From contig JANRKS010000032.1 of the NCBI GenBank assembly GCA_033763315.1, forward strand, positions 64,001-128,000: 64,000 nt of DNA. Reading direction: 5' to 3'. Under the pieces are notes generated by a model. That model saw nothing but the letters and a program-made list of their open reading frames with translations, was not told the origin of the DNA and did no database searches. Positions 1-64,000 of the stretch are shown here, piece by piece (positions within the stretch are counted from its first letter, which is position 1; every line of letters begins with the position of its first letter). The DNA comes from Deltaproteobacteria bacterium (GTDB lineage: Bacteria > Myxococcota_A > Polyangia > Fen-1088). The position numbers were made by a program, and so were the translations under genes.

Positions 1-2
1 TC

Positions 3-944
3 CAAGGGCAGCTTGGCAACGGCGGCCGCGTGGCGCGTGCCGTGGCTGTGCCAGTCCCTTTCGTTGGCATGCCTACGCATGTGGCCGCGGGCGGCGCCAA
101 CACTTGTGTGATCGACGCCGCCGGCGGCTTGTGGTGCTGGGGCAGCAACGATCACTTGCAAGTGGCGGGCGCCGAAGTGGCGTCGCAAGCACGGCCTGTG
201 GCGATCGGTCTACCTGCGCCGGCCAGCAAAGTGGTGTTGGGAGACGGGCACATTTGCGCCCTTGCGGGCGGATCGCTTTATTGCTGGGGGCAAGGCGATG
301 CGGGCGCGTTGGGCACTGGCACCTTTGTTGACGCCGGCACGCCCACGCTTGTCACGTTGCCGGCGGTGGCTGACGTGGCGGCTGCAGGTGGCAACACGTG
401 CGTTGTGTTGAACGATGGCAGCGTCCGGTGCTGGGGCGCAGGCGGCGCCGGAGTTTTGGGAACGATGGCACTCAATAATGCGGCGACGCCTGTGGTGGTG
501 TCTGGAGTCAGTGGCGCCAAGCGCATCGTGTTGGGCCGTGGCCGCGCGTGCACGATGGGCGACAAAGTTGTGTGTTGGGGAGGCGGAGTTGGCCCGGTTG
601 GCGCGGCAAAACCCGCAGAGCAGCCATCCCTGCAAGGCGCCAAAGCCATCGCCTTAGGATCGCATCATGGCTGCGCCCTGCTGGGCGACGACAAACCCGT
701 TTGTTGGGGCACCAACAGCAATGGTGAGTTGGGCGATGGATCCTTCGCCACCCGAACCACACCCACGCCCACCGTTGCGTTGCCTGACAAGGCCGCGGCC
801 CTCGCCGTGGGGGAAGCTTACTCATGCGTGCTTCTGCAGCGCGGGACTGTGCATTGCTTTGGCGCAAACGAATCGGGCCAACTGGGCAATGGCGTCGAAC
901 TGACGGAGCCCACGCCCGTATCAGCGGCGCTTAAGTGCCCATAA
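3..944 (+). CDS. RCC1/BLIP-II repeat beta-propeller protein (5'-partial, runs off the window)
   Basis: Repeated CWG-x-N-xx-G-[QE]-LG and HxCA motifs. The frame is open to the window edge (QGQLGNGG upstream of the listed start). Confidence 0.9.
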   Translation, partial: QGQLGNGGRVARAVAVPVPFVGMPTHVAAGGANTCVIDAAGGLWCWGSNDHLQVAGAEVASQARPVAIGLPAPASKVVLGDGHICALAGGSLYCWGQGDAGALGTGTFVDAGTPTLVTLPAVADVAAAGGNTCVVLNDGSVRCWGAGGAGVLGTMALNNAATPVVVSGVSGAKRIVLGRGRACTMGDKVVCWGGGVGPVGAAKPAEQPSLQGAKAIALGSHHGCALLGDDKPVCWGTNSNGELGDGSFATRTTPTPTVALPDKAAALAVGEAYSCVLLQRGTVHCFGANESGQLGNGVELTEPTPVSAALKCP

Positions 945-960
945 GTTCAGGTCGCGCACC

Positions 961-1533
961 TTACAAGGGCGCAAACACCTTCGATGCATCATCGAGCACC
1001 AACACCCAATCAGCGCCGAATCCTTCAGCGGGACACACAAAACGGTGCAACGAGACAGATGGCGCAAGGGTAATCGTTTCTTGCTGTTCAGATTGCCCCG
1101 TGCGCGGGTTCCACCAGGTGGCGCGCAGCTTGGGCGTACCAAGGGCGCTCACCTTCACCGAGAACGGACGCCCGTAAGGGCTGTACAAAAGCGCGAAGCC
1201 ATCACCGCGCGCCGCCACCAGATGATCAGCACCTTCAAGTGGATCGTCCAATAGGTCCGGGGCCGGCGTAAAGCCTGGGCGTGCTTGAACCAGCTTTCGC
1301 AGATGCTGCATTTGTGTGGCACCCGGGCGCTGCAGAGCCGCTTGCCAGGGCATGGTGGGAAAATTGATCCTCTCTTTGCTGGGTGACCAGAATTGCCAGA
1401 TGGCGTGGTGACCATAGACGTGACCGGCAGCGCCGGAGAACACGTCCCAATAGGCACGTTGTCTCACGTCGGCATCCGTCGAGTAGCCCCATTCCTTGGC
1501 GTTAAATTCAAGCGGGTGATTTGGGCCTCCCAT
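961..1533 (-). pseudogene. C-terminal fragment of a DUF4038/GH140 (apiosidase-like) protein with putative collagen-binding C-terminal domain; N-terminal half missing
   Basis: DVRQRAYWDVFSGAAGHVYGHHAIWQF, WWNPRTG and DWVLVL are typical of the C-terminal half of this family. Only 190 aa, with an in-frame TAG immediately upstream of the ATG. Confidence 0.65.
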
Positions 1534-1677
1534 CTACAATCAGCCCGTTCTACATCAAAAACGCCCATCAGCTGTGCACGCAAATGGATCCGCGATCACC
1601 CTGCTTCAAAAGGGCATGCCTAGCTTCGCAAATTCATCCCCACGTTTGCACATCCTGATCGATAGTGGCTGCCTTCC

Positions 1678-2154
1678 ATGCTGAACAACGACGTCCTTAG
1701 AAGCCTTCGGTATCTCCTGCATGTGGGGGACCGTGTGATCGTCGAGATCTTTGAACTGGCCGGTTGCCAGGTAAGCCACGACGACGTGGTGGCGTTCCTG
1801 AAGAAGGACGATGAGGCTGGATACATCGAGTGTCGCGATGAGCTGTTGGCGCACTTTCTTAACGGCTTGATCATGTACAAGCGCGGTAAGGATCCAACCC
1901 GCCCGCCGCCGGCAATTGAGCTGCCGATCACAAACAACGTGGTGCTGAAGAAGGTGCGCGTGGCCTTTGCATTGAAGGACACCGACATCATCGATCTCAT
2001 CGCGAAGGCCGGGCTTGTGGTCACCAAAGCGGAGCTGGGCGCGTTTTTTCGCCTGCCCAGCCACCGGAACTACCGGGACTGTGGGGATCAATTCCTCAGA
2101 TATTTGTTCAAAGGCATCGCCGCCGCGCCCCCACGTCCTTCAGCCGCTTCTTGA
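1678..2154 (+). CDS. yehS: DUF1456 (YehS) family protein
   Basis: MxNNDVLRSLRY...FLNGLI...TNNVVLKKVRVAF...YRDCGDQFLR, the duplicated YehS pattern. Confidence 0.9.
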   Translation: MLNNDVLRSLRYLLHVGDRVIVEIFELAGCQVSHDDVVAFLKKDDEAGYIECRDELLAHFLNGLIMYKRGKDPTRPPPAIELPITNNVVLKKVRVAFALKDTDIIDLIAKAGLVVTKAELGAFFRLPSHRNYRDCGDQFLRYLFKGIAAAPPRPSAAS

Positions 2155-2163
2155 ACCAATCCT

Positions 2164-2898
2164 TTATCCAAGCAGCGCCAACAGCTTGCCCAGTAAGAAA
2201 TCGCTCTGCAGGCTTGGATCCAACGCGCACGCTCTAACATGGGCGGGCTCAGTTGCAATGGTGATGAGGCCAGCCCCGCCTGCCACCCGTCGCAGCGACG
2301 TGGCGTCGCGCGGGGCCACAGAGGCGAAGGTGTTGAAGTAATCCAAATCAATGTCGAAGATGTACGGCTCATCGAGCAGCGGCACCTCCGAACACTCGGT
2401 CAACGCGCTTGAAAAGCTCGCGATCACCGCATCAAGAAAATCCGATTCGAGCACCTTATCGCAGTCTTCTCGTGACACGTCGTAGGAGTGCAGATTCTTG
2501 CTGACGGCACGGCACATGATCTTGTGATCGTGATACGTGCGCTGGTCGGTGTCCTTGGCGTTGTGGGCCACGACGAAAGCCGCGGCGATGATGTCACACG
2601 CAATCGCGGCCACGATGTGTTCGTCGTTGCCCAATCGGTCGATTGCGGTTGTCACACTGGCGGGCTGGCGATGGTCGATCTCTGACAGCCATTTCGCTCG
2701 CAAACGATCATGCTCGGCCGCTGGATAGGCGTCGCGCAAGTGGTTGCGAAACGGGCGGCTGGTGTCGGTGTGATGATCAAGCGTGATGAGCCTCGGCGCG
2801 CGCCCGAGCGTCGATCGGTATTGCGACCATGCCAGCAACGCCTCATGGTGGGCTTCAACAACAACAACGGGGGGCTTGGCGATCACCGCTGCACGCAA
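2164..2898 (-). CDS. UPF0489 family protein (arginase/deacetylase-like fold)
   Basis: VEAHHEAL, LDHHTD and FDIDLDYF motifs. Start uncertain (GTG at 2886 possible). Confidence 0.75.
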   Translation of the reverse strand: MRAAVIAKPPVVVVEAHHEALLAWSQYRSTLGRAPRLITLDHHTDTSRPFRNHLRDAYPAAEHDRLRAKWLSEIDHRQPASVTTAIDRLGNDEHIVAAIACDIIAAAFVVAHNAKDTDQRTYHDHKIMCRAVSKNLHSYDVSREDCDKVLESDFLDAVIASFSSALTECSEVPLLDEPYIFDIDLDYFNTFASVAPRDATSLRRVAGGAGLITIATEPAHVRACALDPSLQSDFLLGKLLALLG

Positions 2899-2917
2899 TC
2901 CACGGCAAACGCAAACG

Positions 2918-3715
2918 TCACGGCTGGTTTAAAGCCGCAGCAATTCGGTGCACAACCGACCGCGGCAAGAATCGAATCGCTTGAACGCCCAGCCAATTCA
3001 TGAACCCATGAATGGCGATCCCTTTTCCCTGCATCATGGCTTTGTAGGCGTGGGCCGCGACCGCGTCCGCTTTCGCAACACCGGGGCGTTGAAACAGCTT
3101 TGATTTGTTGTTGCCTGCGCGGCCGGCAAACTCGGTGGCCGTGGCACCTGGGCAGTGGCACGTGACTGTCACGCCGTGGGGCCGCAGTTCGTAAGCCAGC
3201 GCCTCCGAGAACGAAAGCACAAAAGCCTTGCTCGCGTAGTACGTGGCCATATAAGGCCCGGCCTGAAACGCCGCGGTCGAAGCGATGTTCAGGATGCGCC
3301 CGTGGCCGCGCTTGCGCATGGCCTCGCCGAAGCGATGTGTGAGCTCCAAAAGCGTCACGCAGTTAAGCTCCACCATCTCAACTTCAGCGGCCGCGGGCAA
3401 ATCAAAGAACGCGCCTGCGCTGCCGAATCCTGCGTTGTTCACCAGGCACTCGATGGTGAGGCCCAACGCCTGCACGCGGTCCCAAACGCGTCCTGCCGCT
3501 GCCGGTTTTGCCAGGTCTTCCGCAACCACGTGCGCGTTGATTTTATGGGCGCCGCGCAACCGCTCTGCCAGCGCTTCCAGGCGGCCCACATTGCGAGCCA
3601 CCAACACGACGTCATAGCCATCGTGCGCGAACAATCGCGCGAACTCGGCGCCGAGGCCCGTGGAGGCCCCGGTGATCAAAGCGACCGGCTTCTTATCCAT
3701 CGACATCGTTTGCAC
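2918..3715 (-). CDS. Short-chain dehydrogenase/reductase
   Basis: TGASTGLG, NNAG and YYASK (YxxxK) motifs. Confidence 0.95.
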   Translation of the reverse strand: MQTMSMDKKPVALITGASTGLGAEFARLFAHDGYDVVLVARNVGRLEALAERLRGAHKINAHVVAEDLAKPAAAGRVWDRVQALGLTIECLVNNAGFGSAGAFFDLPAAAEVEMVELNCVTLLELTHRFGEAMRKRGHGRILNIASTAAFQAGPYMATYYASKAFVLSFSEALAYELRPHGVTVTCHCPGATATEFAGRAGNNKSKLFQRPGVAKADAVAAHAYKAMMQGKGIAIHGFMNWLGVQAIRFLPRSVVHRIAAALNQP

Positions 3716-3742
3716 CGTGCGACGCTGTCAATGGAGCGTGGC

Positions 3743-4515
3743 TCAGTCGCCGCCCTTGCTCACCGAGGCAGAGCGCTTCTTGAGCGACGCCTTGAGCAGC
3801 GTTGCGTTCATCTGCGGAATCACTTCGTAGGGGATGCTCTTCGGGCACGCGTCTGAACATTCACCCGTATTCGTGCATCCGCCGAAGCCTTCGGTTTCCA
3901 TTTGGCCCACCATGCCCAGCACGCGTGACAACGCCTCAGGCTGGCCTTGTGGCAGCAGATTGAGGTGCGCGATTTTGGCGGCTGTGAACAACATTGCCGA
4001 GCTGTTGGGGCATGCCGCCACGCAGGCGCCACAGCTGATGCAGGCGGCCGCGTCCATCGCGCGATCGGCGTTTTCTTTGGGCACCGGGATGGTGTTTGCG
4101 TCCACCGTGCCACCCGTGCGCACCGAGATGTAACCACCGGCGGCAATGATGCGGTCAAACGCGGTGCGATCCACAACCAAGTCTCGCAAAACAGGGAAGG
4201 GCGCCGCGCGCCACGGCTCGATCGTGATGCTGTCGCCGTCTTTGTATGAGCGCATGTGCAGCTGGCACGCGGTGGTGTTGTGCTGCGGGCCGTGGGGCCG
4301 GCCGTTGATCATCAAGCTGCAGCTGCCGCAGATGCCTTCGCGACAGTCGTGGTCAAAAGCGATTGGCTCTTTGCCCTTGGCTTGTAGATCCTCGTTCACC
4401 ACGTCCAACATTTCCAAGAAGGACATGTCGGGGCTGACGTGCGGTGCTTCGAGGGTCTCGAATCCGCCCGCGTCTTTGGAGTTCTTTTGTCGCCAGATGC
4501 GCAGGTTGAGTTTCA

Positions 4516-4516
<1 letters not shown>
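3743..4516 (-). CDS. sdhB: Succinate dehydrogenase/fumarate reductase iron-sulfur subunit
   Basis: [10 protein letters not shown] (2Fe-2S), [12 protein letters not shown] and [15 protein letters not shown] at 4516 overlaps the sdhA stop (TAATG). Confidence 0.97.
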
Positions 4517-6429
<1,913 letters not shown>

Positions 6430-6432
6430 GGC

Positions 6433-7101
6433 TTACTGGCCTCCCACGAGCTTGAAGAACACCGCGATGGGCACCAGGGCGAAGCCGCCGGCCACAACCA
6501 CAGTGGCCACGAAGGCAACCTCTTTGATGATGTTGAGGTAGCGCGGGTGGCTGACGCCCAAGGTGGCGAACATGCTCCACGCGCCGTGTGCCATGTGCAG
6601 GCCCACAAGCGCGGCCGCCAACACGTAGAATAAGAACACCCACGAAACGGTGAATCCGTTGACCATGTTGTTGTACGGGTCGCCCTCAATAAAGGGCTTC
6701 GGCACAACGTTGTAGCCCAGCGTCAGGTGCGCCAAGTGAAACAACAAGAACAGCAACAAGACGGGGCCCGAGAACATCATCGTTCGGGCGGCATAGCTTG
6801 AAACCTGCCGTTTATAGTTGCCGTACGACACGGGCCGCGCCTGCCGGTTGCGGGCGTTCAGTTGCACCGCCATGGCGATGTGCACTGGAAACGCCAGCAG
6901 TAGGACGATGCGAACGCCCCACAGCAGAAGGGGCGTGCTGTGAAGCAACGCCGCGTATTTGTTTATGACCTCAGCCCCCAGAAAAATCTGGAGGTTGCCG
7001 ATCATATGAACCACCAGGTAGCCGAAAATTGCGGCACCTGTGACTGCCATTAGGACCTTCTTACCAATCGTCGATTGATAGAGAGTCACGACCCTCTGCA
7101 T
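6433..7101 (-). CDS. sdhC: Succinate dehydrogenase cytochrome b558 subunit
   Basis: STIGKKVLMAVTG start, about five TM helices with His ligands, first gene of the sdhCAB operon. Confidence 0.93.
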   Translation of the reverse strand: MQRVVTLYQSTIGKKVLMAVTGAAIFGYLVVHMIGNLQIFLGAEVINKYAALLHSTPLLLWGVRIVLLLAFPVHIAMAVQLNARNRQARPVSYGNYKRQVSSYAARTMMFSGPVLLLFLLFHLAHLTLGYNVVPKPFIEGDPYNNMVNGFTVSWVFLFYVLAAALVGLHMAHGAWSMFATLGVSHPRYLNIIKEVAFVATVVVAGGFALVPIAVFFKLVGGQ

Positions 7102-7203
7102 GGGCGCTACTCATATCAGACGCGGGCTGTACTTGCGACAATACGGCGCCCGCAAATCCTGCAGTTTTTTGCGGGGCCCAGCGGGCCACCACAAAACGTG
7201 GGG

Positions 7204-7581
7204 CTATTCGTCGGCTTTGGCCGATTTGCCCGCCTTGGCCTTGGCCTTCTTGGCGGCATCAGCATCAGCTTCAGCCCGCGCGGCCTCTGCCTCGGCTTCG
7301 GCAGCGGCGGCGCGGCTTTCAAGCACGGCCACCTGATCTTCCAAATTCTGGATGGTGCCGCGCAATCCGCTGACCTCGTCTTGCGTGGCCAACCCAAACA
7401 CCCCGCCGGCAACCTTGCCACATTGATCCAGCTTCTCTTTGACGGTGCCGCCAAGGCTCATGGCCTTCATGGCCGCGTTCATCAAGCGCGGATCGGTCAT
7501 CAAACGCGTCACTTGGGGGCTGCCGGCCAGCTTCATGGCTTGGCCCAGCACAGTGTCTTTCACAGAGTTTAAGAGCGACAT
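7204..7581 (-). CDS. Hypothetical phasin-like coiled-coil protein with Ala/Lys-rich tail
   Basis: GLATQDEVSGLRGTIQNLE resembles the phasin/PhaF-type motif. AK-rich C-terminus. Confidence 0.55.
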   Translation of the reverse strand: MSLLNSVKDTVLGQAMKLAGSPQVTRLMTDPRLMNAAMKAMSLGGTVKEKLDQCGKVAGGVFGLATQDEVSGLRGTIQNLEDQVAVLESRAAAAEAEAEAARAEADADAAKKAKAKAGKSAKADE

Positions 7582-7688
7582 CTTGGGCGTGTTTTCCCAT
7601 GCCCCATGGCCCGGGTCAACGCGGCCGCGCATACTCGCTACACAATGTCGGGCCCTTCTTAATAGAGCGGGGGCCACCAAGGAACGGC

Positions 7689-8711
7689 GTGACGCAGGCG
7701 GACAATCAACTCATCGATCCTGACGGGCGGAACATCCACTACTTGCGGGTGTCGGTGACCGACCGGTGCAACTACCGCTGCACCTACTGCATGCCTGAAG
7801 ACGGGGTGGACCACACGGCCCGCGCCGACGTGCTTTCGTTCGAAGAGATCACGGCCCTTGTGAGCGCGTTCGCCGGCCTCGGGGTGAGGCGGGTGCGTCT
7901 GACGGGCGGCGAGCCCACCGTGCGCAAGGATCTGGTCACGCTGGCCGGGATGCTTGCGGCGTTGCCTGGCATCGAAGATTTGGCGCTGTCGACGAACGGC
8001 CACCGTTTGGCGGAGCTCGCGGCGCCGTTGCGCGCGGCTGGTGTTACGCGGCTCAATGTGAGCCTCGATAGCTTGCGGCCCGAACGGTTCGCGAAGATTA
8101 CGCGGCGGGGGCAGGTGGCCGATGTGCTGGCGGGTTTGGCTGCGGCGAAAGCCGTGGGATTTGCCAGCATCAAATTAAACGCGGTGGCCATCAAAGGCTT
8201 CAACGACGACGAAGTGGCGGCCTTATGCACGTTTGCGTGGCAGCACGGTTTTGTCCCGCGTTTCATTGAACAGATGCCGATGATGGAAGGCGCGCTGTTT
8301 GTGCCGGGGCAGCTGATGTCGGCCGCGGATGTCCGGGCGGCGTTGCTTGCCGACTTCCCTGGCGCCGCGCTCGTGCCCGAGCCCGAAGCGCGTTTGGGGG
8401 CCGGCCCCGCCCGCTATTGGCGCCTTGAAGGCGGCAACCACGATGGGATCTGCAGGCTTGGTTTGATCACTCCCATCACCGAACATTTTTGCGACACCTG
8501 CAACCGCGTGCGCCTGTCGTCCTCGGGCAGCTTGCACACGTGTTTGGCGCACGACAACGCGGTGGATCTGCGGCGTGCCCTTCATGACGGCGGCAGCGCA
8601 GCGGTGCAGGCCGCGATCCTCGCGGCCCTTGCGCTAAAGCCCCCGAGCCACTTGTTTACCTTGGGCGCCAAAGGCGGGCCGCGCAAAAGCATGGTGCAGA
8701 TCGGCGGTTGA
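7689..8711 (+). CDS. moaA: GTP 3',8-cyclase (molybdenum cofactor biosynthesis)
   Basis: YLRVSVTDRCNYRCTYCMP radical-SAM motif, FCDTCNRVRL and C-terminal IGG. GTG start with AAGGA upstream. Confidence 0.96.
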   Translation: MTQADNQLIDPDGRNIHYLRVSVTDRCNYRCTYCMPEDGVDHTARADVLSFEEITALVSAFAGLGVRRVRLTGGEPTVRKDLVTLAGMLAALPGIEDLALSTNGHRLAELAAPLRAAGVTRLNVSLDSLRPERFAKITRRGQVADVLAGLAAAKAVGFASIKLNAVAIKGFNDDEVAALCTFAWQHGFVPRFIEQMPMMEGALFVPGQLMSAADVRAALLADFPGAALVPEPEARLGAGPARYWRLEGGNHDGICRLGLITPITEHFCDTCNRVRLSSSGSLHTCLAHDNAVDLRRALHDGGSAAVQAAILAALALKPPSHLFTLGAKGGPRKSMVQIGG

Positions 8712-8811
8712 TGTGCGTAAGCACCCGGTCAATGGCAAGGGTAGGGGATCGGTCAAGGGGCGTGCTACGATCCACCTCGTGTCCGAAACGTGCTTTGACA
8801 TTCTCAGCCGC

Positions 8812-8970
8812 ATGTTTGCTGCCGACGTAGACAAGGCGCTGTTGCGGCAAGGGGCAGCCAAGACACCCACGGAGCGGATCATTTGGCTTGAAGAGATGCA
8901 GGCCTTTGCTGAGGATGCCGAGAAAGCCCGAAAACATGCAGCTACGCGCCCTCCTAACCCTGCTCGTTGA
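8812..8970 (+). CDS. Small helical protein, putative antitoxin partner of the downstream nucleotidyltransferase
   Basis: 52 aa containing VDKALLRQGAAKTPTERIIWLEEM. Overlaps the next gene by 35 bp. Confidence 0.6.
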   Translation: MFAADVDKALLRQGAAKTPTERIIWLEEMQAFAEDAEKARKHAATRPPNPAR

Positions 8971-9400
8971 TCAGCAGGTTCGGTTCTCCGTCATCGGTGG
9001 CGTGGCGCTCATTGCCCGCGGCGTTCAACGATCAACCCAGGATCTCGACATTGCCTATGCGCGCGACCGTCAGAATCTGGCGAGGCTTGCCGCTGCCTTG
9101 CGGCCGCTGCACCCCAAGCTTCGCGGTGTGCCGGGCGAGTTGCCATTCGTGCTTGATGAGGCATCGCTGCGCAGCGGCTTGAATTTCACATTAGACACTG
9201 ATTTGGGCCCGCTGGACTTACTGGGTGAAGTGCCGGGGCTAGGCACGTTCGATGAAGTGGATGCCGTCAGCTCCGAGTTGGATATCGCGGGCACGCAAGT
9301 GACAGTGTTGACGATTGAAGGTCTCGTACGCGCCAAACGAGCCGCGGGGCGCCCAAAGGATTTGGTCGATCTAGGGTTCCTGCAGAGCCTCAAGGAGTGA
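8936..9400 (+). CDS. Nucleotidyltransferase (DUF6036/AbiEii-MenT-like superfamily)
   Basis: VIGGVA...RSTQDLD and C-terminal AKRAAGRPKDLVDL motifs. Confidence 0.8.
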   Translation: MQLRALLTLLVDQQVRFSVIGGVALIARGVQRSTQDLDIAYARDRQNLARLAAALRPLHPKLRGVPGELPFVLDEASLRSGLNFTLDTDLGPLDLLGEVPGLGTFDEVDAVSSELDIAGTQVTVLTIEGLVRAKRAAGRPKDLVDLGFLQSLKE

Positions 9401-10041
9401 CGGTGTCAAAGGGGGCAAAAAGAACGGTGCAAAGCCGCAGTGGCCGTGGTCCCAACCGTGGGGGGATCCGCTGGCTCACAAATTGCCTCGCCCTCGGAGT
9501 TCTAGCAACCCTGAGCAGCCCCGCCTTCGTATCTTGCGCCAGCAGCCCCAAGCAATCGCCACGCAAGGACGGGCGCCAAGCGAATGATGAACCTCCGCTC
9601 GGCCATGTTGATCGCGCAACCATCTCGGCTCTTCCGAAGTGGCAGGCGGCGGCATTGCACACGCAAGTTGATGAAAACGTGGCCCGCGCCCTTCGCACAG
9701 TGCCTGGAGGCGCGACGGTGCGTGTGTTCTTGGGCACCTGGTGCGGTGACAGCCGCCGTGAAGTCAGCCGGTTTTGGAAAGCGCTTGATGCAGCGGGAGA
9801 CTCCGTTCCGTTTGCGGCGGAATACGTGGCCGTGGGCCGCGACATGCAGGCGCCGGGGGAGCTGGCCGCCGGAGCGGACCTTCACTTCGTACCCACGTTC
9901 GTGGTCGTACGCGACGGGGATGAGATTGGCCGGGTCATCGAGTTGCCAGAATTTTCGATCGAACAAGATCTGCTGAGTTTGTTGCGCGGAGATCGCCGGG
10001 GCGTGCTCTCGGGTCGCCCCGATCTGGCGTCTCGTAACTGA
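9397..10041 (+). CDS. Thioredoxin-fold (lipo)protein with CxxS-type active site
   Basis: FLGTWCGDS and cis-Pro VPTF motifs. Hydrophobic segment ending FVSC. Start uncertain. Confidence 0.8.
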   Translation: MTVSKGAKRTVQSRSGRGPNRGGIRWLTNCLALGVLATLSSPAFVSCASSPKQSPRKDGRQANDEPPLGHVDRATISALPKWQAAALHTQVDENVARALRTVPGGATVRVFLGTWCGDSRREVSRFWKALDAAGDSVPFAAEYVAVGRDMQAPGELAAGADLHFVPTFVVVRDGDEIGRVIELPEFSIEQDLLSLLRGDRRGVLSGRPDLASRN

Positions 10042-10124
10042 GCGGCGCGCTTGTCGTAAGCGTATCAACGATCGCCTAAGCAGGATGCTTCGTGCGCCAC
10101 TTCGGTTAAGATGCGGCCCACCTC

Positions 10125-11531
10125 ATGGCGAAGAACCCTGCTCTTAAGACTCAGATTCAACGGCTGCGCGGCGCTTTTGAAGATCGTTTGGCACGGCTTG
10201 TAGAGATCCCTTCGGTCAGCATGGACCCAACCCGCAAGGCCGATATGGATCGCTGTGCGGAAGAAGCAGCCAGTTGTTTGCGAGAGGTGGGGGCGACGGT
10301 GGAAGTGGTGCCGACGGGCGGTTACCCGATCGTGGTGGGCAAGTTGATCCGCGATCCCGCGTTGCCCACCGTGACCGTTTACAACCATCTGGACGTGCAG
10401 CCCGCGGATCCTGCGGAATGGAACACGCCACCATTTAAGTTCACGCGCAAAGGCTCGCGCTATTTCGCCCGCGGCTCCACGGATGACAAAGGCCCGGCGT
10501 TGGCCGCTCTGTTCGGCGCGCAACTGGCGGTGGCCGACAACGTGGGCCTAAACATTCAGTTTCTGTGGGAGCTTGAAGAAGAGATCGGCAGCCCCAACTT
10601 TGATCGCGGCATGGCCAAGCTGACGAAGGCAGGCTTCGCCACGGATTCGGTGGTGGTGTCCGATACGATCTGGATCGCCGCCGGTCGGCCCGCCATTGCT
10701 TATGGCCTGCGCGGTCTGTTGAAGTTCACGGTGCGGCTCAAAACAGGCGTCAAAGATGTGCATTCAGGCACGACGGGTGGCGCGGCTCGCAACCCCGTGG
10801 GCGAATTGGCCCAACTCATTAGCGAGTGTTACGACGCCCGCAGCGGCCGCGTGAAAATCCCGGGCTTTTACAACGATGTCAAACGCCTCAGCGCCAGCGA
10901 AAAGGCAAGCTTTGCCAAAGCGGGCTTCTCGCGCAAACGCTTTGCGGCGGCCCACGAATTGCTCAGCTTGCGGTTTCGCAGCGACGCCGAAGTCATGGAA
11001 TCGTTGATGGCGTTGCCCACGTTTGAAGTGCACGGCATCAACGGTGGTTATGCGGGCCCTGGCATCAAGACGATCGTGCCGCACATCGCGGAAGCGAAGC
11101 TGTCGACACGTTTGGTGCCGAACCAAAAGCCCGAAAAAGTCTTCGCGTTGATCAAGCGTTTCATCAAACAGCGCTGCCCCGACGCCGAGGTCATTCAAGA
11201 AGGTGTGCTTGAACCGTTCTTGAGCGAATTGGGCGGGCCTCATCAAGCGGCCGCGGCGCGGGCGATGAAAAGCGCGTTTGGCAAAGAGCCGGCATTTACA
11301 CGCGAAGGCGGATCCATCGGCGCTGTGTTGACGATGCAGAAGCGCTTGGCGGCGCCGATCGTGTTCGCAGGCTTATCGTTGCCCGAACACGGCTACCACG
11401 CCATCAACGAGAACTTCGATTGGCAGCAAGGGGGCGGCGGCATGGAAATGTTCTACCGCTACTTCTTCGAATTGGCGGCGCTCGGCAAGCGCGGCAAAAA
11501 GGTGGGCGGGCGTAAGACGTCCAAACGCTGA
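10125..11531 (+). CDS. M20 family metallopeptidase/dipeptidase
   Basis: YNHLDVQP, RGSTDDKG, EEEIGS and HAINE metal ligands. Confidence 0.93.
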   Translation: MAKNPALKTQIQRLRGAFEDRLARLVEIPSVSMDPTRKADMDRCAEEAASCLREVGATVEVVPTGGYPIVVGKLIRDPALPTVTVYNHLDVQPADPAEWNTPPFKFTRKGSRYFARGSTDDKGPALAALFGAQLAVADNVGLNIQFLWELEEEIGSPNFDRGMAKLTKAGFATDSVVVSDTIWIAAGRPAIAYGLRGLLKFTVRLKTGVKDVHSGTTGGAARNPVGELAQLISECYDARSGRVKIPGFYNDVKRLSASEKASFAKAGFSRKRFAAAHELLSLRFRSDAEVMESLMALPTFEVHGINGGYAGPGIKTIVPHIAEAKLSTRLVPNQKPEKVFALIKRFIKQRCPDAEVIQEGVLEPFLSELGGPHQAAAARAMKSAFGKEPAFTREGGSIGAVLTMQKRLAAPIVFAGLSLPEHGYHAINENFDWQQGGGGMEMFYRYFFELAALGKRGKKVGGRKTSKR

Positions 11532-11539
11532 GGCCCATC

Positions 11540-12025
11540 ATGACGGTGCCGCCGCAACGCGTGCTGTTCCTGTGTACTGGCAACTATTACCGCAGCCGGT
11601 TTGCGGAGCACATCTTCAACCACCTGGCCACAGCCGCGCGGCTGCCCTTGGTGGCTGATTCGGCGGGTTTGGCGCCGCAGTGCTGGACCCGCAACCCCGG
11701 CGACTTGTCGCCCCACACGGTGGCCGCCTTGCGCGCGCGAAACATCGCTGCCCACCTTCGACCACCTCGGGACGTGGCGGCCGCTGATTTCGCGGCCTTT
11801 ACCCGCATCATCGCCATGAAAGAGGCGGAACACCGGCCAATGGTTGAACAAAGGTTCGGCGGGTTTGCGCAGCAAGTGCAGTATTGGGCGTTCGACGACA
11901 TCGAAGATCAACCCCCGGAGGTGGTGGTGCCCGCCATTGAGGCCCGCGTGCGTGCCCTGCTCGTGGAGTTGACGGGAAGTAACGTTGTTGCACCAGGTCG
12001 TGTGGCGCCTGAGGCGCCTCGGTAG
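11540..12025 (+). CDS. Low-molecular-weight protein-tyrosine phosphatase family protein
   Basis: LFLCTGNYYRS P-loop (CX5R) and DSAG. Confidence 0.88.
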   Translation: MTVPPQRVLFLCTGNYYRSRFAEHIFNHLATAARLPLVADSAGLAPQCWTRNPGDLSPHTVAALRARNIAAHLRPPRDVAAADFAAFTRIIAMKEAEHRPMVEQRFGGFAQQVQYWAFDDIEDQPPEVVVPAIEARVRALLVELTGSNVVAPGRVAPEAPR

Positions 12026-12042
12026 CCTTGCGAAACCAACAC

Positions 12043-12058
12043 TGCTAACCTTTGGCCC
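12043..12058 (+). promoter_or_regulatory. Extended -10 element (TGC-TAACCT) 7 nt upstream of the ccmE ATG; probable leaderless promoter
   Basis: TGnTAnnnT spacing with no Shine-Dalgarno in between. Confidence 0.5.
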
Positions 12059-12556
12059 ATGAGCCAGGCCCCCGCCCCCGCCGCTGCCCCTGTTTCTAAG
12101 ACGGCCGCGATCAAGATCGTGCTGACCGTGGTTGCCATCGTTGGTTTGGTGGGAGGGTTGCTCTACTCATCCACCAAAGAGCAAACCGCTTACTACAAGC
12201 ACGTCGACGAGGTGATGCAGGCGCCTGCGAAGTGGCAGGGCAAGAAGCTGCAGGTGCATGGCAACGTGGTGCCGGGAACCATCGAGAAGAAGCCAGGCAC
12301 GCTTGAGTATCGCTTCACCGTCGAAAGCCGCGCGCCGCGGTCTCCGCAGAAGCTCGTGGTGTTCTACCGGGGCATCGTGCCCGACACCTTCAAGTCAGAT
12401 TCCGAAGTGGTTGTGACGGGCATGCTCGACAACCAGCAACAACTCAAGGGCGACGACATTCAGGCCAAGTGTCCTTCGCGCTATGAGGGCAAAGAGGGCT
12501 CGAATCTGATGAAGGATTCGCCCACCGGCCGCGGCACGTATCCCAACGGCACGTAG
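12059..12556 (+). CDS. ccmE: Cytochrome c maturation heme chaperone CcmE (CxxxY variant)
   Basis: N-terminal TM anchor, YRGIVPDTFK and AKCPSRY. Confidence 0.92.
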   Translation: MSQAPAPAAAPVSKTAAIKIVLTVVAIVGLVGGLLYSSTKEQTAYYKHVDEVMQAPAKWQGKKLQVHGNVVPGTIEKKPGTLEYRFTVESRAPRSPQKLVVFYRGIVPDTFKSDSEVVVTGMLDNQQQLKGDDIQAKCPSRYEGKEGSNLMKDSPTGRGTYPNGT

Positions 12557-12598
12557 CGCTCTGCTGACCCCCTTGAAGCTGTGAGGCGAGCGCGACGG

Positions 12599-13192
12599 TT
12601 ATTTTGTGGGCGCGCCCGGAATGATCACGTCGGCCCACAAGATCGAAAGATCCAATTCGATCGCGTCGAATGGTTGTGCGCGCACGACGGCGTCGTCGCG
12701 AAACGCAGCACGCAAGATCCAGTTTCCATCGGCGCCAAGTTGCAGAACCTCCAGGGTGTGGTTGAGCGGTTCAACCAGCCAAGCCCACGGGACACCTTGC
12801 CGAGCGTAAATGGAGAGTTTGTCGGTGCGATCGAATTTTTCTGTCGAAGGGCTCAACACCTCCACGATCCAATCGGGCGCCAAAGTGAAATAGGTTTCAT
12901 CTGCCAGCAAAGACGGCATGCGTTCACGGCGCCAGCCGGCGAGGTCGGGCACCAACACGTCACGGCCGAAGTGAAGTTCTGGCTCGTAGAGGATGATCCA
13001 ACCGCCGGGCCCACCGCGTCCGCGCTTGAAGGGCGGGCCCAACTCTTCGCTTAAGGCCGTAGCTGCCGCTGCGTGAGGCTTCGCCGGGCGAGGCTGCAAA
13101 CGCAATTCGCCCGCGATGAGCTCGGCCACCATGTGGGCTGGCGCATTCAGCACGTCCTCATACGTCGCGAGTTTCTTGGCTGAATCAGCCAT
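12599..13192 (-). CDS. Uma2 family (PD-(D/E)xK) endonuclease
   Basis: ATYED...AELIAG, VPDLAGW, PDWIVEVLSPST and K...Y motifs. Confidence 0.93.
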   Translation of the reverse strand: MADSAKKLATYEDVLNAPAHMVAELIAGELRLQPRPAKPHAAAATALSEELGPPFKRGRGGPGGWIILYEPELHFGRDVLVPDLAGWRRERMPSLLADETYFTLAPDWIVEVLSPSTEKFDRTDKLSIYARQGVPWAWLVEPLNHTLEVLQLGADGNWILRAAFRDDAVVRAQPFDAIELDLSILWADVIIPGAPTK

Positions 13193-13270
13193 AGCAACCA
13201 CTTTAGCACGCTTGTTTGTCGCCTCTAAGCCGCCGACGCGCTCGCCCTGAGGCGAACGAACACCGCTTCG

Positions 13271-14869
13271 TCAGTCTTGCCGCAATCCATCAACCGCACG
13301 CAAGCGGCTGGCTTTAACGGCAGGATAAAGGGTCGCGAGCAAGCAAATCGCCAACGACAACGCGGGAACCAGCATCACTTCCACGGGCGAGATCTGCACG
13401 GGTAAGCGTTCGATCAAATAAACCTTGGGATCGAGGCCATAGCCGTAGTGGCTGACGATGCTGCACAAAGCGAGACCCAACGTGACGCCCAACCCCCCGC
13501 CGGCCAGCCCCACGATGGCGCCGGCGGCCAAGAAGATTCCCAAGATCGGCCGCGGGCGGGCGCCCATGGATCCCAAAATCGCAATCTCGCGCTCCTTCGT
13601 GCGCACGATCAGAAACAGCGACGCCAAGATGTTGAACGCGGCCACCACGATGATGATCAACAGCACGATCGAAATCACCACCTTTTGCATCGTCAACGCT
13701 GTGAACAAGTTCGCGTTTAAACTGCGCCAATCGATCACTTTGAAGGCCGGCCCCAATAGGTTCTCGGCGGTTTCCACGAGCCCCAGCGCTTTGATTGGAT
13801 CCGCAAATCGCAACTCAATACCGAAGATCGATTGCCGAGCGCCAGCCAAACGCTTGGCGTCTTCGATGTTCACGTAAGCCAACCGCGAATCGTATTCGTT
13901 GAAACCTAAGTGAAAGATGCCGACGACCTTGAACGGGTAAGAAGGCGGGGTCGCATCGCTTTTGGATGGGAACGGCACCAAGATCGCCACGCAGTCACCT
14001 ACCTTTGCGCGCAGCTTTTGAGCCAACTCCGTGCCTAACATAATGCGGCCGGCGTCTTCGGGCGGGCCCGGTTCGTCGCCCGGCAGCAATGGCTTGGGCT
14101 GACAGGTGGCGGGACGTCCGAGATCCGCGAACTTGCCCTTCTCGATTGTGGCGGCCAAATCAGAGCCTCCGTGGGTGAGGTCCAGTCCTTTGAGATTCGC
14201 GCCCACCTTGCCAATCATCACCTCGCCACCCGACAGCGAAAAGCGTTCGATTTTGAGCAGGCCCGGCAGCTTGCTCAACTTCTTCGTCATTTCTTCGGCT
14301 TCCTGATCCGCCTCTGCGACGTCCGGCTTGCCGTAACTTGTGGCGATGAGGTGGCCATTGACGGACAACACCTTCTTTTGAAACTCGCGCTCGAAGCCAC
14401 TGGTGACCGAAAGCACCACAACCAGCGACGCCACACCTAACGCCACGCCCAGGGTGGATACCGCGGTGAAGATCGAGAACACATTCAACAGCACCGTAAT
14501 GGCCAACGCCACAGCGGAAGCGAACAGCACAAATGCCCCCAACGTCTCAAGCGCCCGCCCGTGGTCGTGGCCTCCCAGGAAGGCGGCGAGCCCCAGCAGC
14601 ATGACGCCCGCACAGATGGCCAGCGCCACCCGCGCACCTTTCGATGGCTTGTTTCGCTGCAGGTAGCGCAGCGCCACCGTGCGTTCAAGGTCGAACCCGA
14701 ACAGGTACGCCACCAAGCCAAACACGGCCAATTCCGCCGCGAGCACGGCGAGCAACGTGCGCTGGTCGGGAAAGGCCTTCGCGGCCAGCACAAGCGCCAC
14801 GGTGGCGGCAATGGCCACGACGCGAGAAAGGTTTCTAAGCATTTGGGGGAATCGGGCCTGGGCGGGCAA
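13271..14869 (-). CDS. LolC/E-like (FtsX family) ABC transporter permease with extra N-terminal TM segments
   Basis: ALRYL, GVALGVASLVVVLSV..GFE, K.REIAILGSMGA and YPA..AS motifs. Start may be ATG at 14842. Confidence 0.88.
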   Translation of the reverse strand: MPAQARFPQMLRNLSRVVAIAATVALVLAAKAFPDQRTLLAVLAAELAVFGLVAYLFGFDLERTVALRYLQRNKPSKGARVALAICAGVMLLGLAAFLGGHDHGRALETLGAFVLFASAVALAITVLLNVFSIFTAVSTLGVALGVASLVVVLSVTSGFEREFQKKVLSVNGHLIATSYGKPDVAEADQEAEEMTKKLSKLPGLLKIERFSLSGGEVMIGKVGANLKGLDLTHGGSDLAATIEKGKFADLGRPATCQPKPLLPGDEPGPPEDAGRIMLGTELAQKLRAKVGDCVAILVPFPSKSDATPPSYPFKVVGIFHLGFNEYDSRLAYVNIEDAKRLAGARQSIFGIELRFADPIKALGLVETAENLLGPAFKVIDWRSLNANLFTALTMQKVVISIVLLIIIVVAAFNILASLFLIVRTKEREIAILGSMGARPRPILGIFLAAGAIVGLAGGGLGVTLGLALCSIVSHYGYGLDPKVYLIERLPVQISPVEVMLVPALSLAICLLATLYPAVKASRLRAVDGLRQD

Positions 14870-14991
14870 CGCTAGCGGGCGGCGTAGACGTTCGCCAGGT
14901 TAACACCAAACAAAGCCCGCAAGCCGTGCCCACGCGTTGGCATTCATCGGGTGCTTACGCCGTTCAAATCTCCGATTGAAGCTGGCGTTCC

Positions 14992-15021
14992 TTGACAGCA
15001 AGAAGGGTGGCCCCTTACCGT
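14992..15021 (+). promoter_or_regulatory. Sigma70-type promoter TTGACA-N18-TACCGT, 8 nt upstream of ATG 15030
   Basis: Perfect -35 at 14992-14997 and TAnnnT at 15016-15021. Confidence 0.6.
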
Positions 15022-15029
15022 GTTCTCGC

Positions 15030-16112
15030 ATGTCCTTGCCGCGCAGCCCAAGCCGAAGCCTGTACCCTGCGCTAGGGTTTTGTGTGGCGGCGGTTTTGAG
15101 CCCCTTTCTGGTGCGCTCGGCGGTCGCGGGAGATTTGGACGTCTCACTGCTAAACCTGTGCGGTCCCGGCGTGTCGCGTCCGTTGGCCGGTGGCGATCTG
15201 ACCGACTGCGGTTGGGTGCAGCGGGATGCCTCGGGCCGTGTGACGGGCGTGAAGTTGGACGAAGAGGCCACGAGCCGCTTTCGCAGTTTGATGTCGGAAC
15301 TGGGCGTTGTGATGGCACCGCAGGTGGTGACACCGGCCGACACCATTGGTTTTGCCGGCTTCCAAATTTCGGCCGAGTTAGGCATCACGCAGATCAACAA
15401 CAAAGCCACGTATTGGGATGGCGTGAAAGCCGTGGCGCCGCAGAATCGTTTGGCCGATCGGCCTCAGGCGTGGCTCAGCACTGTGGGCGTGTTCGTGCGT
15501 AAAGGCATTTGGCTTCCGCTGCCGTCGATGGAAGTGGGGGCCGGCGTTGTGCACTTGCTGCAGTCGCAAATGGTCGCCTACCAAGGCTACGCGAAGCTGG
15601 CCATTCATGAGGGGTTTTCCGATTGGCCGCTGCCCTCCCTCGCTGGCCGCGCCGCTTTGTCTCACGTGACCGGGTCTGAACAGGTGCGTCTCGACATCGC
15701 CAGCTTTGATGTGTTGATTTCAAAGGCGTTCGGCGTGGGCGGCACGTTTAGGGCCGAACCATTTGGCGGTTGGAGCTATCTGATGATTAAGGCGCGCAGC
15801 AACGTGATCGATCTGACGCCGGGCTGCGATGGTTTTCTCACAGCAGGTGGGGGCAACGGCGGCGCCTTTTGTGGCCCCACATCTCCGGACGCTGACCTTT
15901 CGGCGAACTTCGCGTTCCCCAACCAAGACACGATCACCCGGCGCCGGTTTTTCGGCGGCATGAAGTTGAAGTTCGCCGCCGTGTTCGTGGCCGGCCAATA
16001 CGAATACCTGCCGGCCGGGCGCTCACGCGACGAATCCGTTTCCAGCCTTGGAGCGCGTGACGGCAGCGACAAGCAGACGCGCGTTTCGTTAAGCGGCGGT
16101 TTCGACTTTTAG
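15030..16112 (+). CDS. Conserved hypothetical secreted protein, probable outer-membrane beta-barrel
   Basis: Signal peptide ending AVA, amphipathic beta strands, C-terminal ...SGGFDF (terminal Phe). Confidence 0.7.
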   Translation: MSLPRSPSRSLYPALGFCVAAVLSPFLVRSAVAGDLDVSLLNLCGPGVSRPLAGGDLTDCGWVQRDASGRVTGVKLDEEATSRFRSLMSELGVVMAPQVVTPADTIGFAGFQISAELGITQINNKATYWDGVKAVAPQNRLADRPQAWLSTVGVFVRKGIWLPLPSMEVGAGVVHLLQSQMVAYQGYAKLAIHEGFSDWPLPSLAGRAALSHVTGSEQVRLDIASFDVLISKAFGVGGTFRAEPFGGWSYLMIKARSNVIDLTPGCDGFLTAGGGNGGAFCGPTSPDADLSANFAFPNQDTITRRRFFGGMKLKFAAVFVAGQYEYLPAGRSRDESVSSLGARDGSDKQTRVSLSGGFDF

Positions 16113-16313
16113 CTGTTCTGATGAAACCTTGCCCGACAAAGAGGGCCAGGCTTCGAAAGAGAAATGGCACCGAAGCTACCCGTGCAGATCCACGATAGTG
16201 GCTCGTGCAAGGTCACCTGGTGCCAGACCGCAACGGCGGGCCTGCTTGGCGCGACAAGCGGGTGCACGGTCAAGCATTGCGGCAAGACACTGAGACGCCA
16301 CGCTTGATCGACG

Positions 16314-16565
16314 TCAAACCTGCAAACCAGTGCGGATGATCCGCCGCAAACCTTCGATCGGCAGCTTCGGGGAGCGTTTTTCCTCCTCGAAGATGATCTG
16401 AGCCAAGGTGGCGGTGGTGAGATCCTGTTGAGTGGTTTTGTCGGTCACCCGGATCTCGTCGCCGTTGCGAATCATCTGCGCAATCTGCTGCAGCGTCACG
16501 TAACGGCTATCAGTGGTGTCGTACAGTTTGCGGTTCGAGTAACGTTTGATCACGCGCGTGGCCAT
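16314..16565 (-). CDS. PhaR-type (PHB accumulation regulator) DNA-binding domain protein, stand-alone
   Basis: VIKRYSNRKLYDT..SRYVTL and DLT..TLAQII motifs. Only 83 aa. Confidence 0.9.
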   Translation of the reverse strand: MATRVIKRYSNRKLYDTTDSRYVTLQQIAQMIRNGDEIRVTDKTTQQDLTTATLAQIIFEEEKRSPKLPIEGLRRIIRTGLQV

Positions 16566-16590
16566 GGTTCTCAGTTTGACCCCCACGGTC

Positions 16591-16676
16591 CAACGCGTCA
16601 ACGTCTAATTCGCACCGCGTTGAAATCACTCAAGTTTTCGACCAACGCGTAAGAAAGTGACTTTTCGCGTTGTCAA
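16591..16676. promoter_or_regulatory. Two inverted repeats (CAACGCG-N18-CGCGTTG and CAACGCG-N16-CGCGTTG) plus a minus-strand TTGACA, upstream of the PhaR-like gene
   Basis: Half-sites at 16591-16597/16616-16622 and 16643-16649/16666-16672. TGTCAA at 16671-16676. Confidence 0.5.
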
Positions 16677-16754
16677 GTGTCTCGTCAAAACTGTCGATGC
16701 GCCCGCACAAAAAGCAGAGCTATCCGGCGCTGAATGTCATCCAAGAAACTGGAT

Positions 16755-16964
16755 TCATTCGACTTTTGAGCCGCCCTCCGGAGTTTGGCCGTCTTTCAAT
16801 TCCGGCTTCTTCGGCGTGACGTCGATTTCGTTGCCGGTGTTCACGGCGCGCTTGAAGTTCCGGATGGCCTTACCCAACCCGTCTCCCAGTTGAGGCAGTT
16901 TTGTGGCCCCGAATACGATGATTACGATGACGAGAATTACGAGCCATTCGGAGCCGCCGAGCAT
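16755..16964 (-). CDS. tatA: Twin-arginine translocase subunit TatA/E
   Basis: [44 protein letters not shown] upstream. Confidence 0.95.
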
Positions 16965-17116
16965 GGATTTCCTCCAGTGAACAGAAGCCCACTCTATACC
17001 ACCTGCGATTTCGCACAGCAAACAGGTGGGCGGCAATTCTCCCACAATCGGCAAGGCCGCGTGTTGTCAGGTTTTTTGGTGGGCGGTGGGGGTTTCGCCT
17101 ACCATTGATAGACACG

Positions 17117-19297
17117 ATGGCGCGCTTGGTGGCTTTCATAACGGCTCGGGTCTTGGTGGTCACGGTCGTGGCCACCTTGACGGCCCCCGCCGTGCTCGCG
17201 CAGGTGGCAGGGCCGGATGAACGCGAACGCAAGGCTGTGCGCGGTGGGCCCCTGGAAGAGTCGCTGCTGGTGGAAAGCCCCGAGCTGCGAGAGCTGCGCA
17301 GCTTCGAGAGCCGTACGTTTGGACGCACCGAGCGCGTTCCGTTCAAGGTCTATGAGCCCGAGCAAACCGAGGGGCCCGTGCCCCCCGCGGCCGAGGCTCT
17401 CAAGGGGCGATGGAGCGGCAGCGGCGATGTGCCAGCGGTTTTGCGTTCGCCCGCACATGATCGGGGCAGCGGCGCCCCGGAGGCTCCGGAGTCCAACACC
17501 GCGTGGCTGTCCAGCTTGACGTTGCCAGAGATCCCCGTGCGCTGGCACAGCAGCGTGCTCAAGTACCTGGACTTCTTTAAGACAGACGATCGCGGTCGCG
17601 CGATTATGACCAATTGGCTGCGCCGTTTGGGCAGATACAGGCCGCTGTTTGATCGGATCGCCGCGCGTGAAAATGTGCCGCGCGACTTGATCTTTTTGGC
17701 GATGGTCGAAAGTGGCTTTGAACCCGGCGCCGTGTCGCACGTGGGCGCGGGCGGTGTGTGGCAGTTCATGCCGGGCGCGGGCCGCGCTTATGGCTTGGAG
17801 GTGAGCTACTGGGTGGACAACCGGCGCGATCCCGAGCGCGCCGCAGAGGCGGCGGCGCGGTACCTCAAGGATCTGTACGCGCGGTTTGGCTCGTGGCCGT
17901 TGGCATTTGCGGCCTACAACGCCGGCTACGGAGCGGTGCTGCGCTCGATCACACGTTACAACACCAACGACTATTGGGAGCTGATTCGCCACGAAGCGGG
18001 GTTGCCCTGGGAAACCGCGCTGTATGTGCCAAAGATTTTGGCTTGCGCCGTGGTGGGCAACAACGTCAAAGCGTTTGGCTTTGAGAACGTACCCGAAGAT
18101 CCGCCGTTGCTTTACGACGTGGTGGAAGTGCCTGCCGCCACAAGCCTGGAACGGGTGGCAAAGGCAGCGGGCGTGGCCATTGAGACGGTTGAGTCGTTGA
18201 ACCCTGAGCTCATCCGTGGCCGCACGCCGCCCGACCGAGGCACCACGCTTGTGCGCGTACCTGAAGGTGGCGGCGAATTGTTCGCACGAAACTTTCACAG
18301 CACCAAAACGAAGGCTGACCAGCTAGAGACGGTGGTGCTGCGGTTCGGTGAATCGCTGGACGATCTGGCGAAGGCGCGTGGCGTTCCCGTGCGCGAGCTG
18401 CGTAAGATCAACGGACTCAAGGATTCCCGTGAGCTGGTGGGTGGCACACCCGTGTTGGTGCCCGTTGTGGAAAAGGTCGTCGCGAAGCAAGATCCCAAAC
18501 AAGATCTGTTGGCGGAGAAGATCAAAGAGGCATCGGCGCCCCCTGTTGTTGAACCGGTTTTGGTTGCGGTGCCCGAGCGCGAGTTCAGGTATGAGGGGCG
18601 CGAGCGCGTGTTTTATCAAACCAAATCCGTCGACACGCTCGAAGACATCGCGGCTGTGTTCGCTGTGTCACCGGACAACCTGACGGAGTGGAACAATCTG
18701 GATGCGGAAGCCAAGCTGCAAGAGGGCATGGTGTTGCAGTTGTTTGTGCCGAAGGATTTTGATCGCGGCTCCGTGGCGCTGCTGGATCCGGCGCGCCTGC
18801 AAGTCGTGACGTTGGGATCAGAAGAATTCTTGGCCTTGCGGGCCGCCCAAGGCGGCAAAACGCGTTTGCTTTATAAGGCAAAAGCGGGCGACACCTTGGC
18901 GAAGATCGCGCGCCGTTATGGGCTCAAGCCCAACGATTTGGCACGCATCAACCGCCTGTCCTACAACTCCAATTTGCAAGAGGGGCAAGACGTGGTGGTG
19001 TATTCGCCCACGCCAGAGATGCCGCGTGAATACGCCGTGGGCCGCACAGCGCCTGGTGCACGCCGGCCAGGAGACGAAGGGCATGTGCAGCTGGCCCCCA
19101 AGAAAGACAGCAAAACTGATAAAACGCCCAAGAAGGCGCAAGCCAAAAACGACGTGAAGGCCGACGGTAAAAGCAAAACGGCCAGCGGCAAAGACAAGAC
19201 TGCAAAGGCCAGCAAGACCACGGCGTCAAGCGGCGCAGCCACAGGCAAAAAGTCTGACGCCTCGAAGGCGGCGAGCAAAGCCACAAAGAAGAAGTGA
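17117..19297 (+). CDS. mltD: MltD-like lytic transglycosylase with LysM domains and Lys/Ala-rich tail
   Basis: AMVESGF, AGGVWQFMP, AAYNAG and ETALYVPK motifs, followed by LysM repeats (GDTLAKIARRYG). Confidence 0.9.
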   Translation: MARLVAFITARVLVVTVVATLTAPAVLAQVAGPDERERKAVRGGPLEESLLVESPELRELRSFESRTFGRTERVPFKVYEPEQTEGPVPPAAEALKGRWSGSGDVPAVLRSPAHDRGSGAPEAPESNTAWLSSLTLPEIPVRWHSSVLKYLDFFKTDDRGRAIMTNWLRRLGRYRPLFDRIAARENVPRDLIFLAMVESGFEPGAVSHVGAGGVWQFMPGAGRAYGLEVSYWVDNRRDPERAAEAAARYLKDLYARFGSWPLAFAAYNAGYGAVLRSITRYNTNDYWELIRHEAGLPWETALYVPKILACAVVGNNVKAFGFENVPEDPPLLYDVVEVPAATSLERVAKAAGVAIETVESLNPELIRGRTPPDRGTTLVRVPEGGGELFARNFHSTKTKADQLETVVLRFGESLDDLAKARGVPVRELRKINGLKDSRELVGGTPVLVPVVEKVVAKQDPKQDLLAEKIKEASAPPVVEPVLVAVPEREFRYEGRERVFYQTKSVDTLEDIAAVFAVSPDNLTEWNNLDAEAKLQEGMVLQLFVPKDFDRGSVALLDPARLQVVTLGSEEFLALRAAQGGKTRLLYKAKAGDTLAKIARRYGLKPNDLARINRLSYNSNLQEGQDVVVYSPTPEMPREYAVGRTAPGARRPGDEGHVQLAPKKDSKTDKTPKKAQAKNDVKADGKSKTASGKDKTAKASKTTASSGAATGKKSDASKAASKATKKK

Positions 19298-20202
19298 GTG
19301 TGATGCGTATTTCAGTGACGACGCCGGGGGCCCGCCTGGACGCTGTGGTGGCCAAAGCGTGTGGTGTGTCGCTGCGGCACGTGCGGCAGTGGCTCGAGCA
19401 AGGTTTGGTCAGCGTGAACCAAGGTGGTGTGGCCAAAGGGCGCCGCATGGTGGTGGGCGATGTGGTTGAGGTGAACGTGCCGGAGGCGGTGCAAGCGCTT
19501 GTGTTGGAGCCCCATCCAGAAGTGGTTTTGGATGTGATCTACGAGGACGAATTCTTGGTGGCGATCAACAAGCCAGGCCCGTTGCCGTCGCATCCGTTGC
19601 GCGCTGGTGAAGGCGCAACAGCGGCCGGCGCGTTGGTGGCGCGTTACCCTGAATGTGCGGCGGCGTCGATCGATCCGCGCGAAGGCGGCTTGGGCCACCG
19701 CTTGGATCAAGGCACGTCGGGCGTGTTGGTGGCTGCGCGATCACGGTCGGCATGGTTGGCCTTGCGGCAAGCTTTGAGCGCGATTGCCTGTGAAAAGGCG
19801 TACGTCGCCGAGGTGGCGGGGATCATGCCTGTGTCTGACGTGTGCTCCGAAGCGATCGGCCGCGGGGGGCCGCGCGGCGGTAAAGCTGTGGTGGGTGGCG
19901 GCAAGGATCCGTTGCCGGCGCGGACAGAATTTGAACGTCTGCAGACGCGTCCCTCGTCAAGTTTGGTGCGCGCGCGGTTGTCCTCGGGCCGCGTTCATCA
20001 AGTGCGCGCTCATGCGGCTTACTTGGGCTTTCCTGTACTCGGGGATGCGGTTTACGCGGATGAGCGTGCACGCCGAATCGCGGGTGAGTTGGGCGTGCAA
20101 GCGCTACGGTTGCACGCGGAGAGCGTACGTTTGCGCCACCCAATGACGGGCCAGCCGCTCAAGATCGTTGCGCCGTTGCCCGCGTGGGCAACCAGTTCAT
20201 AA
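19294..20202 (+). CDS. RluA/RluD family pseudouridine synthase with S4 domain
   Basis: RLD S4 start, NKP, HRLDQGTSG, GRxHQVRAH, GDAVY and LHA motifs. Confidence 0.93.
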   Translation: MSVMRISVTTPGARLDAVVAKACGVSLRHVRQWLEQGLVSVNQGGVAKGRRMVVGDVVEVNVPEAVQALVLEPHPEVVLDVIYEDEFLVAINKPGPLPSHPLRAGEGATAAGALVARYPECAAASIDPREGGLGHRLDQGTSGVLVAARSRSAWLALRQALSAIACEKAYVAEVAGIMPVSDVCSEAIGRGGPRGGKAVVGGGKDPLPARTEFERLQTRPSSSLVRARLSSGRVHQVRAHAAYLGFPVLGDAVYADERARRIAGELGVQALRLHAESVRLRHPMTGQPLKIVAPLPAWATSS

Positions 20203-20209
20203 ACACAGC

Positions 20210-21577
20210 TCACAACGCTGGATGCAAAGCCATCCACGCCGCGTAGTTGCCGGTGTATCCCACGCGCCGCTGAAGTTGTGCCACGCGCGCTACGAGCGCG
20301 GCATGGCCGGTGGCGTCGGCCTTCTCCACGTGTTCGTGAACGGCGCTCGCCACCACTTGTGCTTGTGTGCGCGCAGGTGCCGACAAAGCTGCAGACACCT
20401 TCGCCTCGGCGTCGCGTTCGCCGCCCAGTCCCAAGAACGCGCTCACGGCGGTTTCCGACAGGTCGCGTGCGTGTTTGCGTGACGCCGCGATGTTGCCTCG
20501 CCCGGTGACCACATTGCCCACCGAGAACACATTCGGGAAGCCCGGCAATGTGCCCAAATGCTGATCTGAAAAGTCGAACAGTTCACCACGCAACGGAATG
20601 CCTTTGATCGGCTCCGGCACGCTGCCAATGGCACTAACAACAAGTGTGGTGGGCAACGTGAACGTAGATGATGTGGCCACCACTTTATCGCCTTGCGCTT
20701 CGTTGCGCCGAAACAGCATGCCTGCCACGCGTTCATCGGCATCGGCAACGATGGCTTCGGGGGACGCCAGCGGTTCCACTTTGAACAGGAACTTCTCCTG
20801 GGCGTGGTTGAGCAGCTTGAGTCGCGTTTTGTGGGCCTTTTCAATCTGCTCGGCGTCGGCCGGCTCATGCACATCCACAAGCGGCATGTCGTGCGGCTGG
20901 CGGCGGTAGACGATCGTGCAACCGGCAAGCTCAAGCTCCGCCCACGTTAACCGCAGCGAGGCCAGCGTGGCGGGGATGCCTTTGTGTTCAAGCTCCGACA
21001 CAGAGACTGTGTGGCCACGTTCGGCAAGCGCGCGACGGGAGGTTTCCAGCATCAAGATCTTGGCCACATCGATGGCCGCCAAGCCGCCGCCCAACACAAG
21101 CGCTCCATCGGCCAAGGGCAGCGCGGGTGCGTTGGGCTCGTGTGCGTGGTTGAACGCAATAACGAATGGATTCTGATAAACGAGGCCGCGGTTCACAAAC
21201 CGCTGGGCGTCGGGCACCGGCAAAGCTCGATCGCGCCACGCCCCACACGCCAGAACAACGGCCGCGAACCCCCATGCGGTGACCATTTCGGTGAAATCAA
21301 CGTCGCGGCCCACCTTGGTGCACGGCACATAATGCACGTTCGGGTGCCCGAGCCTCTCGTCGATGTGGTGGAACTCCTTGCGGCGCAGGGCTTCATGCCA
21401 ACGCGGCAAACCGTCTTCGATTTTTCCGTATGGGCGCGCGTGCTGATCGAACACGGCCACGTTTACGTTTCGCGCGGCCAAATAAGCCGCCACTTCAGCG
21501 CCCGCAGTGGCGCCGCCAATCACCGCCACCCACGCGCGTGCGACTGGTGCAGCCCCTATCGCGTCACCTTCGTCCAT
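20210..21577 (-). CDS. FAD/NAD(P)-dependent oxidoreductase (ferredoxin-NADP reductase/GltD-like)
   Basis: VAVIGGATAG and second Rossmann motif VLGGGLAAIDV. PYGKIEDGLP. Confidence 0.8.
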   Translation of the reverse strand: MDEGDAIGAAPVARAWVAVIGGATAGAEVAAYLAARNVNVAVFDQHARPYGKIEDGLPRWHEALRRKEFHHIDERLGHPNVHYVPCTKVGRDVDFTEMVTAWGFAAVVLACGAWRDRALPVPDAQRFVNRGLVYQNPFVIAFNHAHEPNAPALPLADGALVLGGGLAAIDVAKILMLETSRRALAERGHTVSVSELEHKGIPATLASLRLTWAELELAGCTIVYRRQPHDMPLVDVHEPADAEQIEKAHKTRLKLLNHAQEKFLFKVEPLASPEAIVADADERVAGMLFRRNEAQGDKVVATSSTFTLPTTLVVSAIGSVPEPIKGIPLRGELFDFSDQHLGTLPGFPNVFSVGNVVTGRGNIAASRKHARDLSETAVSAFLGLGGERDAEAKVSAALSAPARTQAQVVASAVHEHVEKADATGHAALVARVAQLQRRVGYTGNYAAWMALHPAL

Positions 21578-21617
21578 GCCGGCATCTTATCCGATCTGAT
21601 ACGCTGGGCGCACTCGC

Positions 21618-22838
21618 ATGGTATTGGGGCTTTGCCTATTCGCGTTCGCTTACGCACTGATCGTGGGGCCACGCCTGCGCGGGCTGCCTCTGGATCGACC
21701 CGCCGGTGCTTTGGTGGGCGCGATTGTGTTCGTTTTGGCGGGCGTCTTGACGCCGGCGCAGGCTTTCGCCGCCGTAAATCTCGATACGATTGTGTTGTTG
21801 TTTGGCCTGATGGGGGTGGGCGCCATCTTGTCACAGCAAGGGGTGTTGCCGGCTTTCAGCGAATGGGCGCTGCAACGGTTTGCGCGACCCCAAGCGCTGC
21901 TCGGCGCTTTGGTGTGGGGCGCGGGCGGTTTGGCGGCGCTGATCACCAACGACGCTGTTTGCGTGTTGGGCACGCCGCTTGTGGTGGCGTGGATCAAACG
22001 GCGCAATCTGCCCCCGCTGCCGTTCTTGTTGGGCTTGGCCACGGCTGCAAACACAGGCAGCGTGGCCACTTTGGTGGGCAACCCGCAGAACATGCTGTGT
22101 GCGACCTTGGGGGGGCTGAGCTATCGCCAATACTTGTGGCGCATGTTGCCGCTGACGGTGGTGTGCCTGGCGATCAACCACGCGCTTGTGGCGTGGCTTT
22201 ACCGGGTTCCGTTGCAACAAACGCCAAAACCGCCTGAGGCCGCGGTGCCAGCCGAGGGGCGGTCGCACGTCTTGAGCCTCGCCGTGCTTGGAGCGTCGGT
22301 GGTGGCTTACACGGCCGGGGCGCACTTGGCGTTCACAGCGGTGGCGGCATTTACGGCCTTGTTGCTGCTTCACAGGCGGTCACCCACGGCGGTGTGGCCG
22401 GGCATCGATTGGTCCGTGTTGGTGTTCTTCTGCGGGCTGTTCGTGATCGTGCAGGGGCTGGTGCAATCGGGAGGCGCCGCGGCTTTGCTGCGTTGGATGC
22501 CGCTGGCCGCAAACGACGACGGGTTGCCGGCGACGCTCAAGAATGCGTTTGTGTTCTTGGTGGGCTCCAACGTTGTCTCGAATGTTCCCTTTATCTTGGT
22601 GATAGAGCCGCAGATGCACACCCAGGCGAACGGCTCCTTCGCCTGGACCTTGCTGGCCATGGCTTCTACGTTTGCGGGCAACATGACGTTGCTTGGATCG
22701 GTGGCGAACATCATCGTGGCCGAGGGCGGCAAGGAGGTGGGCGGGATGGGCTTTTGGAAGTACCTCAAGGTGGGGTTGCCGTTGGCCGTCACCAGCACGC
22801 TCGTGGGCGCCGTGTGGCTTTGGCTTTGGCGCGCCTGA
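21618..22838 (+). CDS. ArsB/NhaD/SLC13 family anion permease
   Basis: LDRP..AL, TND, ANTGSVATLVGNPQN, SNVP and STFAGN motifs. Polytopic membrane protein. Confidence 0.9.
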   Translation: MVLGLCLFAFAYALIVGPRLRGLPLDRPAGALVGAIVFVLAGVLTPAQAFAAVNLDTIVLLFGLMGVGAILSQQGVLPAFSEWALQRFARPQALLGALVWGAGGLAALITNDAVCVLGTPLVVAWIKRRNLPPLPFLLGLATAANTGSVATLVGNPQNMLCATLGGLSYRQYLWRMLPLTVVCLAINHALVAWLYRVPLQQTPKPPEAAVPAEGRSHVLSLAVLGASVVAYTAGAHLAFTAVAAFTALLLLHRRSPTAVWPGIDWSVLVFFCGLFVIVQGLVQSGGAAALLRWMPLAANDDGLPATLKNAFVFLVGSNVVSNVPFILVIEPQMHTQANGSFAWTLLAMASTFAGNMTLLGSVANIIVAEGGKEVGGMGFWKYLKVGLPLAVTSTLVGAVWLWLWRA

Positions 22839-22875
22839 GGTGGCGTGCGCCGCTGTGGGTTCGTAGAGTTCAAGC

Positions 22876-23625
22876 ATGCGTACGTCAAACCCAGCTTTGA
22901 GCTCGAAAACCTTTGGTGGATTTGTGGGCTCGCGCCCGAGCGGCGCCACGATGACGATCTCAGGGGCCACAAACAAAACTGGCGTGCTGCTGGCTTTGGC
23001 GATCATCACGGCCGTGATCCCTTGGCGCATCTTCTTTAAAACCGAAAATCCCGCGCTGCTCATGCCGTACCTCATCGGCGGCGGTGTGGGTGGCTTTGTG
23101 ATGGCGCTTGTGACCATATTCAAGAAAGAGTGGTCGCCTGTCACAGCGCCTGCTTACGCGCTTGCGGAAGGTTTATTGCTGGGCGCCGTGTCTGCCTTGT
23201 TCGAGTTGCGGTACCCAGGGCTTGTGCTGCAGGCGGTGGGCCTGACGTTTGGCACGCTGGGCGCCCTGTTGGTGGCGTACAAAACCGGCGTCATCAAAGC
23301 CACCGAGAACTTTAAGCTGGGCGTCGTGGCCGCCACGGGCGCCATCGGGTTGTTTTATTTGGTGGGCTTCGTGCTGCGGTTCTTCGGCATCAACATGCCC
23401 CTCATTCATTCGTCGGGCACGTTCGGCATTCTGTTCAGCTTGGGCGTGGTGGTGGTGGCCGCGCTAAACCTTGTGCTCGATTTTGATTTTATCGAAGAAG
23501 GCGCCCAGCGCGGCGCACCCAAGTACATGGAGTGGTACGCGGCGTTCGGCCTGATGGTGACGCTGGTGTGGCTGTACCTGGAGGTCCTGCGCTTGTTATC
23601 GAAGCTGCAAGATCGTCGACGTTAG
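22876..23625 (+). CDS. Bax inhibitor-1/YccA family membrane protein
   Basis: MRTSNP...LDFDFIEEG...PKYMEWYAAFGLMVTLVWLYLEVLRLL. Confidence 0.93.
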   Translation: MRTSNPALSSKTFGGFVGSRPSGATMTISGATNKTGVLLALAIITAVIPWRIFFKTENPALLMPYLIGGGVGGFVMALVTIFKKEWSPVTAPAYALAEGLLLGAVSALFELRYPGLVLQAVGLTFGTLGALLVAYKTGVIKATENFKLGVVAATGAIGLFYLVGFVLRFFGINMPLIHSSGTFGILFSLGVVVVAALNLVLDFDFIEEGAQRGAPKYMEWYAAFGLMVTLVWLYLEVLRLLSKLQDRRR

Positions 23626-23629
23626 TCGG

Positions 23630-23663
23630 CGTTTTGACTTCGCTCGGGGGAACGGTCAAAACG
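23630..23663 (+). terminator. Stem-loop immediately after the YccA-like gene
   Basis: CGTTTTGAC (23630-23638) pairs with GTCAAAACG (23655-23663). No U-tract. Confidence 0.45.
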
Positions 23664-23838
23664 GATTGAGGCGCTGGCATGCCACGGCATGCGTCGTGTC
23701 AGGAGCCCCCACCTATTCGCTGAGGAGCCTCAGCTGTAAGCGACCCATTGTAGGGCGGCGTGGGGCAGTATGGGGCCTGGGCTCGGGGCTGCGGCTACGG
23801 TTTTAAAGATGCGCCTGGTTTCTGTCGATTTATCCCCG

Positions 23839-26800
23839 ATGACGAATTCCTTAGCTTCGCTTCGTGGCTTTACCATCGGCCTGGCTTTGTTTGCCCTTGC
23901 GGGTTGCATCGAGCGGCCCCTGATCGAAATCGCCGCGCCGGGCACCGGACCCAATCTGGACGCCGCCCAACCGGGGGCCGAGGACGCGGACGACTTCACG
24001 TTCGACCCAACCAAAGACATGATCGACGCGGCACCCAAAGACGTGCTGTCGTGCGCTTTGGGCGCGTGCCAAGACGCAGGCCCCGTGTGCGGAAACAGCG
24101 TGATGGATGACGGTGAAACGTGCGACGACGGCAACGCAAGACCAGGCGATGGTTGTTCGGGTTTGTGCCGCGTGGAACTCAACTACAAATGTGATGTGGT
24201 TGGGCAACCGTGCGTATCTACGATCGTCTGCGGTGACGGCAAGGTGATGGGCGGCGAAGCGTGCGACGACAACAACGTTGTCTCAAAGGATGGCTGTTCA
24301 GAGCTTTGCGAAGTTGAAAGTGGCTACGCGTGCTCCGTGCCGGGCCAGCCTTGCGTGCCTGCCAAACAAGGACGCTGCGGTGATGGCATGGTCAACGAAG
24401 GCGAGGGCTGCGACGACGGCAACGCGGTGTCGTTCGATGGTTGCTCGGGCACCTGTTCGCGCGAATCTGGCTATACGTGCGCGCAACCCAACCAACCATG
24501 CGTGCGCGACGAATATTGTGGTGACGGCGCGCTGGCGGCGGGCGAAGAATGTGATGATAAGAACCTTCTGCCCGGCGATGGCTGCACAGGTACCTGCAAG
24601 GTAGAGCCGTTCTTTATGTGTGCGATGCCAGGCAAGCCCTGCAGCAGCACGATCATTTGTGGTGACGCCAAAGTGGTGGCCGATGAAGCTTGCGACGACG
24701 GCAACACGATGGCGAGCGACGGATGCAGCGCCGACTGCAAGCAGATCGAGCCTGGCTTTACATGCCCGCGCGCTTTGGGTGTGGGCGGCCCATGCACCGC
24801 CGTTCCGATGAACCGGTGTGGCGATAGCCGCCTGAGTTATGGCGAGTTCTGCGACGATGGCAACACCGACAATATGGATGGCTGTTCAAGCGCGTGCCGC
24901 GTTGAGGCGGGTTACACATGTGACGCGCCCGGCACCGCTTGTGCCTTGGTTGAATGGTGTGGCAATGGCAAGTTGAGTTTGGCCAACGGCGAACAATGCG
25001 ACGACGGCAACGATGTGGGCGGCGATGGCTGCAGTTCGCAGTGCGTGATCGAGGCGAACTATGTATGCCCCGCGCCAGGCAAGCTGTGCACGTCCACGAT
25101 TAAGTGCGGCGACGGGATCATCAACGGCACCGAGACGTGCGATGACGGCAACACCAAGAACAGCGATGGTTGTTCATCCACATGCATGGTTGAATCAGGT
25201 TGGGTTTGCACCGCGGGCAGCGTGTGCAAGGCCAAACAGTGTGGCGACGGAATCATCGCGGGCGATGAACGGTGCGATGACAAAAATAGCGCCCCGGCAG
25301 ATGGTTGCAGCGCCACATGCCAACTTGAATTGCCCACCGCCACAGAGGCCAACGGCTGGGTGTGCCCCGTGGTGGGGATGCCATGCCAGCGCACAAACTG
25401 TGGCAACGGGATTCAAGAGGGCAGTGAACAATGCGACGACGGGAACAACGATTCAGGCGATTTGTGCTCGCCGTTTTGCCGCAAGGAGCCTGTGTGTCCC
25501 GCTGCGGGTGGCGCATGTTCGACCGCGTGCGGTGATGGCCTGTTGTTGCCCATCGACATCGCCAACGGGCAGGAATGCGATGACGGCAACACGGTGGCGG
25601 GTGATGGTTGCAGCGCCACGTGCAAAGTGGAGCAGGGGTATATGTGCAGCGGTGTCGCGGTGTCCCCCGATCCGCTGATCTTGCCACTCGTGCTGCGAGA
25701 CTTTAAGGCCTACAACGAAACCAATGGGCATCCCGACTTCGAGCAATACAATGGCCAGGAGACGGGAATCGTAAAGTCGCTGCTGGGTGCCAATGGCAAG
25801 CCAGTGCATGTGGATGGCCGCAAGGATCGAACCACCAACAATGATCCAGGTTCGATGGGTTTTGACTACTTTGGCCTGTGGTACAAGGACGACGCTTCCT
25901 ACAACAAGACGGTTAAGACCACGATGCCGTTTACAAAGCTGATGACAGGTGAATATCAATACAACAATTCAAGCTTTTTTCCGTTGGATGGGCTGGGTTG
26001 GGGCAACCACCCATACAACAACTATGTTCACAACTTTCACTTCACATCAGAGGTGCGGTACTGGTTTGAGTACAAAGGCAACGAACAACTGGACTTTACC
26101 GGCGATGACGATGTTTGGGTGTTCGTGAACAAGACGTTGGCTGTCGATTTGGGTGGCGTTCATGGCGCCAGGTCTGCCAGCTTGAAGTTGGGTGCCTCAG
26201 ACGGCAAAGCGTTGGTGTGCGACCTGTTGAACGATTGCAACAACAAGCGAACGGTTGATCTGGGGCTTGTGATCGGCAGCGTGTATGAAATCGTGGTGTT
26301 CCAAGCGGAACGCCACACCACGCAATCAAACTATAGGCTCACGCTTTCGAACTTTAACGCCAACAAGAGCCAGTGCGTGCCCAAGTGCGGTGATGGCTTC
26401 GTGACCCGAGATGAGGCGTGCGATTTGGGGACAGCGAAGAACACAGGGGCTTATGGCACCTGCAACGCCAACTGCACCTTGCCAGCCCGTTGTGGCGACG
26501 CCGTCGTTTCTAACGGTGAAGAGTGCGACGATGGCGTCAATTCAGCGCAATACTCAACGTCCACGAAGCTGTGCGCGGCCGGGTGCAAATGGGCGCCTCG
26601 GTGTGGCGATGGCAAAGTGGACAGCGCCAACGGCGAAGCTTGTGATCAAGGCATCGACAACGGCAAGGGCTATGGCTATTGCTCCGCGACCTGCCAGCTT
26701 GGCCCACGCTGCGGCGACGCGAAAACCACCGACGGTGAGCAGTGTGACGACGGGGCCGCAAAGAATGGGACGTCCGCCAGCTTGTGCATGGACACGTGCA

Positions 26801-27642
26801 AGCTGAAGTGCGGCAACGCCTTGCCAGATCCAGGCGAGGAATGCGATGACGGCGCGGCCAACAACACGGGCGCGTACGGCAAGTGCAAAGCAGACTGTCA
26901 CCTCGGCCCACGTTGTGGTGACGGCATTCCCAACGGCGGCGAACAATGCGACGACGGCAAAAACGATGGCACCTATGGCACGTGCGGCACGGGCTGTTTG
27001 TATGGCCCACGCTGCGGTGACATGGTGGTGCAGAGCACCGCTGGTGAAGTGTGCGACGCCGGCGCAAACAACATGTCAATGCCTTACGGCAAGAACCAAT
27101 GCACCTTGCGTTGCCGCCCCGCCCCCTACTGCGGGGACAAGACGGTGGACGTAGACAACGGTGAAAAGTGCGACGATGGCATCAACAGCGGCCAGCCAGG
27201 CTCGTGTTTGGCTGACTGCTCTGGTGCTGTGCCGCTGGCATCCTGTGGCGACGGCGCCGTGCAACCGCCTGAGCAATGTGATTCCGGCATCAACAACGGC
27301 ACGGCCGGCAGTTCATGCGACACGCGTTGCCGCAACAAGTGTGGCAACGGCTTTAAAGATCCAGGTGAACAATGCGATGATGGCAAGAACACCGGTGCCT
27401 ACGCCACTTGCAACGCCAATTGCACGCTTGCCAGCTACTGTGGCGATGGCCAACGCACGGATCCCGAAGACTGTGATTTGGGCGCAAACAATTCAAGCTC
27501 CGCCTATGGCGTGGGCAAGTGCACCACCGCCTGCACAGCCGCACCGTTCTGTGGCGACGGCCGCATTCAAACGGCGTATGGTGAAGCGTGCGATGGTGGC
27601 GTGGGCTGCAGCGCCATCTGCACGATCGTTCCCGTGTTGTAG
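23839..27642 (+). CDS. Large Cys-rich (DUF4215/myxococcal disulfide repeat) lipoprotein with central fibro-slime (PA14-like) domain
   Basis: Lipobox LAGC. About 11 CG[DN]..E.CDD.N....DGCS..C repeats, then HPDFE...NFHFTSE...FTGDDDVWVF...FQAERH, then about 12 variant repeats. Confidence 0.92.
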   Translation: MTNSLASLRGFTIGLALFALAGCIERPLIEIAAPGTGPNLDAAQPGAEDADDFTFDPTKDMIDAAPKDVLSCALGACQDAGPVCGNSVMDDGETCDDGNARPGDGCSGLCRVELNYKCDVVGQPCVSTIVCGDGKVMGGEACDDNNVVSKDGCSELCEVESGYACSVPGQPCVPAKQGRCGDGMVNEGEGCDDGNAVSFDGCSGTCSRESGYTCAQPNQPCVRDEYCGDGALAAGEECDDKNLLPGDGCTGTCKVEPFFMCAMPGKPCSSTIICGDAKVVADEACDDGNTMASDGCSADCKQIEPGFTCPRALGVGGPCTAVPMNRCGDSRLSYGEFCDDGNTDNMDGCSSACRVEAGYTCDAPGTACALVEWCGNGKLSLANGEQCDDGNDVGGDGCSSQCVIEANYVCPAPGKLCTSTIKCGDGIINGTETCDDGNTKNSDGCSSTCMVESGWVCTAGSVCKAKQCGDGIIAGDERCDDKNSAPADGCSATCQLELPTATEANGWVCPVVGMPCQRTNCGNGIQEGSEQCDDGNNDSGDLCSPFCRKEPVCPAAGGACSTACGDGLLLPIDIANGQECDDGNTVAGDGCSATCKVEQGYMCSGVAVSPDPLILPLVLRDFKAYNETNGHPDFEQYNGQETGIVKSLLGANGKPVHVDGRKDRTTNNDPGSMGFDYFGLWYKDDASYNKTVKTTMPFTKLMTGEYQYNNSSFFPLDGLGWGNHPYNNYVHNFHFTSEVRYWFEYKGNEQLDFTGDDDVWVFVNKTLAVDLGGVHGARSASLKLGASDGKALVCDLLNDCNNKRTVDLGLVIGSVYEIVVFQAERHTTQSNYRLTLSNFNANKSQCVPKCGDGFVTRDEACDLGTAKNTGAYGTCNANCTLPARCGDAVVSNGEECDDGVNSAQYSTSTKLCAAGCKWAPRCGDGKVDSANGEACDQGIDNGKGYGYCSATCQLGPRCGDAKTTDGEQCDDGAAKNGTSASLCMDTCKLKCGNALPDPGEECDDGAANNTGAYGKCKADCHLGPRCGDGIPNGGEQCDDGKNDGTYGTCGTGCLYGPRCGDMVVQSTAGEVCDAGANNMSMPYGKNQCTLRCRPAPYCGDKTVDVDNGEKCDDGINSGQPGSCLADCSGAVPLASCGDGAVQPPEQCDSGINNGTAGSSCDTRCRNKCGNGFKDPGEQCDDGKNTGAYATCNANCTLASYCGDGQRTDPEDCDLGANNSSSAYGVGKCTTACTAAPFCGDGRIQTAYGEACDGGVGCSAICTIVPVL

Positions 27643-27712
27643 GCGCTGCGAAGGGCCAGCCCGGGCTTATGGCTTGGGGCTGGCGTCTTCGACGGGCGCG
27701 TCGTTCTAAAGC

Positions 27713-28318
27713 TTACTCTACCGGCGCGTTGGCAACGCCGCTTGGTGCCTTGGGCGTACCCGCAACAACGCCAAGTGGCTTGCCTTGGTCGTCGACCAAA
27801 ACGCCGTCTTGCACATCGAGGCGTGCCTTGTCGCTGGCAAACCGGAACTCAACGCGGCGGTTGACGGCCCAGACACGTGCCGAGCTGCCTGTTTGCAAAG
27901 GCTCGCCCTTGCCGCGGCTTTCCACCTGCAGGCGTTGGCTGTCGATGCCCAATGCCGCCAGTTGAGCCACAACGGCTTCGGCGCGGCGACGTGCGAGATC
28001 TTGGTTGTATTCTTCGGAACCACGCTCGTCCGTGTGACCCACCACGGTGATATTGAGATCGCTATAGGTCTTGAGCTTCTCGGCCGCTTCTTTCAAAGCG
28101 GTTTGCGCTGACGGCAGCAACTTGGCCGAGTTCAAAGCAAAGTGCACGCGTCGCAAAGTGACCTGGATCTGCGCGATCTCGGCAGCGCTCGCCTGTGGCT
28201 TGGGGGCTTCTCGCACAACCACGGGCGCGGCGGCGACCGTTTGGGGCGCAGGCTTGGGTGTGCTGCTGCAAGCGGCGGCGGCGAAAGTCGCGATACCTAC
28301 GAACGTGAGCGTCTTCAT
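27713..28318 (-). CDS. OmpA/Pal-like peptidoglycan-binding lipoprotein
   Basis: AAAC lipobox, GHTDERGSEEYNQDLARRRAEAV and NRRVEF. Confidence 0.92.
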   Translation of the reverse strand: MKTLTFVGIATFAAAACSSTPKPAPQTVAAAPVVVREAPKPQASAAEIAQIQVTLRRVHFALNSAKLLPSAQTALKEAAEKLKTYSDLNITVVGHTDERGSEEYNQDLARRRAEAVVAQLAALGIDSQRLQVESRGKGEPLQTGSSARVWAVNRRVEFRFASDKARLDVQDGVLVDDQGKPLGVVAGTPKAPSGVANAPVE

Positions 28319-28447
28319 TTTTAAGGGTCCTCCAGGGAAAGGGATAAGGTCGGACGCGAATTAGCATACGCAGCGGGGGTCGCCAGCGCGCCCGTGCGCA
28401 AAAGGTGACGTGACCCACCAGCCTCTGTGTTGGTCATGCCTTGCCGC

Positions 28448-29056
28448 CTAAAAGTCGTCGTCGCGGAACCAGCCAGTCGCGCTCCATCGCGGTGCGTGCG
28501 TGGTCAACACTTCGTGAGGAACCGCATCGCTCCAGAACAACACCGTGCGCCCCCATGTGGGCTCCACATCAAGCAACACCCGGGACGGCGAGGCCGGGTC
28601 GAAGAGGCGCAGCTGGCCTCCCCACGACGGATCCCACGTGGGGTTGAGGTAGATCACGCACGAGATCAAGCGGTGGCTGTGGTTGGTGAACTGGTCGACG
28701 TGCTTTTGATAGTGGGCGCCTGGTGAGTACACGGTGAGGTGACCTTCAAATCGGCGCAGGCTTATGAAGAAGGCTCGGTTGAGCGCCACGCGGAGTTCAT
28801 CGAGGCGTGCCAACAAACCCGCTTGCGCCTCCGTCAACGCTTGCGGATCCATCCACAAGAGCTGGTCGGATCGAACGTCAGGCGCGACCGTGAACTGCCC
28901 GCCACGGCCAACGCCGGCGGGACGAAAGTGTGCGGCGGCCGCGTGGCGAATGTCTTCACACAACCCCTGCAACACGCCCTCGGGCACCAACTGATCCACC
29001 ACCGCAAACGCGCGCGTGCGCAGCGAATCGATCACGGCCGTGAGGGCATCTTCCAT
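28448..29056 (-). CDS. 2OG-Fe(II) oxygenase (prolyl-hydroxylase-like)
   Basis: YQKHVD, YLN..W...GG.L, HEV and R.SATGW motifs. Confidence 0.92.
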   Translation of the reverse strand: MEDALTAVIDSLRTRAFAVVDQLVPEGVLQGLCEDIRHAAAAHFRPAGVGRGGQFTVAPDVRSDQLLWMDPQALTEAQAGLLARLDELRVALNRAFFISLRRFEGHLTVYSPGAHYQKHVDQFTNHSHRLISCVIYLNPTWDPSWGGQLRLFDPASPSRVLLDVEPTWGRTVLFWSDAVPHEVLTTHAPRWSATGWFRDDDF

Positions 29057-29151
29057 GCGTCCCGACCAGCCTAACCGACCAGACCGGCACCCGGCCTCAA
29101 TCAAAAAGTTTGCGTCGAAACAAGTTCCGACATTATCCTACATAGGCTCAC

Positions 29152-29619
29152 ATGGTTCCCGCGAAGATCAAACTGCCCCACTCCCCCCCCGAAGACGCCT
29201 CTCCGCTTCGTATGCGCCCGATGGCGCGCGCCGCCCAAATCGCGATTTTTGAACGCGAGGTTCGAGAACGGTTATCCAGGGCCGCCATCGAAGTGTTCCT
29301 GGCGCGGGCCGAGGTGATCTCGGAGGGGCAGCGTCTGACCCGGGGTGCAAAGCAGCTGTTTGAGGGCTCAACGATGCTTACGTTGGATCTAAGCCGCAGC
29401 GCCGGGCTGTTTCGCGAAGCCAGCGATTCCGGCACCGCCCGCCGCTTGGGCGCCATGCTCGCGCGTGACACTTGGGCGCGCAACCGTGTCCGCCAAATCG
29501 CTACCAAAGAGGCCGAGCGCCTTTCGCACACCAAAGTTCACGAGGTCAGCACAGAGATGCGGGTGAGCACAAAAGGCGTGAAAGTTTTGATTGATGTCGA
29601 TGTGGAGGCCAAGCTGTGA
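29152..29619 (+). CDS. Hypothetical protein
   Basis: 155-aa ORF filling the gap. Stop overlaps the next start (GTGA). Confidence 0.65.
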   Translation: MVPAKIKLPHSPPEDASPLRMRPMARAAQIAIFEREVRERLSRAAIEVFLARAEVISEGQRLTRGAKQLFEGSTMLTLDLSRSAGLFREASDSGTARRLGAMLARDTWARNRVRQIATKEAERLSHTKVHEVSTEMRVSTKGVKVLIDVDVEAKL

Positions 29620-30581
29620 TGGTCGTGGCTTCGTCAAAAGACACCACCATGCCGTTTTCGGATCCGAGCGTCAGCGAGGGATTTACCTTCGTTGCCGTCG
29701 CGTCCATCACGGGCATTCCTGAAAGCAAGTTGCGCTATTGGGCGCAAACGGGCTTCGTGGGGCCATCGATTCGTCGGGGCACGCGGCAGCTTTACAGTTT
29801 TCGTGATCTCGTGTGTGTGAAAGCGGCGGGTGAGCTTGTGGATCGTGGCTTCAAAACAACGCAAATCCGCGAAGCCTTGACCGTGGCACAAACGTCGCTG
29901 CCGAGCATTGATGGATCGCGTGAAGCCCTGCTGCGTTTGCGGGTGGCCTTCAACGGCGTGTCGCTGGTTGTTTTGGATGAAGGCGCCGCCTATGAAGTGA
30001 CGGGGCAACGCGTGTTCGATTTTGGTTTGGCGGAATTGGCCGATCAAGCTTCGGCCGCGATGGACGCCACGCCCTTGGCCGTTAAATCGCCGAAGGTGGA
30101 AAGCGGTCGGTTATGCGCCTACGATTGGTTCGTTGAAGGGCTTTCGCTTGAAGGCCAAAGTGGGCGCGAAGATGAAGCGATCGCGTGCTACCGCCAGGCG
30201 TTGGCGGCCGATCCTGGCTTGGCTGCCGCACACACAAACTTGGGCGGCTTGGCTTATCGACGCGGCGATCGCGAAGCGGCGCGTGCGGCGTTCGAGAAGT
30301 CGCTGGCTTTGGATCCAGAACAATCTGAAGCGCGCTTTAACCTTGGCAACCTGATGTTGGAAGACGGCGATATGGATCTGGCCGCGGCCGAGTACCGGCG
30401 CGTGTTGACGACGAACCCCCATTTCGCCGACGCTCACTACAACCTGGCCACGGCGCTAGAAGCTTTGGGCAGCAAGGCGCAAGCGCGCCAACATCTGAGC
30501 GAGTACTTGCGTTTGTGCCAACCCAAGGGCGATGATCCTTGGGTTTTGGAAGCGCGCGAACGTTTGGAAAAGCTACGATGA
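29616..30581 (+). CDS. MerR-type HTH and TPR-repeat protein
   Basis: LRYWAQTGFVGPS...YSFRDL HTH, followed by about four TPR repeats (AHTNLG, ARFNLG, AHYNLA). Confidence 0.88.
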   Translation: MMVVASSKDTTMPFSDPSVSEGFTFVAVASITGIPESKLRYWAQTGFVGPSIRRGTRQLYSFRDLVCVKAAGELVDRGFKTTQIREALTVAQTSLPSIDGSREALLRLRVAFNGVSLVVLDEGAAYEVTGQRVFDFGLAELADQASAAMDATPLAVKSPKVESGRLCAYDWFVEGLSLEGQSGREDEAIACYRQALAADPGLAAAHTNLGGLAYRRGDREAARAAFEKSLALDPEQSEARFNLGNLMLEDGDMDLAAAEYRRVLTTNPHFADAHYNLATALEALGSKAQARQHLSEYLRLCQPKGDDPWVLEARERLEKLR

Positions 30582-31636
30582 TTGCGGCCGCGCGGGCCGT
30601 GCTCATCTGTGGCCTTGGCGCTGCTTTGCTGGCCTGCGACGGCGCCGCGTCCGCGCGTAAAGTGCCTCTGACAGAATTGGCCGCGCAAATGGCGGCGGTG
30701 GAATGTGCCGTGCGACCGCAGTGCACGGGTCGCCCTTTGGAGGCCACCGATCAAGACTGCGTGACACAAACCACGGCGCGTCTGCAAAGCACCGTGGTGG
30801 CGCAAGTGGCGGACGCTGTGGCCCGCGGCACGGCGGTTTACGACGAGCGCGGCGCGTGGAACTGCGTGGCTGCGCTGAAGGCTGCCGGTTGCGCGCGTTT
30901 CGGCACATTGCTGCCGGAATCCTGTTTGGCCGCGATGGGCGGCGTGGGAGCCGCAGGCGCGGCGTGTGCCTCTGAATTTGATTGTCGAGCGGACCATACG
31001 TGCCGCACAGACGTTCAATGCCCCGGGATGTGTGCCCCGCGTGGCGCGGCCGGCGCTGACTGCGGCACCGATCGCGATTGTGCCCCTGGGCTGCGCTGCC
31101 CCGACATTGGCGGCAAATGTGCCGTGCCGTTGCAAGGGGATAAAGATTGCGATTTGTTCGGCAAACCCTGCGACTTCGGCCTGACGTGTTTTTCACCCAC
31201 GATTTTGGAGACCGGCCGCTGCGTGCCGGTGGTGCGCGCATGGCAATCACCGGTGGGTGAGCCCTGCGCTATCTTGGCCAGCTTCTTCTGTGCGCCTGGC
31301 TTGAGTTGCCCGGTGTTATCGAATGTGGCTGGCGAATTTCCCACCTGCGCGCCCGCTTCTGCGTCGGGAGGCGCGTGCGTGATTGGTTTGCCCGATCCTT
31401 GCCCCGCGGCCGAATACTGCGCAGGGAGCATCCTGGAAGGCACAGGCATGTGCACCCCACGCGTGGGCCGTGGCGCCGCGTGTGTGACCTCGCGCCAGTG
31501 TTTGCTGGGTGACGTGTGCGAAAAGGGCGTATGCGGCCCCCGCCAAAACCTAGGCGGCGCATGTGAAACCGAATCGGGTTGCTGGAGCCGTGCGTGTGTA
31601 GGCGGCGCTTGTGTGACCCCCACACTTTGCGATTGA
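30578..31636 (+). CDS. Cys-rich (Dickkopf/EB-like repeat) lipoprotein
   Basis: LLAC lipobox and many G.AC....DC..GL.C repeats. ATGA overlap with the upstream stop. Confidence 0.8.
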   Translation: MIAAARAVLICGLGAALLACDGAASARKVPLTELAAQMAAVECAVRPQCTGRPLEATDQDCVTQTTARLQSTVVAQVADAVARGTAVYDERGAWNCVAALKAAGCARFGTLLPESCLAAMGGVGAAGAACASEFDCRADHTCRTDVQCPGMCAPRGAAGADCGTDRDCAPGLRCPDIGGKCAVPLQGDKDCDLFGKPCDFGLTCFSPTILETGRCVPVVRAWQSPVGEPCAILASFFCAPGLSCPVLSNVAGEFPTCAPASASGGACVIGLPDPCPAAEYCAGSILEGTGMCTPRVGRGAACVTSRQCLLGDVCEKGVCGPRQNLGGACETESGCWSRACVGGACVTPTLCD

Positions 31637-31690
31637 GCCTTGGCCGGCGCGGAAATTGAGTCGCGCGCCGGGCCGCGGTAGCGTAGGGAA

Positions 31691-32458
31691 ATGTTTCTTG
31701 TTTGGCGGGCGCAGCTTGGCGTCGTGTTGTGTTGGCTATGCGCGAACGCGCAGGCTTTCGCGCAAGACGCGATGCCAGCGGCTGACACCGCGGCCGCCGC
31801 AAGTGTGCCGGCCATCATCCGCTTTCCCGCCGGCACGTTTGTGCAAGGCTCGAACGACGGCGCTGAAGACGAACGACCGCGCCGCGAGCGTGCCCTGCCA
31901 GCGTTTCGCATCGATCGCACCGAGGTCACGCGCGGCGCCTATGGCAAATGTGTGGCCGCCAAGCGTTGCGCACCCGTGGCGGGCGTGGATGGCAAAGCGT
32001 TGGACGCCGAAGCGGCGCAGTTGCCGGTGACGAACGTCTCGTGGGCTGAAGCGGCTCGTTATTGCCAATTCGTGAAAGGGCGTTTGCCCAGCGAAGCCCA
32101 ATGGGAACGTGCCGCGCGCGGTGTGGACGGACGCGCGTATCCGTGGGGGGATGAGCTTTCTTGCACGCAAGCGAATTGGGGCAATTTCGCTGATGAAGGG
32201 CCATGTGCTGGCGTTGCCCCCGGCCATCCTGTGGCGGTGGGTTCATACCCGCAAGGCGCCACACCTGAAGGCGCGGTTGATCTGGCTGGCAATGTGTGGG
32301 AGTGGGTGGACGATAAATACGAAGCAGACCGCACCCGCCGTGTGGTCAAAGGGGGCTCGTGTTGCAGCTACTTTGTGCAGCCCCGTGCCGCCAACCGCAA
32401 CGCATGGGCACCCACCCATCGTGACGAGGATCTGGGGTTTCGCTGTGCGTATCGTTAG
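31691..32458 (+). CDS. FGE-sulfatase (SUMF1/EgtB/PvdO) domain secreted protein
   Basis: TEVT, RLPSEAQWERAARG, YPWG, GNVWEW and GFRC motifs. Confidence 0.92.
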   Translation: MFLVWRAQLGVVLCWLCANAQAFAQDAMPAADTAAAASVPAIIRFPAGTFVQGSNDGAEDERPRRERALPAFRIDRTEVTRGAYGKCVAAKRCAPVAGVDGKALDAEAAQLPVTNVSWAEAARYCQFVKGRLPSEAQWERAARGVDGRAYPWGDELSCTQANWGNFADEGPCAGVAPGHPVAVGSYPQGATPEGAVDLAGNVWEWVDDKYEADRTRRVVKGGSCCSYFVQPRAANRNAWAPTHRDEDLGFRCAYR

Positions 32459-34175
32459 CGCTTGCGCGGCCGTGCTGGTGGTGTGCTTGGCGGCAGCGCC
32501 CCACGCCGCGGCCAAAACTGCCAAGCGCGCGGCGGTTGTGAAGAAGAAGGCCGCCGTGCGGCCCCAGGTGATCCCTACGGCGCAAAAGCGCGAAGATGAA
32601 GCGCCGCCCCCTTCGCCCACCGACCCCGATCGCGAGCGTATTTTGCGCGTGCAAGAAGCGCTTTACAGTCTAGTGCATGGCCCTGTGTTGGGGCGCGTGC
32701 GCACCACCATTCGCGTGGTGGAAGCGCGCACGGGCCGCGTGTTGTACGACCGTGGCGCGCACGCGCTGATGGATCCTGCGTCGAACCAGAAGATCCTGGC
32801 AACGGCGGCGGCGCTTTACCGCCTGGGAAACAACTTTCGTTACCGCACCGATGTGCTTGGGCCGGCCCCCGACGAAGAAGGTGACGTCAAAGGCGATCTG
32901 TTGCTGCGGGGATCAGGTGATCCATCGCTCGCGGCGCGCGATTTGGATCAACTGGCGTCCCAGCTTGTGACCGCGGGCGTGCGTCGTGTGACGGGCGATG
33001 TGGTGGCGGATCGTCGCTACATTGGTGCTGATGAGGCAACGGCCAGCGCGCGCTCGCCGTTGGCGGTCAGCCGTGGCGCCATCGTGGTGCGGGTGCGTCC
33101 CGGCGATCATGTGAACGCGCGCCCATCCGTGCTTTACGAGCCCGCGGTGGATGGCATCGTCATCGCGAACCGCGCAACCACAACCTCGCGCGGCCGCACA
33201 CGCATTTCTGTGGTGGTGGGCACCGAAGGAGGCCGCATCGTTATCAACGTGACCGGGCGCATTTCCATGCGACACGCGGGTGTTGTGTTCCGCCGCCGTC
33301 CAAGCACGCCCCTGCTCTATGCAGCGGCCTTGTTGACGCAGGCTTTAGGCCGCCGCGGTGTTTACGTGCAAGGCGCGCCCGTGGTTCATGACGGCGCCAA
33401 GACACCAGAGCGGGCCGAAACGCGCCACGTGTTGGCCTCGCACTTATCAGCACCTTTGCCAGAGCTGATGCGCCCGATCAACAAACACTCGAACAACGAG
33501 TATGCCGATCGTTTGCTTGAAACGCTGGGCGGGCAAATGTATGGCGGCGCGCCGTCGATGGAAAAGGGCGTGCGCGCCTTGCGCAGCGCTTTGGCTGAAC
33601 TGGGACTGCCGGACGCCGCCTATCACTCGACCAACGGCTCGGGTTTGGGGCACACCAATCGTTTGTCGCCCGAAGGGCTCACGAACTTTCTGCGTATGCT
33701 GTATTTCGATCCACGGCTTGGGCCTGAATTGATTCAATCGCTTTCGGTAGGCGGCGTTGACGGCACAACCCAGCATCGTTTCGCAGGCAGCGTGGCCTCG
33801 CATCGCGTTCGCGCCAAGACGGGCACATTGAACGGTAAATCATGTTTATCGGGCTACGTTGGCGATGAGTCCGAGATCCTGATTTTTTCCATCATGGTGG
33901 ATCACGTGCGTGGACGGGGCGTGAATCCCGTGCGCAAGGCCCAGGTGCGTGTGGTTGAAACGCTGATGGGCTACGCCAAAGGCTTGGTTGGCGACGCGGC
34001 CGTTGAGCGACCTGATCCTGGCACTGACTTCGAGGGTGGCGAAGACATCTTAGAAACAGAAGAGCCCGAAGCCGCGCCCGGCGCACCCGAAGCGCAACCA
34101 ACAGAAACCGACAAGACCGACGACGAGGGCAACCCAGATAACCCCACGAGCGCCCTCGATCCGGACGGCGTCTAA
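32445..34175 (+). CDS. dacB: D-alanyl-D-alanine carboxypeptidase/endopeptidase PBP4 (peptidase S13)
   Basis: SxxK (PASNQK), SxN (SNN), KTG and GSGDP motifs. GTG start followed by a signal peptide. Confidence 0.93.
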   Translation: MRIVSACAAVLVVCLAAAPHAAAKTAKRAAVVKKKAAVRPQVIPTAQKREDEAPPPSPTDPDRERILRVQEALYSLVHGPVLGRVRTTIRVVEARTGRVLYDRGAHALMDPASNQKILATAAALYRLGNNFRYRTDVLGPAPDEEGDVKGDLLLRGSGDPSLAARDLDQLASQLVTAGVRRVTGDVVADRRYIGADEATASARSPLAVSRGAIVVRVRPGDHVNARPSVLYEPAVDGIVIANRATTTSRGRTRISVVVGTEGGRIVINVTGRISMRHAGVVFRRRPSTPLLYAAALLTQALGRRGVYVQGAPVVHDGAKTPERAETRHVLASHLSAPLPELMRPINKHSNNEYADRLLETLGGQMYGGAPSMEKGVRALRSALAELGLPDAAYHSTNGSGLGHTNRLSPEGLTNFLRMLYFDPRLGPELIQSLSVGGVDGTTQHRFAGSVASHRVRAKTGTLNGKSCLSGYVGDESEILIFSIMVDHVRGRGVNPVRKAQVRVVETLMGYAKGLVGDAAVERPDPGTDFEGGEDILETEEPEAAPGAPEAQPTETDKTDDEGNPDNPTSALDPDGV

Positions 34176-34178
34176 ACG

Positions 34179-35573
34179 CTAAGAGCCCGCGCGGACGAAG
34201 GCGTACAAATCAGCGAACACGCCCGCGGTCCAGCCCATCATCGTTGTGGCCTTGTATTCAAGGTCGTTGATGCGGCCTTGGCGGTTGTCGTACTTCTCAA
34301 ACGTGCGCCCAATTGCGCGCTCCACAGGCTTGCCCTTGCCGTCTGTATAGCTGCGTGGCTGCGGATCAAGATAGTTCTTCGTCACGAGATCCAAGAACTT
34401 GCTGGCCACGCGCTTGGCTTCGGCTTTCGCTCCATAGCGAGCCAGGCCATGCACGACGATCGCTTGCATTGGCGCCCAGATTGAATTTTCTCCCCACTGG
34501 TAGTCGCGCGGCGCCGACACAGGCTCGTTGGTGATCACGCCCCACTCGCGCTCAATGAGCGGCAGATTCTTGATGACGCGTGCCGCTTGCGCCGGGCTCG
34601 CCAAACCGGCCCATAGCGGCGCAAAGCCAAGCGCCGTGAACATGCGGCTTTGTTTGCCATTGGCCACGTCATAATCAACGAACACACCACGCGTTTCATC
34701 CCACAAGTATTGGTTGATGAGCGCCTTGCGCTTGTCGGCCAAGGCTTGCCAATCGGGCTCGCCCTGCAAGTTCAGCGTCTTGACCATCCAGGCAAAGTTG
34801 GTTTCGTAAACCCACAGATTGGTGTTCAGCTCAACGGGCGCAAAATCCAAACACCGGTGCTCGAAGCGCCACGTAAAGTCCATGCCGGTGGCCGCTTCAC
34901 ACGCCATGTGTTGCGCTAGCTTCAACTTTTCGGCGGCAGACGCGGCAGGCGGCAGCCCTAAGCGTTTCGAGAACTCATCGTAAAAACGCTCAAGCTCCTT
35001 TGGCCCCACGTGTTGCCCGAAGCGCGCCAAGCCTTCGATCGCCGTTTTGTGTTCCTCAACCAACGGCTTTGCCGTGTCCGTCCAGAACGCATATTCCTTT
35101 TTGAGCGTGTCGTAAGCTTTGCGTAGGAAGTGCGTGTTGGCTTCGGGGTTGTGCGGCAGGGGAGGGTTTTCGTAAGACAGCCGCACGAGTGGCGAAAGGT
35201 AGGGCGGCTGCGATCGGTTCATGCCCCAATCCGTCGGCGCGGCGTTGCCCATGTAGCCGTGCTTTTCAACAATCGAAAGCAGGTTGCGGGCGTCGTTGCG
35301 CGCGAGTGTTGGACGTTGGTGCGCGATGAGCCCCGAAGAGATGAAGTACGTGTCCCAATAAAACATGAACGGCACGCCGGGCCAGCAGCCAATAAACGGC
35401 ACGGGTAGATCGGCTGCCTTGCTGATCTCGCCATCCCATGCGCCGGCGATGTGCGCGTTGACTTGCGCCCATTGCTTAGCGAACCGCGGTTTGGCGGGCG
35501 GTGCCGCCACGGCGGCGTGGCCGCTGGCGAAAGCAACGGAGGCGAACAGGAACGACACGAAACCGCGAGGCAT
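34179..35573 (-). CDS. Secreted trehalase-family (GH37-like) glycoside hydrolase
   Basis: FYWDTYF, NRSQPP, EAATGMDFTWRF, QW....WAPMQ, EKYD and GWTAGV motifs. Confidence 0.88.
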   Translation of the reverse strand: MPRGFVSFLFASVAFASGHAAVAAPPAKPRFAKQWAQVNAHIAGAWDGEISKAADLPVPFIGCWPGVPFMFYWDTYFISSGLIAHQRPTLARNDARNLLSIVEKHGYMGNAAPTDWGMNRSQPPYLSPLVRLSYENPPLPHNPEANTHFLRKAYDTLKKEYAFWTDTAKPLVEEHKTAIEGLARFGQHVGPKELERFYDEFSKRLGLPPAASAAEKLKLAQHMACEAATGMDFTWRFEHRCLDFAPVELNTNLWVYETNFAWMVKTLNLQGEPDWQALADKRKALINQYLWDETRGVFVDYDVANGKQSRMFTALGFAPLWAGLASPAQAARVIKNLPLIEREWGVITNEPVSAPRDYQWGENSIWAPMQAIVVHGLARYGAKAEAKRVASKFLDLVTKNYLDPQPRSYTDGKGKPVERAIGRTFEKYDNRQGRINDLEYKATTMMGWTAGVFADLYAFVRAGS

Positions 35574-35599
35574 GTGCCGTTCTTAACACAACCCTCTCG

Positions 35600-38047
35600 C
35601 TACGGCACAAGGTCGATGAGACCTGCGATCGGGGCGTCTGGGTCGGCATCGCTTGTGGCCCAGCGCCAATCGCCATCATCTTCGAGGCCTTGCCTGCCTT
35701 GGTCGTGATTCACCAGTTCAAACGCGAACGTAGAACCGGCTTGTGGTTTCGTTTGCAGCCGCGACCACGGAATCGCGAGTTCAGCGGTGTAACCGTCTGG
35801 TGTTCGAACAACGCCGGTCTGTACGTCATTTTGCCTAGGCGTGCCTTCCAGGCGCGCTTCGGCGAACCCAGGCGTGATGTGCAAAGTGTCCTCATTGCCT
35901 TTGAGAGCCAATCCCACCCGCACACCATCGGTTTGGTTGCTGTCAGCTCGCACTTCGGGTGTGGGATCCTTGACCCACACGGCGACGTAAAGCTTGGTCT
36001 CGTCCCACGTCACATCAAACTGCGCTTGGCTGCGCGGCCGGCCTGTGCCCACGAGCTTGGACACGGGCACCTGGCGTGTGAAGATCTTCGCATCGGGCAC
36101 GCCGTCAATGACAGGCGTGAGTTTTGCGTGAGGCACAGCCAGATGTGGACGCGCAGCCTCAGCGGCCGCATGAGCGGCGGCGATGTCCGCGCCAAAGCCA
36201 GGCTTGAGCAACCACACCTGCGGAATGCGTGCGTCCGCGAACGGGACCAACGTGATCTGCGTCGGCTTGCCCTCGTCTTGTGCTTTCGCGACGCCGAGAA
36301 CGCGTGCCGACACCTTGAAAGCCAACCGCCCTTTGCCAGCTACGGGTGCAAGAGACGGCGAGGGGGTCGCGTTCGTCAGCACAACTTGTTCCCGCAGCGC
36401 GGGTGGCGGGTTGGTGCCGTTGGGGTCCATGGCCAGCACTTGCGGTCCACGCACAAGAGCCACGCGCCCCGGGTAGCTGGGCGCTCCGTCAACCACTCGC
36501 ACGGGCAGATCCATCGTGATTGTTAAATTGTTGGTTCTCTGCCACGCGCGTTCGATGCGCATGAAAGAACCAGGCGTGCCCGGGGCCGCTTCACCTGACA
36601 CGGCGAACGATGTGGCCCACGCCGGCACCCGCAAGAACAGTGGGAAGGTGGCGGGCTTAGAGGAAGTGACGCGCAAGCTGATTCGGCCGCCGCGCGGAAA
36701 ATCAGTCTTGGCTTGCACTTGCACATCAACGGTTCCCGTGGGCTTTTGCACTGTGAACGCCGCTTTGCCTTCGCTGTAAAGCAAGATCGCGGGTTCACCA
36801 TCCAGCTTGCCCCACGCAAGTTCTGGCAACATGGCTATGCCGCGCGGGCCGCTCGAAACGCAACAGTTGATCCCGGGTGTGTACGGCTTGCGGCCATTGA
36901 GCGGCGTGTAGTAACAAAAGTCGCCGTTGTGCGCGTCTTGCGCCGCCAAGAGATGGTTCATCACCGTTTTTTCGATCTCGTCGCCAAACCGCGCCTCGCC
37001 CAGCAGCTCAAGCAGCTCACGGTTAAATTCAAGCCAATTGACCGTCACGCACGTCTCGGCGATGCTGTTTTTTACCTCGCCAGGCAGCACGCGCGCTTCT
37101 TGAAAGTGTTCTTTTGAACTGGCGCTGCCCGTCAGATAGAGGCGGTTGTCGGTGATGTCTTTCCAAGCGGCAAGCGATACGTTCAAGAGCTGTTTGTCTC
37201 CCGTGACTTCGTACAGCTTCAGCAAGCCAATCAAGTTGGAAATCATTTCATAAGCTTTGGCGTTTGCGGTTTTAAGCACCGAACCTGTTTGCGCCAAAGT
37301 GCTTACGATGCGGGGGCCGTTGGGTTGTTCATAGGCCTTGAGGATGTACTTACAGAACTGCAGATAGCGGGCGTCACCCGTTGCACGGTAAAGCTCAACC
37401 ATCGGGTGCAACACGCTGGTGGCGGCCATGCCCACGTGGGTGCCTGCCGCAACGATGTCGCGCTTGTTGGTACCGAATGTGTTAACAAGCAAATCACCCA
37501 CACGTCGCGCGGCGGTCAACGCCGAGGCGTCGCCCGTGGTCTGATGGTAGGCGAGCAGCCCCAGCAGATCATACTTGTGCACCCACACGTCCCAACTTGA
37601 CCAACGGTCCTTGTCTGCATACGTGCCAAGGTAACCATCGGCCTTTTGTGTGGCGATCAGCTCCTTCGCCATGCGATCCATTTGTTTTTTCAGCCGTGGA
37701 TCATGGCTGTAGTTGTACACGCGCGCGGCGGCGTCGAGATATTTTCCAATGTGCTCGCCAATCCAAGGGTGTTCGCCTGGGCGCTTGCGGAAGCCATCGA
37801 GCAAACCGGCTTCATCCACGCGCAAGAGCCGGCCTTCCAAATTGGTGCGAAAACGCTCACCCAGCACCCCACCCAGATGTTGGGCGCCGGCAGGCAGGGG
37901 CGCATAACGTCGAGGCACCACGTCGGCCACCGCGGGCGCCGCTGTGGGGGCGGCGAGGGCCGGGCCACCTGCAGCGGCAAACGTCACGAAACTGACGCTG
38001 GTGAAAGCCACGAAACGTGCAATATCCAGCGATGTAATCGTTTGCAT
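35600..38047 (-). CDS. GH127/GH146-like beta-L-arabinofuranosidase with C-terminal CBM9-like domain
   Basis: GEHIGKYL, ETC and NCC Zn/Cys ligands, LRVPAW and RGP.VLA. C-terminal IDG...WDETKLY...E.AIPW. Confidence 0.88.
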   Translation of the reverse strand: MQTITSLDIARFVAFTSVSFVTFAAAGGPALAAPTAAPAVADVVPRRYAPLPAGAQHLGGVLGERFRTNLEGRLLRVDEAGLLDGFRKRPGEHPWIGEHIGKYLDAAARVYNYSHDPRLKKQMDRMAKELIATQKADGYLGTYADKDRWSSWDVWVHKYDLLGLLAYHQTTGDASALTAARRVGDLLVNTFGTNKRDIVAAGTHVGMAATSVLHPMVELYRATGDARYLQFCKYILKAYEQPNGPRIVSTLAQTGSVLKTANAKAYEMISNLIGLLKLYEVTGDKQLLNVSLAAWKDITDNRLYLTGSASSKEHFQEARVLPGEVKNSIAETCVTVNWLEFNRELLELLGEARFGDEIEKTVMNHLLAAQDAHNGDFCYYTPLNGRKPYTPGINCCVSSGPRGIAMLPELAWGKLDGEPAILLYSEGKAAFTVQKPTGTVDVQVQAKTDFPRGGRISLRVTSSKPATFPLFLRVPAWATSFAVSGEAAPGTPGSFMRIERAWQRTNNLTITMDLPVRVVDGAPSYPGRVALVRGPQVLAMDPNGTNPPPALREQVVLTNATPSPSLAPVAGKGRLAFKVSARVLGVAKAQDEGKPTQITLVPFADARIPQVWLLKPGFGADIAAAHAAAEAARPHLAVPHAKLTPVIDGVPDAKIFTRQVPVSKLVGTGRPRSQAQFDVTWDETKLYVAVWVKDPTPEVRADSNQTDGVRVGLALKGNEDTLHITPGFAEARLEGTPRQNDVQTGVVRTPDGYTAELAIPWSRLQTKPQAGSTFAFELVNHDQGRQGLEDDGDWRWATSDADPDAPIAGLIDLVP

Positions 38048-38234
38048 TCGCAAAAGGTAGCACAGGGCAGACGTGCGGGAAGCGCAAAACACCTGGCGGG
38101 GCGGCCGCGCGTGCGGAATGTCACCAGAGCCTCCTGTCACACACCACCTGGCCAGTGGCAACGCGGGCGCGTATCATGCGCGGCGGCGTTTTTCGCAGCT
38201 GGACAGGCAGCGCGCCGCCATCGGGAGCATTTTC

Positions 38235-39527
38235 GTGTCACATCCAAAACCACCACAAATCGAAGCGGCGTTCGAAGATTTTAGAAAACACCTGGCCCAA
38301 GTGGAAGGTCCGCATCTGGATCCACTTGTGGCCCCCTTTGCTGAGATGGAGCCAGGCATCATCAAGATGCTGGGTGGCGCCTTCAATATCGCGAAGCCCG
38401 AACACCGCATCGTGGCCTTTATGGTGGGCGCCACGTTTGCCATGCGCCTGGAAAAGGATGTGAACGCGTTTTGGTTTCCCAACCGATCGAGCGGCTTTGG
38501 CGCGGCGATGGGTTTGGTTGAGGCCGTGGGCGTGGTCTCGCCGATTGAGGCGGCCTCGCGTGCGTTGGCCCGCGGTCAACTGTCAGAGTTAGACGATCTC
38601 TACAAAGATCTGCGTGCTGTTGTGGCACGCGCCACGCTGTCGCCCGAAGCTGTGGGGCTTGGCGGGCAACGATTGCAGCCGCAAGATTATCAACGTTTGT
38701 TCGATCCAGGCTTGGCGCAAGTGGCGTGTTTAGACACGCGCGCCGTGCAAACGCTGCTCGCCACGCCTGTGAACCAGGCACGGCGTGACATTGAGGACGC
38801 GATCAGCCGCGCCGCTCAGTTGCCTGATCCTGTGAAGACGCAGATTCGCGCGCAAATCGGCGGCGCCTTGGGGCAGATGGATCCCGACAAAGCCCTGGCA
38901 GAACAGTTGCCGCGATCAACCTCGTTGTGCGAGCTGTTGGCGTGGATTCATGGCGCACGCGCTTCCAGTGGTTTGGCGCCTGAAGAACTGTGGCGCGAAC
39001 TGGTGGTGCCGCTGTTGCACATCGGCGCCGCAGAAACTTTCCCTGCGTTGGATGCCGAAGAAGTGGCGCAGATCGAGCCCGGTTCAGATCCGTTGCTGCT
39101 TTATGTTGATATCGTTCCCTTCGCCACGCCCGCCGCCGACGAAGACGGCGTGATTGGCGTGTTCCCCGTTGAGTCCGCGGAATCTGTGGTGCCGATGGAA
39201 GAGGGCTTTCCGCGTTTGGTGAAAGTGGATCCGTCGGCGCTTGAAGTGGTGCTGGCGAAATTCGATCCAACAGCCACGCGCACGTCCGTCGAGAAATTCC
39301 GTGCCCATGTGGTGGCCGCCGGTGCCCCCGAGCCCGGGCCGATCGAATCACCGTTGTTTGAAGCGGCCTTATCGCTCATTGATGATTTGGCGACGGTATC
39401 GAAATCCGCCAAAGAATCAGGCGGCGTGTTTTGCGTTCGTCGCGCCACTGAAGCAGAAGCCTCATCGGAGGCGGCGCTTCACTTGGTGCGACAAAGCTTG
39501 CAAGCGCCGCGCATCATCTTGGCCTAG
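38235..39527 (+). CDS. Hypothetical protein
   Basis: Long ORF with normal codon bias. GTG at 38235 preceded by GGGAG. No motif recognised. Confidence 0.75.
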   Translation: MSHPKPPQIEAAFEDFRKHLAQVEGPHLDPLVAPFAEMEPGIIKMLGGAFNIAKPEHRIVAFMVGATFAMRLEKDVNAFWFPNRSSGFGAAMGLVEAVGVVSPIEAASRALARGQLSELDDLYKDLRAVVARATLSPEAVGLGGQRLQPQDYQRLFDPGLAQVACLDTRAVQTLLATPVNQARRDIEDAISRAAQLPDPVKTQIRAQIGGALGQMDPDKALAEQLPRSTSLCELLAWIHGARASSGLAPEELWRELVVPLLHIGAAETFPALDAEEVAQIEPGSDPLLLYVDIVPFATPAADEDGVIGVFPVESAESVVPMEEGFPRLVKVDPSALEVVLAKFDPTATRTSVEKFRAHVVAAGAPEPGPIESPLFEAALSLIDDLATVSKSAKESGGVFCVRRATEAEASSEAALHLVRQSLQAPRIILA

Positions 39528-39592
39528 CGCCAAGGCTGCTCCGGTCGGTGGTCGTGTTGCTGCCGCCCGGAGCTTCTTGCAAGCTACGTTGC

Positions 39593-40228
39593 ATGGCACC
39601 GTTTTTTGATCCGCAACCCACGCCTTTGGGCGGGCTCGATTCGCCGTCCACTCATAGGAACCGCGATCCGATACTTGACGTGTTAAAGCGCGTCCTGCCA
39701 ACGCGGGGGCTGGTGCTGGAAATCGCGAGTGGAACAGGGCAACACGCAGCGTACTTCGCAGCCGCCTTGCCACACTTGCTGTGGCAGCCGTCAGACATGG
39801 TTCCTAAGCACCGGCAAAGCATTGCTGCGTGGCGAGCGCAAGGCAATCTGCCGAACCTTCTGGCGCCCGTGGCAATAGATGTGGAACAGTGGCCTTGGCC
39901 GATCGAGCACGCAGATGCGGTTGTGAACATCAATATGATTCACATCGCTCCGTGGTCAGCGTGTGCGGCGCTGATGCGTGGAGCGGCTGCGGTCTTGGGC
40001 CCAGGCTCGCCCCTGTTTTTGTACGGTCCCTTCAAGCGGGGCGGCGCACACACAGCGCCTAGCAACGAAGCGTTTGACGAACGCTTGCGTGCCGAGGATC
40101 CCGCCTGGGGCGTGCGCGACCTAGACGAAGTAGCGCAGCTGGCCGCGGAGCAAGGTTTCACGTTAAGTGAAATCGTTGCCATGCCCGCCAACAATCTCTC
40201 GATCATTTTCATGCGCCACACGCCTTGA
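39593..40228 (+). CDS. DUF938 family SAM-dependent methyltransferase
   Basis: RNRDPIL.VL, LEIASGTGQH, WQPSD, NMIHI, YGPF, SN..FD..LR and MPANN motifs. Confidence 0.93.
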   Translation: MAPFFDPQPTPLGGLDSPSTHRNRDPILDVLKRVLPTRGLVLEIASGTGQHAAYFAAALPHLLWQPSDMVPKHRQSIAAWRAQGNLPNLLAPVAIDVEQWPWPIEHADAVVNINMIHIAPWSACAALMRGAAAVLGPGSPLFLYGPFKRGGAHTAPSNEAFDERLRAEDPAWGVRDLDEVAQLAAEQGFTLSEIVAMPANNLSIIFMRHTP

Positions 40229-40241
40229 GGGGGCGCTGCGC

Positions 40242-43139
40242 TCAGTAGTGGTACGAAAGCCCGATGCGCGCAGAACGGCCGTAACGTGAAACGGTGGCAG
40301 AGGGCACTTCGGGTCCCACAGGGAAACCAAACGCGTGGCCTGACACATCCAGCACGTTGAACATGCCGGCAAAGTATTGCAGCCGCTGGCGTGGGAACGA
40401 TCCGGAAAGCGTGATGTTCCAAATCACGGCGTCTTCCACTCGATCGCCTGTGCGTGTGCGGCGCCCTAAATCATAAAGCAGCTCATTGCCTAAACGCGCG
40501 CTGCCGGGCAAAAGCTCGATCAGCGAGCGCAACGCAAACAACTGCGTCGGCGCGTTGACGAACGGCACGTACGCGCCGTTTTCGCGCACGCGCACCTGCT
40601 GGTAAGTGTATGACGCGGTTAAGCGTGTGCCTGTGCCGGGCTCCCAACGCAGCTCTCCGTCACCACCGATCCCCCGCACGGCTGGGCCTTGGTTGCGGTA
40701 CACAAGCAGCCCATCTATGGGGTCGGTTTCCAGGTTGATCAGGTTTTCAATGCGGTTCGCAAATCCCGCGGCCACCACGGACACGTCATCGCTGACTTGA
40801 TGGCGGTGCTCAAGGTCAATGCTTGTGATGATTTCCGGATCCAGCGCCGGCGCGCGCTTTTGCGTCTCGCCGTCGTCATTGTAAAAACGCTCGTAGGTTG
40901 AAGGCGCGCGAAAGGCGCGTCCCGCGGTGACCTTGGTGGTGCCCGCGGCGTAGGGTTGTGCGATCACCGCTAAGCGTGGGTTAATCGATGTGCCGAAGTT
41001 GTTTTGATAGCGATCGACGCGTACGCCGCCATGCAGCCGTAGACCTTTCGTGATCGATAGGTCGTCCAACAAGAAGCCCGACATCACTGTTTCCGTTTGC
41101 GCCCCCGCCTCACTTTGCGCGGCGCTTGAGGGGTCGCCCAAGTGCAACACAAACTGGCGCTGCACCTCACCGCCCACGGTCAGCTCTTGGCGCCACACGC
41201 GCGGTGTGGTCAAGCGCAACTCGCCTGTGACCCAACGTGCACGCAACGCTTCGGAGAACGCGGGATCGGCGTTGGGCGCTGCGGGATCAGGCATGTATAG
41301 ATAGCGGCCCTTGAAGCGCGACTCGTCGTAGGCGCCACGCGCGCTCAACGTATACCCGCGCAGCGGCACATCTGCGCGCAACTCGGCGTAGCCGCGCTGA
41401 TCCTGATACCGCGTGCCCGGCGCCGCTTGGGTGGCGAAGGCCCCCGTGGGTACGTTCTTCGTGCGGTCGTTCCATCCCGCGCGCAGGCTGAAGATCTTCC
41501 ACTGCAACGCCAACGCCGCGTGCGATGCCTTTTCGGCGTCGGCGCGCAACGCTTGTGTGACGCCATCGTCCCAAGCAAAACGTCGATCGCCGTCCACGTT
41601 AAGTCCCGCCGCAGACACCATCACATTTAGATCCTTTGCGGCATACGTGGCCGTTGCCCGGCCTGCGGTGCGCCCCAAGGTTCCCGCTTGGCCATAGGCC
41701 TCGGCGTGTGTGCCCGCCCGCGCTTTGCGCGTGACCACGTTGACCACGCCGAACAAAGCCGCCGATCCATAAAGCGTTGAGGCAGGGCCCCGCACAAGTT
41801 CAATGCGTTCAACGTTTTCAAGGCTGACATCAAGATCGTGACCCACCCAGCCTTGGCCAAGGAGCACGTCGTTCATCGGGTGGCCATCAAGCAGCACCAA
41901 GATGCGGTTTGTGTAGTCGCCGGGCGGCGACAGACCGCGGACGCCAAGCGACTGATAAATGCGATCGTTTGACGAGAAGGCGCCGCGCACACCAGCCAAC
42001 GCATCAGCCACGGTGATCCAGCCAAAGCCCATGATCTCGTCGCGGCTGATCACGGTGATCGAAGCGGGGGCTTGATCCACGCGTGTCTCCGATTTTGTGG
42101 CTGCAGAAACGAACGGATCCACGCGCGCCAGCTTCACATCCAAATACACGCGGCCGCCATCGGTGATTTGCACCGCTTGTGTGAACGTTGTGCGGCCCTC
42201 ATGGCTCACTTCGATGACCCTTGTGCCGGTGGTGACATTCTCAACGACTGTGGGTGCAAAGCCCATTTCTTTGCCATCCACGCGAATCAACGCACCTACA
42301 GGGTTCACTTGCACCACAATCGCGCCTGAAGGGGCGGCTTTGGCCACCAAGGGCACGTCAACCGGCACCACTTCGTCGGGTAGCACTTCGGCCTCGAAAC
42401 GCAAAGGTTCATACCCCGCCGCCGTGGCAAACAGAACCACACGTCCCGGTGCCAGTGTGAGAGCCCCCGCGCCCACGCGAAGCACTTCGCCATCAATCAG
42501 GCCGCGCCGAATCTGCGCCTGGGCTGGCAGACCACGCAACATCAACTGGCCTTGAATGCGTTCGAGTGTGGCCTGGGCGTCGACGCTTTTTCCGCGGCTC
42601 ACCGAAATGGGCATCGATACGGCTCTGTATCCTGGACGCTCAAGGATCAAGGTGGCTTGCCCCTCGGGCAGCGCCAACAGTTTGGGTGTGATTCCCATTG
42701 CGCCCAGATCCTTACGATCGATGTAGATGGTGGCGCCGGGCGGCGAAGACGTCACTGACAACAACGCCAGGTGCGGCCGCAAGCGATCAATTGAGATTTG
42801 GATCTGTGCGCGTTCAGCGTCGGGCAAATCATTCGTCAACAACGCCGACCACGCGCGAAAGGCTTGTTGGTGTTGGCCCAGTTTCTCCAAACAGCGCGCG
42901 ATGTTGAATTGCACGTTGCGGTTCGGCACCAAGCGGTTCGACGTGTAATACGCGGCCACGGCCTCGGTGAAGTTGCCTTGCCTGTAACTGTCGTTGCCGC
43001 GATCAAAATAAAATTGCGCTTCATCGGCGACGTCGGAGGTTTGCGCTTGCGCGGGTGCTGGCGGGCACAGGACTGAGAGCAAAAGTGGCACACAGGCGGC
43101 GGCGCTGTGCCGCCACAGGCAAAACGGCTGTCTCTTCAT
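40242..43139 (-). CDS. TonB-dependent receptor with N-terminal TPR and PEGA domains
   Basis: Signal peptide, TPR (FNIARCLEKLG), PEGA repeats (SSPPGATIYID; GALIRVDG), plug (APASITVI, ERIELVRGPASTLYG), barrel ending LSYHY. Confidence 0.92.
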   Translation of the reverse strand: MKRQPFCLWRHSAAACVPLLLSVLCPPAPAQAQTSDVADEAQFYFDRGNDSYRQGNFTEAVAAYYTSNRLVPNRNVQFNIARCLEKLGQHQQAFRAWSALLTNDLPDAERAQIQISIDRLRPHLALLSVTSSPPGATIYIDRKDLGAMGITPKLLALPEGQATLILERPGYRAVSMPISVSRGKSVDAQATLERIQGQLMLRGLPAQAQIRRGLIDGEVLRVGAGALTLAPGRVVLFATAAGYEPLRFEAEVLPDEVVPVDVPLVAKAAPSGAIVVQVNPVGALIRVDGKEMGFAPTVVENVTTGTRVIEVSHEGRTTFTQAVQITDGGRVYLDVKLARVDPFVSAATKSETRVDQAPASITVISRDEIMGFGWITVADALAGVRGAFSSNDRIYQSLGVRGLSPPGDYTNRILVLLDGHPMNDVLLGQGWVGHDLDVSLENVERIELVRGPASTLYGSAALFGVVNVVTRKARAGTHAEAYGQAGTLGRTAGRATATYAAKDLNVMVSAAGLNVDGDRRFAWDDGVTQALRADAEKASHAALALQWKIFSLRAGWNDRTKNVPTGAFATQAAPGTRYQDQRGYAELRADVPLRGYTLSARGAYDESRFKGRYLYMPDPAAPNADPAFSEALRARWVTGELRLTTPRVWRQELTVGGEVQRQFVLHLGDPSSAAQSEAGAQTETVMSGFLLDDLSITKGLRLHGGVRVDRYQNNFGTSINPRLAVIAQPYAAGTTKVTAGRAFRAPSTYERFYNDDGETQKRAPALDPEIITSIDLEHRHQVSDDVSVVAAGFANRIENLINLETDPIDGLLVYRNQGPAVRGIGGDGELRWEPGTGTRLTASYTYQQVRVRENGAYVPFVNAPTQLFALRSLIELLPGSARLGNELLYDLGRRTRTGDRVEDAVIWNITLSGSFPRQRLQYFAGMFNVLDVSGHAFGFPVGPEVPSATVSRYGRSARIGLSYHY

Positions 43140-43170
43140 ATCGATTCCGTCAGGGCAGGTGGGTTTGGAA

Positions 43171-44664
43171 TCAGCGCGCGAACTTGATGTCTTCGTCGGG
43201 AGTCACGATGCGTTTGGGCACAGGCGCTGGCTGCAGAACGTGGGTGGCGGGCAGGCGCCGTGGTCGTGCGGTGGCCACGGGTGGCGCAGGCGGTACGGCC
43301 GAAAGCTGGGCGTTCAGGCGCAGGCCCTCAGATGGCAGCGCTTTGATGCTGGTGGAAACGAAGCCGTGCAACGCAAACACCAAATCCACCGGCGTTTTCG
43401 TGGCCGGCAGCCGCACGGTGGCGGGCGTTGTGGCGATCACGACGCCATCAAGCTGCACCGTTGCGCCGGGCGGCTCGCTGTTTAGTTCCACCTTGACGTC
43501 GTTCACCTCTGGGCTCGCCGGCGAAGGTGGCTTTGGTTCGGCCACGGGTTCGGCGCGTGCGGGTGGGTTCATGGCGGCTTTGGTTGGGCCGCCCGAACTC
43601 CATTTCCAGGCTGCCGTGCCGCCCAATCCTAACAACACGACGCCCGTGATGATCAAGGGCATCGCGCGGCCCGAACGCCGCACAGGCACGGTGATCTGGT
43701 GCATCTCGGCGGCCCGCCCCGACAGCGTGGTGGGCAGGGGGCGCATTTTCGCCGGTGCCGGGGGCGCAGCGCCAGCGCCGAGCAAGGTGCTGCCAACACC
43801 CATCACCCCGACCTGGCCCACGAGTGTTTGTTCGGCGCGCAACGCCTCCACCATTTGCGACATTGTGGCGAATCGCGCGTCCGGATCTTTTTGCAGCGCG
43901 CGCAGCACCAGATCTTGAAGGGAACCGCTGACGCTCGCGTTGAATTGCCGTGGCGGCGTTGGTGGGGCGTTGATGTGCAGATTCACCAACTCGCCCACGC
44001 CTTCAGACACAAACGGCGGCCGGCCGCACAACATCTCATAGACGATGAGGCCCAAGGCGTAGATGTCCACGCGGTGATCGGCTTCGCGCAAGCCGCGGCA
44101 TTGCTCGGGCGACATATACGTGGGCGTGCCCATGAGCGCGCCCGTACGCGTTTTGTGGCTCATGCCGCCGAACGTGTTCTGCAGCTTTGCAATGCCGAAG
44201 TCTAGGATTTTTACCTTCACGCGGCCGTTCGCGGGATCGTCCACCAAGAACAAGTTCTCAGGCTTCAGATCGCGGTGAATCACATTCGCGCGGTGGGCGG
44301 CGGTGAGGCCCTCACCGATCTGGCCCGCGATGTCCAGCGCCTCGGCCATCGTGAGGGGCTGCCGACGCAAACGCTCCGCCAGCGTTTCACCGGACAGATA
44401 CTCCATCGTGATGTAAGGCGCGCCGCCTGTCAGCGTGCCGTAATCATAGATCTCAACGATCGCTGGATGCCGGATGGCGTTGGCCGCGCGCGCTTCGGTA
44501 AAAAAGCGGCTGACCAATTGCGTGTCCGTGCATAGTTCGGGGCGCAGCACTTTGATCGCCGAGCGTCGCTGCAGCCCGGGATGCTCGGCAAGATAGACGT
44601 TGCCCATGCCGCCCTCTCCGAGCAGCGCAGTCACGCGGTAATTGCCAATGGTAGACCCGATCAA
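43171..44664 (-). CDS. Membrane Hanks-type Ser/Thr protein kinase with C-terminal PEGA domain
   Basis: GEGGMG, AIK, HRDLKPEN, DFG and GTPTYMSPE motifs, one TM helix, SEPPGATVQLDG. Confidence 0.95.
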   Translation of the reverse strand: MIGSTIGNYRVTALLGEGGMGNVYLAEHPGLQRRSAIKVLRPELCTDTQLVSRFFTEARAANAIRHPAIVEIYDYGTLTGGAPYITMEYLSGETLAERLRRQPLTMAEALDIAGQIGEGLTAAHRANVIHRDLKPENLFLVDDPANGRVKVKILDFGIAKLQNTFGGMSHKTRTGALMGTPTYMSPEQCRGLREADHRVDIYALGLIVYEMLCGRPPFVSEGVGELVNLHINAPPTPPRQFNASVSGSLQDLVLRALQKDPDARFATMSQMVEALRAEQTLVGQVGVMGVGSTLLGAGAAPPAPAKMRPLPTTLSGRAAEMHQITVPVRRSGRAMPLIITGVVLLGLGGTAAWKWSSGGPTKAAMNPPARAEPVAEPKPPSPASPEVNDVKVELNSEPPGATVQLDGVVIATTPATVRLPATKTPVDLVFALHGFVSTSIKALPSEGLRLNAQLSAVPPAPPVATARPRRLPATHVLQPAPVPKRIVTPDEDIKFAR

Positions 44665-44799
44665 GCCGCTGCATTATCGGGTTGAATTGGTGATGGCGCA
44701 ATTGGTGGACGTGGGCGATGACCCACGCCGCTGCCTTTGCCGTGACGTTGGTCAAGGAATGTGGGCCAAAAACGCATGATTCATGCGATGTCAGCGTCT

Positions 44800-46377
44800 T
44801 CAGGCGCGCAACATGGGCGGAACCTCGCTGGCCTTGTTAACGACGTCGGGCAAGTAGCGCCCCTTGAAAAGATCGCCGACGAAATTGATGCCGTAGCCAG
44901 GGCGGCCGGGCTTTTCCCATTCGTTTTTTGGCACGCCCATAGACTGAAGCACCGTGGCCAACCAACGTTGATGGGTCAGGCCCGAGAACTCTTGAGCGGA
45001 GACACCCGTCAAGGCGTCATTGGCTTTGCGGCGGAAATCGAAGTACTGGCCGGTCTTGAAGAAGCCGCCTGCAGAACCGAAGGTGATGATCGGAATGCTG
45101 ACCGCATAATGCGGTTCGGCGCCGTGCTCGTGGCTCCACATCACCAGTGAGCTATCTAAAACCGTGTTGGTACCGCCCCCCTCCGAAACGTCCAGCGCCG
45201 TCGCTAGCGGGAGTATGCAACGCTCGAATTGGCCTTGGTTGGTCTTTGTGAGCACATCAGCCGCACCGGGGGCGCCTGGCTGGTGTGTGTAGTCATTGTG
45301 GTAGTCGCCATTGATCTGCAAAAATGGTTCGCCCGCGGGTAGGACGACGATGCGTGTGGCATCGCAGGCAAAGGCCGCTGCAATAAGTTCGATCCAAATC
45401 GCATATTTTTGCTGAGCGCGCGTCGGATCACCTTCGTATTCTTGGAACGCGCCGGAGGCATCCTTGGCGTTTTTCTTTGGCGAACAGTTGGCCGAGGTGA
45501 CAGCGGGTGCGGCTTGAATCTTCTTTTGCAACTCAGACAGTCGACCAATGAATTCATCGAGCCGTGTTTTGTCGCCAGCTGACAATCGACGATTGCCGTT
45601 GCGTAACGCTTTGTAGTCCTCAAGGACAACGTCGACCAAAGGTTTGCGTGTACTGGCCGGCGATCCTGGCGTGCTTGGCTTCGGCGTCGTGCCTGTGAAC
45701 AGCTTGTCGAACCAGTACGAGGTGCTTTTGTTCGCGGCCACACGAGACACGGGCCCCGATTTTGTTTGGATATTCTGGTAGTAGAACGAGTAGGGGCCAG
45801 GGGGCACATAGATGCCCCCGTCGATGAAAAATCGTTCTCGGACGGCGGATGGATAAAACGCCGAAGAGTAGGCCATGATCTGATCGATCGTTGGTTGATT
45901 CCCGAACGATTGAATCACTTGGTTGTCAGCTGACCCGCCCCCACCTTGGTTGTTGGCGGCGTAGTTGCCCAGATGACCTCCCGAATGGTGATTGATATCA
46001 AAAGGGATGTCCCAGCCGCGCATGACGTTCATCTTGCTCACCAACCGATCGGTGAGCAGTGATGAAGGAGCTGCCAAGGCTGGTGCCACTGACGCGTTCG
46101 TTCCCGAAACCGATCGCTGAAGCTTTCCCCATGAAACGGAGTGCCCCGGATACAAAACGGCTGACTCTGTCAGCACGCTTGCACCTGGGTAGATGGTGTT
46201 TCGCGGTGTGGTGCCGTAAAGGTGACTTACGAAGACGAATCGCTTGGGACCGGGCGCTGCCACCGCTGCATCCGCTTCTTTGAGTGACAAAAGCGATGGC
46301 AGCAGCGGCAGGCCAAGCGCCACACCACCTGCGCCATGGAGAAGCTTGCGCCTAGAAAACGATGCGTTCTTTGTCAT
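44800..46377 (-). CDS. DUF1552 domain protein (Tat-exported)
   Basis: SRRKLL.G.GG..LGLP.L.SL, D..RLD......ELQ, AFACDATR and LDSSLV motifs. Confidence 0.88.
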   Translation of the reverse strand: MTKNASFSRRKLLHGAGGVALGLPLLPSLLSLKEADAAVAAPGPKRFVFVSHLYGTTPRNTIYPGASVLTESAVLYPGHSVSWGKLQRSVSGTNASVAPALAAPSSLLTDRLVSKMNVMRGWDIPFDINHHSGGHLGNYAANNQGGGGSADNQVIQSFGNQPTIDQIMAYSSAFYPSAVRERFFIDGGIYVPPGPYSFYYQNIQTKSGPVSRVAANKSTSYWFDKLFTGTTPKPSTPGSPASTRKPLVDVVLEDYKALRNGNRRLSAGDKTRLDEFIGRLSELQKKIQAAPAVTSANCSPKKNAKDASGAFQEYEGDPTRAQQKYAIWIELIAAAFACDATRIVVLPAGEPFLQINGDYHNDYTHQPGAPGAADVLTKTNQGQFERCILPLATALDVSEGGGTNTVLDSSLVMWSHEHGAEPHYAVSIPIITFGSAGGFFKTGQYFDFRRKANDALTGVSAQEFSGLTHQRWLATVLQSMGVPKNEWEKPGRPGYGINFVGDLFKGRYLPDVVNKASEVPPMLRA

Positions 46378-46415
46378 GTTGTGCGATCCGTAAGTGAGAG
46401 CGTTGGGCGATGGGT

Positions 46416-48254
46416 TTACTGGAACACGCGCTGCCGGAACTCAGGGTTCATCACGATGGCCCGCCAACCCTTTCGTAGTCCGCCACTGGACGCGAACGCG
46501 GTGCGGATGGATTCGAGCGCACAGCCATCACGCTCTTCGTCTTCGGGGCGCGCCAAAGTGAACCTCAAAGCTTTTCGCGCCAAACATGCGGGAACCTTTC
46601 CGCTGGCCGCCATAGCTTCAGCCAGTTGTGGTAACCCCGCCACCTCATCTGTCTCGTCTTCGACCACATAAGGCGTTGCCCGTGTGTCGATCGCTGTCGT
46701 TGCCAGCGTCTTGCCGGTTTCGAGATCCAAAACCACTTCGTTCGACCGGCTACGCGCCAAAGCGTCGAAGTTTTCGGTCGCAAACCCAAGGCCATTGATC
46801 AGGAACTTGTGACAACCGGCGCACGCGGGAGGGGAAGTCAAAGTCTCAATCTGCTGGCGGATGCTCAGCGTTTTATCAACCTTGTCGGCCCCGTCGCCCG
46901 CGTTGGCAGGCGGAGCAGCAATGACGTCGCACAACAGCTCCCTGCGGATAAATACACCCTTTACAATGGGTCGCGTCTTCGGGGTCCCGCTCGTGAGATG
47001 AAAGGCGAGCCCGAGCAGCCCGATCCGGTTCTCGGGCAACATAACGGGTTCGCCGGATCCTCCCCAGGTGCTGGTTCCGTAGATTTTGGCGAGCGCTGCA
47101 TCTTTAACGAACGAACGCCGGGTCGTCAGCAGATCCGTGGCGCTTCCACCGTTGCGGAACACGTCTGAGACGACATCAACGGCATCTGTGGCGAGGGCTT
47201 CGGCATAGCTTGAAGAAGGAAGATCGCCACCAGCCATCGTTTTGAAGGCGACGTTCTTGTCGAGGCCATTGAACGTGGGCAGTTCATCAAGACGCAGCCA
47301 CTCGTATGTAAATAGGTCGAACGTTTGTTGTGCGCGTGCATCGCCCAGCAGTCGATCCACTTGCTGGGCGTAGCCGGCAGTGGTGAGGATCTGGCCCGAT
47401 TTGGCAGCAGCCCACAGCTCATTGTCGGGAATCGTTTCCCACAGGTGCAGGGAAAGCGCGGAGGCCAATTCAAAGGCACTGAGTTGCCGAATGTTGTTGT
47501 CGCCACCCACTGGATCGGTTCCGTGTTCGACGAACGCGAGAAAGTAGGGCGACAAAATCATTGCGCCGACCACATCAGCCACGCCCGCGGGATCGAATGG
47601 ATCTGTGGCTGCATGAATTGTGCGGAACCGAGCCACCTCCTCGGCGCTTAACGAATGTCGCAACACTCGTTCACCAAACGACGTGATAAAGGCGTCGAGG
47701 CAGGCCGAGTCGTTTTTTGCGTCGCCATCGGTGGCGCAAGCGCCCATAACACTGCCGCGGTTCTCGGGCCGTGCCAGTTCTGCGCCGAGGTTTCTCGCGA
47801 GCCCGTAAAGGACGTCGATCTGACCTTGCTGTGTGGCCTGATCCAGCCGCGTGAAACTGCCGTGCACGTCAATGGGCGTAGGCGGCCGCAGGTCTTTGGG
47901 GATGCTGTCGAGATCGGGGGCGATGGCCTTGATCGCTGTGTTGGCCGCGGCTTCGTTCTTGATCGCCAAACGCAGGAGATCGCGCACGCTGTTGCGCAGC
48001 TGACGCGTGGTTAACTTCTTCAGCACGGCCGGCGGCGGCGAGCTTTGACCACAGGCGAAGCTCACGGCGTTGCCGCCCTGCGAGCCGGTGGAACTTCCTC
48101 CGGGGCCAAACGGGTTCTCCGAATTCCCGCCGGATCCCCCTTCGTCTTGGTTGGCGGCGTCTGGGTGAATTTGACCTGTGCACGCGCCCACCCCAGACGC
48201 CAGAAAGAGGATGCACAGCAACCAGACGCGGCCGAACTTCGCTTGAAACTTCAT
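46416..48254 (-). CDS. DUF1592/DUF1588/DUF1595 (PSD-family) lipoprotein with CxxCH motif
   Basis: VGAC lipobox, LKKLT..QL.NS.RDL, ELAS.LS..LW...PD..L, CAGCH and ENFDA motifs. Confidence 0.88.
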   Translation of the reverse strand: MKFQAKFGRVWLLCILFLASGVGACTGQIHPDAANQDEGGSGGNSENPFGPGGSSTGSQGGNAVSFACGQSSPPPAVLKKLTTRQLRNSVRDLLRLAIKNEAAANTAIKAIAPDLDSIPKDLRPPTPIDVHGSFTRLDQATQQGQIDVLYGLARNLGAELARPENRGSVMGACATDGDAKNDSACLDAFITSFGERVLRHSLSAEEVARFRTIHAATDPFDPAGVADVVGAMILSPYFLAFVEHGTDPVGGDNNIRQLSAFELASALSLHLWETIPDNELWAAAKSGQILTTAGYAQQVDRLLGDARAQQTFDLFTYEWLRLDELPTFNGLDKNVAFKTMAGGDLPSSSYAEALATDAVDVVSDVFRNGGSATDLLTTRRSFVKDAALAKIYGTSTWGGSGEPVMLPENRIGLLGLAFHLTSGTPKTRPIVKGVFIRRELLCDVIAAPPANAGDGADKVDKTLSIRQQIETLTSPPACAGCHKFLINGLGFATENFDALARSRSNEVVLDLETGKTLATTAIDTRATPYVVEDETDEVAGLPQLAEAMAASGKVPACLARKALRFTLARPEDEERDGCALESIRTAFASSGGLRKGWRAIVMNPEFRQRVFQ

Positions 48255-48463
48255 GGCGATTCCTCTGGGACAAGGCTTGCGAGAGCACGGCGCAGCGGCC
48301 GTACATCTCGAGTTTCAAGTTGTCACACCCCAAAACACCGCGCCCTTGCCGAGCGTTAATCCTTGGCTTAGCCACGTGCTTTGTTCGTGCGCTGCACTTC
48401 GTCCTCAACAAACCTTAACGATCATGAGTTTTGGCTGTCAGTCCGACGCTTCATACCCAAGGG

Positions 48464-49282
48464 GTGAAGAACGCTTTGTGGGCCGTGACTGTTTTGTGCT
48501 GTGCCAGCGCTTCGTGTGCTCCCGTGCCACGTGAGGAATGGGCGTCTATGGGGGGCGAGTCGATCCCAGGGCAGGGCGGCCAGGCCGGCGGCACGCAGCG
48601 TCCTGATGGCGCGGTTGTGCGAATGGACGCAGGCACCACGCCCCCTGATGGTCCTTCATCGACGCCAGCTGATGCGGCGCCGATTGGCGATCAGACGGAC
48701 ACACGCCCTGACGGCAAGACTTCACCTGACGCCAAGGCGGTCAAGGATGCGTCTTTACCTATTGATGCGCCGGCAGAACCTATGACGCCACTGTTGACGG
48801 CGTGGGGATTCGAAACCTCAACGCATCTGTGGATGGACTATGGCAGTCGGCTTGGAGCAAACGATACGCCGAGGATGCCTGTCACGATCTCGAAAGAGCA
48901 GAGCCATCAGGGTGCGTCGTCGCTCAAGTACACGATCTCGACGAGGGGAGGCGATGATCAACGTTACGTCGCGATCAAAGATCCGCGGTTGCCGCTTCAC
49001 ATGTTCAGCACGGCTGTGGTGAATATGTGGGTGCCTGCCGATCACAAGTTGCGACTGGTTCAAGTATTCGTGGAGGGCCAAACGATCCCTTGGCTTTCCG
49101 TCAACAACTTCATGAACGAGACCGGCCTGGTTGCGGGTGGCTGGAGCAAGTTCACGTTGCCCATACCCGAGGCATACAAAGACAAAAGCAATAAGGTGGC
49201 CGCGTTAGGAATCGAGTTCTGGACCGATGGCCCCTGGACGGGCTCCGTGTTCATCGACGACGTGCTGTTGCAAGGTGAATGA
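48464..49282 (+). CDS. Hypothetical lipoprotein with low-complexity linker and CBM-like jelly-roll domain
   Basis: ASC lipobox, DA/DG-rich linker, WGFE...G..SLK...W....LGIEF...VFIDDV. Confidence 0.7.
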   Translation: MKNALWAVTVLCCASASCAPVPREEWASMGGESIPGQGGQAGGTQRPDGAVVRMDAGTTPPDGPSSTPADAAPIGDQTDTRPDGKTSPDAKAVKDASLPIDAPAEPMTPLLTAWGFETSTHLWMDYGSRLGANDTPRMPVTISKEQSHQGASSLKYTISTRGGDDQRYVAIKDPRLPLHMFSTAVVNMWVPADHKLRLVQVFVEGQTIPWLSVNNFMNETGLVAGGWSKFTLPIPEAYKDKSNKVAALGIEFWTDGPWTGSVFIDDVLLQGE

Positions 49283-49299
49283 GCCGGACCGCAATGAGA

Positions 49300-49329
49300 A
49301 AGGCCGCGCTGGGTTAGCAGCGCGGCCTT
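49300..49329. terminator. Perfect 12-bp hairpin between convergent genes (likely bidirectional terminator)
   Basis: AAGGCCGCGCTG-GGTTAG-CAGCGCGGCCTT. Confidence 0.65.
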
Positions 49330-49351
49330 CGATCTCGCAATGGCGACTAGC

Positions 49352-51040
49352 TTACCCGGCAACAATTTCCACATCATCGAACCAAACGCCATAGACCGCG
49401 GCGGTTGGAACCGAGAGCTTAATCGTGGCGCTGGTAGAGTTGGCACCCGTGATGAACGTACGGCTCACCTGGGTCCAGCTGCCTCTCGTTGAGGTTGACG
49501 ACGAGACGGTCGAACCGCCGTAGCCGCTGACCTCGATGGCACCCGAGCCACCGCTTGGAGAGTTGACGTAGACCCAGACCCGAGCCCGATAGACGCTGTT
49601 GGGTTTGAGGCCCGATACGGTTTGGGTCAACGACTGGCCTGCGTTCAAGTCATGGCCAAAATCGCCCGACTTGGCCGCGTAGGCGCTGGGGACCTGACTC
49701 GTGATGCCGGCTGTGGTCCAACCGCTAAACGTGCCGGTCTCGAAGCCTGCGTTCGCAACGGCCACGCCGCCTGAATCACGCTCAAGCTTCACGTCGTCGA
49801 ACCAAACCCATAGGCCGCCTGGCATCGAGGGGGCCGTGAACTTTACGGTCACGGAGTTGGCACCTGCACCCGTGGTGAACGTTTGCGACACCTTCACCCA
49901 GCTGCGCCGCGTGCTTGTGGAGGCGTTCAACGCTGCGCCGCCAAAGCCGCTCACTTCGATTTTGAAGGAACCGCTGCCGGTGTTGTGGTAGTCGTCCACA
50001 AAGGCCCATGCCGACGCGGTGTAGCTGGTGCCCGGCGACAAGCCCGTGATTGTTTGTGCAAAAGAATCCGAGGTTGACGTTAATACAGCACCATTGGCGC
50101 CAGAGTTCGCCGACCAGTTGGTGGTGGAAGCGTTGCCCGTGCGGGTCCAGCTGTTGACGCCGCTCTCAAAACCAGCGTTGATGAAGTTTGGCGCGGGCGT
50201 CACATAGGTTGAAAGCACGCGCGTGAACTTGGCACCGGTGGGGCCGCAGCCCACCACATCGAAATGGCTGGGGTTCGTGGGGTTGGCCTTGATGTCGGCG
50301 CACTCGGTCATGTCACCCACGCCCACGCGACCGCGGTAATTCGTGTAGGGCGCGCCGTTTTGTCCTGAGCCAATGCGGCCAGCGATGGAAGCCGAAAGCC
50401 CTTGCTCGTAAACGAAATTCGCCACGGGTGGGTTGGCCGTCATGATGTTGCCGAAGAACGCACCTTCGCGCTGCGTTTGTGGCTGGCCCACTTCCCACGC
50501 CTCGCCCAGCCCGATTTGCGGTTGCAGTGCAGGATCAGCCACCAACCAAATGGGCACTTGCACACCCGTGGTGTTCACGTGTGCCATCATGCAGGCCGAA
50601 ACCCATTCTTGGCAGTTGGTGTCGCAAGCGCCGTTCTTCCAGCCGGTGCCCAATCCAAGCGCGCCATGGAAGCGGTAGGACACGCCGTTTTGATCTTGCT
50701 TGTCCAGGTAGTCACCTGCCGCCAAGGCGCATTTGACCAAGTACTGCACGGTCATGCGACCGCCGTTGGAGGTCATGAGACCGTTAGAAGTCATCAGACC
50801 ATTCGACGTCATCAAGCCATTGATGGTCGAAAGACCATTGGAGGTCATCAAGCCATTGGAGGCCATCAGACCGTTGATGGTGGACAGACCGTTAATGGTG
50901 GACAGGCCGTTTTGGCCCAGGATGGTCTGCGATGACGATGGATCACCATCAAGCAGCATGTGACCATCACCTGCGGCGCCACATCCCGCCGACATCCCCG
51001 CAGCCAACAGCCCTAGCGCTCCCCATTGCTTCCAACTCAT
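49352..51040 (-). CDS. Lipoprotein with NGL hexapeptide repeats, a myxobacterial Cys domain and two CBM4/9-like domains
   Basis: SAGC lipobox, 8x NGL[SM][TA][IS], YLVKCAL...CQEWVSACMMAHVN...EGAFFGN, and two NAGFE...W.DDV modules. Confidence 0.82.
   Translation of the reverse strand: MSWKQWGALGLLAAGMSAGCGAAGDGHMLLDGDPSSSQTILGQNGLSTINGLSTINGLMASNGLMTSNGLSTINGLMTSNGLMTSNGLMTSNGGRMTVQYLVKCALAAGDYLDKQDQNGVSYRFHGALGLGTGWKNGACDTNCQEWVSACMMAHVNTTGVQVPIWLVADPALQPQIGLGEAWEVGQPQTQREGAFFGNIMTANPPVANFVYEQGLSASIAGRIGSGQNGAPYTNYRGRVGVGDMTECADIKANPTNPSHFDVVGCGPTGAKFTRVLSTYVTPAPNFINAGFESGVNSWTRTGNASTTNWSANSGANGAVLTSTSDSFAQTITGLSPGTSYTASAWAFVDDYHNTGSGSFKIEVSGFGGAALNASTSTRRSWVKVSQTFTTGAGANSVTVKFTAPSMPGGLWVWFDDVKLERDSGGVAVANAGFETGTFSGWTTAGITSQVPSAYAAKSGDFGHDLNAGQSLTQTVSGLKPNSVYRARVWVYVNSPSGGSGAIEVSGYGGSTVSSSTSTRGSWTQVSRTFITGANSTSATIKLSVPTAAVYGVWFDDVEIVAG
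50768..50911 (-). repeat. 8 x 18-bp coding tandem repeat (NGLSTI/NGLMTS)
   Basis: Read directly from the sequence. Synonymous positions differ between copies. Confidence 0.9.
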
Positions 51041-51160
51041 GAACGTTCTCCTTCGGCAGCCCGGCCAACTTCGCAGGGCGAAGTCCCGGTGGCTTTGCGA
51101 CACGCGGTCACCCGCGCTGTGCCTTTTCGTGGAAGCCCTATTGCTTCCGCGGGGAATTAC

Positions 51161-51176
51161 TGCAGCTGTTGTGCCA
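51161..51176 (-). promoter_or_regulatory. Sigma54 (-24/-12) promoter TGGCAC-AACAG-CTGCA for the NGL-repeat lipoprotein
   Basis: GG-N10-GC spacing. AT-rich tract (about 51180-51215) directly upstream, as expected for an IHF site. Confidence 0.65.
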
Positions 51177-51357
51177 CAGACAATATGTGATCTATATTAC
51201 TAATTATGGCAATTAGGGAGCGGTGGGAGCTGTAGGCCTGTTGTGTTGCACGCAACGCCCTGTTGTGTCGAGCGCGACAGGGAACCGAAGGGCGATCCCG
51301 ACGTTGCGCGGCCGATGCGGGACCCCGCGGCGCAGCAGATCTAGCTGCCGGGGGCGC

Positions 51358-52728
51358 TTAGCTTAGACGACGCGCTTCTAGCTCGACGTGAATGACGGCC
51401 AACTGCGTGGCGCTCAAAGAATACAGCCGCACCATGATGGCGGCGCACAGCGCGAGGGCGGCCGGTATCAATGTGGCCAACACCAAGATGCCGGACATCG
51501 CGCGCGGTGTTTGCGCCGTGTTGGCGACGTATCCAAACGCCGATAACAGCCAACCCGTCAGCGCCTGGGCAACGCCTGCGCCGGCTTTGATCGAGAAGGT
51601 GGCGGCGGCGAAAACCAACGCTGTGGCTCGCCGCCCTGTCTTCCATTCCGAAAAGTCGGCGCTGTCTGCAAACATGGACCATGACAATGGCGACTTGGGA
51701 CCAACGACAAAAGACGTGAGCGTGTTGAGGACGAACAGCAGCGCGATGGATTGCGGTGGCACGAAGTACATGGCAGCCGACAAGGCCGCCACCAAAGCCA
51801 TCAATCCGCAGAACAAATCCTTCTTCGTAAAAAAGCGGGTCAACAGCGGGGTACACATCGCGCCGGCCAAATAGGCCAGGCTTGAGGCCGTGTTGAACCA
51901 GCTCACCAGATCTTCGCGCTTGCAGTAGTACTTAAGGTAGTACACGCCCACGCCATTGCGGATGGCCACAGCCAAAATGACCACCAACCCCAGTCCCAAC
52001 AAGGTAAGCCACGGCCCGTTCGACACGAGATCACCTAGATCCTGTCGCATGGAGCTGCGTTGGTGCGGCGGCGGCTGTACCCGCTCGCGCGTGGACGCGA
52101 ACGCGATGAAAAGCATTGCGACCGCAATTGCACCGTAGAGCACCATGAGCCTCTGCCAGCCAACCCGGAGGTCGCCGTTGGCCAATCGGTTCACGAGCGG
52201 CAGCGTCACCCATGTGACAACGGTTCCCGCGGCGTTCGAGCCAACAATCATGAAGGTCGCCAGCACCGTGCGCTTCTGCGGATCCGGCGTGATGACGCCC
52301 AGCAGGGCTCCATAGGGAATGTTAGCCGCCGTATATGCCAGCATCGTCATTGTGTAAGTGACATAGGCCCACACCAACTTGTCCGCTTGATCGAGGTGAG
52401 GCGTGGTGAAAGTCAAGACCGCAGACGCGACCAGCGGCAGCGCAAACCACAACAAATAAGGTCTGAACTTGCCCCAACGTGTGTTTGTGCGATCCGCCAG
52501 CATCCCCATCACGGGATCTAAGGCAGCGTCAAGCACCCGCGTGATCAGAAACATGGTGCCCGCTTGCGCGGGGGAGATGCCGAACGAATCCGTATAGAAC
52601 ACCAGAAGGTAGAACTCGAACACCTTCCAGTAAAATGAGAAACCGAAGTCGCCAGCCGCAAATCCGAAGAATTCAGGCCAACGCAAAGGCTTGTTTGAAC
52701 AGAACGCGCGCGAACCTCGTGACGTCAT
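51358..52728 (-). CDS. Glycoside-pentoside-hexuronide (GPH) cation symporter, MFS
   Basis: GFAAGD, FYTD, DP.MG..ADRTNTRWGKFRPYLLW, NIPYGAL and EWKTGRR motifs. Confidence 0.93.
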   Translation of the reverse strand: MTSRGSRAFCSNKPLRWPEFFGFAAGDFGFSFYWKVFEFYLLVFYTDSFGISPAQAGTMFLITRVLDAALDPVMGMLADRTNTRWGKFRPYLLWFALPLVASAVLTFTTPHLDQADKLVWAYVTYTMTMLAYTAANIPYGALLGVITPDPQKRTVLATFMIVGSNAAGTVVTWVTLPLVNRLANGDLRVGWQRLMVLYGAIAVAMLFIAFASTRERVQPPPHQRSSMRQDLGDLVSNGPWLTLLGLGLVVILAVAIRNGVGVYYLKYYCKREDLVSWFNTASSLAYLAGAMCTPLLTRFFTKKDLFCGLMALVAALSAAMYFVPPQSIALLFVLNTLTSFVVGPKSPLSWSMFADSADFSEWKTGRRATALVFAAATFSIKAGAGVAQALTGWLLSAFGYVANTAQTPRAMSGILVLATLIPAALALCAAIMVRLYSLSATQLAVIHVELEARRLS

Positions 52729-52785
52729 GAAGGGCTAACTTGGCACCCAAGCTTGTCCTGCACGCTTAATCGACGTTAAGGCCGC

Positions 52786-54090
52786 TTAGCAATCGAGCGT
52801 GACCTGTCGCTCCCACACTGAAATGTGAGCGTTGTGCTCGTTCCACTCTTGTTCTTTAAGCTTGATGAAGGCATCCACGAACTCCGACCCCAGTTTTTTT
52901 GTCAGGCGCGGATTGGCCCTAAGAGCGCGCAACGCATCCAAAAGGTTGGCCGGCAACCGGCGAGCCACCGTGGGCGGCAGGGGGTCGGTGTACATGTTGT
53001 TGTCGCGCCGAGGCCCAGGGCTGAGCTCCTGCTCAACGCCATCAATGCCGGCAGCGATGATCCCTGCTTGCAACAGATACGGATTCGCCGCGCCGTCAGC
53101 CAGCCGCAGCTCAAATCTATCGTTGTCGGGAATGCGGACCATGTGCGTGCGGTTGTTGCCCGCGTAGCTGATAACATTCGGTGCCCACGTGGCGCCCGAG
53201 CTTGTGACAGGCGCGTTGATGCGCTTGTACGAGTTCACCGTCGAGTTGGTCAACGCGCAAAGCGCCTCAGCGTTTGCCAATACGCCGCCCAAGAATTGAT
53301 AAGCAAGCCCTGATAGGCCCAGCTCTCCTCGTGGATCGTGAAACAGATTGCGATCCGCGTCCACATCCCATGCCGACACATGGACATGGCACCCATTACC
53401 CGCAGCTTTGGCGAATGGCTTGGGCATAAACGTCGCCCGCAAACCTTGCTGTTCGGCCAACGTCTTGACCATGTATTTGAAAAAGGCATGTCGATCAGCG
53501 GTGACCAGAGCGTCGCTGTAGGTCCAGTTCATCTCGAATTGACCGTTGCCGTCTTCGTGATCACTTTGATACGGATCCCATCCCAGCTTCTGCATGGCAT
53601 CGCTCACCTGGGTGACAAGGTCGAACCTGCGCATCAGGGATTGCTGATCGTAGCAAGGCTTTCGTTGTCGATCGCTTGCATCGCAAGGTTCATTGCCATC
53701 GGCCGATAGCACGAAGAATTCACACTCCACGCCCGTGCGTATGGCGAGGCCCAGCTCCTTGGCCCGCGTGAGTTGACGCTTAAGTACGACGCGCGGGGTC
53801 TGTTCAACCGCGTGGCCATTCATGGTGAGATCCGCGGCGAGCCAAGCCACCTCTGGCTTCCACGGCAACTGAATCAGACTCTGTGAGTCCCCAACCGCAA
53901 ACATGTCGGCATCGGCAGGTGTCATGTCCAGCCACGTGGCGAACCCCGCGAACCCGGCCGCGCCTGAAGCCATTTTGTTGATGTGCGATGCTGGCACCAA
54001 TTTGGCCCGCTGCACGCCTAGAAGATCTGTGAACGACAGCATGAAATAGCGAATGCCGCGGTCCTGGGCGATGTCGAAAAGCGTTGTCAC
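52786..54090 (-). CDS. glnT: Type III glutamate-ammonia ligase family (GlnT / gamma-glutamylmethylamide synthetase-like)
   Basis: QRAKLVP, GFAGFATWLD, GVECEFF, KPCYDQ, DHEDGNGQFEMNW, SGATWAP, GNNRTHMVR and ELRLADG motifs. Confidence 0.9.
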   Translation of the reverse strand: MTTLFDIAQDRGIRYFMLSFTDLLGVQRAKLVPASHINKMASGAAGFAGFATWLDMTPADADMFAVGDSQSLIQLPWKPEVAWLAADLTMNGHAVEQTPRVVLKRQLTRAKELGLAIRTGVECEFFVLSADGNEPCDASDRQRKPCYDQQSLMRRFDLVTQVSDAMQKLGWDPYQSDHEDGNGQFEMNWTYSDALVTADRHAFFKYMVKTLAEQQGLRATFMPKPFAKAAGNGCHVHVSAWDVDADRNLFHDPRGELGLSGLAYQFLGGVLANAEALCALTNSTVNSYKRINAPVTSSGATWAPNVISYAGNNRTHMVRIPDNDRFELRLADGAANPYLLQAGIIAAGIDGVEQELSPGPRRDNNMYTDPLPPTVARRLPANLLDALRALRANPRLTKKLGSEFVDAFIKLKEQEWNEHNAHISVWERQVTLDC

Positions 54091-55106
54091 GTGCGCGCTC
54101 CTTTGGCTGGACGCTCAAGCAGGTTGTGAACGGCCTCGCGAAGGAAGGCTTCGTCGGCTGGGTTTTGAAAAGGATTCCCTGCGCGGTGACCCCAAATGGA
54201 GGGAATGGGCAGGTATGTTGAGCCGCGAATCATGTCAGCTTCGGCGCGGCAGTCCTCGGGCGTAAAGTAAAGGTCGGTGGCGCTGGGCATGATCAGGGCG
54301 CGTGCGGTAATGGCTTTCAAGGCTTGCCTGAGATCGCCGTTAAACTCGGGGTACTCGGCGACATCGCAACACATCCACGTGCGGAGCATGCAAAGCAGGT
54401 TCATGGGATCGCGCCGCAGGTATTGTTCCTCCCACGCACGCTTCACGTAATCATCGAGACTCACGTAACCGAGGCTTTCGTATAGCCGTTCGCGATAGAA
54501 AGCTTGTGACGCCGCCCAGCTTGCGTAGATGAAAGCAAAGGTGCGGATGCCGTGCCTGGGAACGTCGTTGAACCGCGTGCCATCCCATGCCGGGTCGGAT
54601 TGCAATGCCGCCTCCAAGCTGCGAAGAAACAGCGTGTTGTGTGGGGTGGTTTGGGCGGTGCCGCAAATGGCCGCGAAGCGTTCCACCATGTGTGGCCGTT
54701 TGACGGCCCAGTAGTAGGCTTGTTGGGCGCCCATCGACCACCCGTACACCAGTTTCAATGATTGCACGCCGAGCCCCTGCGTAAGCAGCGTTTCTTGTGC
54801 CCGCAAGTTGTCGTCGTGGGTAAACGTGATACCCGGATCTAAGCCGTGGCTTGGTGAACTTGAAAGGCCGTTGCCAAACATGTTGGCGATGACAACGAAC
54901 CACTTTTCGGAGTCTAAGATCCCGCCGGGCCTCACAAGCCAGTCGATGTCGCTGTGGTGCGCGCCATACGACGTGGGGTACAAAATCACGTTCGAGCGGT
55001 CTTCGGCCAGTTTGCCGTACGTCTTGTATACGAGTTTGGCGTTGGCCAGGCGCCCACCGCGTGTCAAACGAAACCGACCGAGCTCCAGCACATGACCCTC
55101 ACTCAC
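54087..55106 (-). CDS. Homoserine-acetyltransferase (MetX)-like alpha/beta hydrolase
   Basis: YKTYG.L, NMFGNGLSSSPS, GWSMG nucleophile, TDLYF and WGH. GTGA overlaps at both ends. Confidence 0.88.
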   Translation of the reverse strand: MSEGHVLELGRFRLTRGGRLANAKLVYKTYGKLAEDRSNVILYPTSYGAHHSDIDWLVRPGGILDSEKWFVVIANMFGNGLSSSPSHGLDPGITFTHDDNLRAQETLLTQGLGVQSLKLVYGWSMGAQQAYYWAVKRPHMVERFAAICGTAQTTPHNTLFLRSLEAALQSDPAWDGTRFNDVPRHGIRTFAFIYASWAASQAFYRERLYESLGYVSLDDYVKRAWEEQYLRRDPMNLLCMLRTWMCCDVAEYPEFNGDLRQALKAITARALIMPSATDLYFTPEDCRAEADMIRGSTYLPIPSIWGHRAGNPFQNPADEAFLREAVHNLLERPAKGART

Positions 55107-56098
55107 GCGGAACGCCTCCCAGACCAGTGGCGGAAGAAGCCTAGGTGCAGCGCGAGATAGCCATTCTTTCCGACGTGTGCCAGCTGCGGCTCCAGTTTTT
55201 GGTTGGCTTGTGCCAAGCGATGAAACGGTAGCGCTGGATAGCGATGATGCTCGGCGTGATACGGCATGTTCCACATCAAAAACCGCACGAGCCAATTGGT
55301 GTGTGTGGTGCGTGTATTGGTCAAAGCGTTGTCGTCGTTTGTGCACAAGGTGTGCTCGGCCAACACCAAGCCACGCAAAAGCGGCTGTGCCAATGCCACG
55401 GGCAGCAGCCAATAGAACAAGAACCACGGCTGCCATGCGGCCAGCGACACGGCGATGGCGGTGGCGTACAGAAAACATTGCGCACGCACGGAACGCATCA
55501 CCTGGCGCTGCGTCTTTGCATTCAAATACGGGTAGTCTTGGGCGCGCCCCGAACAAATTTTTGCGTAGGTGCGAATTTTGCCAACCCACCAGTGAAATCC
55601 ACTCATCTCGATGACGTAACTCGGTAGATTCGTCGGCTTTGGATCGTCAAGCTCGGGATCTTTGCCAGGGATCTGCGTGAATCTGTGGTGCCATCCATGG
55701 TAGTGCCGGTAGAACGTGCCGTTGTAAAACGACATCAGACCAGCGAACCATGCCACGCAATTGTTGAGCCATGCAGATTTGAAAGCGGTGCGATGGACGG
55801 TCTCGTGCATCATCGCGAACATGGTGACCAACGTGAAGCCGTAGAACACCATCGCGAGGCTGATCCAAAGCGCGTTTTGCTGGGTGTTGACGGCGGCGTA
55901 AACGAGCCACGCACTTACCCCCGCGAACACCAAGTGTCCTGCCAAATGAAGCAGGCCCTTGGCGTCTGAGCGCTGTTGCATGGCCTTAAGTTCGTCGGCC
56001 GGTAACGCTTGCTTCGAAGCAGGTACGGATTGTCGCCGGTCATCGTCGTGCGCTTGCGCTGTTACGCATAGGTCTCTTTGCACTTGCTTTGTCACCAC
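55103..56098 (-). CDS. Membrane non-heme diiron desaturase/oxygenase, MocD (rhizopine oxygenase)-like
   Basis: His boxes HETVH, HGWHH, EH and YHAEHH; RSD..GL, RTAF and DPEL motifs. Start uncertain (GTG at 56098, 56095 or 56083). Confidence 0.85.
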   Translation of the reverse strand: MVTKQVQRDLCVTAQAHDDDRRQSVPASKQALPADELKAMQQRSDAKGLLHLAGHLVFAGVSAWLVYAAVNTQQNALWISLAMVFYGFTLVTMFAMMHETVHRTAFKSAWLNNCVAWFAGLMSFYNGTFYRHYHGWHHRFTQIPGKDPELDDPKPTNLPSYVIEMSGFHWWVGKIRTYAKICSGRAQDYPYLNAKTQRQVMRSVRAQCFLYATAIAVSLAAWQPWFLFYWLLPVALAQPLLRGLVLAEHTLCTNDDNALTNTRTTHTNWLVRFLMWNMPYHAEHHRYPALPFHRLAQANQKLEPQLAHVGKNGYLALHLGFFRHWSGRRSA

Positions 56099-56196
56099 AT
56101 GGTCATTGTGCGTGCATGCGCAGAAGCTTTGAACAACGGTCGTTAATCGGTGGCTCGTGAAAAGCAGGGGATGAGGCGCCGGTGGCAACTTTTAAC

Positions 56197-56244
56197 CCGC
56201 GTTTCTTCGCGGCTTAGCTTTGCTCTTACAGCCAAGAAACGCGG
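56197..56244. promoter_or_regulatory. 11-bp perfect inverted repeat in a divergent promoter region
   Basis: CCGCGTTTCTT (56197-56207) pairs with AAGAAACGCGG (56234-56244), with inner GGCT/AGCC pairing. Confidence 0.5.
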
Positions 56245-56309
56245 CCGCAATGGTGGCGGCTTAATGAACGGCAATGGCAAGCAGGCAGGGGTGAACGCAC
56301 AGTCGTCCG

Positions 56310-57798
56310 ATGATGGCTCAACGTTTGTGGGTGGTGCTGCTCGTATTGGTCGCCTGTGCCGGGGCGTCCGAACCACGAGAATACGAAGAGTCAGGTGGCA
56401 GTGGTGGCAACGTTGATGACGAACCCTCAGACAATGGTGGCGGTGGCGGGGCAGAGAAGCCGGCGTCACCGGACAAGAACGATGCTCGCGACGCCGTGGT
56501 TGCCAGCGACGGCGCTCAGGACGCATCAACATCGACAGATAGGGATGGCAGCCGCGTGGCTGAAGATTTCGATTGGCACGGGATCATCGGCACAGGCCAA
56601 AGCTTGTCTGTGGGGGCCGAAGGCGCTCCGCCAATTCTGACGTCACAGCCCTATGCCAACTTGAAGTTGGCGCTCGATCCGTCAGTTCAAGGCCCTCCGT
56701 TCGATGCCACCAATCCCATGCTTTCGGTGGTGTCTCTGGTGGAGCCGATTCGCCCGTTAGCAAGGGCCTATCCAGGCTTTTATCCCCACAACATCTACGG
56801 CGAGTCGCCGCACACAGCGATGGCAAATCAAATGTCTGCGATGGCTGCAGCGGCAGGCAAGGGTGATTTCGTCAGCGTTCACACGGTGGTAGGTGAAGCG
56901 GGACAAGGAATCAAAGCGTTGAGCAAGGACGCCGTCTTCAAAGATCGAGTGGGTGCCGCTTATGCTGCCAGCTTGTTTGAGGTGAAGGCGTTCACGCGTC
57001 TCGCGAACGCCAAGGGTAAACGTTATGGCGTCACGGCGATCGTCTTGACCCACGGCGAAACGGATTGGACGAATCCAACCTACGAACAAGCTTTACTGAA
57101 GCTATGGCGCGACTATAACGCAGATCTCCCGGCGATTACGGGCCAGACAGCCAAGATCCCTGTGGTCCTCACGCAGCAGCAAGGCCTACCTACGAATTTG
57201 AGCACACGCCCCTTGTCGACGCTGGTGATGTGGCGGTTGTGTCAGCAGCATCCCGGTGATTTCATCTGCGTGGGCCCCAAGTACCAATACTCATACGCGT
57301 CTGATCGCCTTCATTTGACGAACGCTCAGTACGACCGGCTGGGGGAAAAGTATGGACAGGTGATCTTCAAGGTGGCGGCGTTGCATGAGTCCTGGAAGCC
57401 GTTGCAGCCCGAAACGGTGACCCAGCAAGACAACATGATTCGCGCGAACTTCTTTGTGCCCGTGCCGCCCTTGGCGTGGGACACCGATATCTCGCCGCCT
57501 CATCAAACGGTGCTGGTGGAGTGGAGGAATGGTCGCGGCTTCGAGGTGGAAGACGGCCAAGGCCGCGTGCAAATCGTCAGCGCTACGTTTGGGGGCCACG
57601 TTCGTTGACCTTGTGTTGGGGCGTAAGCCCGTGGGCAAGACGACGCTTCGGTACGCGCAAAGCGCTGACGGCATCAAACCATCAAGTCCAAACTCAGATT
57701 GCCGCGGCCAACTCCGAGACTCTGATCCCTTCGTGGGCAGAACCGCTGGCAAAAGGCATCAGAACTACGCCATCGGCTTCGAGATGACCCTGCCTTGA
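56310..57798 (+). CDS. SGNH/SASA (CE6-like) carbohydrate esterase lipoprotein, apparently frameshifted near 57588-57595
   Basis: GQSLSVG, HGETD and DRLH catalytic blocks. The ORF stops at 57608, but a protein-like tail (GQLRDSDPFVG...NYAIGFEMTLP) continues in another frame to 57798. Confidence 0.7.
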
Positions 57799-57827
57799 TG
57801 TTTGTCTTCGCCATCTGCCGCGGCGCT

Positions 57828-58811
57828 CTAGTCGCAGCCGATGCGCTTTGAGTCGACGGCGATGTCATCCATATAGAACGTGAAGTCTTTGTCGACTGTG
57901 GCCGCGGCAATCTGGAAGCCGAACGCAGCCGTTAGTACCCTTTCATACTTTTGCCAACAAGCGTCGCCTGCAACCGCCCCCCGCATCCCCATGGATTTCC
58001 CATCGATCCATGCATCGAACCCAGTGGCGTCGGCGCGGATCTCAACGCAGGTCCATTTCTGTGCGGGCAACGTGGCCCCATCGGCGGCGCAGTCCTTCTT
58101 GGTTGATTCTTTGATGTAAAGCATGCGCCCGCCGTTTGCGCCAACGATGCCCGCGGACGCCGTGGCTCCCACCAAGGCGGCGTCCTTGACCTGACCGAAC
58201 AAGCGCGCCAAGCGATAATGCGGTTGTTCGCCAGAACGGCTTACCGCAGGCAATTCGGGAAAGTACATCCAGGCACGCGCGTAAACAGTCTTACCACCGC
58301 CGGTTTTCGTATCGACGGCGGCCACCTTGAGCATGCGCGTTTCTGCGCCTTTCGAGGCCACCTTCACGGCGTTTGCGCCCGTGTGCTTTTGCTCGGAGGT
58401 CACGAGGTAATCAGCCGCCGTGCCGCCTTCGATGCTGAACGCACTGCCGGCAAGTGGCCCCGCCCCAAGGCCTTCAAAGCCGTTGCAGAACGCAAGACCG
58501 CCGCAGTCCATCGGCGTTGGCGTCCCGCCTGTGCCGGCACCACCCATACCTTGGCCGCCGCTGCCTCCTGCGGCTTGCCCCGCGCTGCCTCCTGCGGCTT
58601 GCCCGGCGCCGCCCCCTTGCGCTGTGCCACCCGTGTTGGCCGGTGCACCACCACTGGCTTTGCCCCCCGTGGCATCATCGCCTCCCGCTCCTCCCGCCAT
58701 CTCCTGGCCTGCTTGCCCTCCTGCGTTTGTGTCATCGTCTTGCTGCGCTGTGGAACACGAAACGCCCAACGCCAAAAGCACTGCAAATAAAGCGGATACG
58801 CGAAACATCAT
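57828..58811 (-). CDS. Gly-rich lipoprotein with Cip1-like/polysaccharide-lyase-like jelly-roll domain
   Basis: GVSC lipobox, Gly linker, FC.GFE...YARAWMYF...W.CVE...DDIAVDSKRIGC. Confidence 0.75.
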   Translation of the reverse strand: MMFRVSALFAVLLALGVSCSTAQQDDDTNAGGQAGQEMAGGAGGDDATGGKASGGAPANTGGTAQGGGAGQAAGGSAGQAAGGSGGQGMGGAGTGGTPTPMDCGGLAFCNGFEGLGAGPLAGSAFSIEGGTAADYLVTSEQKHTGANAVKVASKGAETRMLKVAAVDTKTGGGKTVYARAWMYFPELPAVSRSGEQPHYRLARLFGQVKDAALVGATASAGIVGANGGRMLYIKESTKKDCAADGATLPAQKWTCVEIRADATGFDAWIDGKSMGMRGAVAGDACWQKYERVLTAAFGFQIAAATVDKDFTFYMDDIAVDSKRIGCD

Positions 58812-58905
58812 GCGCTCGATCTCCCGTTGTTTGCGGTGGCGCCGCAACCGTGACGCCCAGCTTAATAGTAGGATCGACGTTCGCGTGGCCTGCCATTGCT
58901 CTGAG

Positions 58906-59814
58906 TTAAATCGCTGCACCAAGCATGGCCTTTGCCGCATACACGGCCGCACCCACCACACCGGCGCCGTCACCAAGCGCAGCAAACGCGACGCTCGGGC
59001 GGTGCGATGTAAACGAGCGGACGTTCGTGCGCGGCTGAACGCCCAAGGCTTGCAGCCCAAGCGCCAAACCGCCGCCGACCACAACGCGATCAGGTGCATA
59101 AACCAGCGCAAAGTTATGAACCACAAGCTCAAGGTCTGCGAGGTAACGCTCAATCGCCCCCGCCGCTGCGTGCGATTGGCTCTGGGCGGCGGTGAATAGG
59201 GCTTCGGGAGAGACGAATTTTCCTCGTGCATTTGTGAGCAGGCCGGCGGCGCACAGCCGCGCTTCGGCACAGCCGCTTTGGCCACAGATGCACGAGGAGG
59301 ATGCCGCGTCGTCAAGCCGCAACCTGATGTGACCCGCCATGTGTGTGCGTGGTTGCGCCTCCAAGAAACCTTGGTCGCTGACGAAGCCAACGCCCAGCCC
59401 CGTGCCCAGCGTCAGCGCCAACAAGCGGCGGTGCCCCGCGCCTGCGCCAAAGCACGCCTCGCCAAGCGCCACCAACCGCGCGTCGTTGTCGCCGAAGCAA
59501 GGCAGCCCGGTCGCAGCGTGCAACGCTTGGCACAGGTTGAAGCAGCCGGTGTCCATGAAAGGCAAAAAGCCCCATGTTGTGTCAACAACGCCGCTTTCAA
59601 TGTATCCCGGAACGCCAATGCCCAAAGCCACGAAGGTTGCTGGGGCCAAGCGCTGCTGCAGCTTTTCGATCGTCGAGCCGATCGCCAGCATGAAGGCGTG
59701 GGCGTCGTCCTTGATGGTGGGGGCTATCTCTAGTGCGGCAACTTTGCCCGATAGGGTGTCAACGGCGCCCACTTTCGTGCGTGTGCCCCCCACATCGATG
59801 CCGATGCACAACAC
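58906..59814 (-). CDS. ROK family sugar kinase
   Basis: GIDVGGT, DNDA...ALGE, LGTGLG and CICGQSGCAE. No N-terminal HTH. Confidence 0.9.
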   Translation of the reverse strand: MLCIGIDVGGTRTKVGAVDTLSGKVAALEIAPTIKDDAHAFMLAIGSTIEKLQQRLAPATFVALGIGVPGYIESGVVDTTWGFLPFMDTGCFNLCQALHAATGLPCFGDNDARLVALGEACFGAGAGHRRLLALTLGTGLGVGFVSDQGFLEAQPRTHMAGHIRLRLDDAASSSCICGQSGCAEARLCAAGLLTNARGKFVSPEALFTAAQSQSHAAAGAIERYLADLELVVHNFALVYAPDRVVVGGGLALGLQALGVQPRTNVRSFTSHRPSVAFAALGDGAGVVGAAVYAAKAMLGAAI

Positions 59815-60887
59815 TATGTCACCAGCCAGTTGAGGTGGCGCATCGTTCCGGCCTCATGGCCCCGGCGTGCCGCAAGAGCGAACGTCAGTAGCTGCACGGA
59901 GGGCGCCGCGACCAGTGGCTTGAACGCTGACGGAAGGCCACGCAAAGGCAGCCCCAGCAAAGGCGCTCCATAAGTTGACCGAGCGTTGTCGCTGATGATC
60001 AACGTCTGCGGCGCATTTTTGCGGATCTTCTCCACGTGGCGTCGGGTGGCGTCGTTGGGCTCGAGATCAATGATCACGCCGGCGAAAGCTTCATCCACGA
60101 CTTCAAGCGGCCCGTGTGCGAAGCCATTGAGGCTGTGGCTCGCCGCGGGCAACCACACCCCTTCTTCGATCAACAGCGCCCCTAGTCCCGCGGTCACAGC
60201 GCCATAGCCGGCACCGATGAAATAAACGCTGCGAGGATCCGCGTGGCGCGGCCAATCGCTCAGGTGATCGAGCCACGCTGGCATGCAGGAAGCCATCAAC
60301 CCAAAGGCGTCGTGCAACGCGCCTCTATGAGCGTCCAGTTCTTCGCGGCTTGTCACCAACAGAAGTGCCGCCAACATCAACGCTGTATGGGCCTTGACGC
60401 AGATCAAGCCATCAAACGGTGCTGGCACATGCACCACGACATCAGCGTGAAGCGCTAACGTGCTGTTCGGTGTCATGGTGATCGCAATGAGAGTGCCACC
60501 ACGGCCTTGGCACAATTGGGCAAAGTCAGCGATCTCGCCGCTTTGACCTGAACGTGACAGAACCACATAAACCGTTTGATCGCAAAATGGACTTTCGTTG
60601 AGCAAGGCGCTTGTCTCAACCAGAGCCACATTTGGGTGCAAGCGGGCCGCCGCCATGAACGCAGGCATGGCTGAAAGGTAGGCGCTGCCCATGCCGGTAA
60701 ACACCACCCGACGTGCCTGTTGTACCAGGTTCGCGGCGGCAAGAACGGCTTGTTGTCCTGGCCCATCCAAGTGTGCCAGCGTCTGGGCCAACGCTTCTGG
60801 TTGCGCCAAGATATCCTGCAGATACCGCGTCACTTGCGACGTTTCGCCGCGCGCGATGAACGCCTGCGTCTTTTGCAAATCAATCAT
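59814..60887 (-). CDS. Double-SIS-domain sugar-phosphate isomerase/deaminase (GlmD/AgaS/FrlB-like)
   Basis: DI..QP..L, GMGS, SRSGQS, EEG and HGP motifs. No glutaminase domain. Confidence 0.88.
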   Translation of the reverse strand: MIDLQKTQAFIARGETSQVTRYLQDILAQPEALAQTLAHLDGPGQQAVLAAANLVQQARRVVFTGMGSAYLSAMPAFMAAARLHPNVALVETSALLNESPFCDQTVYVVLSRSGQSGEIADFAQLCQGRGGTLIAITMTPNSTLALHADVVVHVPAPFDGLICVKAHTALMLAALLLVTSREELDAHRGALHDAFGLMASCMPAWLDHLSDWPRHADPRSVYFIGAGYGAVTAGLGALLIEEGVWLPAASHSLNGFAHGPLEVVDEAFAGVIIDLEPNDATRRHVEKIRKNAPQTLIISDNARSTYGAPLLGLPLRGLPSAFKPLVAAPSVQLLTFALAARRGHEAGTMRHLNWLVT

Positions 60888-63130
60888 TTCGTCTCCGCTG
60901 GTGTGGATAAGATGAAGGCGCGCGCCGTGCGTGCGCCCAGTTCTACGAACACGGTGTTGCCCTCCACGGGCAAGGCATTGCCGGAACTGTGATCAACCGC
61001 CGCCGTGAAGCTCAGCCCAGCAAGGGCGACGTTCACGGCGACAGCGGTGCTTTCACAGTTTATGACTACAAGCACGCTTTCGTCTTGGCCACGCAACAGC
61101 CTCGTGTCGATGGCGCGGTCGCCACGTTGTTGCACAACCACAACCGGCTGAACTTGCGCCAGTGTGGCGAAGTCGCAGAGCAGCCGCGCAAAGCCATCGT
61201 CGGCGAAATCGCTTAAGCGTCCGGGCAAGCTGCCAAAATAGAGCGTCCGGCCTTTGCCAAATCGATTGGCGACCACAACGGCCTCATCAGACGCGTTTTG
61301 AGCGATCACCGTCGCTGTGGACTGTGGGCTCAGCACCTCCTCGAACTTATGGCCGTGCAGCTTTTGGCCAGGCACAAGCTGGGCGTTGGGGTGAAGTGCG
61401 TTGGTCACACGCAAAGCCGGGCGGCCCGTCATCTGCACCTGATAGGCCGAGCCCAGCGTGCTTGTGGATGCGTCGTGCTCGGAGAAGCAGGGGCGCACCA
61501 AGCTCTCTTCGCACCCGAATACATGATGCAAGCCCAACCCTGGAACGATGGGTTCGCCGAAACCGTTCTCGTCTTTCATTGCCAAAAACAGCCCGGCGAC
61601 CAAGTGACCTCCGTCGTTCACGTAGCGCTTGAGGGCCGCAGCGACGTTATCAGCCATGGCGTATCCGAAAGGAACACAGGCCACTTGATACTTTGTGAGC
61701 GCACCCGCCGCGGCCGCGGCCTCTGAGACAAAATCCACCGCGAACCCCTGGCTGCGCCAAGCCGCATAGAAGTCGCGTTGGGCATTCACGACCTCGGCGT
61801 CGCTGCCCTCGCCCGCGGCGACGATACGAGCTCGCACGTTGTCAACGATGGCAATGCGCGCGGCCACAGGTTTGCAGCGCGCCAAGGGCCCCTCGGCCAC
61901 GCTTGCGGCCACAGCTCCCACTCGCTTGGCGCGTGCGGTGGGGCGGCCGGCGCGATCGCTGAGTCCATGGCCACCCACCTCAACGCCTCCCATGTGTGGC
62001 CGCCAGTTCCAATACTGAACGCACGTGGCGCCGTTGCCTAGCACCTGCCACGTAAAGCGTTCGATGTCGTCGGCGTCAAGCGGCACGCCCCAGTTGGTGA
62101 TGCCCCACGTGGTTTGCCCCGCGCGCAATTCCCACAACCACAGTGGCTTGCCGGCCGCCGCAGAACGATGTCGATCCATGAGCCAGTTGGTGCTCATGTA
62201 ATCGCCGGCAACGTCACTTGTGAACATGCTCACGCCCAGCGCATCAACGAGCGGCGCGATCGCCCACAGATCCTGCGACCAAAACGCCGGGTCGACCTGA
62301 TGAGTGTGATCGACGATCGGTGTTGTGTCGTCGAGGGCGCGTACAACTTCAATCTTGAACCTCATCCAATCCGTGTACAGGTCACACATGTACAAACGGT
62401 GATCCAGCCACTCGACTTGGTTGTGAAGCATGGCTGGATCGCGGTGGTATCGGGCCCGTGGTGGCTGCACTTCGTCGAACGATCGGAAGTGCGCGCGCCA
62501 CATGCGGTTCAGCTCGGCAATGAATTTGTATTTGCCCCGAAGCCACGCGCGGAAGCCGTCATTGGCAGCTTCGTTGTAATCCCAAAGCCGATCGTCTTGG
62601 TTGGTTGTGTCCGGCTTTTGATTCCACCACAGGCCACCCTCGATGGAAATGTTGTAACCAAGGTTGTGAGGGTGACGACGATAACGGCTCACGGCCGCGT
62701 CCAAGAATCGCTGCGCGTAGGCACGGAAGATCGGGTGCGCTGGGCTTGCAGAACGAGTCACATAGCCGCTCGCTGCCACAGCCAAGGCTTCTGGGTGCTT
62801 CTTCACGAACCAAGGTGGCGTGAGCTCAGGCCATAACCACACGAAGTGGTCCATCGACAAGTCGTCACATACTTGACGTACAGTGTCCGGCGCTGAGAAG
62901 TCGTATTCGCCGGGCGCGACTTCGATGTCTGACCACGTGCAGTTGAAGCTTACGCTATCAAGGCCACATTCCTTCATGTGACCGATCTCGCGGCGCATGA
63001 AATCCGCGAACGCTTGCCCATCGAGTGGCGGAGACTGTTTGCGGAATGTTGCGTGGTGAAGCGCGCCGAACGGAATGTGTTTGGGAAACAGCACTTCCCT
63101 TAAATACGAGGCACGAAGCCGGCTGCGCAC
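60884..63130 (-). CDS. GH42-like glycoside hydrolase (beta-galactosidase family) with trimerisation domain
   Basis: WSDIE..PGEYDF, PPWF...HPE, FRAWL..KY..I.ELN..W, nucleophile WELRAG and GG.LV. Confidence 0.85.
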   Translation of the reverse strand: MRSRLRASYLREVLFPKHIPFGALHHATFRKQSPPLDGQAFADFMRREIGHMKECGLDSVSFNCTWSDIEVAPGEYDFSAPDTVRQVCDDLSMDHFVWLWPELTPPWFVKKHPEALAVAASGYVTRSASPAHPIFRAYAQRFLDAAVSRYRRHPHNLGYNISIEGGLWWNQKPDTTNQDDRLWDYNEAANDGFRAWLRGKYKFIAELNRMWRAHFRSFDEVQPPRARYHRDPAMLHNQVEWLDHRLYMCDLYTDWMRFKIEVVRALDDTTPIVDHTHQVDPAFWSQDLWAIAPLVDALGVSMFTSDVAGDYMSTNWLMDRHRSAAAGKPLWLWELRAGQTTWGITNWGVPLDADDIERFTWQVLGNGATCVQYWNWRPHMGGVEVGGHGLSDRAGRPTARAKRVGAVAASVAEGPLARCKPVAARIAIVDNVRARIVAAGEGSDAEVVNAQRDFYAAWRSQGFAVDFVSEAAAAAGALTKYQVACVPFGYAMADNVAAALKRYVNDGGHLVAGLFLAMKDENGFGEPIVPGLGLHHVFGCEESLVRPCFSEHDASTSTLGSAYQVQMTGRPALRVTNALHPNAQLVPGQKLHGHKFEEVLSPQSTATVIAQNASDEAVVVANRFGKGRTLYFGSLPGRLSDFADDGFARLLCDFATLAQVQPVVVVQQRGDRAIDTRLLRGQDESVLVVINCESTAVAVNVALAGLSFTAAVDHSSGNALPVEGNTVFVELGARTARAFILSTPAETK

Positions 63131-63384
63131 TAACGCACATTAAACCGCCCAGCGGATCCCGCGGTTTTCCGTTCCTGGCTTAACACCTGATAAACACGCC
63201 GCAGGCTTGCGGGGGCTAACTTGGAAAGACGAGCCGATTCCGCGGGGATGGCTCCATGGTTCGCAAGGAGTCTAAATGCGTAAGCCTGTCGTTCAGTTTA
63301 AGGCAAGCCTCTTGTTGTTCGCTGCCGCGTGCACCGGTTCGGTTGGTGACGTGCGGCAGGTTTCCACGTGTGAGGGTGACGAAA

Positions 63385-64000
63385 ATGAAGCTTAGACGCG
63401 TTTGCTTGGTGGTGGCCGCGGCCACAGTGGCCGTAGCTGCCTGCAAGGCCAGTGGGGATAAGGATGAGGACGGCGCGGGCGGCGAATCAGGTGCGGGGGG
63501 CGACACGAGTGAGCAAGGGGGCGGCGCCGGCGGCGCAGCCATGGGTGGGCGAGGCAACGGTGGCGCGGCGGGAGGAACAGCCGGCGCAGCCTCCAGCGCC
63601 GCAGGGGCGGGCGGAAGCAAGCCCGGCTCCGATACGGGGGGCGCTTCGGGTGGCAACGGCAATCCCGTTTCAACAGCCAAGTGTGTGCCCCCAAAGCTTA
63701 AGCTCACGCGCGTGACCACCGCCGACACGCCGATGGTGCTCACGCAACCCGCCTCCGATCCACGCCTCTACATCGCCGAACGCGGTGGCCGCATCAAAAT
63801 CTTTAAGGACGGCAAACTTGTTTCCGACCCCTTCCTCGATATGGCGGCCAGCGTGTATCGCCCCGATGGTGAGAATGAACGCGGTTTGCTGGGGCTGGCC
63901 TTTCATCCCAACTACAAGGACAACGGCCGTTTCTTCGTGTTTTACACACGCAGCCAAAACGATATGTATTCACAAGGCACGCCGGGAGACGTTGTGATTG
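63385..64000 (+). CDS. PQQ-dependent glucose/sorbosone dehydrogenase family lipoprotein (3'-partial)
   Basis: Translated by hand: MKLRRVCLVVAAATVAVAAC lipobox, Gly linker, RLYIAERGGRI...PFLD...ERGLLGLAFHPNY..NGRFFVFYT. Absent from the ORF track because it has no stop in the window. Confidence 0.9.
   Translation, partial: MKLRRVCLVVAAATVAVAACKASGDKDEDGAGGESGAGGDTSEQGGGAGGAAMGGRGNGGAAGGTAGAASSAAGAGGSKPGSDTGGASGGNGNPVSTAKCVPPKLKLTRVTTADTPMVLTQPASDPRLYIAERGGRIKIFKDGKLVSDPFLDMAASVYRPDGENERGLLGLAFHPNYKDNGRFFVFYTRSQNDMYSQGTPGDVVI

Follow-up and report, generated by a model that had tools for sequence, protein, structure and literature searches.

Methylated amines account for a considerable part of dissolved organic nitrogen, and climate-active gases arise from them. 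The Ipu pathway for isopropylamine relies on gamma-glutamylation-dependent amine oxygenation, and MocD, MocE and MocF form the rhizopine oxygenase, whose MocD type presumably removes a methyl group from a hydrophilic amino compound. In the published accounts cited here, the N-methylglutamate pathway for methylamine consists of GmaS, MgsABC and MgdABCD (PMC13390433, PMC7948447), and with these enzymes the known aerobic route for methylated amines ends (PMC13390433). The aniline and 1-naphthylamine systems are described as combining AtdA1/NpaA1 with a Rieske dioxygenase and a glutamine amidotransferase (GAT)-like hydrolase; the ligase acts first, and the oxygenase is unable to use the free amine (PMC11335346).

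Here we analyse a three-gene operon in a 64,000-nucleotide stretch of bacterial DNA (the window). Like the aniline/1-naphthylamine and Ipu systems, the operon joins a glutamine synthetase (GS)-like ligase to an oxygenase and a hydrolase. Unlike in those systems, the predicted oxygenase is a membrane FA_desaturase-type diiron enzyme instead of a Rieske or P450 enzyme. It further differs from the aniline/1-naphthylamine systems in that its hydrolase is of the alpha/beta-fold MekB type, not GAT-like, and its ligase falls into the GmaS clade, not the GoaS clade.

Results

Gene layout and start codons

The trio lies on the minus strand and encodes an FA_desaturase-type diiron oxygenase (55103-56098; 331-aa ORF), a PRK07581/MekB-type serine hydrolase (54087-55106; 339-aa ORF) and a GmaS-clade glutamate-amine ligase (TIGR03105, 'GlnT / type III'; 52786-54090; 434-aa ORF). 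As stated in a preliminary description of this DNA, the genes are joined by GTGA stop/start overlaps, which we read directly from the sequence at 55106-55103 and 54090-54087. In the public annotation the hydrolase begins at GTG 55091, 15 nt later (334 aa), so that the overlap with the oxygenase gene would be lost. However, 21 of the 24 homologous oxygenase-hydrolase loci have an NTGA overlap whose start codon is in frame with the hydrolase, which supports the overlapping start in the window. Among the homologous loci compared, the hydrolase and ligase genes overlap in only one other case (L008). For the oxygenase, the public call at ATG 55981 (292 aa) removes an N-terminal part that aligns to homologs from about residue 14-30; the start is therefore more likely to be GTG 56098, 56095 or 56083.

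A GPH-family cation symporter gene (51358-52728, minus strand; TIGR00792, 409.5 bits) lies 57 nt downstream of the ligase gene and may be co-transcribed with the trio. It is not part of the conserved cassette; a symporter homolog beside the cassette was found in none of 44 contig loci searched, and in same-genus relatives the symporter is present without the trio in its 1.5-kb flanks.

A ligase of the GmaS clade

The ligase scores 662.3 bits against TIGR03105 (curated cut-off 469.6) and 578.8 bits against Rhodovulum GmaS (RhGmaS; PDB 7cql). In RhGmaS, mutagenesis and structure have pointed to Lys30, Tyr147, Gln175, Asp177, Glu179, Glu186, Asn188 and Arg312 as functional residues, with Trp300 and Ala48 replacing ammonium residues of GS. 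The window counterparts are K30, Y147, Q175, D177, E179, E186, N188, R314, W302 and A48, and 18 of 18 RhGmaS functional residues are conserved, in agreement with the intact motifs reported before. Ala48 and Trp302 stand in place of the ammonium-binding Asp and the Glu-flap Glu of GS, which sets the enzyme apart from a plain glutamine synthetase. The ligase thus resembles the first enzyme of the N-methylglutamate pathway in family and functional residues as well as in its identity of 56-64% to ligases of Alphaproteobacteria, where mgsC was seen in the short flank for 17 of 24; two wider loci display the full mgsA-mgsB-mgsC-gmaS operon. A rapid tree search, with SH-aLRT as the sole measure of support, placed the trio ligases in a clade (92) sister to the mgs-linked GmaS enzymes (99), with a joint support of 97, and four trio ligases from Planctomycetaceae MAGs fall just outside the main clade. 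ATP-dependent joining of methylamine to glutamate is a prediction for this enzyme that homology supports well.

The same 18 residues are equally invariant in a 46-49% identical paralog (tblastn) sited with Fe-ADH and ALDH genes; they therefore mark a wider family and are no proof of methylamine specificity. Pocket residues that are alike in the trio ligases and this paralog, together with Fe-ADH and ALDH genes in Cupriavidus and in cyanobacterial variants, would suit a cassette that applies the same glutamylate-oxygenate-hydrolyse logic, akin to the Ipu pathway, to another small amine such as ethylamine, propylamine or an amino alcohol. We consider this quite improbable, given that the characterised enzymes closest to the ligase act on methylamine and that the cassette is linked to trimethylamine monooxygenase (Tmm) and TMAO demethylase (Tdm).

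Profile searches bore out that the usual partners are missing from the operon, which contains no mgsABC, mgdABCD or MocE/MocF-type gene. Searches of the window's genome turned up no mgsB- or mgsC-type gene cluster; the genome is 90.85% complete, so that gene absences there are not proof. A SoxG search aimed at MgdABCD gave no hits, in the controls as elsewhere. Likewise, N-methylglutamate synthase was not found in the genomes G006-G010, G215, G032, G005, G001 and G003; the same Pfam models do pick up MgsB and MgsC in the control loci L057 and L058. In contrast to the N-methylglutamate pathway, window-type ligases are accompanied by a membrane diiron oxygenase and a serine hydrolase, and neither MgsABC nor any consumer of gamma-glutamylamide besides this pair was found in 11 cassette genomes.

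The oxygenase and its partner hydrolase

The oxygenase matches PF00487 (E 3.8e-38; 132.1 bits, cut-off 29.7), and its top NCBIfam match, a weak one, is the arginine hydroxylase GntB (2.8e-12). As expected from the catalytic motif described earlier, eight His in HX3H, HX2HH and HX2HH (H98, H102, H134, H137, H138, H281, H284 and H285) show no variation across 36 sequences, and the predicted structure (pLDDT 88.8) has FtAlkB among its top folds. We assign the protein, from its sequence, as a membrane diiron enzyme of the FA_desaturase/AlkB superfamily, MocD/AlkB-like. The MocD-like label holds in the sense of distant homology: the oxygenase is 27% identical, over 98% of the query, to the product of a desaturase-like gene in a Rhizobium locus with a MocE-family ferredoxin and an FAD oxidoreductase. 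Unlike in MocD/MocE/MocF, the window enzyme has no MocE/MocF in cis and is paired with a hydrolase; the cassette contains no gene for an electron donor. In Ruegeria, a homolog (34% identity) adjoins genes for a Rieske ferredoxin, an amino-acid ABC transporter and sarcosine-oxidase-like proteins, which together with the GntB match gives the family a precedent for hydrophilic amino compounds.

The hydrolase scores 440.7 bits against NF005757 (PRK07581; cut-off 332), and its catalytic residues Ser124 (in GWSMG), Asp278 and His307 are intact and invariant in 36 sequences. Its predicted structure (pLDDT 91.9) matches best the acetyl esterase MekB (5efz/5e4y; TM 0.93-0.94) and also fits the Corynebacterium glutamicum acetylester hydrolase 5d6o (TM 0.90); with these esterases it shares 32-34% identity and the Ser-Asp-His triad. 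MekB acts on ethyl acetate after a Baeyer-Villiger monooxygenase, whereas the cassette hydrolase has a diiron oxygenase as its partner and its substrate is probably nitrogenous. MekB is described as a broad-specificity esterase in PMC2975365. The fold and triad are also those of MetX, but similarity to MetX structures is lower (TM 0.81-0.86, 19-22% identity), and MetX models give only 65-102 bits at cut-offs of 331-560 (TIGR01392, 95.1 versus 500; NF001209, 101.7 versus 331; NF047916, 72.6 versus 560). With these scores the protein falls outside the MetX homoserine O-acetyltransferases, in line with the earlier suspicion. By its profile match, the protein belongs to the PRK07581/MekB-type 'homoserine-transacetylase-like esterase' subfamily, with a putative hydrolytic, as opposed to acyl-CoA transferase, activity on short acyl groups.

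Distribution of the cassette

The trio proved syntenic in other phyla as well, in keeping with the coupling first proposed for it. Among non-alphaproteobacterial loci with enough flank, the oxygenase gene is directly upstream of the hydrolase gene in 24 of 26; where the flank is long enough to tell, the ligase gene is a direct neighbour at 13 of 20 loci. Of 201 cyanobacterial genomes sampled, the nine that carry the ligase at an identity of at least 59% are the same nine that carry hydrolase and oxygenase (Fisher p ~1e-14, overstated, as related genomes are not independent), the ligase being unlinked in four of them. Neighbouring genes vary between loci, and in Leptolyngbya BL0902 the trio is flanked by genes for plasmid replication and partition. 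The three genes make up a mobile cassette, conserved, self-contained and of patchy occurrence, in cyanobacteria and other bacteria. Literature searches gave no paper describing it, which upholds the novelty claimed at the outset.

Parts of the cassette also occur separately. A Cupriavidus plasmid carries the hydrolase (44% identity) and the oxygenase (36%) with Fe-ADH, rubredoxin and reductase genes and no ligase, and three pair-carrying MAGs have only a ligase paralog of 49-50% identity; the pair can therefore act on something that the trio ligase does not make. The oxygenase is present without hydrolase or ligase in 4 of 13 oxygenase-positive cyanobacterial genomes, and also on a Nostoc plasmid, while two loci (L020, L044) have the hydrolase without the oxygenase.

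Methylated-amine gene islands and NtcA boxes

In three cyanobacterial genomes, cassette genes lie inside, or co-occur with, islands encoding Tmm and Tdm, and in some cyanobacteria the ligase gene has Tmm and Tdm upstream of it, an arrangement shared with the marine N-methylglutamate route. One island (L002) has the order Tdm-small ORF-Tmm-GS-like-oxygenase-hydrolase, its Tmm scoring 793.6 bits against NF058570 (cut-off 675). Within 14 kb, G215 carries Amt, PhyH, SBP, a GS-like gene, Tmm, Tdm, a small ORF, oxygenase, hydrolase and ligase. Tmm is found in 2 of the 201 sampled cyanobacteria, both among the nine trio genomes (p 0.0018). Neither Tmm nor DUF1989/Tdm was found in the incomplete genome of the window.

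The G215 oxygenase gene comes right after Tdm and the small ORF, which would be consistent with an enzyme for free methylated amines, either a substitute for dimethylamine monooxygenase (dimethylamine to monomethylamine and formaldehyde) or a methylamine monooxygenase; in L002, Tmm and the GS-like gene separate Tdm from the oxygenase. Oxygenase genes that occur alone in cyanobacteria agree with such an enzyme, as does the lack of a dmm-like four-gene set in the islands (Pfam tables inspected by eye). We nevertheless regard it as unlikely, and as equally doubtful the roles it would leave to the other two proteins, with the ligase handling the product and the hydrolase taking a C1 thioester or other by-product: in trio-only genomes, gamma-glutamylmethylamide would be left without a consumer, and the invariably coupled hydrolase would have no clear job.

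Of 19 cyanobacterial loci, 12 have GTAN8TAC upstream of the oxygenase gene (8 distinct sequences; background 0.054 per 490 nt), followed after about 22 nt by a TAN3T-like box. These boxes fit the NtcA consensus and its -41.5 position as given in PMC5714215, and the cyanobacterial cassette copies are predicted members of the NtcA regulon. A nitrogen-type promoter was not found in the window itself. The Tmm/Tdm islands and the NtcA boxes are known from other genomes and were not visible in the DNA on which the preliminary description was based.

Database names for the pair ('fatty acid desaturase' and 'homoserine O-acetyltransferase') and the Pfam family PF00487 would point instead to lipid remodelling: the oxygenase would desaturate or hydroxylate a fatty acid or aminolipid, the hydrolase would serve as a lipase or acyltransferase, and the ligase would be a coincidental neighbour. 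This is highly improbable in view of the perfect co-occurrence with a GmaS-clade ligase in the cyanobacterial sample, the NtcA boxes, the linkage to Tmm and Tdm, and hydrolase scores far under the MetX cut-offs.

Discussion

Taken together, the trio probably takes nitrogen from monomethylamine, or from a very similar small alkylamine, by an undescribed route. Release and capture, the order put forward in the preliminary description, would have the oxygenase and hydrolase free a small amine from an amide, ester or carbamate that is N- or O-alkylated, after which the ligase traps it as a gamma-glutamylamide. The operon order oxygenase-hydrolase-ligase fits that sequence of events, as do the pairs without a ligase, the alphaproteobacterial hydrolase homologs near nitrile hydratase, amidase or formamidase genes, and the esterases that are the closest solved relatives of the hydrolase. 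However, the trapped gamma-glutamylamide would be a dead end where N-methylglutamate synthase was not found; the ligase occurs without the pair in none of the 201 cyanobacteria sampled; and G215 and L002 already obtain free amine from Tmm and Tdm. Release followed by capture now appears improbable to us. The opposite order, with the ligase first, is favoured because the ligase precedes the oxygenase in the characterised GS-like systems, as described for the aniline type (PMC11335346), and because cassette genomes show no other consumer of gamma-glutamylamide.

We tentatively propose, as a reading with a reasonable though less than even chance, that gamma-glutamylmethylamide formed by the ligase is oxidised at its N-methyl group by the oxygenase, after which the hydrolase splits the oxidised product into glutamine and a C1 unit. 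The ligase would condense the amine with glutamate at the expense of ATP, yielding gamma-glutamylmethylamide (N5-methylglutamine). The membrane diiron oxygenase would then hydroxylate the N-methyl group, as MocD- and AlkB-type enzymes do with methyl groups, drawing electrons from a host ferredoxin or rubredoxin encoded outside the cassette. Since the resulting carbinolamide would be fairly stable, the MekB-type hydrolase may be needed to resolve the oxidised intermediate, either by promoting the loss of formaldehyde or by cutting an N-formyl group after a second oxidation; we infer the oxygenase and hydrolase steps on chemical grounds. The end products would be glutamine, or glutamate and ammonia. 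Somewhat more doubtful is the specific version in which the oxygenase is a gamma-glutamylmethylamide N-demethylase and the hydrolase an obligatory carbinolamide lyase or N-formyl-glutamine hydrolase, so that with the ligase methylamine would become the amide nitrogen of glutamine. With the same reserve, the trio would bypass the seven-gene N-methylglutamate pathway with only three genes and independently of folate. The reverse gene order, the hydrolase loci without an oxygenase, the solitary oxygenases, the oxygenase-hydrolase pairs that lack the trio ligase and the missing electron donor gene weigh against the proposal, as do the window's lack of a nitrogen-type promoter and of Tmm and Tdm in its genome. 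So does the fact that FA_desaturase-family enzymes mostly have lipid substrates. The cassette is small and is found on a plasmid of a cultured strain, which makes the ligase-first idea directly testable.

The module would substitute for, or bypass, the N-methylglutamate pathway. In cyanobacteria it would be under NtcA (nitrogen-limitation) control, and in some genomes it may form the last part of an island for trimethylamine, TMAO, dimethylamine and methylamine, whereas the window's genome would have acquired the trio alone. To our knowledge, NtcA-controlled nitrogen nutrition on methylamine or trimethylamine is not known in cyanobacteria. If the proposal is true, cyanobacteria would have such nutrition on methylamine and, with Tmm and Tdm, on trimethylamine too. 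N-demethylation of an amino-acid amide would be a reaction class new to a membrane desaturase-type enzyme, and a physiological role would emerge for a MekB-type esterase. Surveys based on gmaS would be counting organisms with other downstream chemistry, and some cyanobacteria and other bacteria, such as the host of the window, would consume methylamine under nitrogen limitation.

Organization of the cassette and its neighbours

The three genes lie on the minus strand as an oxygenase (55103-56098), a hydrolase (54087-55106) and a ligase (52786-54090; all by ORF scan), and the GTGA stop/start overlaps proposed for them in the preliminary description are confirmed at 55106-55103 and 54090-54087, so that at both junctions the stop codon overlaps a possible GTG start. 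The first of these overlaps depends on the hydrolase start that is picked; the public gene call places it 15 nt further downstream (334 aa). In 21 of 24 homologous loci, the oxygenase-hydrolase junction has an NTGA overlap that offers an in-frame start. Among the homologous loci compared, the hydrolase/ligase overlap recurs only in L008. For the oxygenase, the public call (292 aa, starting at Met40) omits residues that align with homologs, which favours a GTG near 56098 as the start. Long open frames suggesting an oxygenase-hydrolase fusion in the window, in locus L022 and in genome G009 were rejected as out-of-frame read-through; among six long proteins that emerged from a search for fused forms of the hydrolase, none is joined to a desaturase or GS domain, as judged from their Pfam domains.

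Two plus-strand ORFs nearby, one of 432 aa that is divergent from the cassette (56310-57608) and one of 283 aa (48431-49282), have no Pfam or NCBIfam match. A minus-strand run of sugar genes at 57828-63130, which encodes a GH42-like glycosidase (also a weak match to exo-beta-D-glucosaminidase), a SIS-domain GlmS/NagB-like protein, a ROK kinase and a Cip1-like protein, resembles an operon for the use of amino sugars or glycans and has no apparent connection with the trio. Its ORF 57828-59390 probably starts later, because it overlaps ORF 58906-59814 by about 485 nt. A DUF1552 and DUF1592/1588/1595/1585 gene pair and a CBM_4_9 protein are located at 44800-48254 and 49352-51103; several DNA matches of 70-72% to the CBM gene occur in genomes of the same genus. 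DUF1592-type genes are not a dependable mark of a planctomycete: one and the same place (C1:3141411-3142277 of G266, equal to G643) came up with an identical score in the host's own-phylum sample and in the phylum sample around the Myxococcales genome G009, so the host belongs to the phylum of G009.

Family assignment of the three proteins

The ligase clears the TIGR03105 model (662 bits, cut-off 469.6) and aligns to the Rhodovulum GmaS crystal structure with 578.8 bits and to a second glutamate-methylamine ligase with 364 bits. The functional residues of GmaS, taken from the structure paper (PMC7948447), were mapped by hand on the alignment and then by script over 50 sequences, and all are conserved. 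Among them are Ala48 and Trp302, at positions where true glutamine synthetases have the ammonium-binding Asp and the Glu of the Glu-flap; owing to these replacements the enzyme is not a plain glutamine synthetase, and its earlier classification as GmaS-type stands. The same functional residues are invariant in a TIGR03105 paralog (46-49% identical, tblastn) found with Fe-alcohol dehydrogenase (Fe-ADH) and aldehyde dehydrogenase (ALDH) genes. Thus, the pocket residues are no proof of methylamine specificity and were discarded as a test of it. The paralog operon was located at L052:6695-10708, L053:6959-10953 and L054:6565-10869; in L053 and L054 it is divergent from an Amt transporter gene, GTAN8TAC boxes lie in the intergenic region between the two, and genes for TMAO demethylase (Tdm) and PhyH are close by.

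The hydrolase matches NF005757 (PRK07581) with 440.7 bits (cut-off 332) and fails all MetX models by a large margin in the profile search. Its catalytic triad of Ser124, Asp278 and His307 is invariant in 36 sequences. The nearest fold to the confidently predicted structure (pLDDT 91.9) is that of the acetyl esterase MekB (TM 0.93-0.94, 34% identity), and a C. glutamicum acetylester hydrolase compares at TM 0.90, whereas MetX and CefG are next in rank (TM 0.81-0.86, 19-22% identity). The view that this protein is probably not a MetX enzyme is borne out by these matches. A homolog at L044:6001-6656, split into two pieces in different frames, with the first third missing and no upstream oxygenase, is probably a decayed copy.

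The oxygenase is a membrane diiron protein of family PF00487, with all eight His present. Among named proteins it matches the arginine hydroxylase GntB best, though weakly. A Rhizobium gene whose neighbours encode an FAD oxidoreductase and a MocE-family ferredoxin is 27% identical to it, and a Ruegeria gene adjoining Rieske ferredoxin, amino-acid ABC transporter and sarcosine-oxidase-like genes is 34% identical. Complex prediction for oxygenase and hydrolase returned a score of 0.00, which speaks neither for nor against binding.

Co-inheritance and distribution

Scanning reference genomes with the hydrolase yielded 44 loci. The oxygenase gene is directly upstream of the hydrolase gene in 24 of the 26 cyanobacterial, myxobacterial and planctomycete loci with at least 1 kb of flank (absent in L020 and L044), and in none of 15 alphaproteobacterial or Archangium loci, where the hydrolases are 49-54% identical. 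A ligase gene, its product 59-70% identical, adjoins in 13 of 20 loci with sufficient flank; the flanks contain no further gene family common to the cassette loci. The preliminary description would have fallen had the trio lacked synteny in other genomes, and these counts show that it is syntenic elsewhere. In an even sample of 201 cyanobacterial genomes, with the ligase counted at 59% identity or above, we found the hydrolase in 10, the ligase in 9 and the oxygenase in 13. All nine ligase-bearing genomes also have hydrolase and oxygenase; the ligase is unlinked in four of them. The oxygenase occurs alone in four genomes, and in one a distant hydrolase is the sole member of the trio. That a GmaS-clade ligase is inherited together with a MekB-type hydrolase and a diiron oxygenase is well supported.

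The cassette was absent from 200 other genomes of the host's phylum, from 150 genomes sampled around G009 (G009 itself aside) and from 30 relatives of the host, among them two that share its genus and 16 that share its family. A quick tree of the ligase, a step proposed earlier, clusters the window's sequence with two sequences from Myxococcales MAGs (support 98). Given this clustering and the rarity in the host's lineage, the cassette is patchy and probably mobile. In Leptolyngbya sp. BL0902 the trio is plasmid-borne, between replication and partition genes. Same-genus genomes share with the window only a symporter gene and a portion of the CBM gene (66-72% DNA identity), and insertion boundaries could not be drawn.

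A methylated-amine setting without N-methylglutamate synthase

The context of the cassette points to methylated amines as its substrate class. In L002, a same-strand run comprises Tdm, a small ORF, trimethylamine monooxygenase (Tmm), a GS-like gene and, at its end, oxygenase and hydrolase; this Tmm passes the NCBIfam equivalog model (793.6 bits, cut-off 675). Genome G215 combines, in one 14-kb stretch, Amt, a PhyH dioxygenase, a binding protein, the same GS-like gene as L002, Tmm, Tdm (domains DUF1989 plus GCV_T), a small ORF and the complete trio, and this Tmm/Tdm module recurs in G032, where the trio genes are at other places in the genome. Tmm occurs in two of the 201 sampled cyanobacteria, both of which carry the trio. 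Such islands are represented by L096 (G215:C1:3668000-3686000), L097 (G032), L002, L053 and L054. Their contents include Tmm, Tdm (DUF1989 plus GCV_T), a conserved small ORF of about 176-206 aa and a PhyH-family dioxygenase, together with an SBP_bac_3 protein, a GS-like protein of 500-518 aa and Amt.

The canonical route proceeds through Tmm, Tdm, Dmm, GmaS, Mgs and Mgd (PMC13390433). Alphaproteobacterial ligases that are equally similar (56-64%) have an mgsC gene within the short flank at 17 of 24 places, and none is accompanied by the hydrolase or oxygenase; two wider loci show a regulator, mgsA, mgsB, mgsC and gmaS. The Pfam models used do detect MgsB and MgsC in these two loci. With the same models, the window's genome gave only large GOGAT frames and one unrelated stand-alone protein, a second Glu_synthase-domain gene of 526 aa that was rejected because it stands alone in an unrelated context. 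As this genome is 90.85% complete, the Mgs absences in it are not proof. MgsB- and MgsC-type genes were likewise not found in ten other cassette-bearing genomes, and no MgsC-type gene was found in the genomes of L096, L097, L002, L053 and L054. A weak GXGXG match in G010 was rejected (a 362-aa protein with no mgsA or mgsC neighbours). The SoxG profile (PF04268), used as a marker of MgdABCD, had no match even in control genomes and is uninformative.

Upstream of the oxygenase, GTAN8TAC occurs within 400 nt in 12 of 19 cyanobacterial loci (eight distinct sequences), against a background of 0.054 per 490 nt in the remainder of the same loci, usually with a TAN3T-like box about 22 nt downstream. 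GTAN8TAC is the consensus for NtcA (PMC5714215), and the distance between the boxes agrees with activation from -41.5; the cyanobacterial copies thus carry putative NtcA sites. More such boxes are present in intergenic promoters of the G215 island. The motif was found in none of seven non-cyanobacterial loci, and sigma-54 pattern and sigma-70/terminator scans upstream of the window's operon revealed nothing above chance and no recognisable nitrogen promoter. That the cassette occurs in a context of methylated amines and nitrogen limitation, with the N-methylglutamate pathway missing, is well supported.

Proposed mechanism

We propose that the ligase would act first, by analogy to aniline and naphthylamine systems, in which a GS-like enzyme precedes an oxygenase that is unable to use the free amine (PMC11335346). 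The oxygenase might then hydroxylate the N-methyl group of gamma-glutamylmethylamide, and the hydrolase could release glutamine and a C1 unit from the carbinolamide or, after a second oxidation, from an N-formyl product. Carbinolamides are relatively stable, and peptide amidation employs a hydroxylase and a lyase.

However, several observations argue against this mechanism. The cassette encodes no electron donor, and some genomes contain an ortholog-level oxygenase without detected hydrolase or ligase at the thresholds used (49-53% identity at G116:C35:34841-35701, G155:C1:1300406-1301272, G177:C70:119483-120361 and G195:C13:4037-4894; 47% at L090 on a Nostoc sp. C052 plasmid). Furthermore, oxygenase and hydrolase occur without the ligase in three MAGs and on the Cupriavidus basilensis plasmid pRK1-2 (L089, NZ_CP062806.1 62825-77688; hydrolase 44%, desaturase-like oxygenase 36% identity). 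On this plasmid, the pair is a distant version in reversed order, and Fe-ADH, FAD oxidoreductase, rubredoxin and TetR regulator genes lie alongside, which hints at the identity of the electron donors and at a substrate that is not glutamylated.

Full-text searches, whose coverage excludes subscription journals, turned up no publication that describes the trio, a methylamine route of this type in cyanobacteria, or the cyanobacterial methylated-amine islands. We rate the cassette as a candidate form of gamma-glutamyl-mediated amine use, a kind that is already known.
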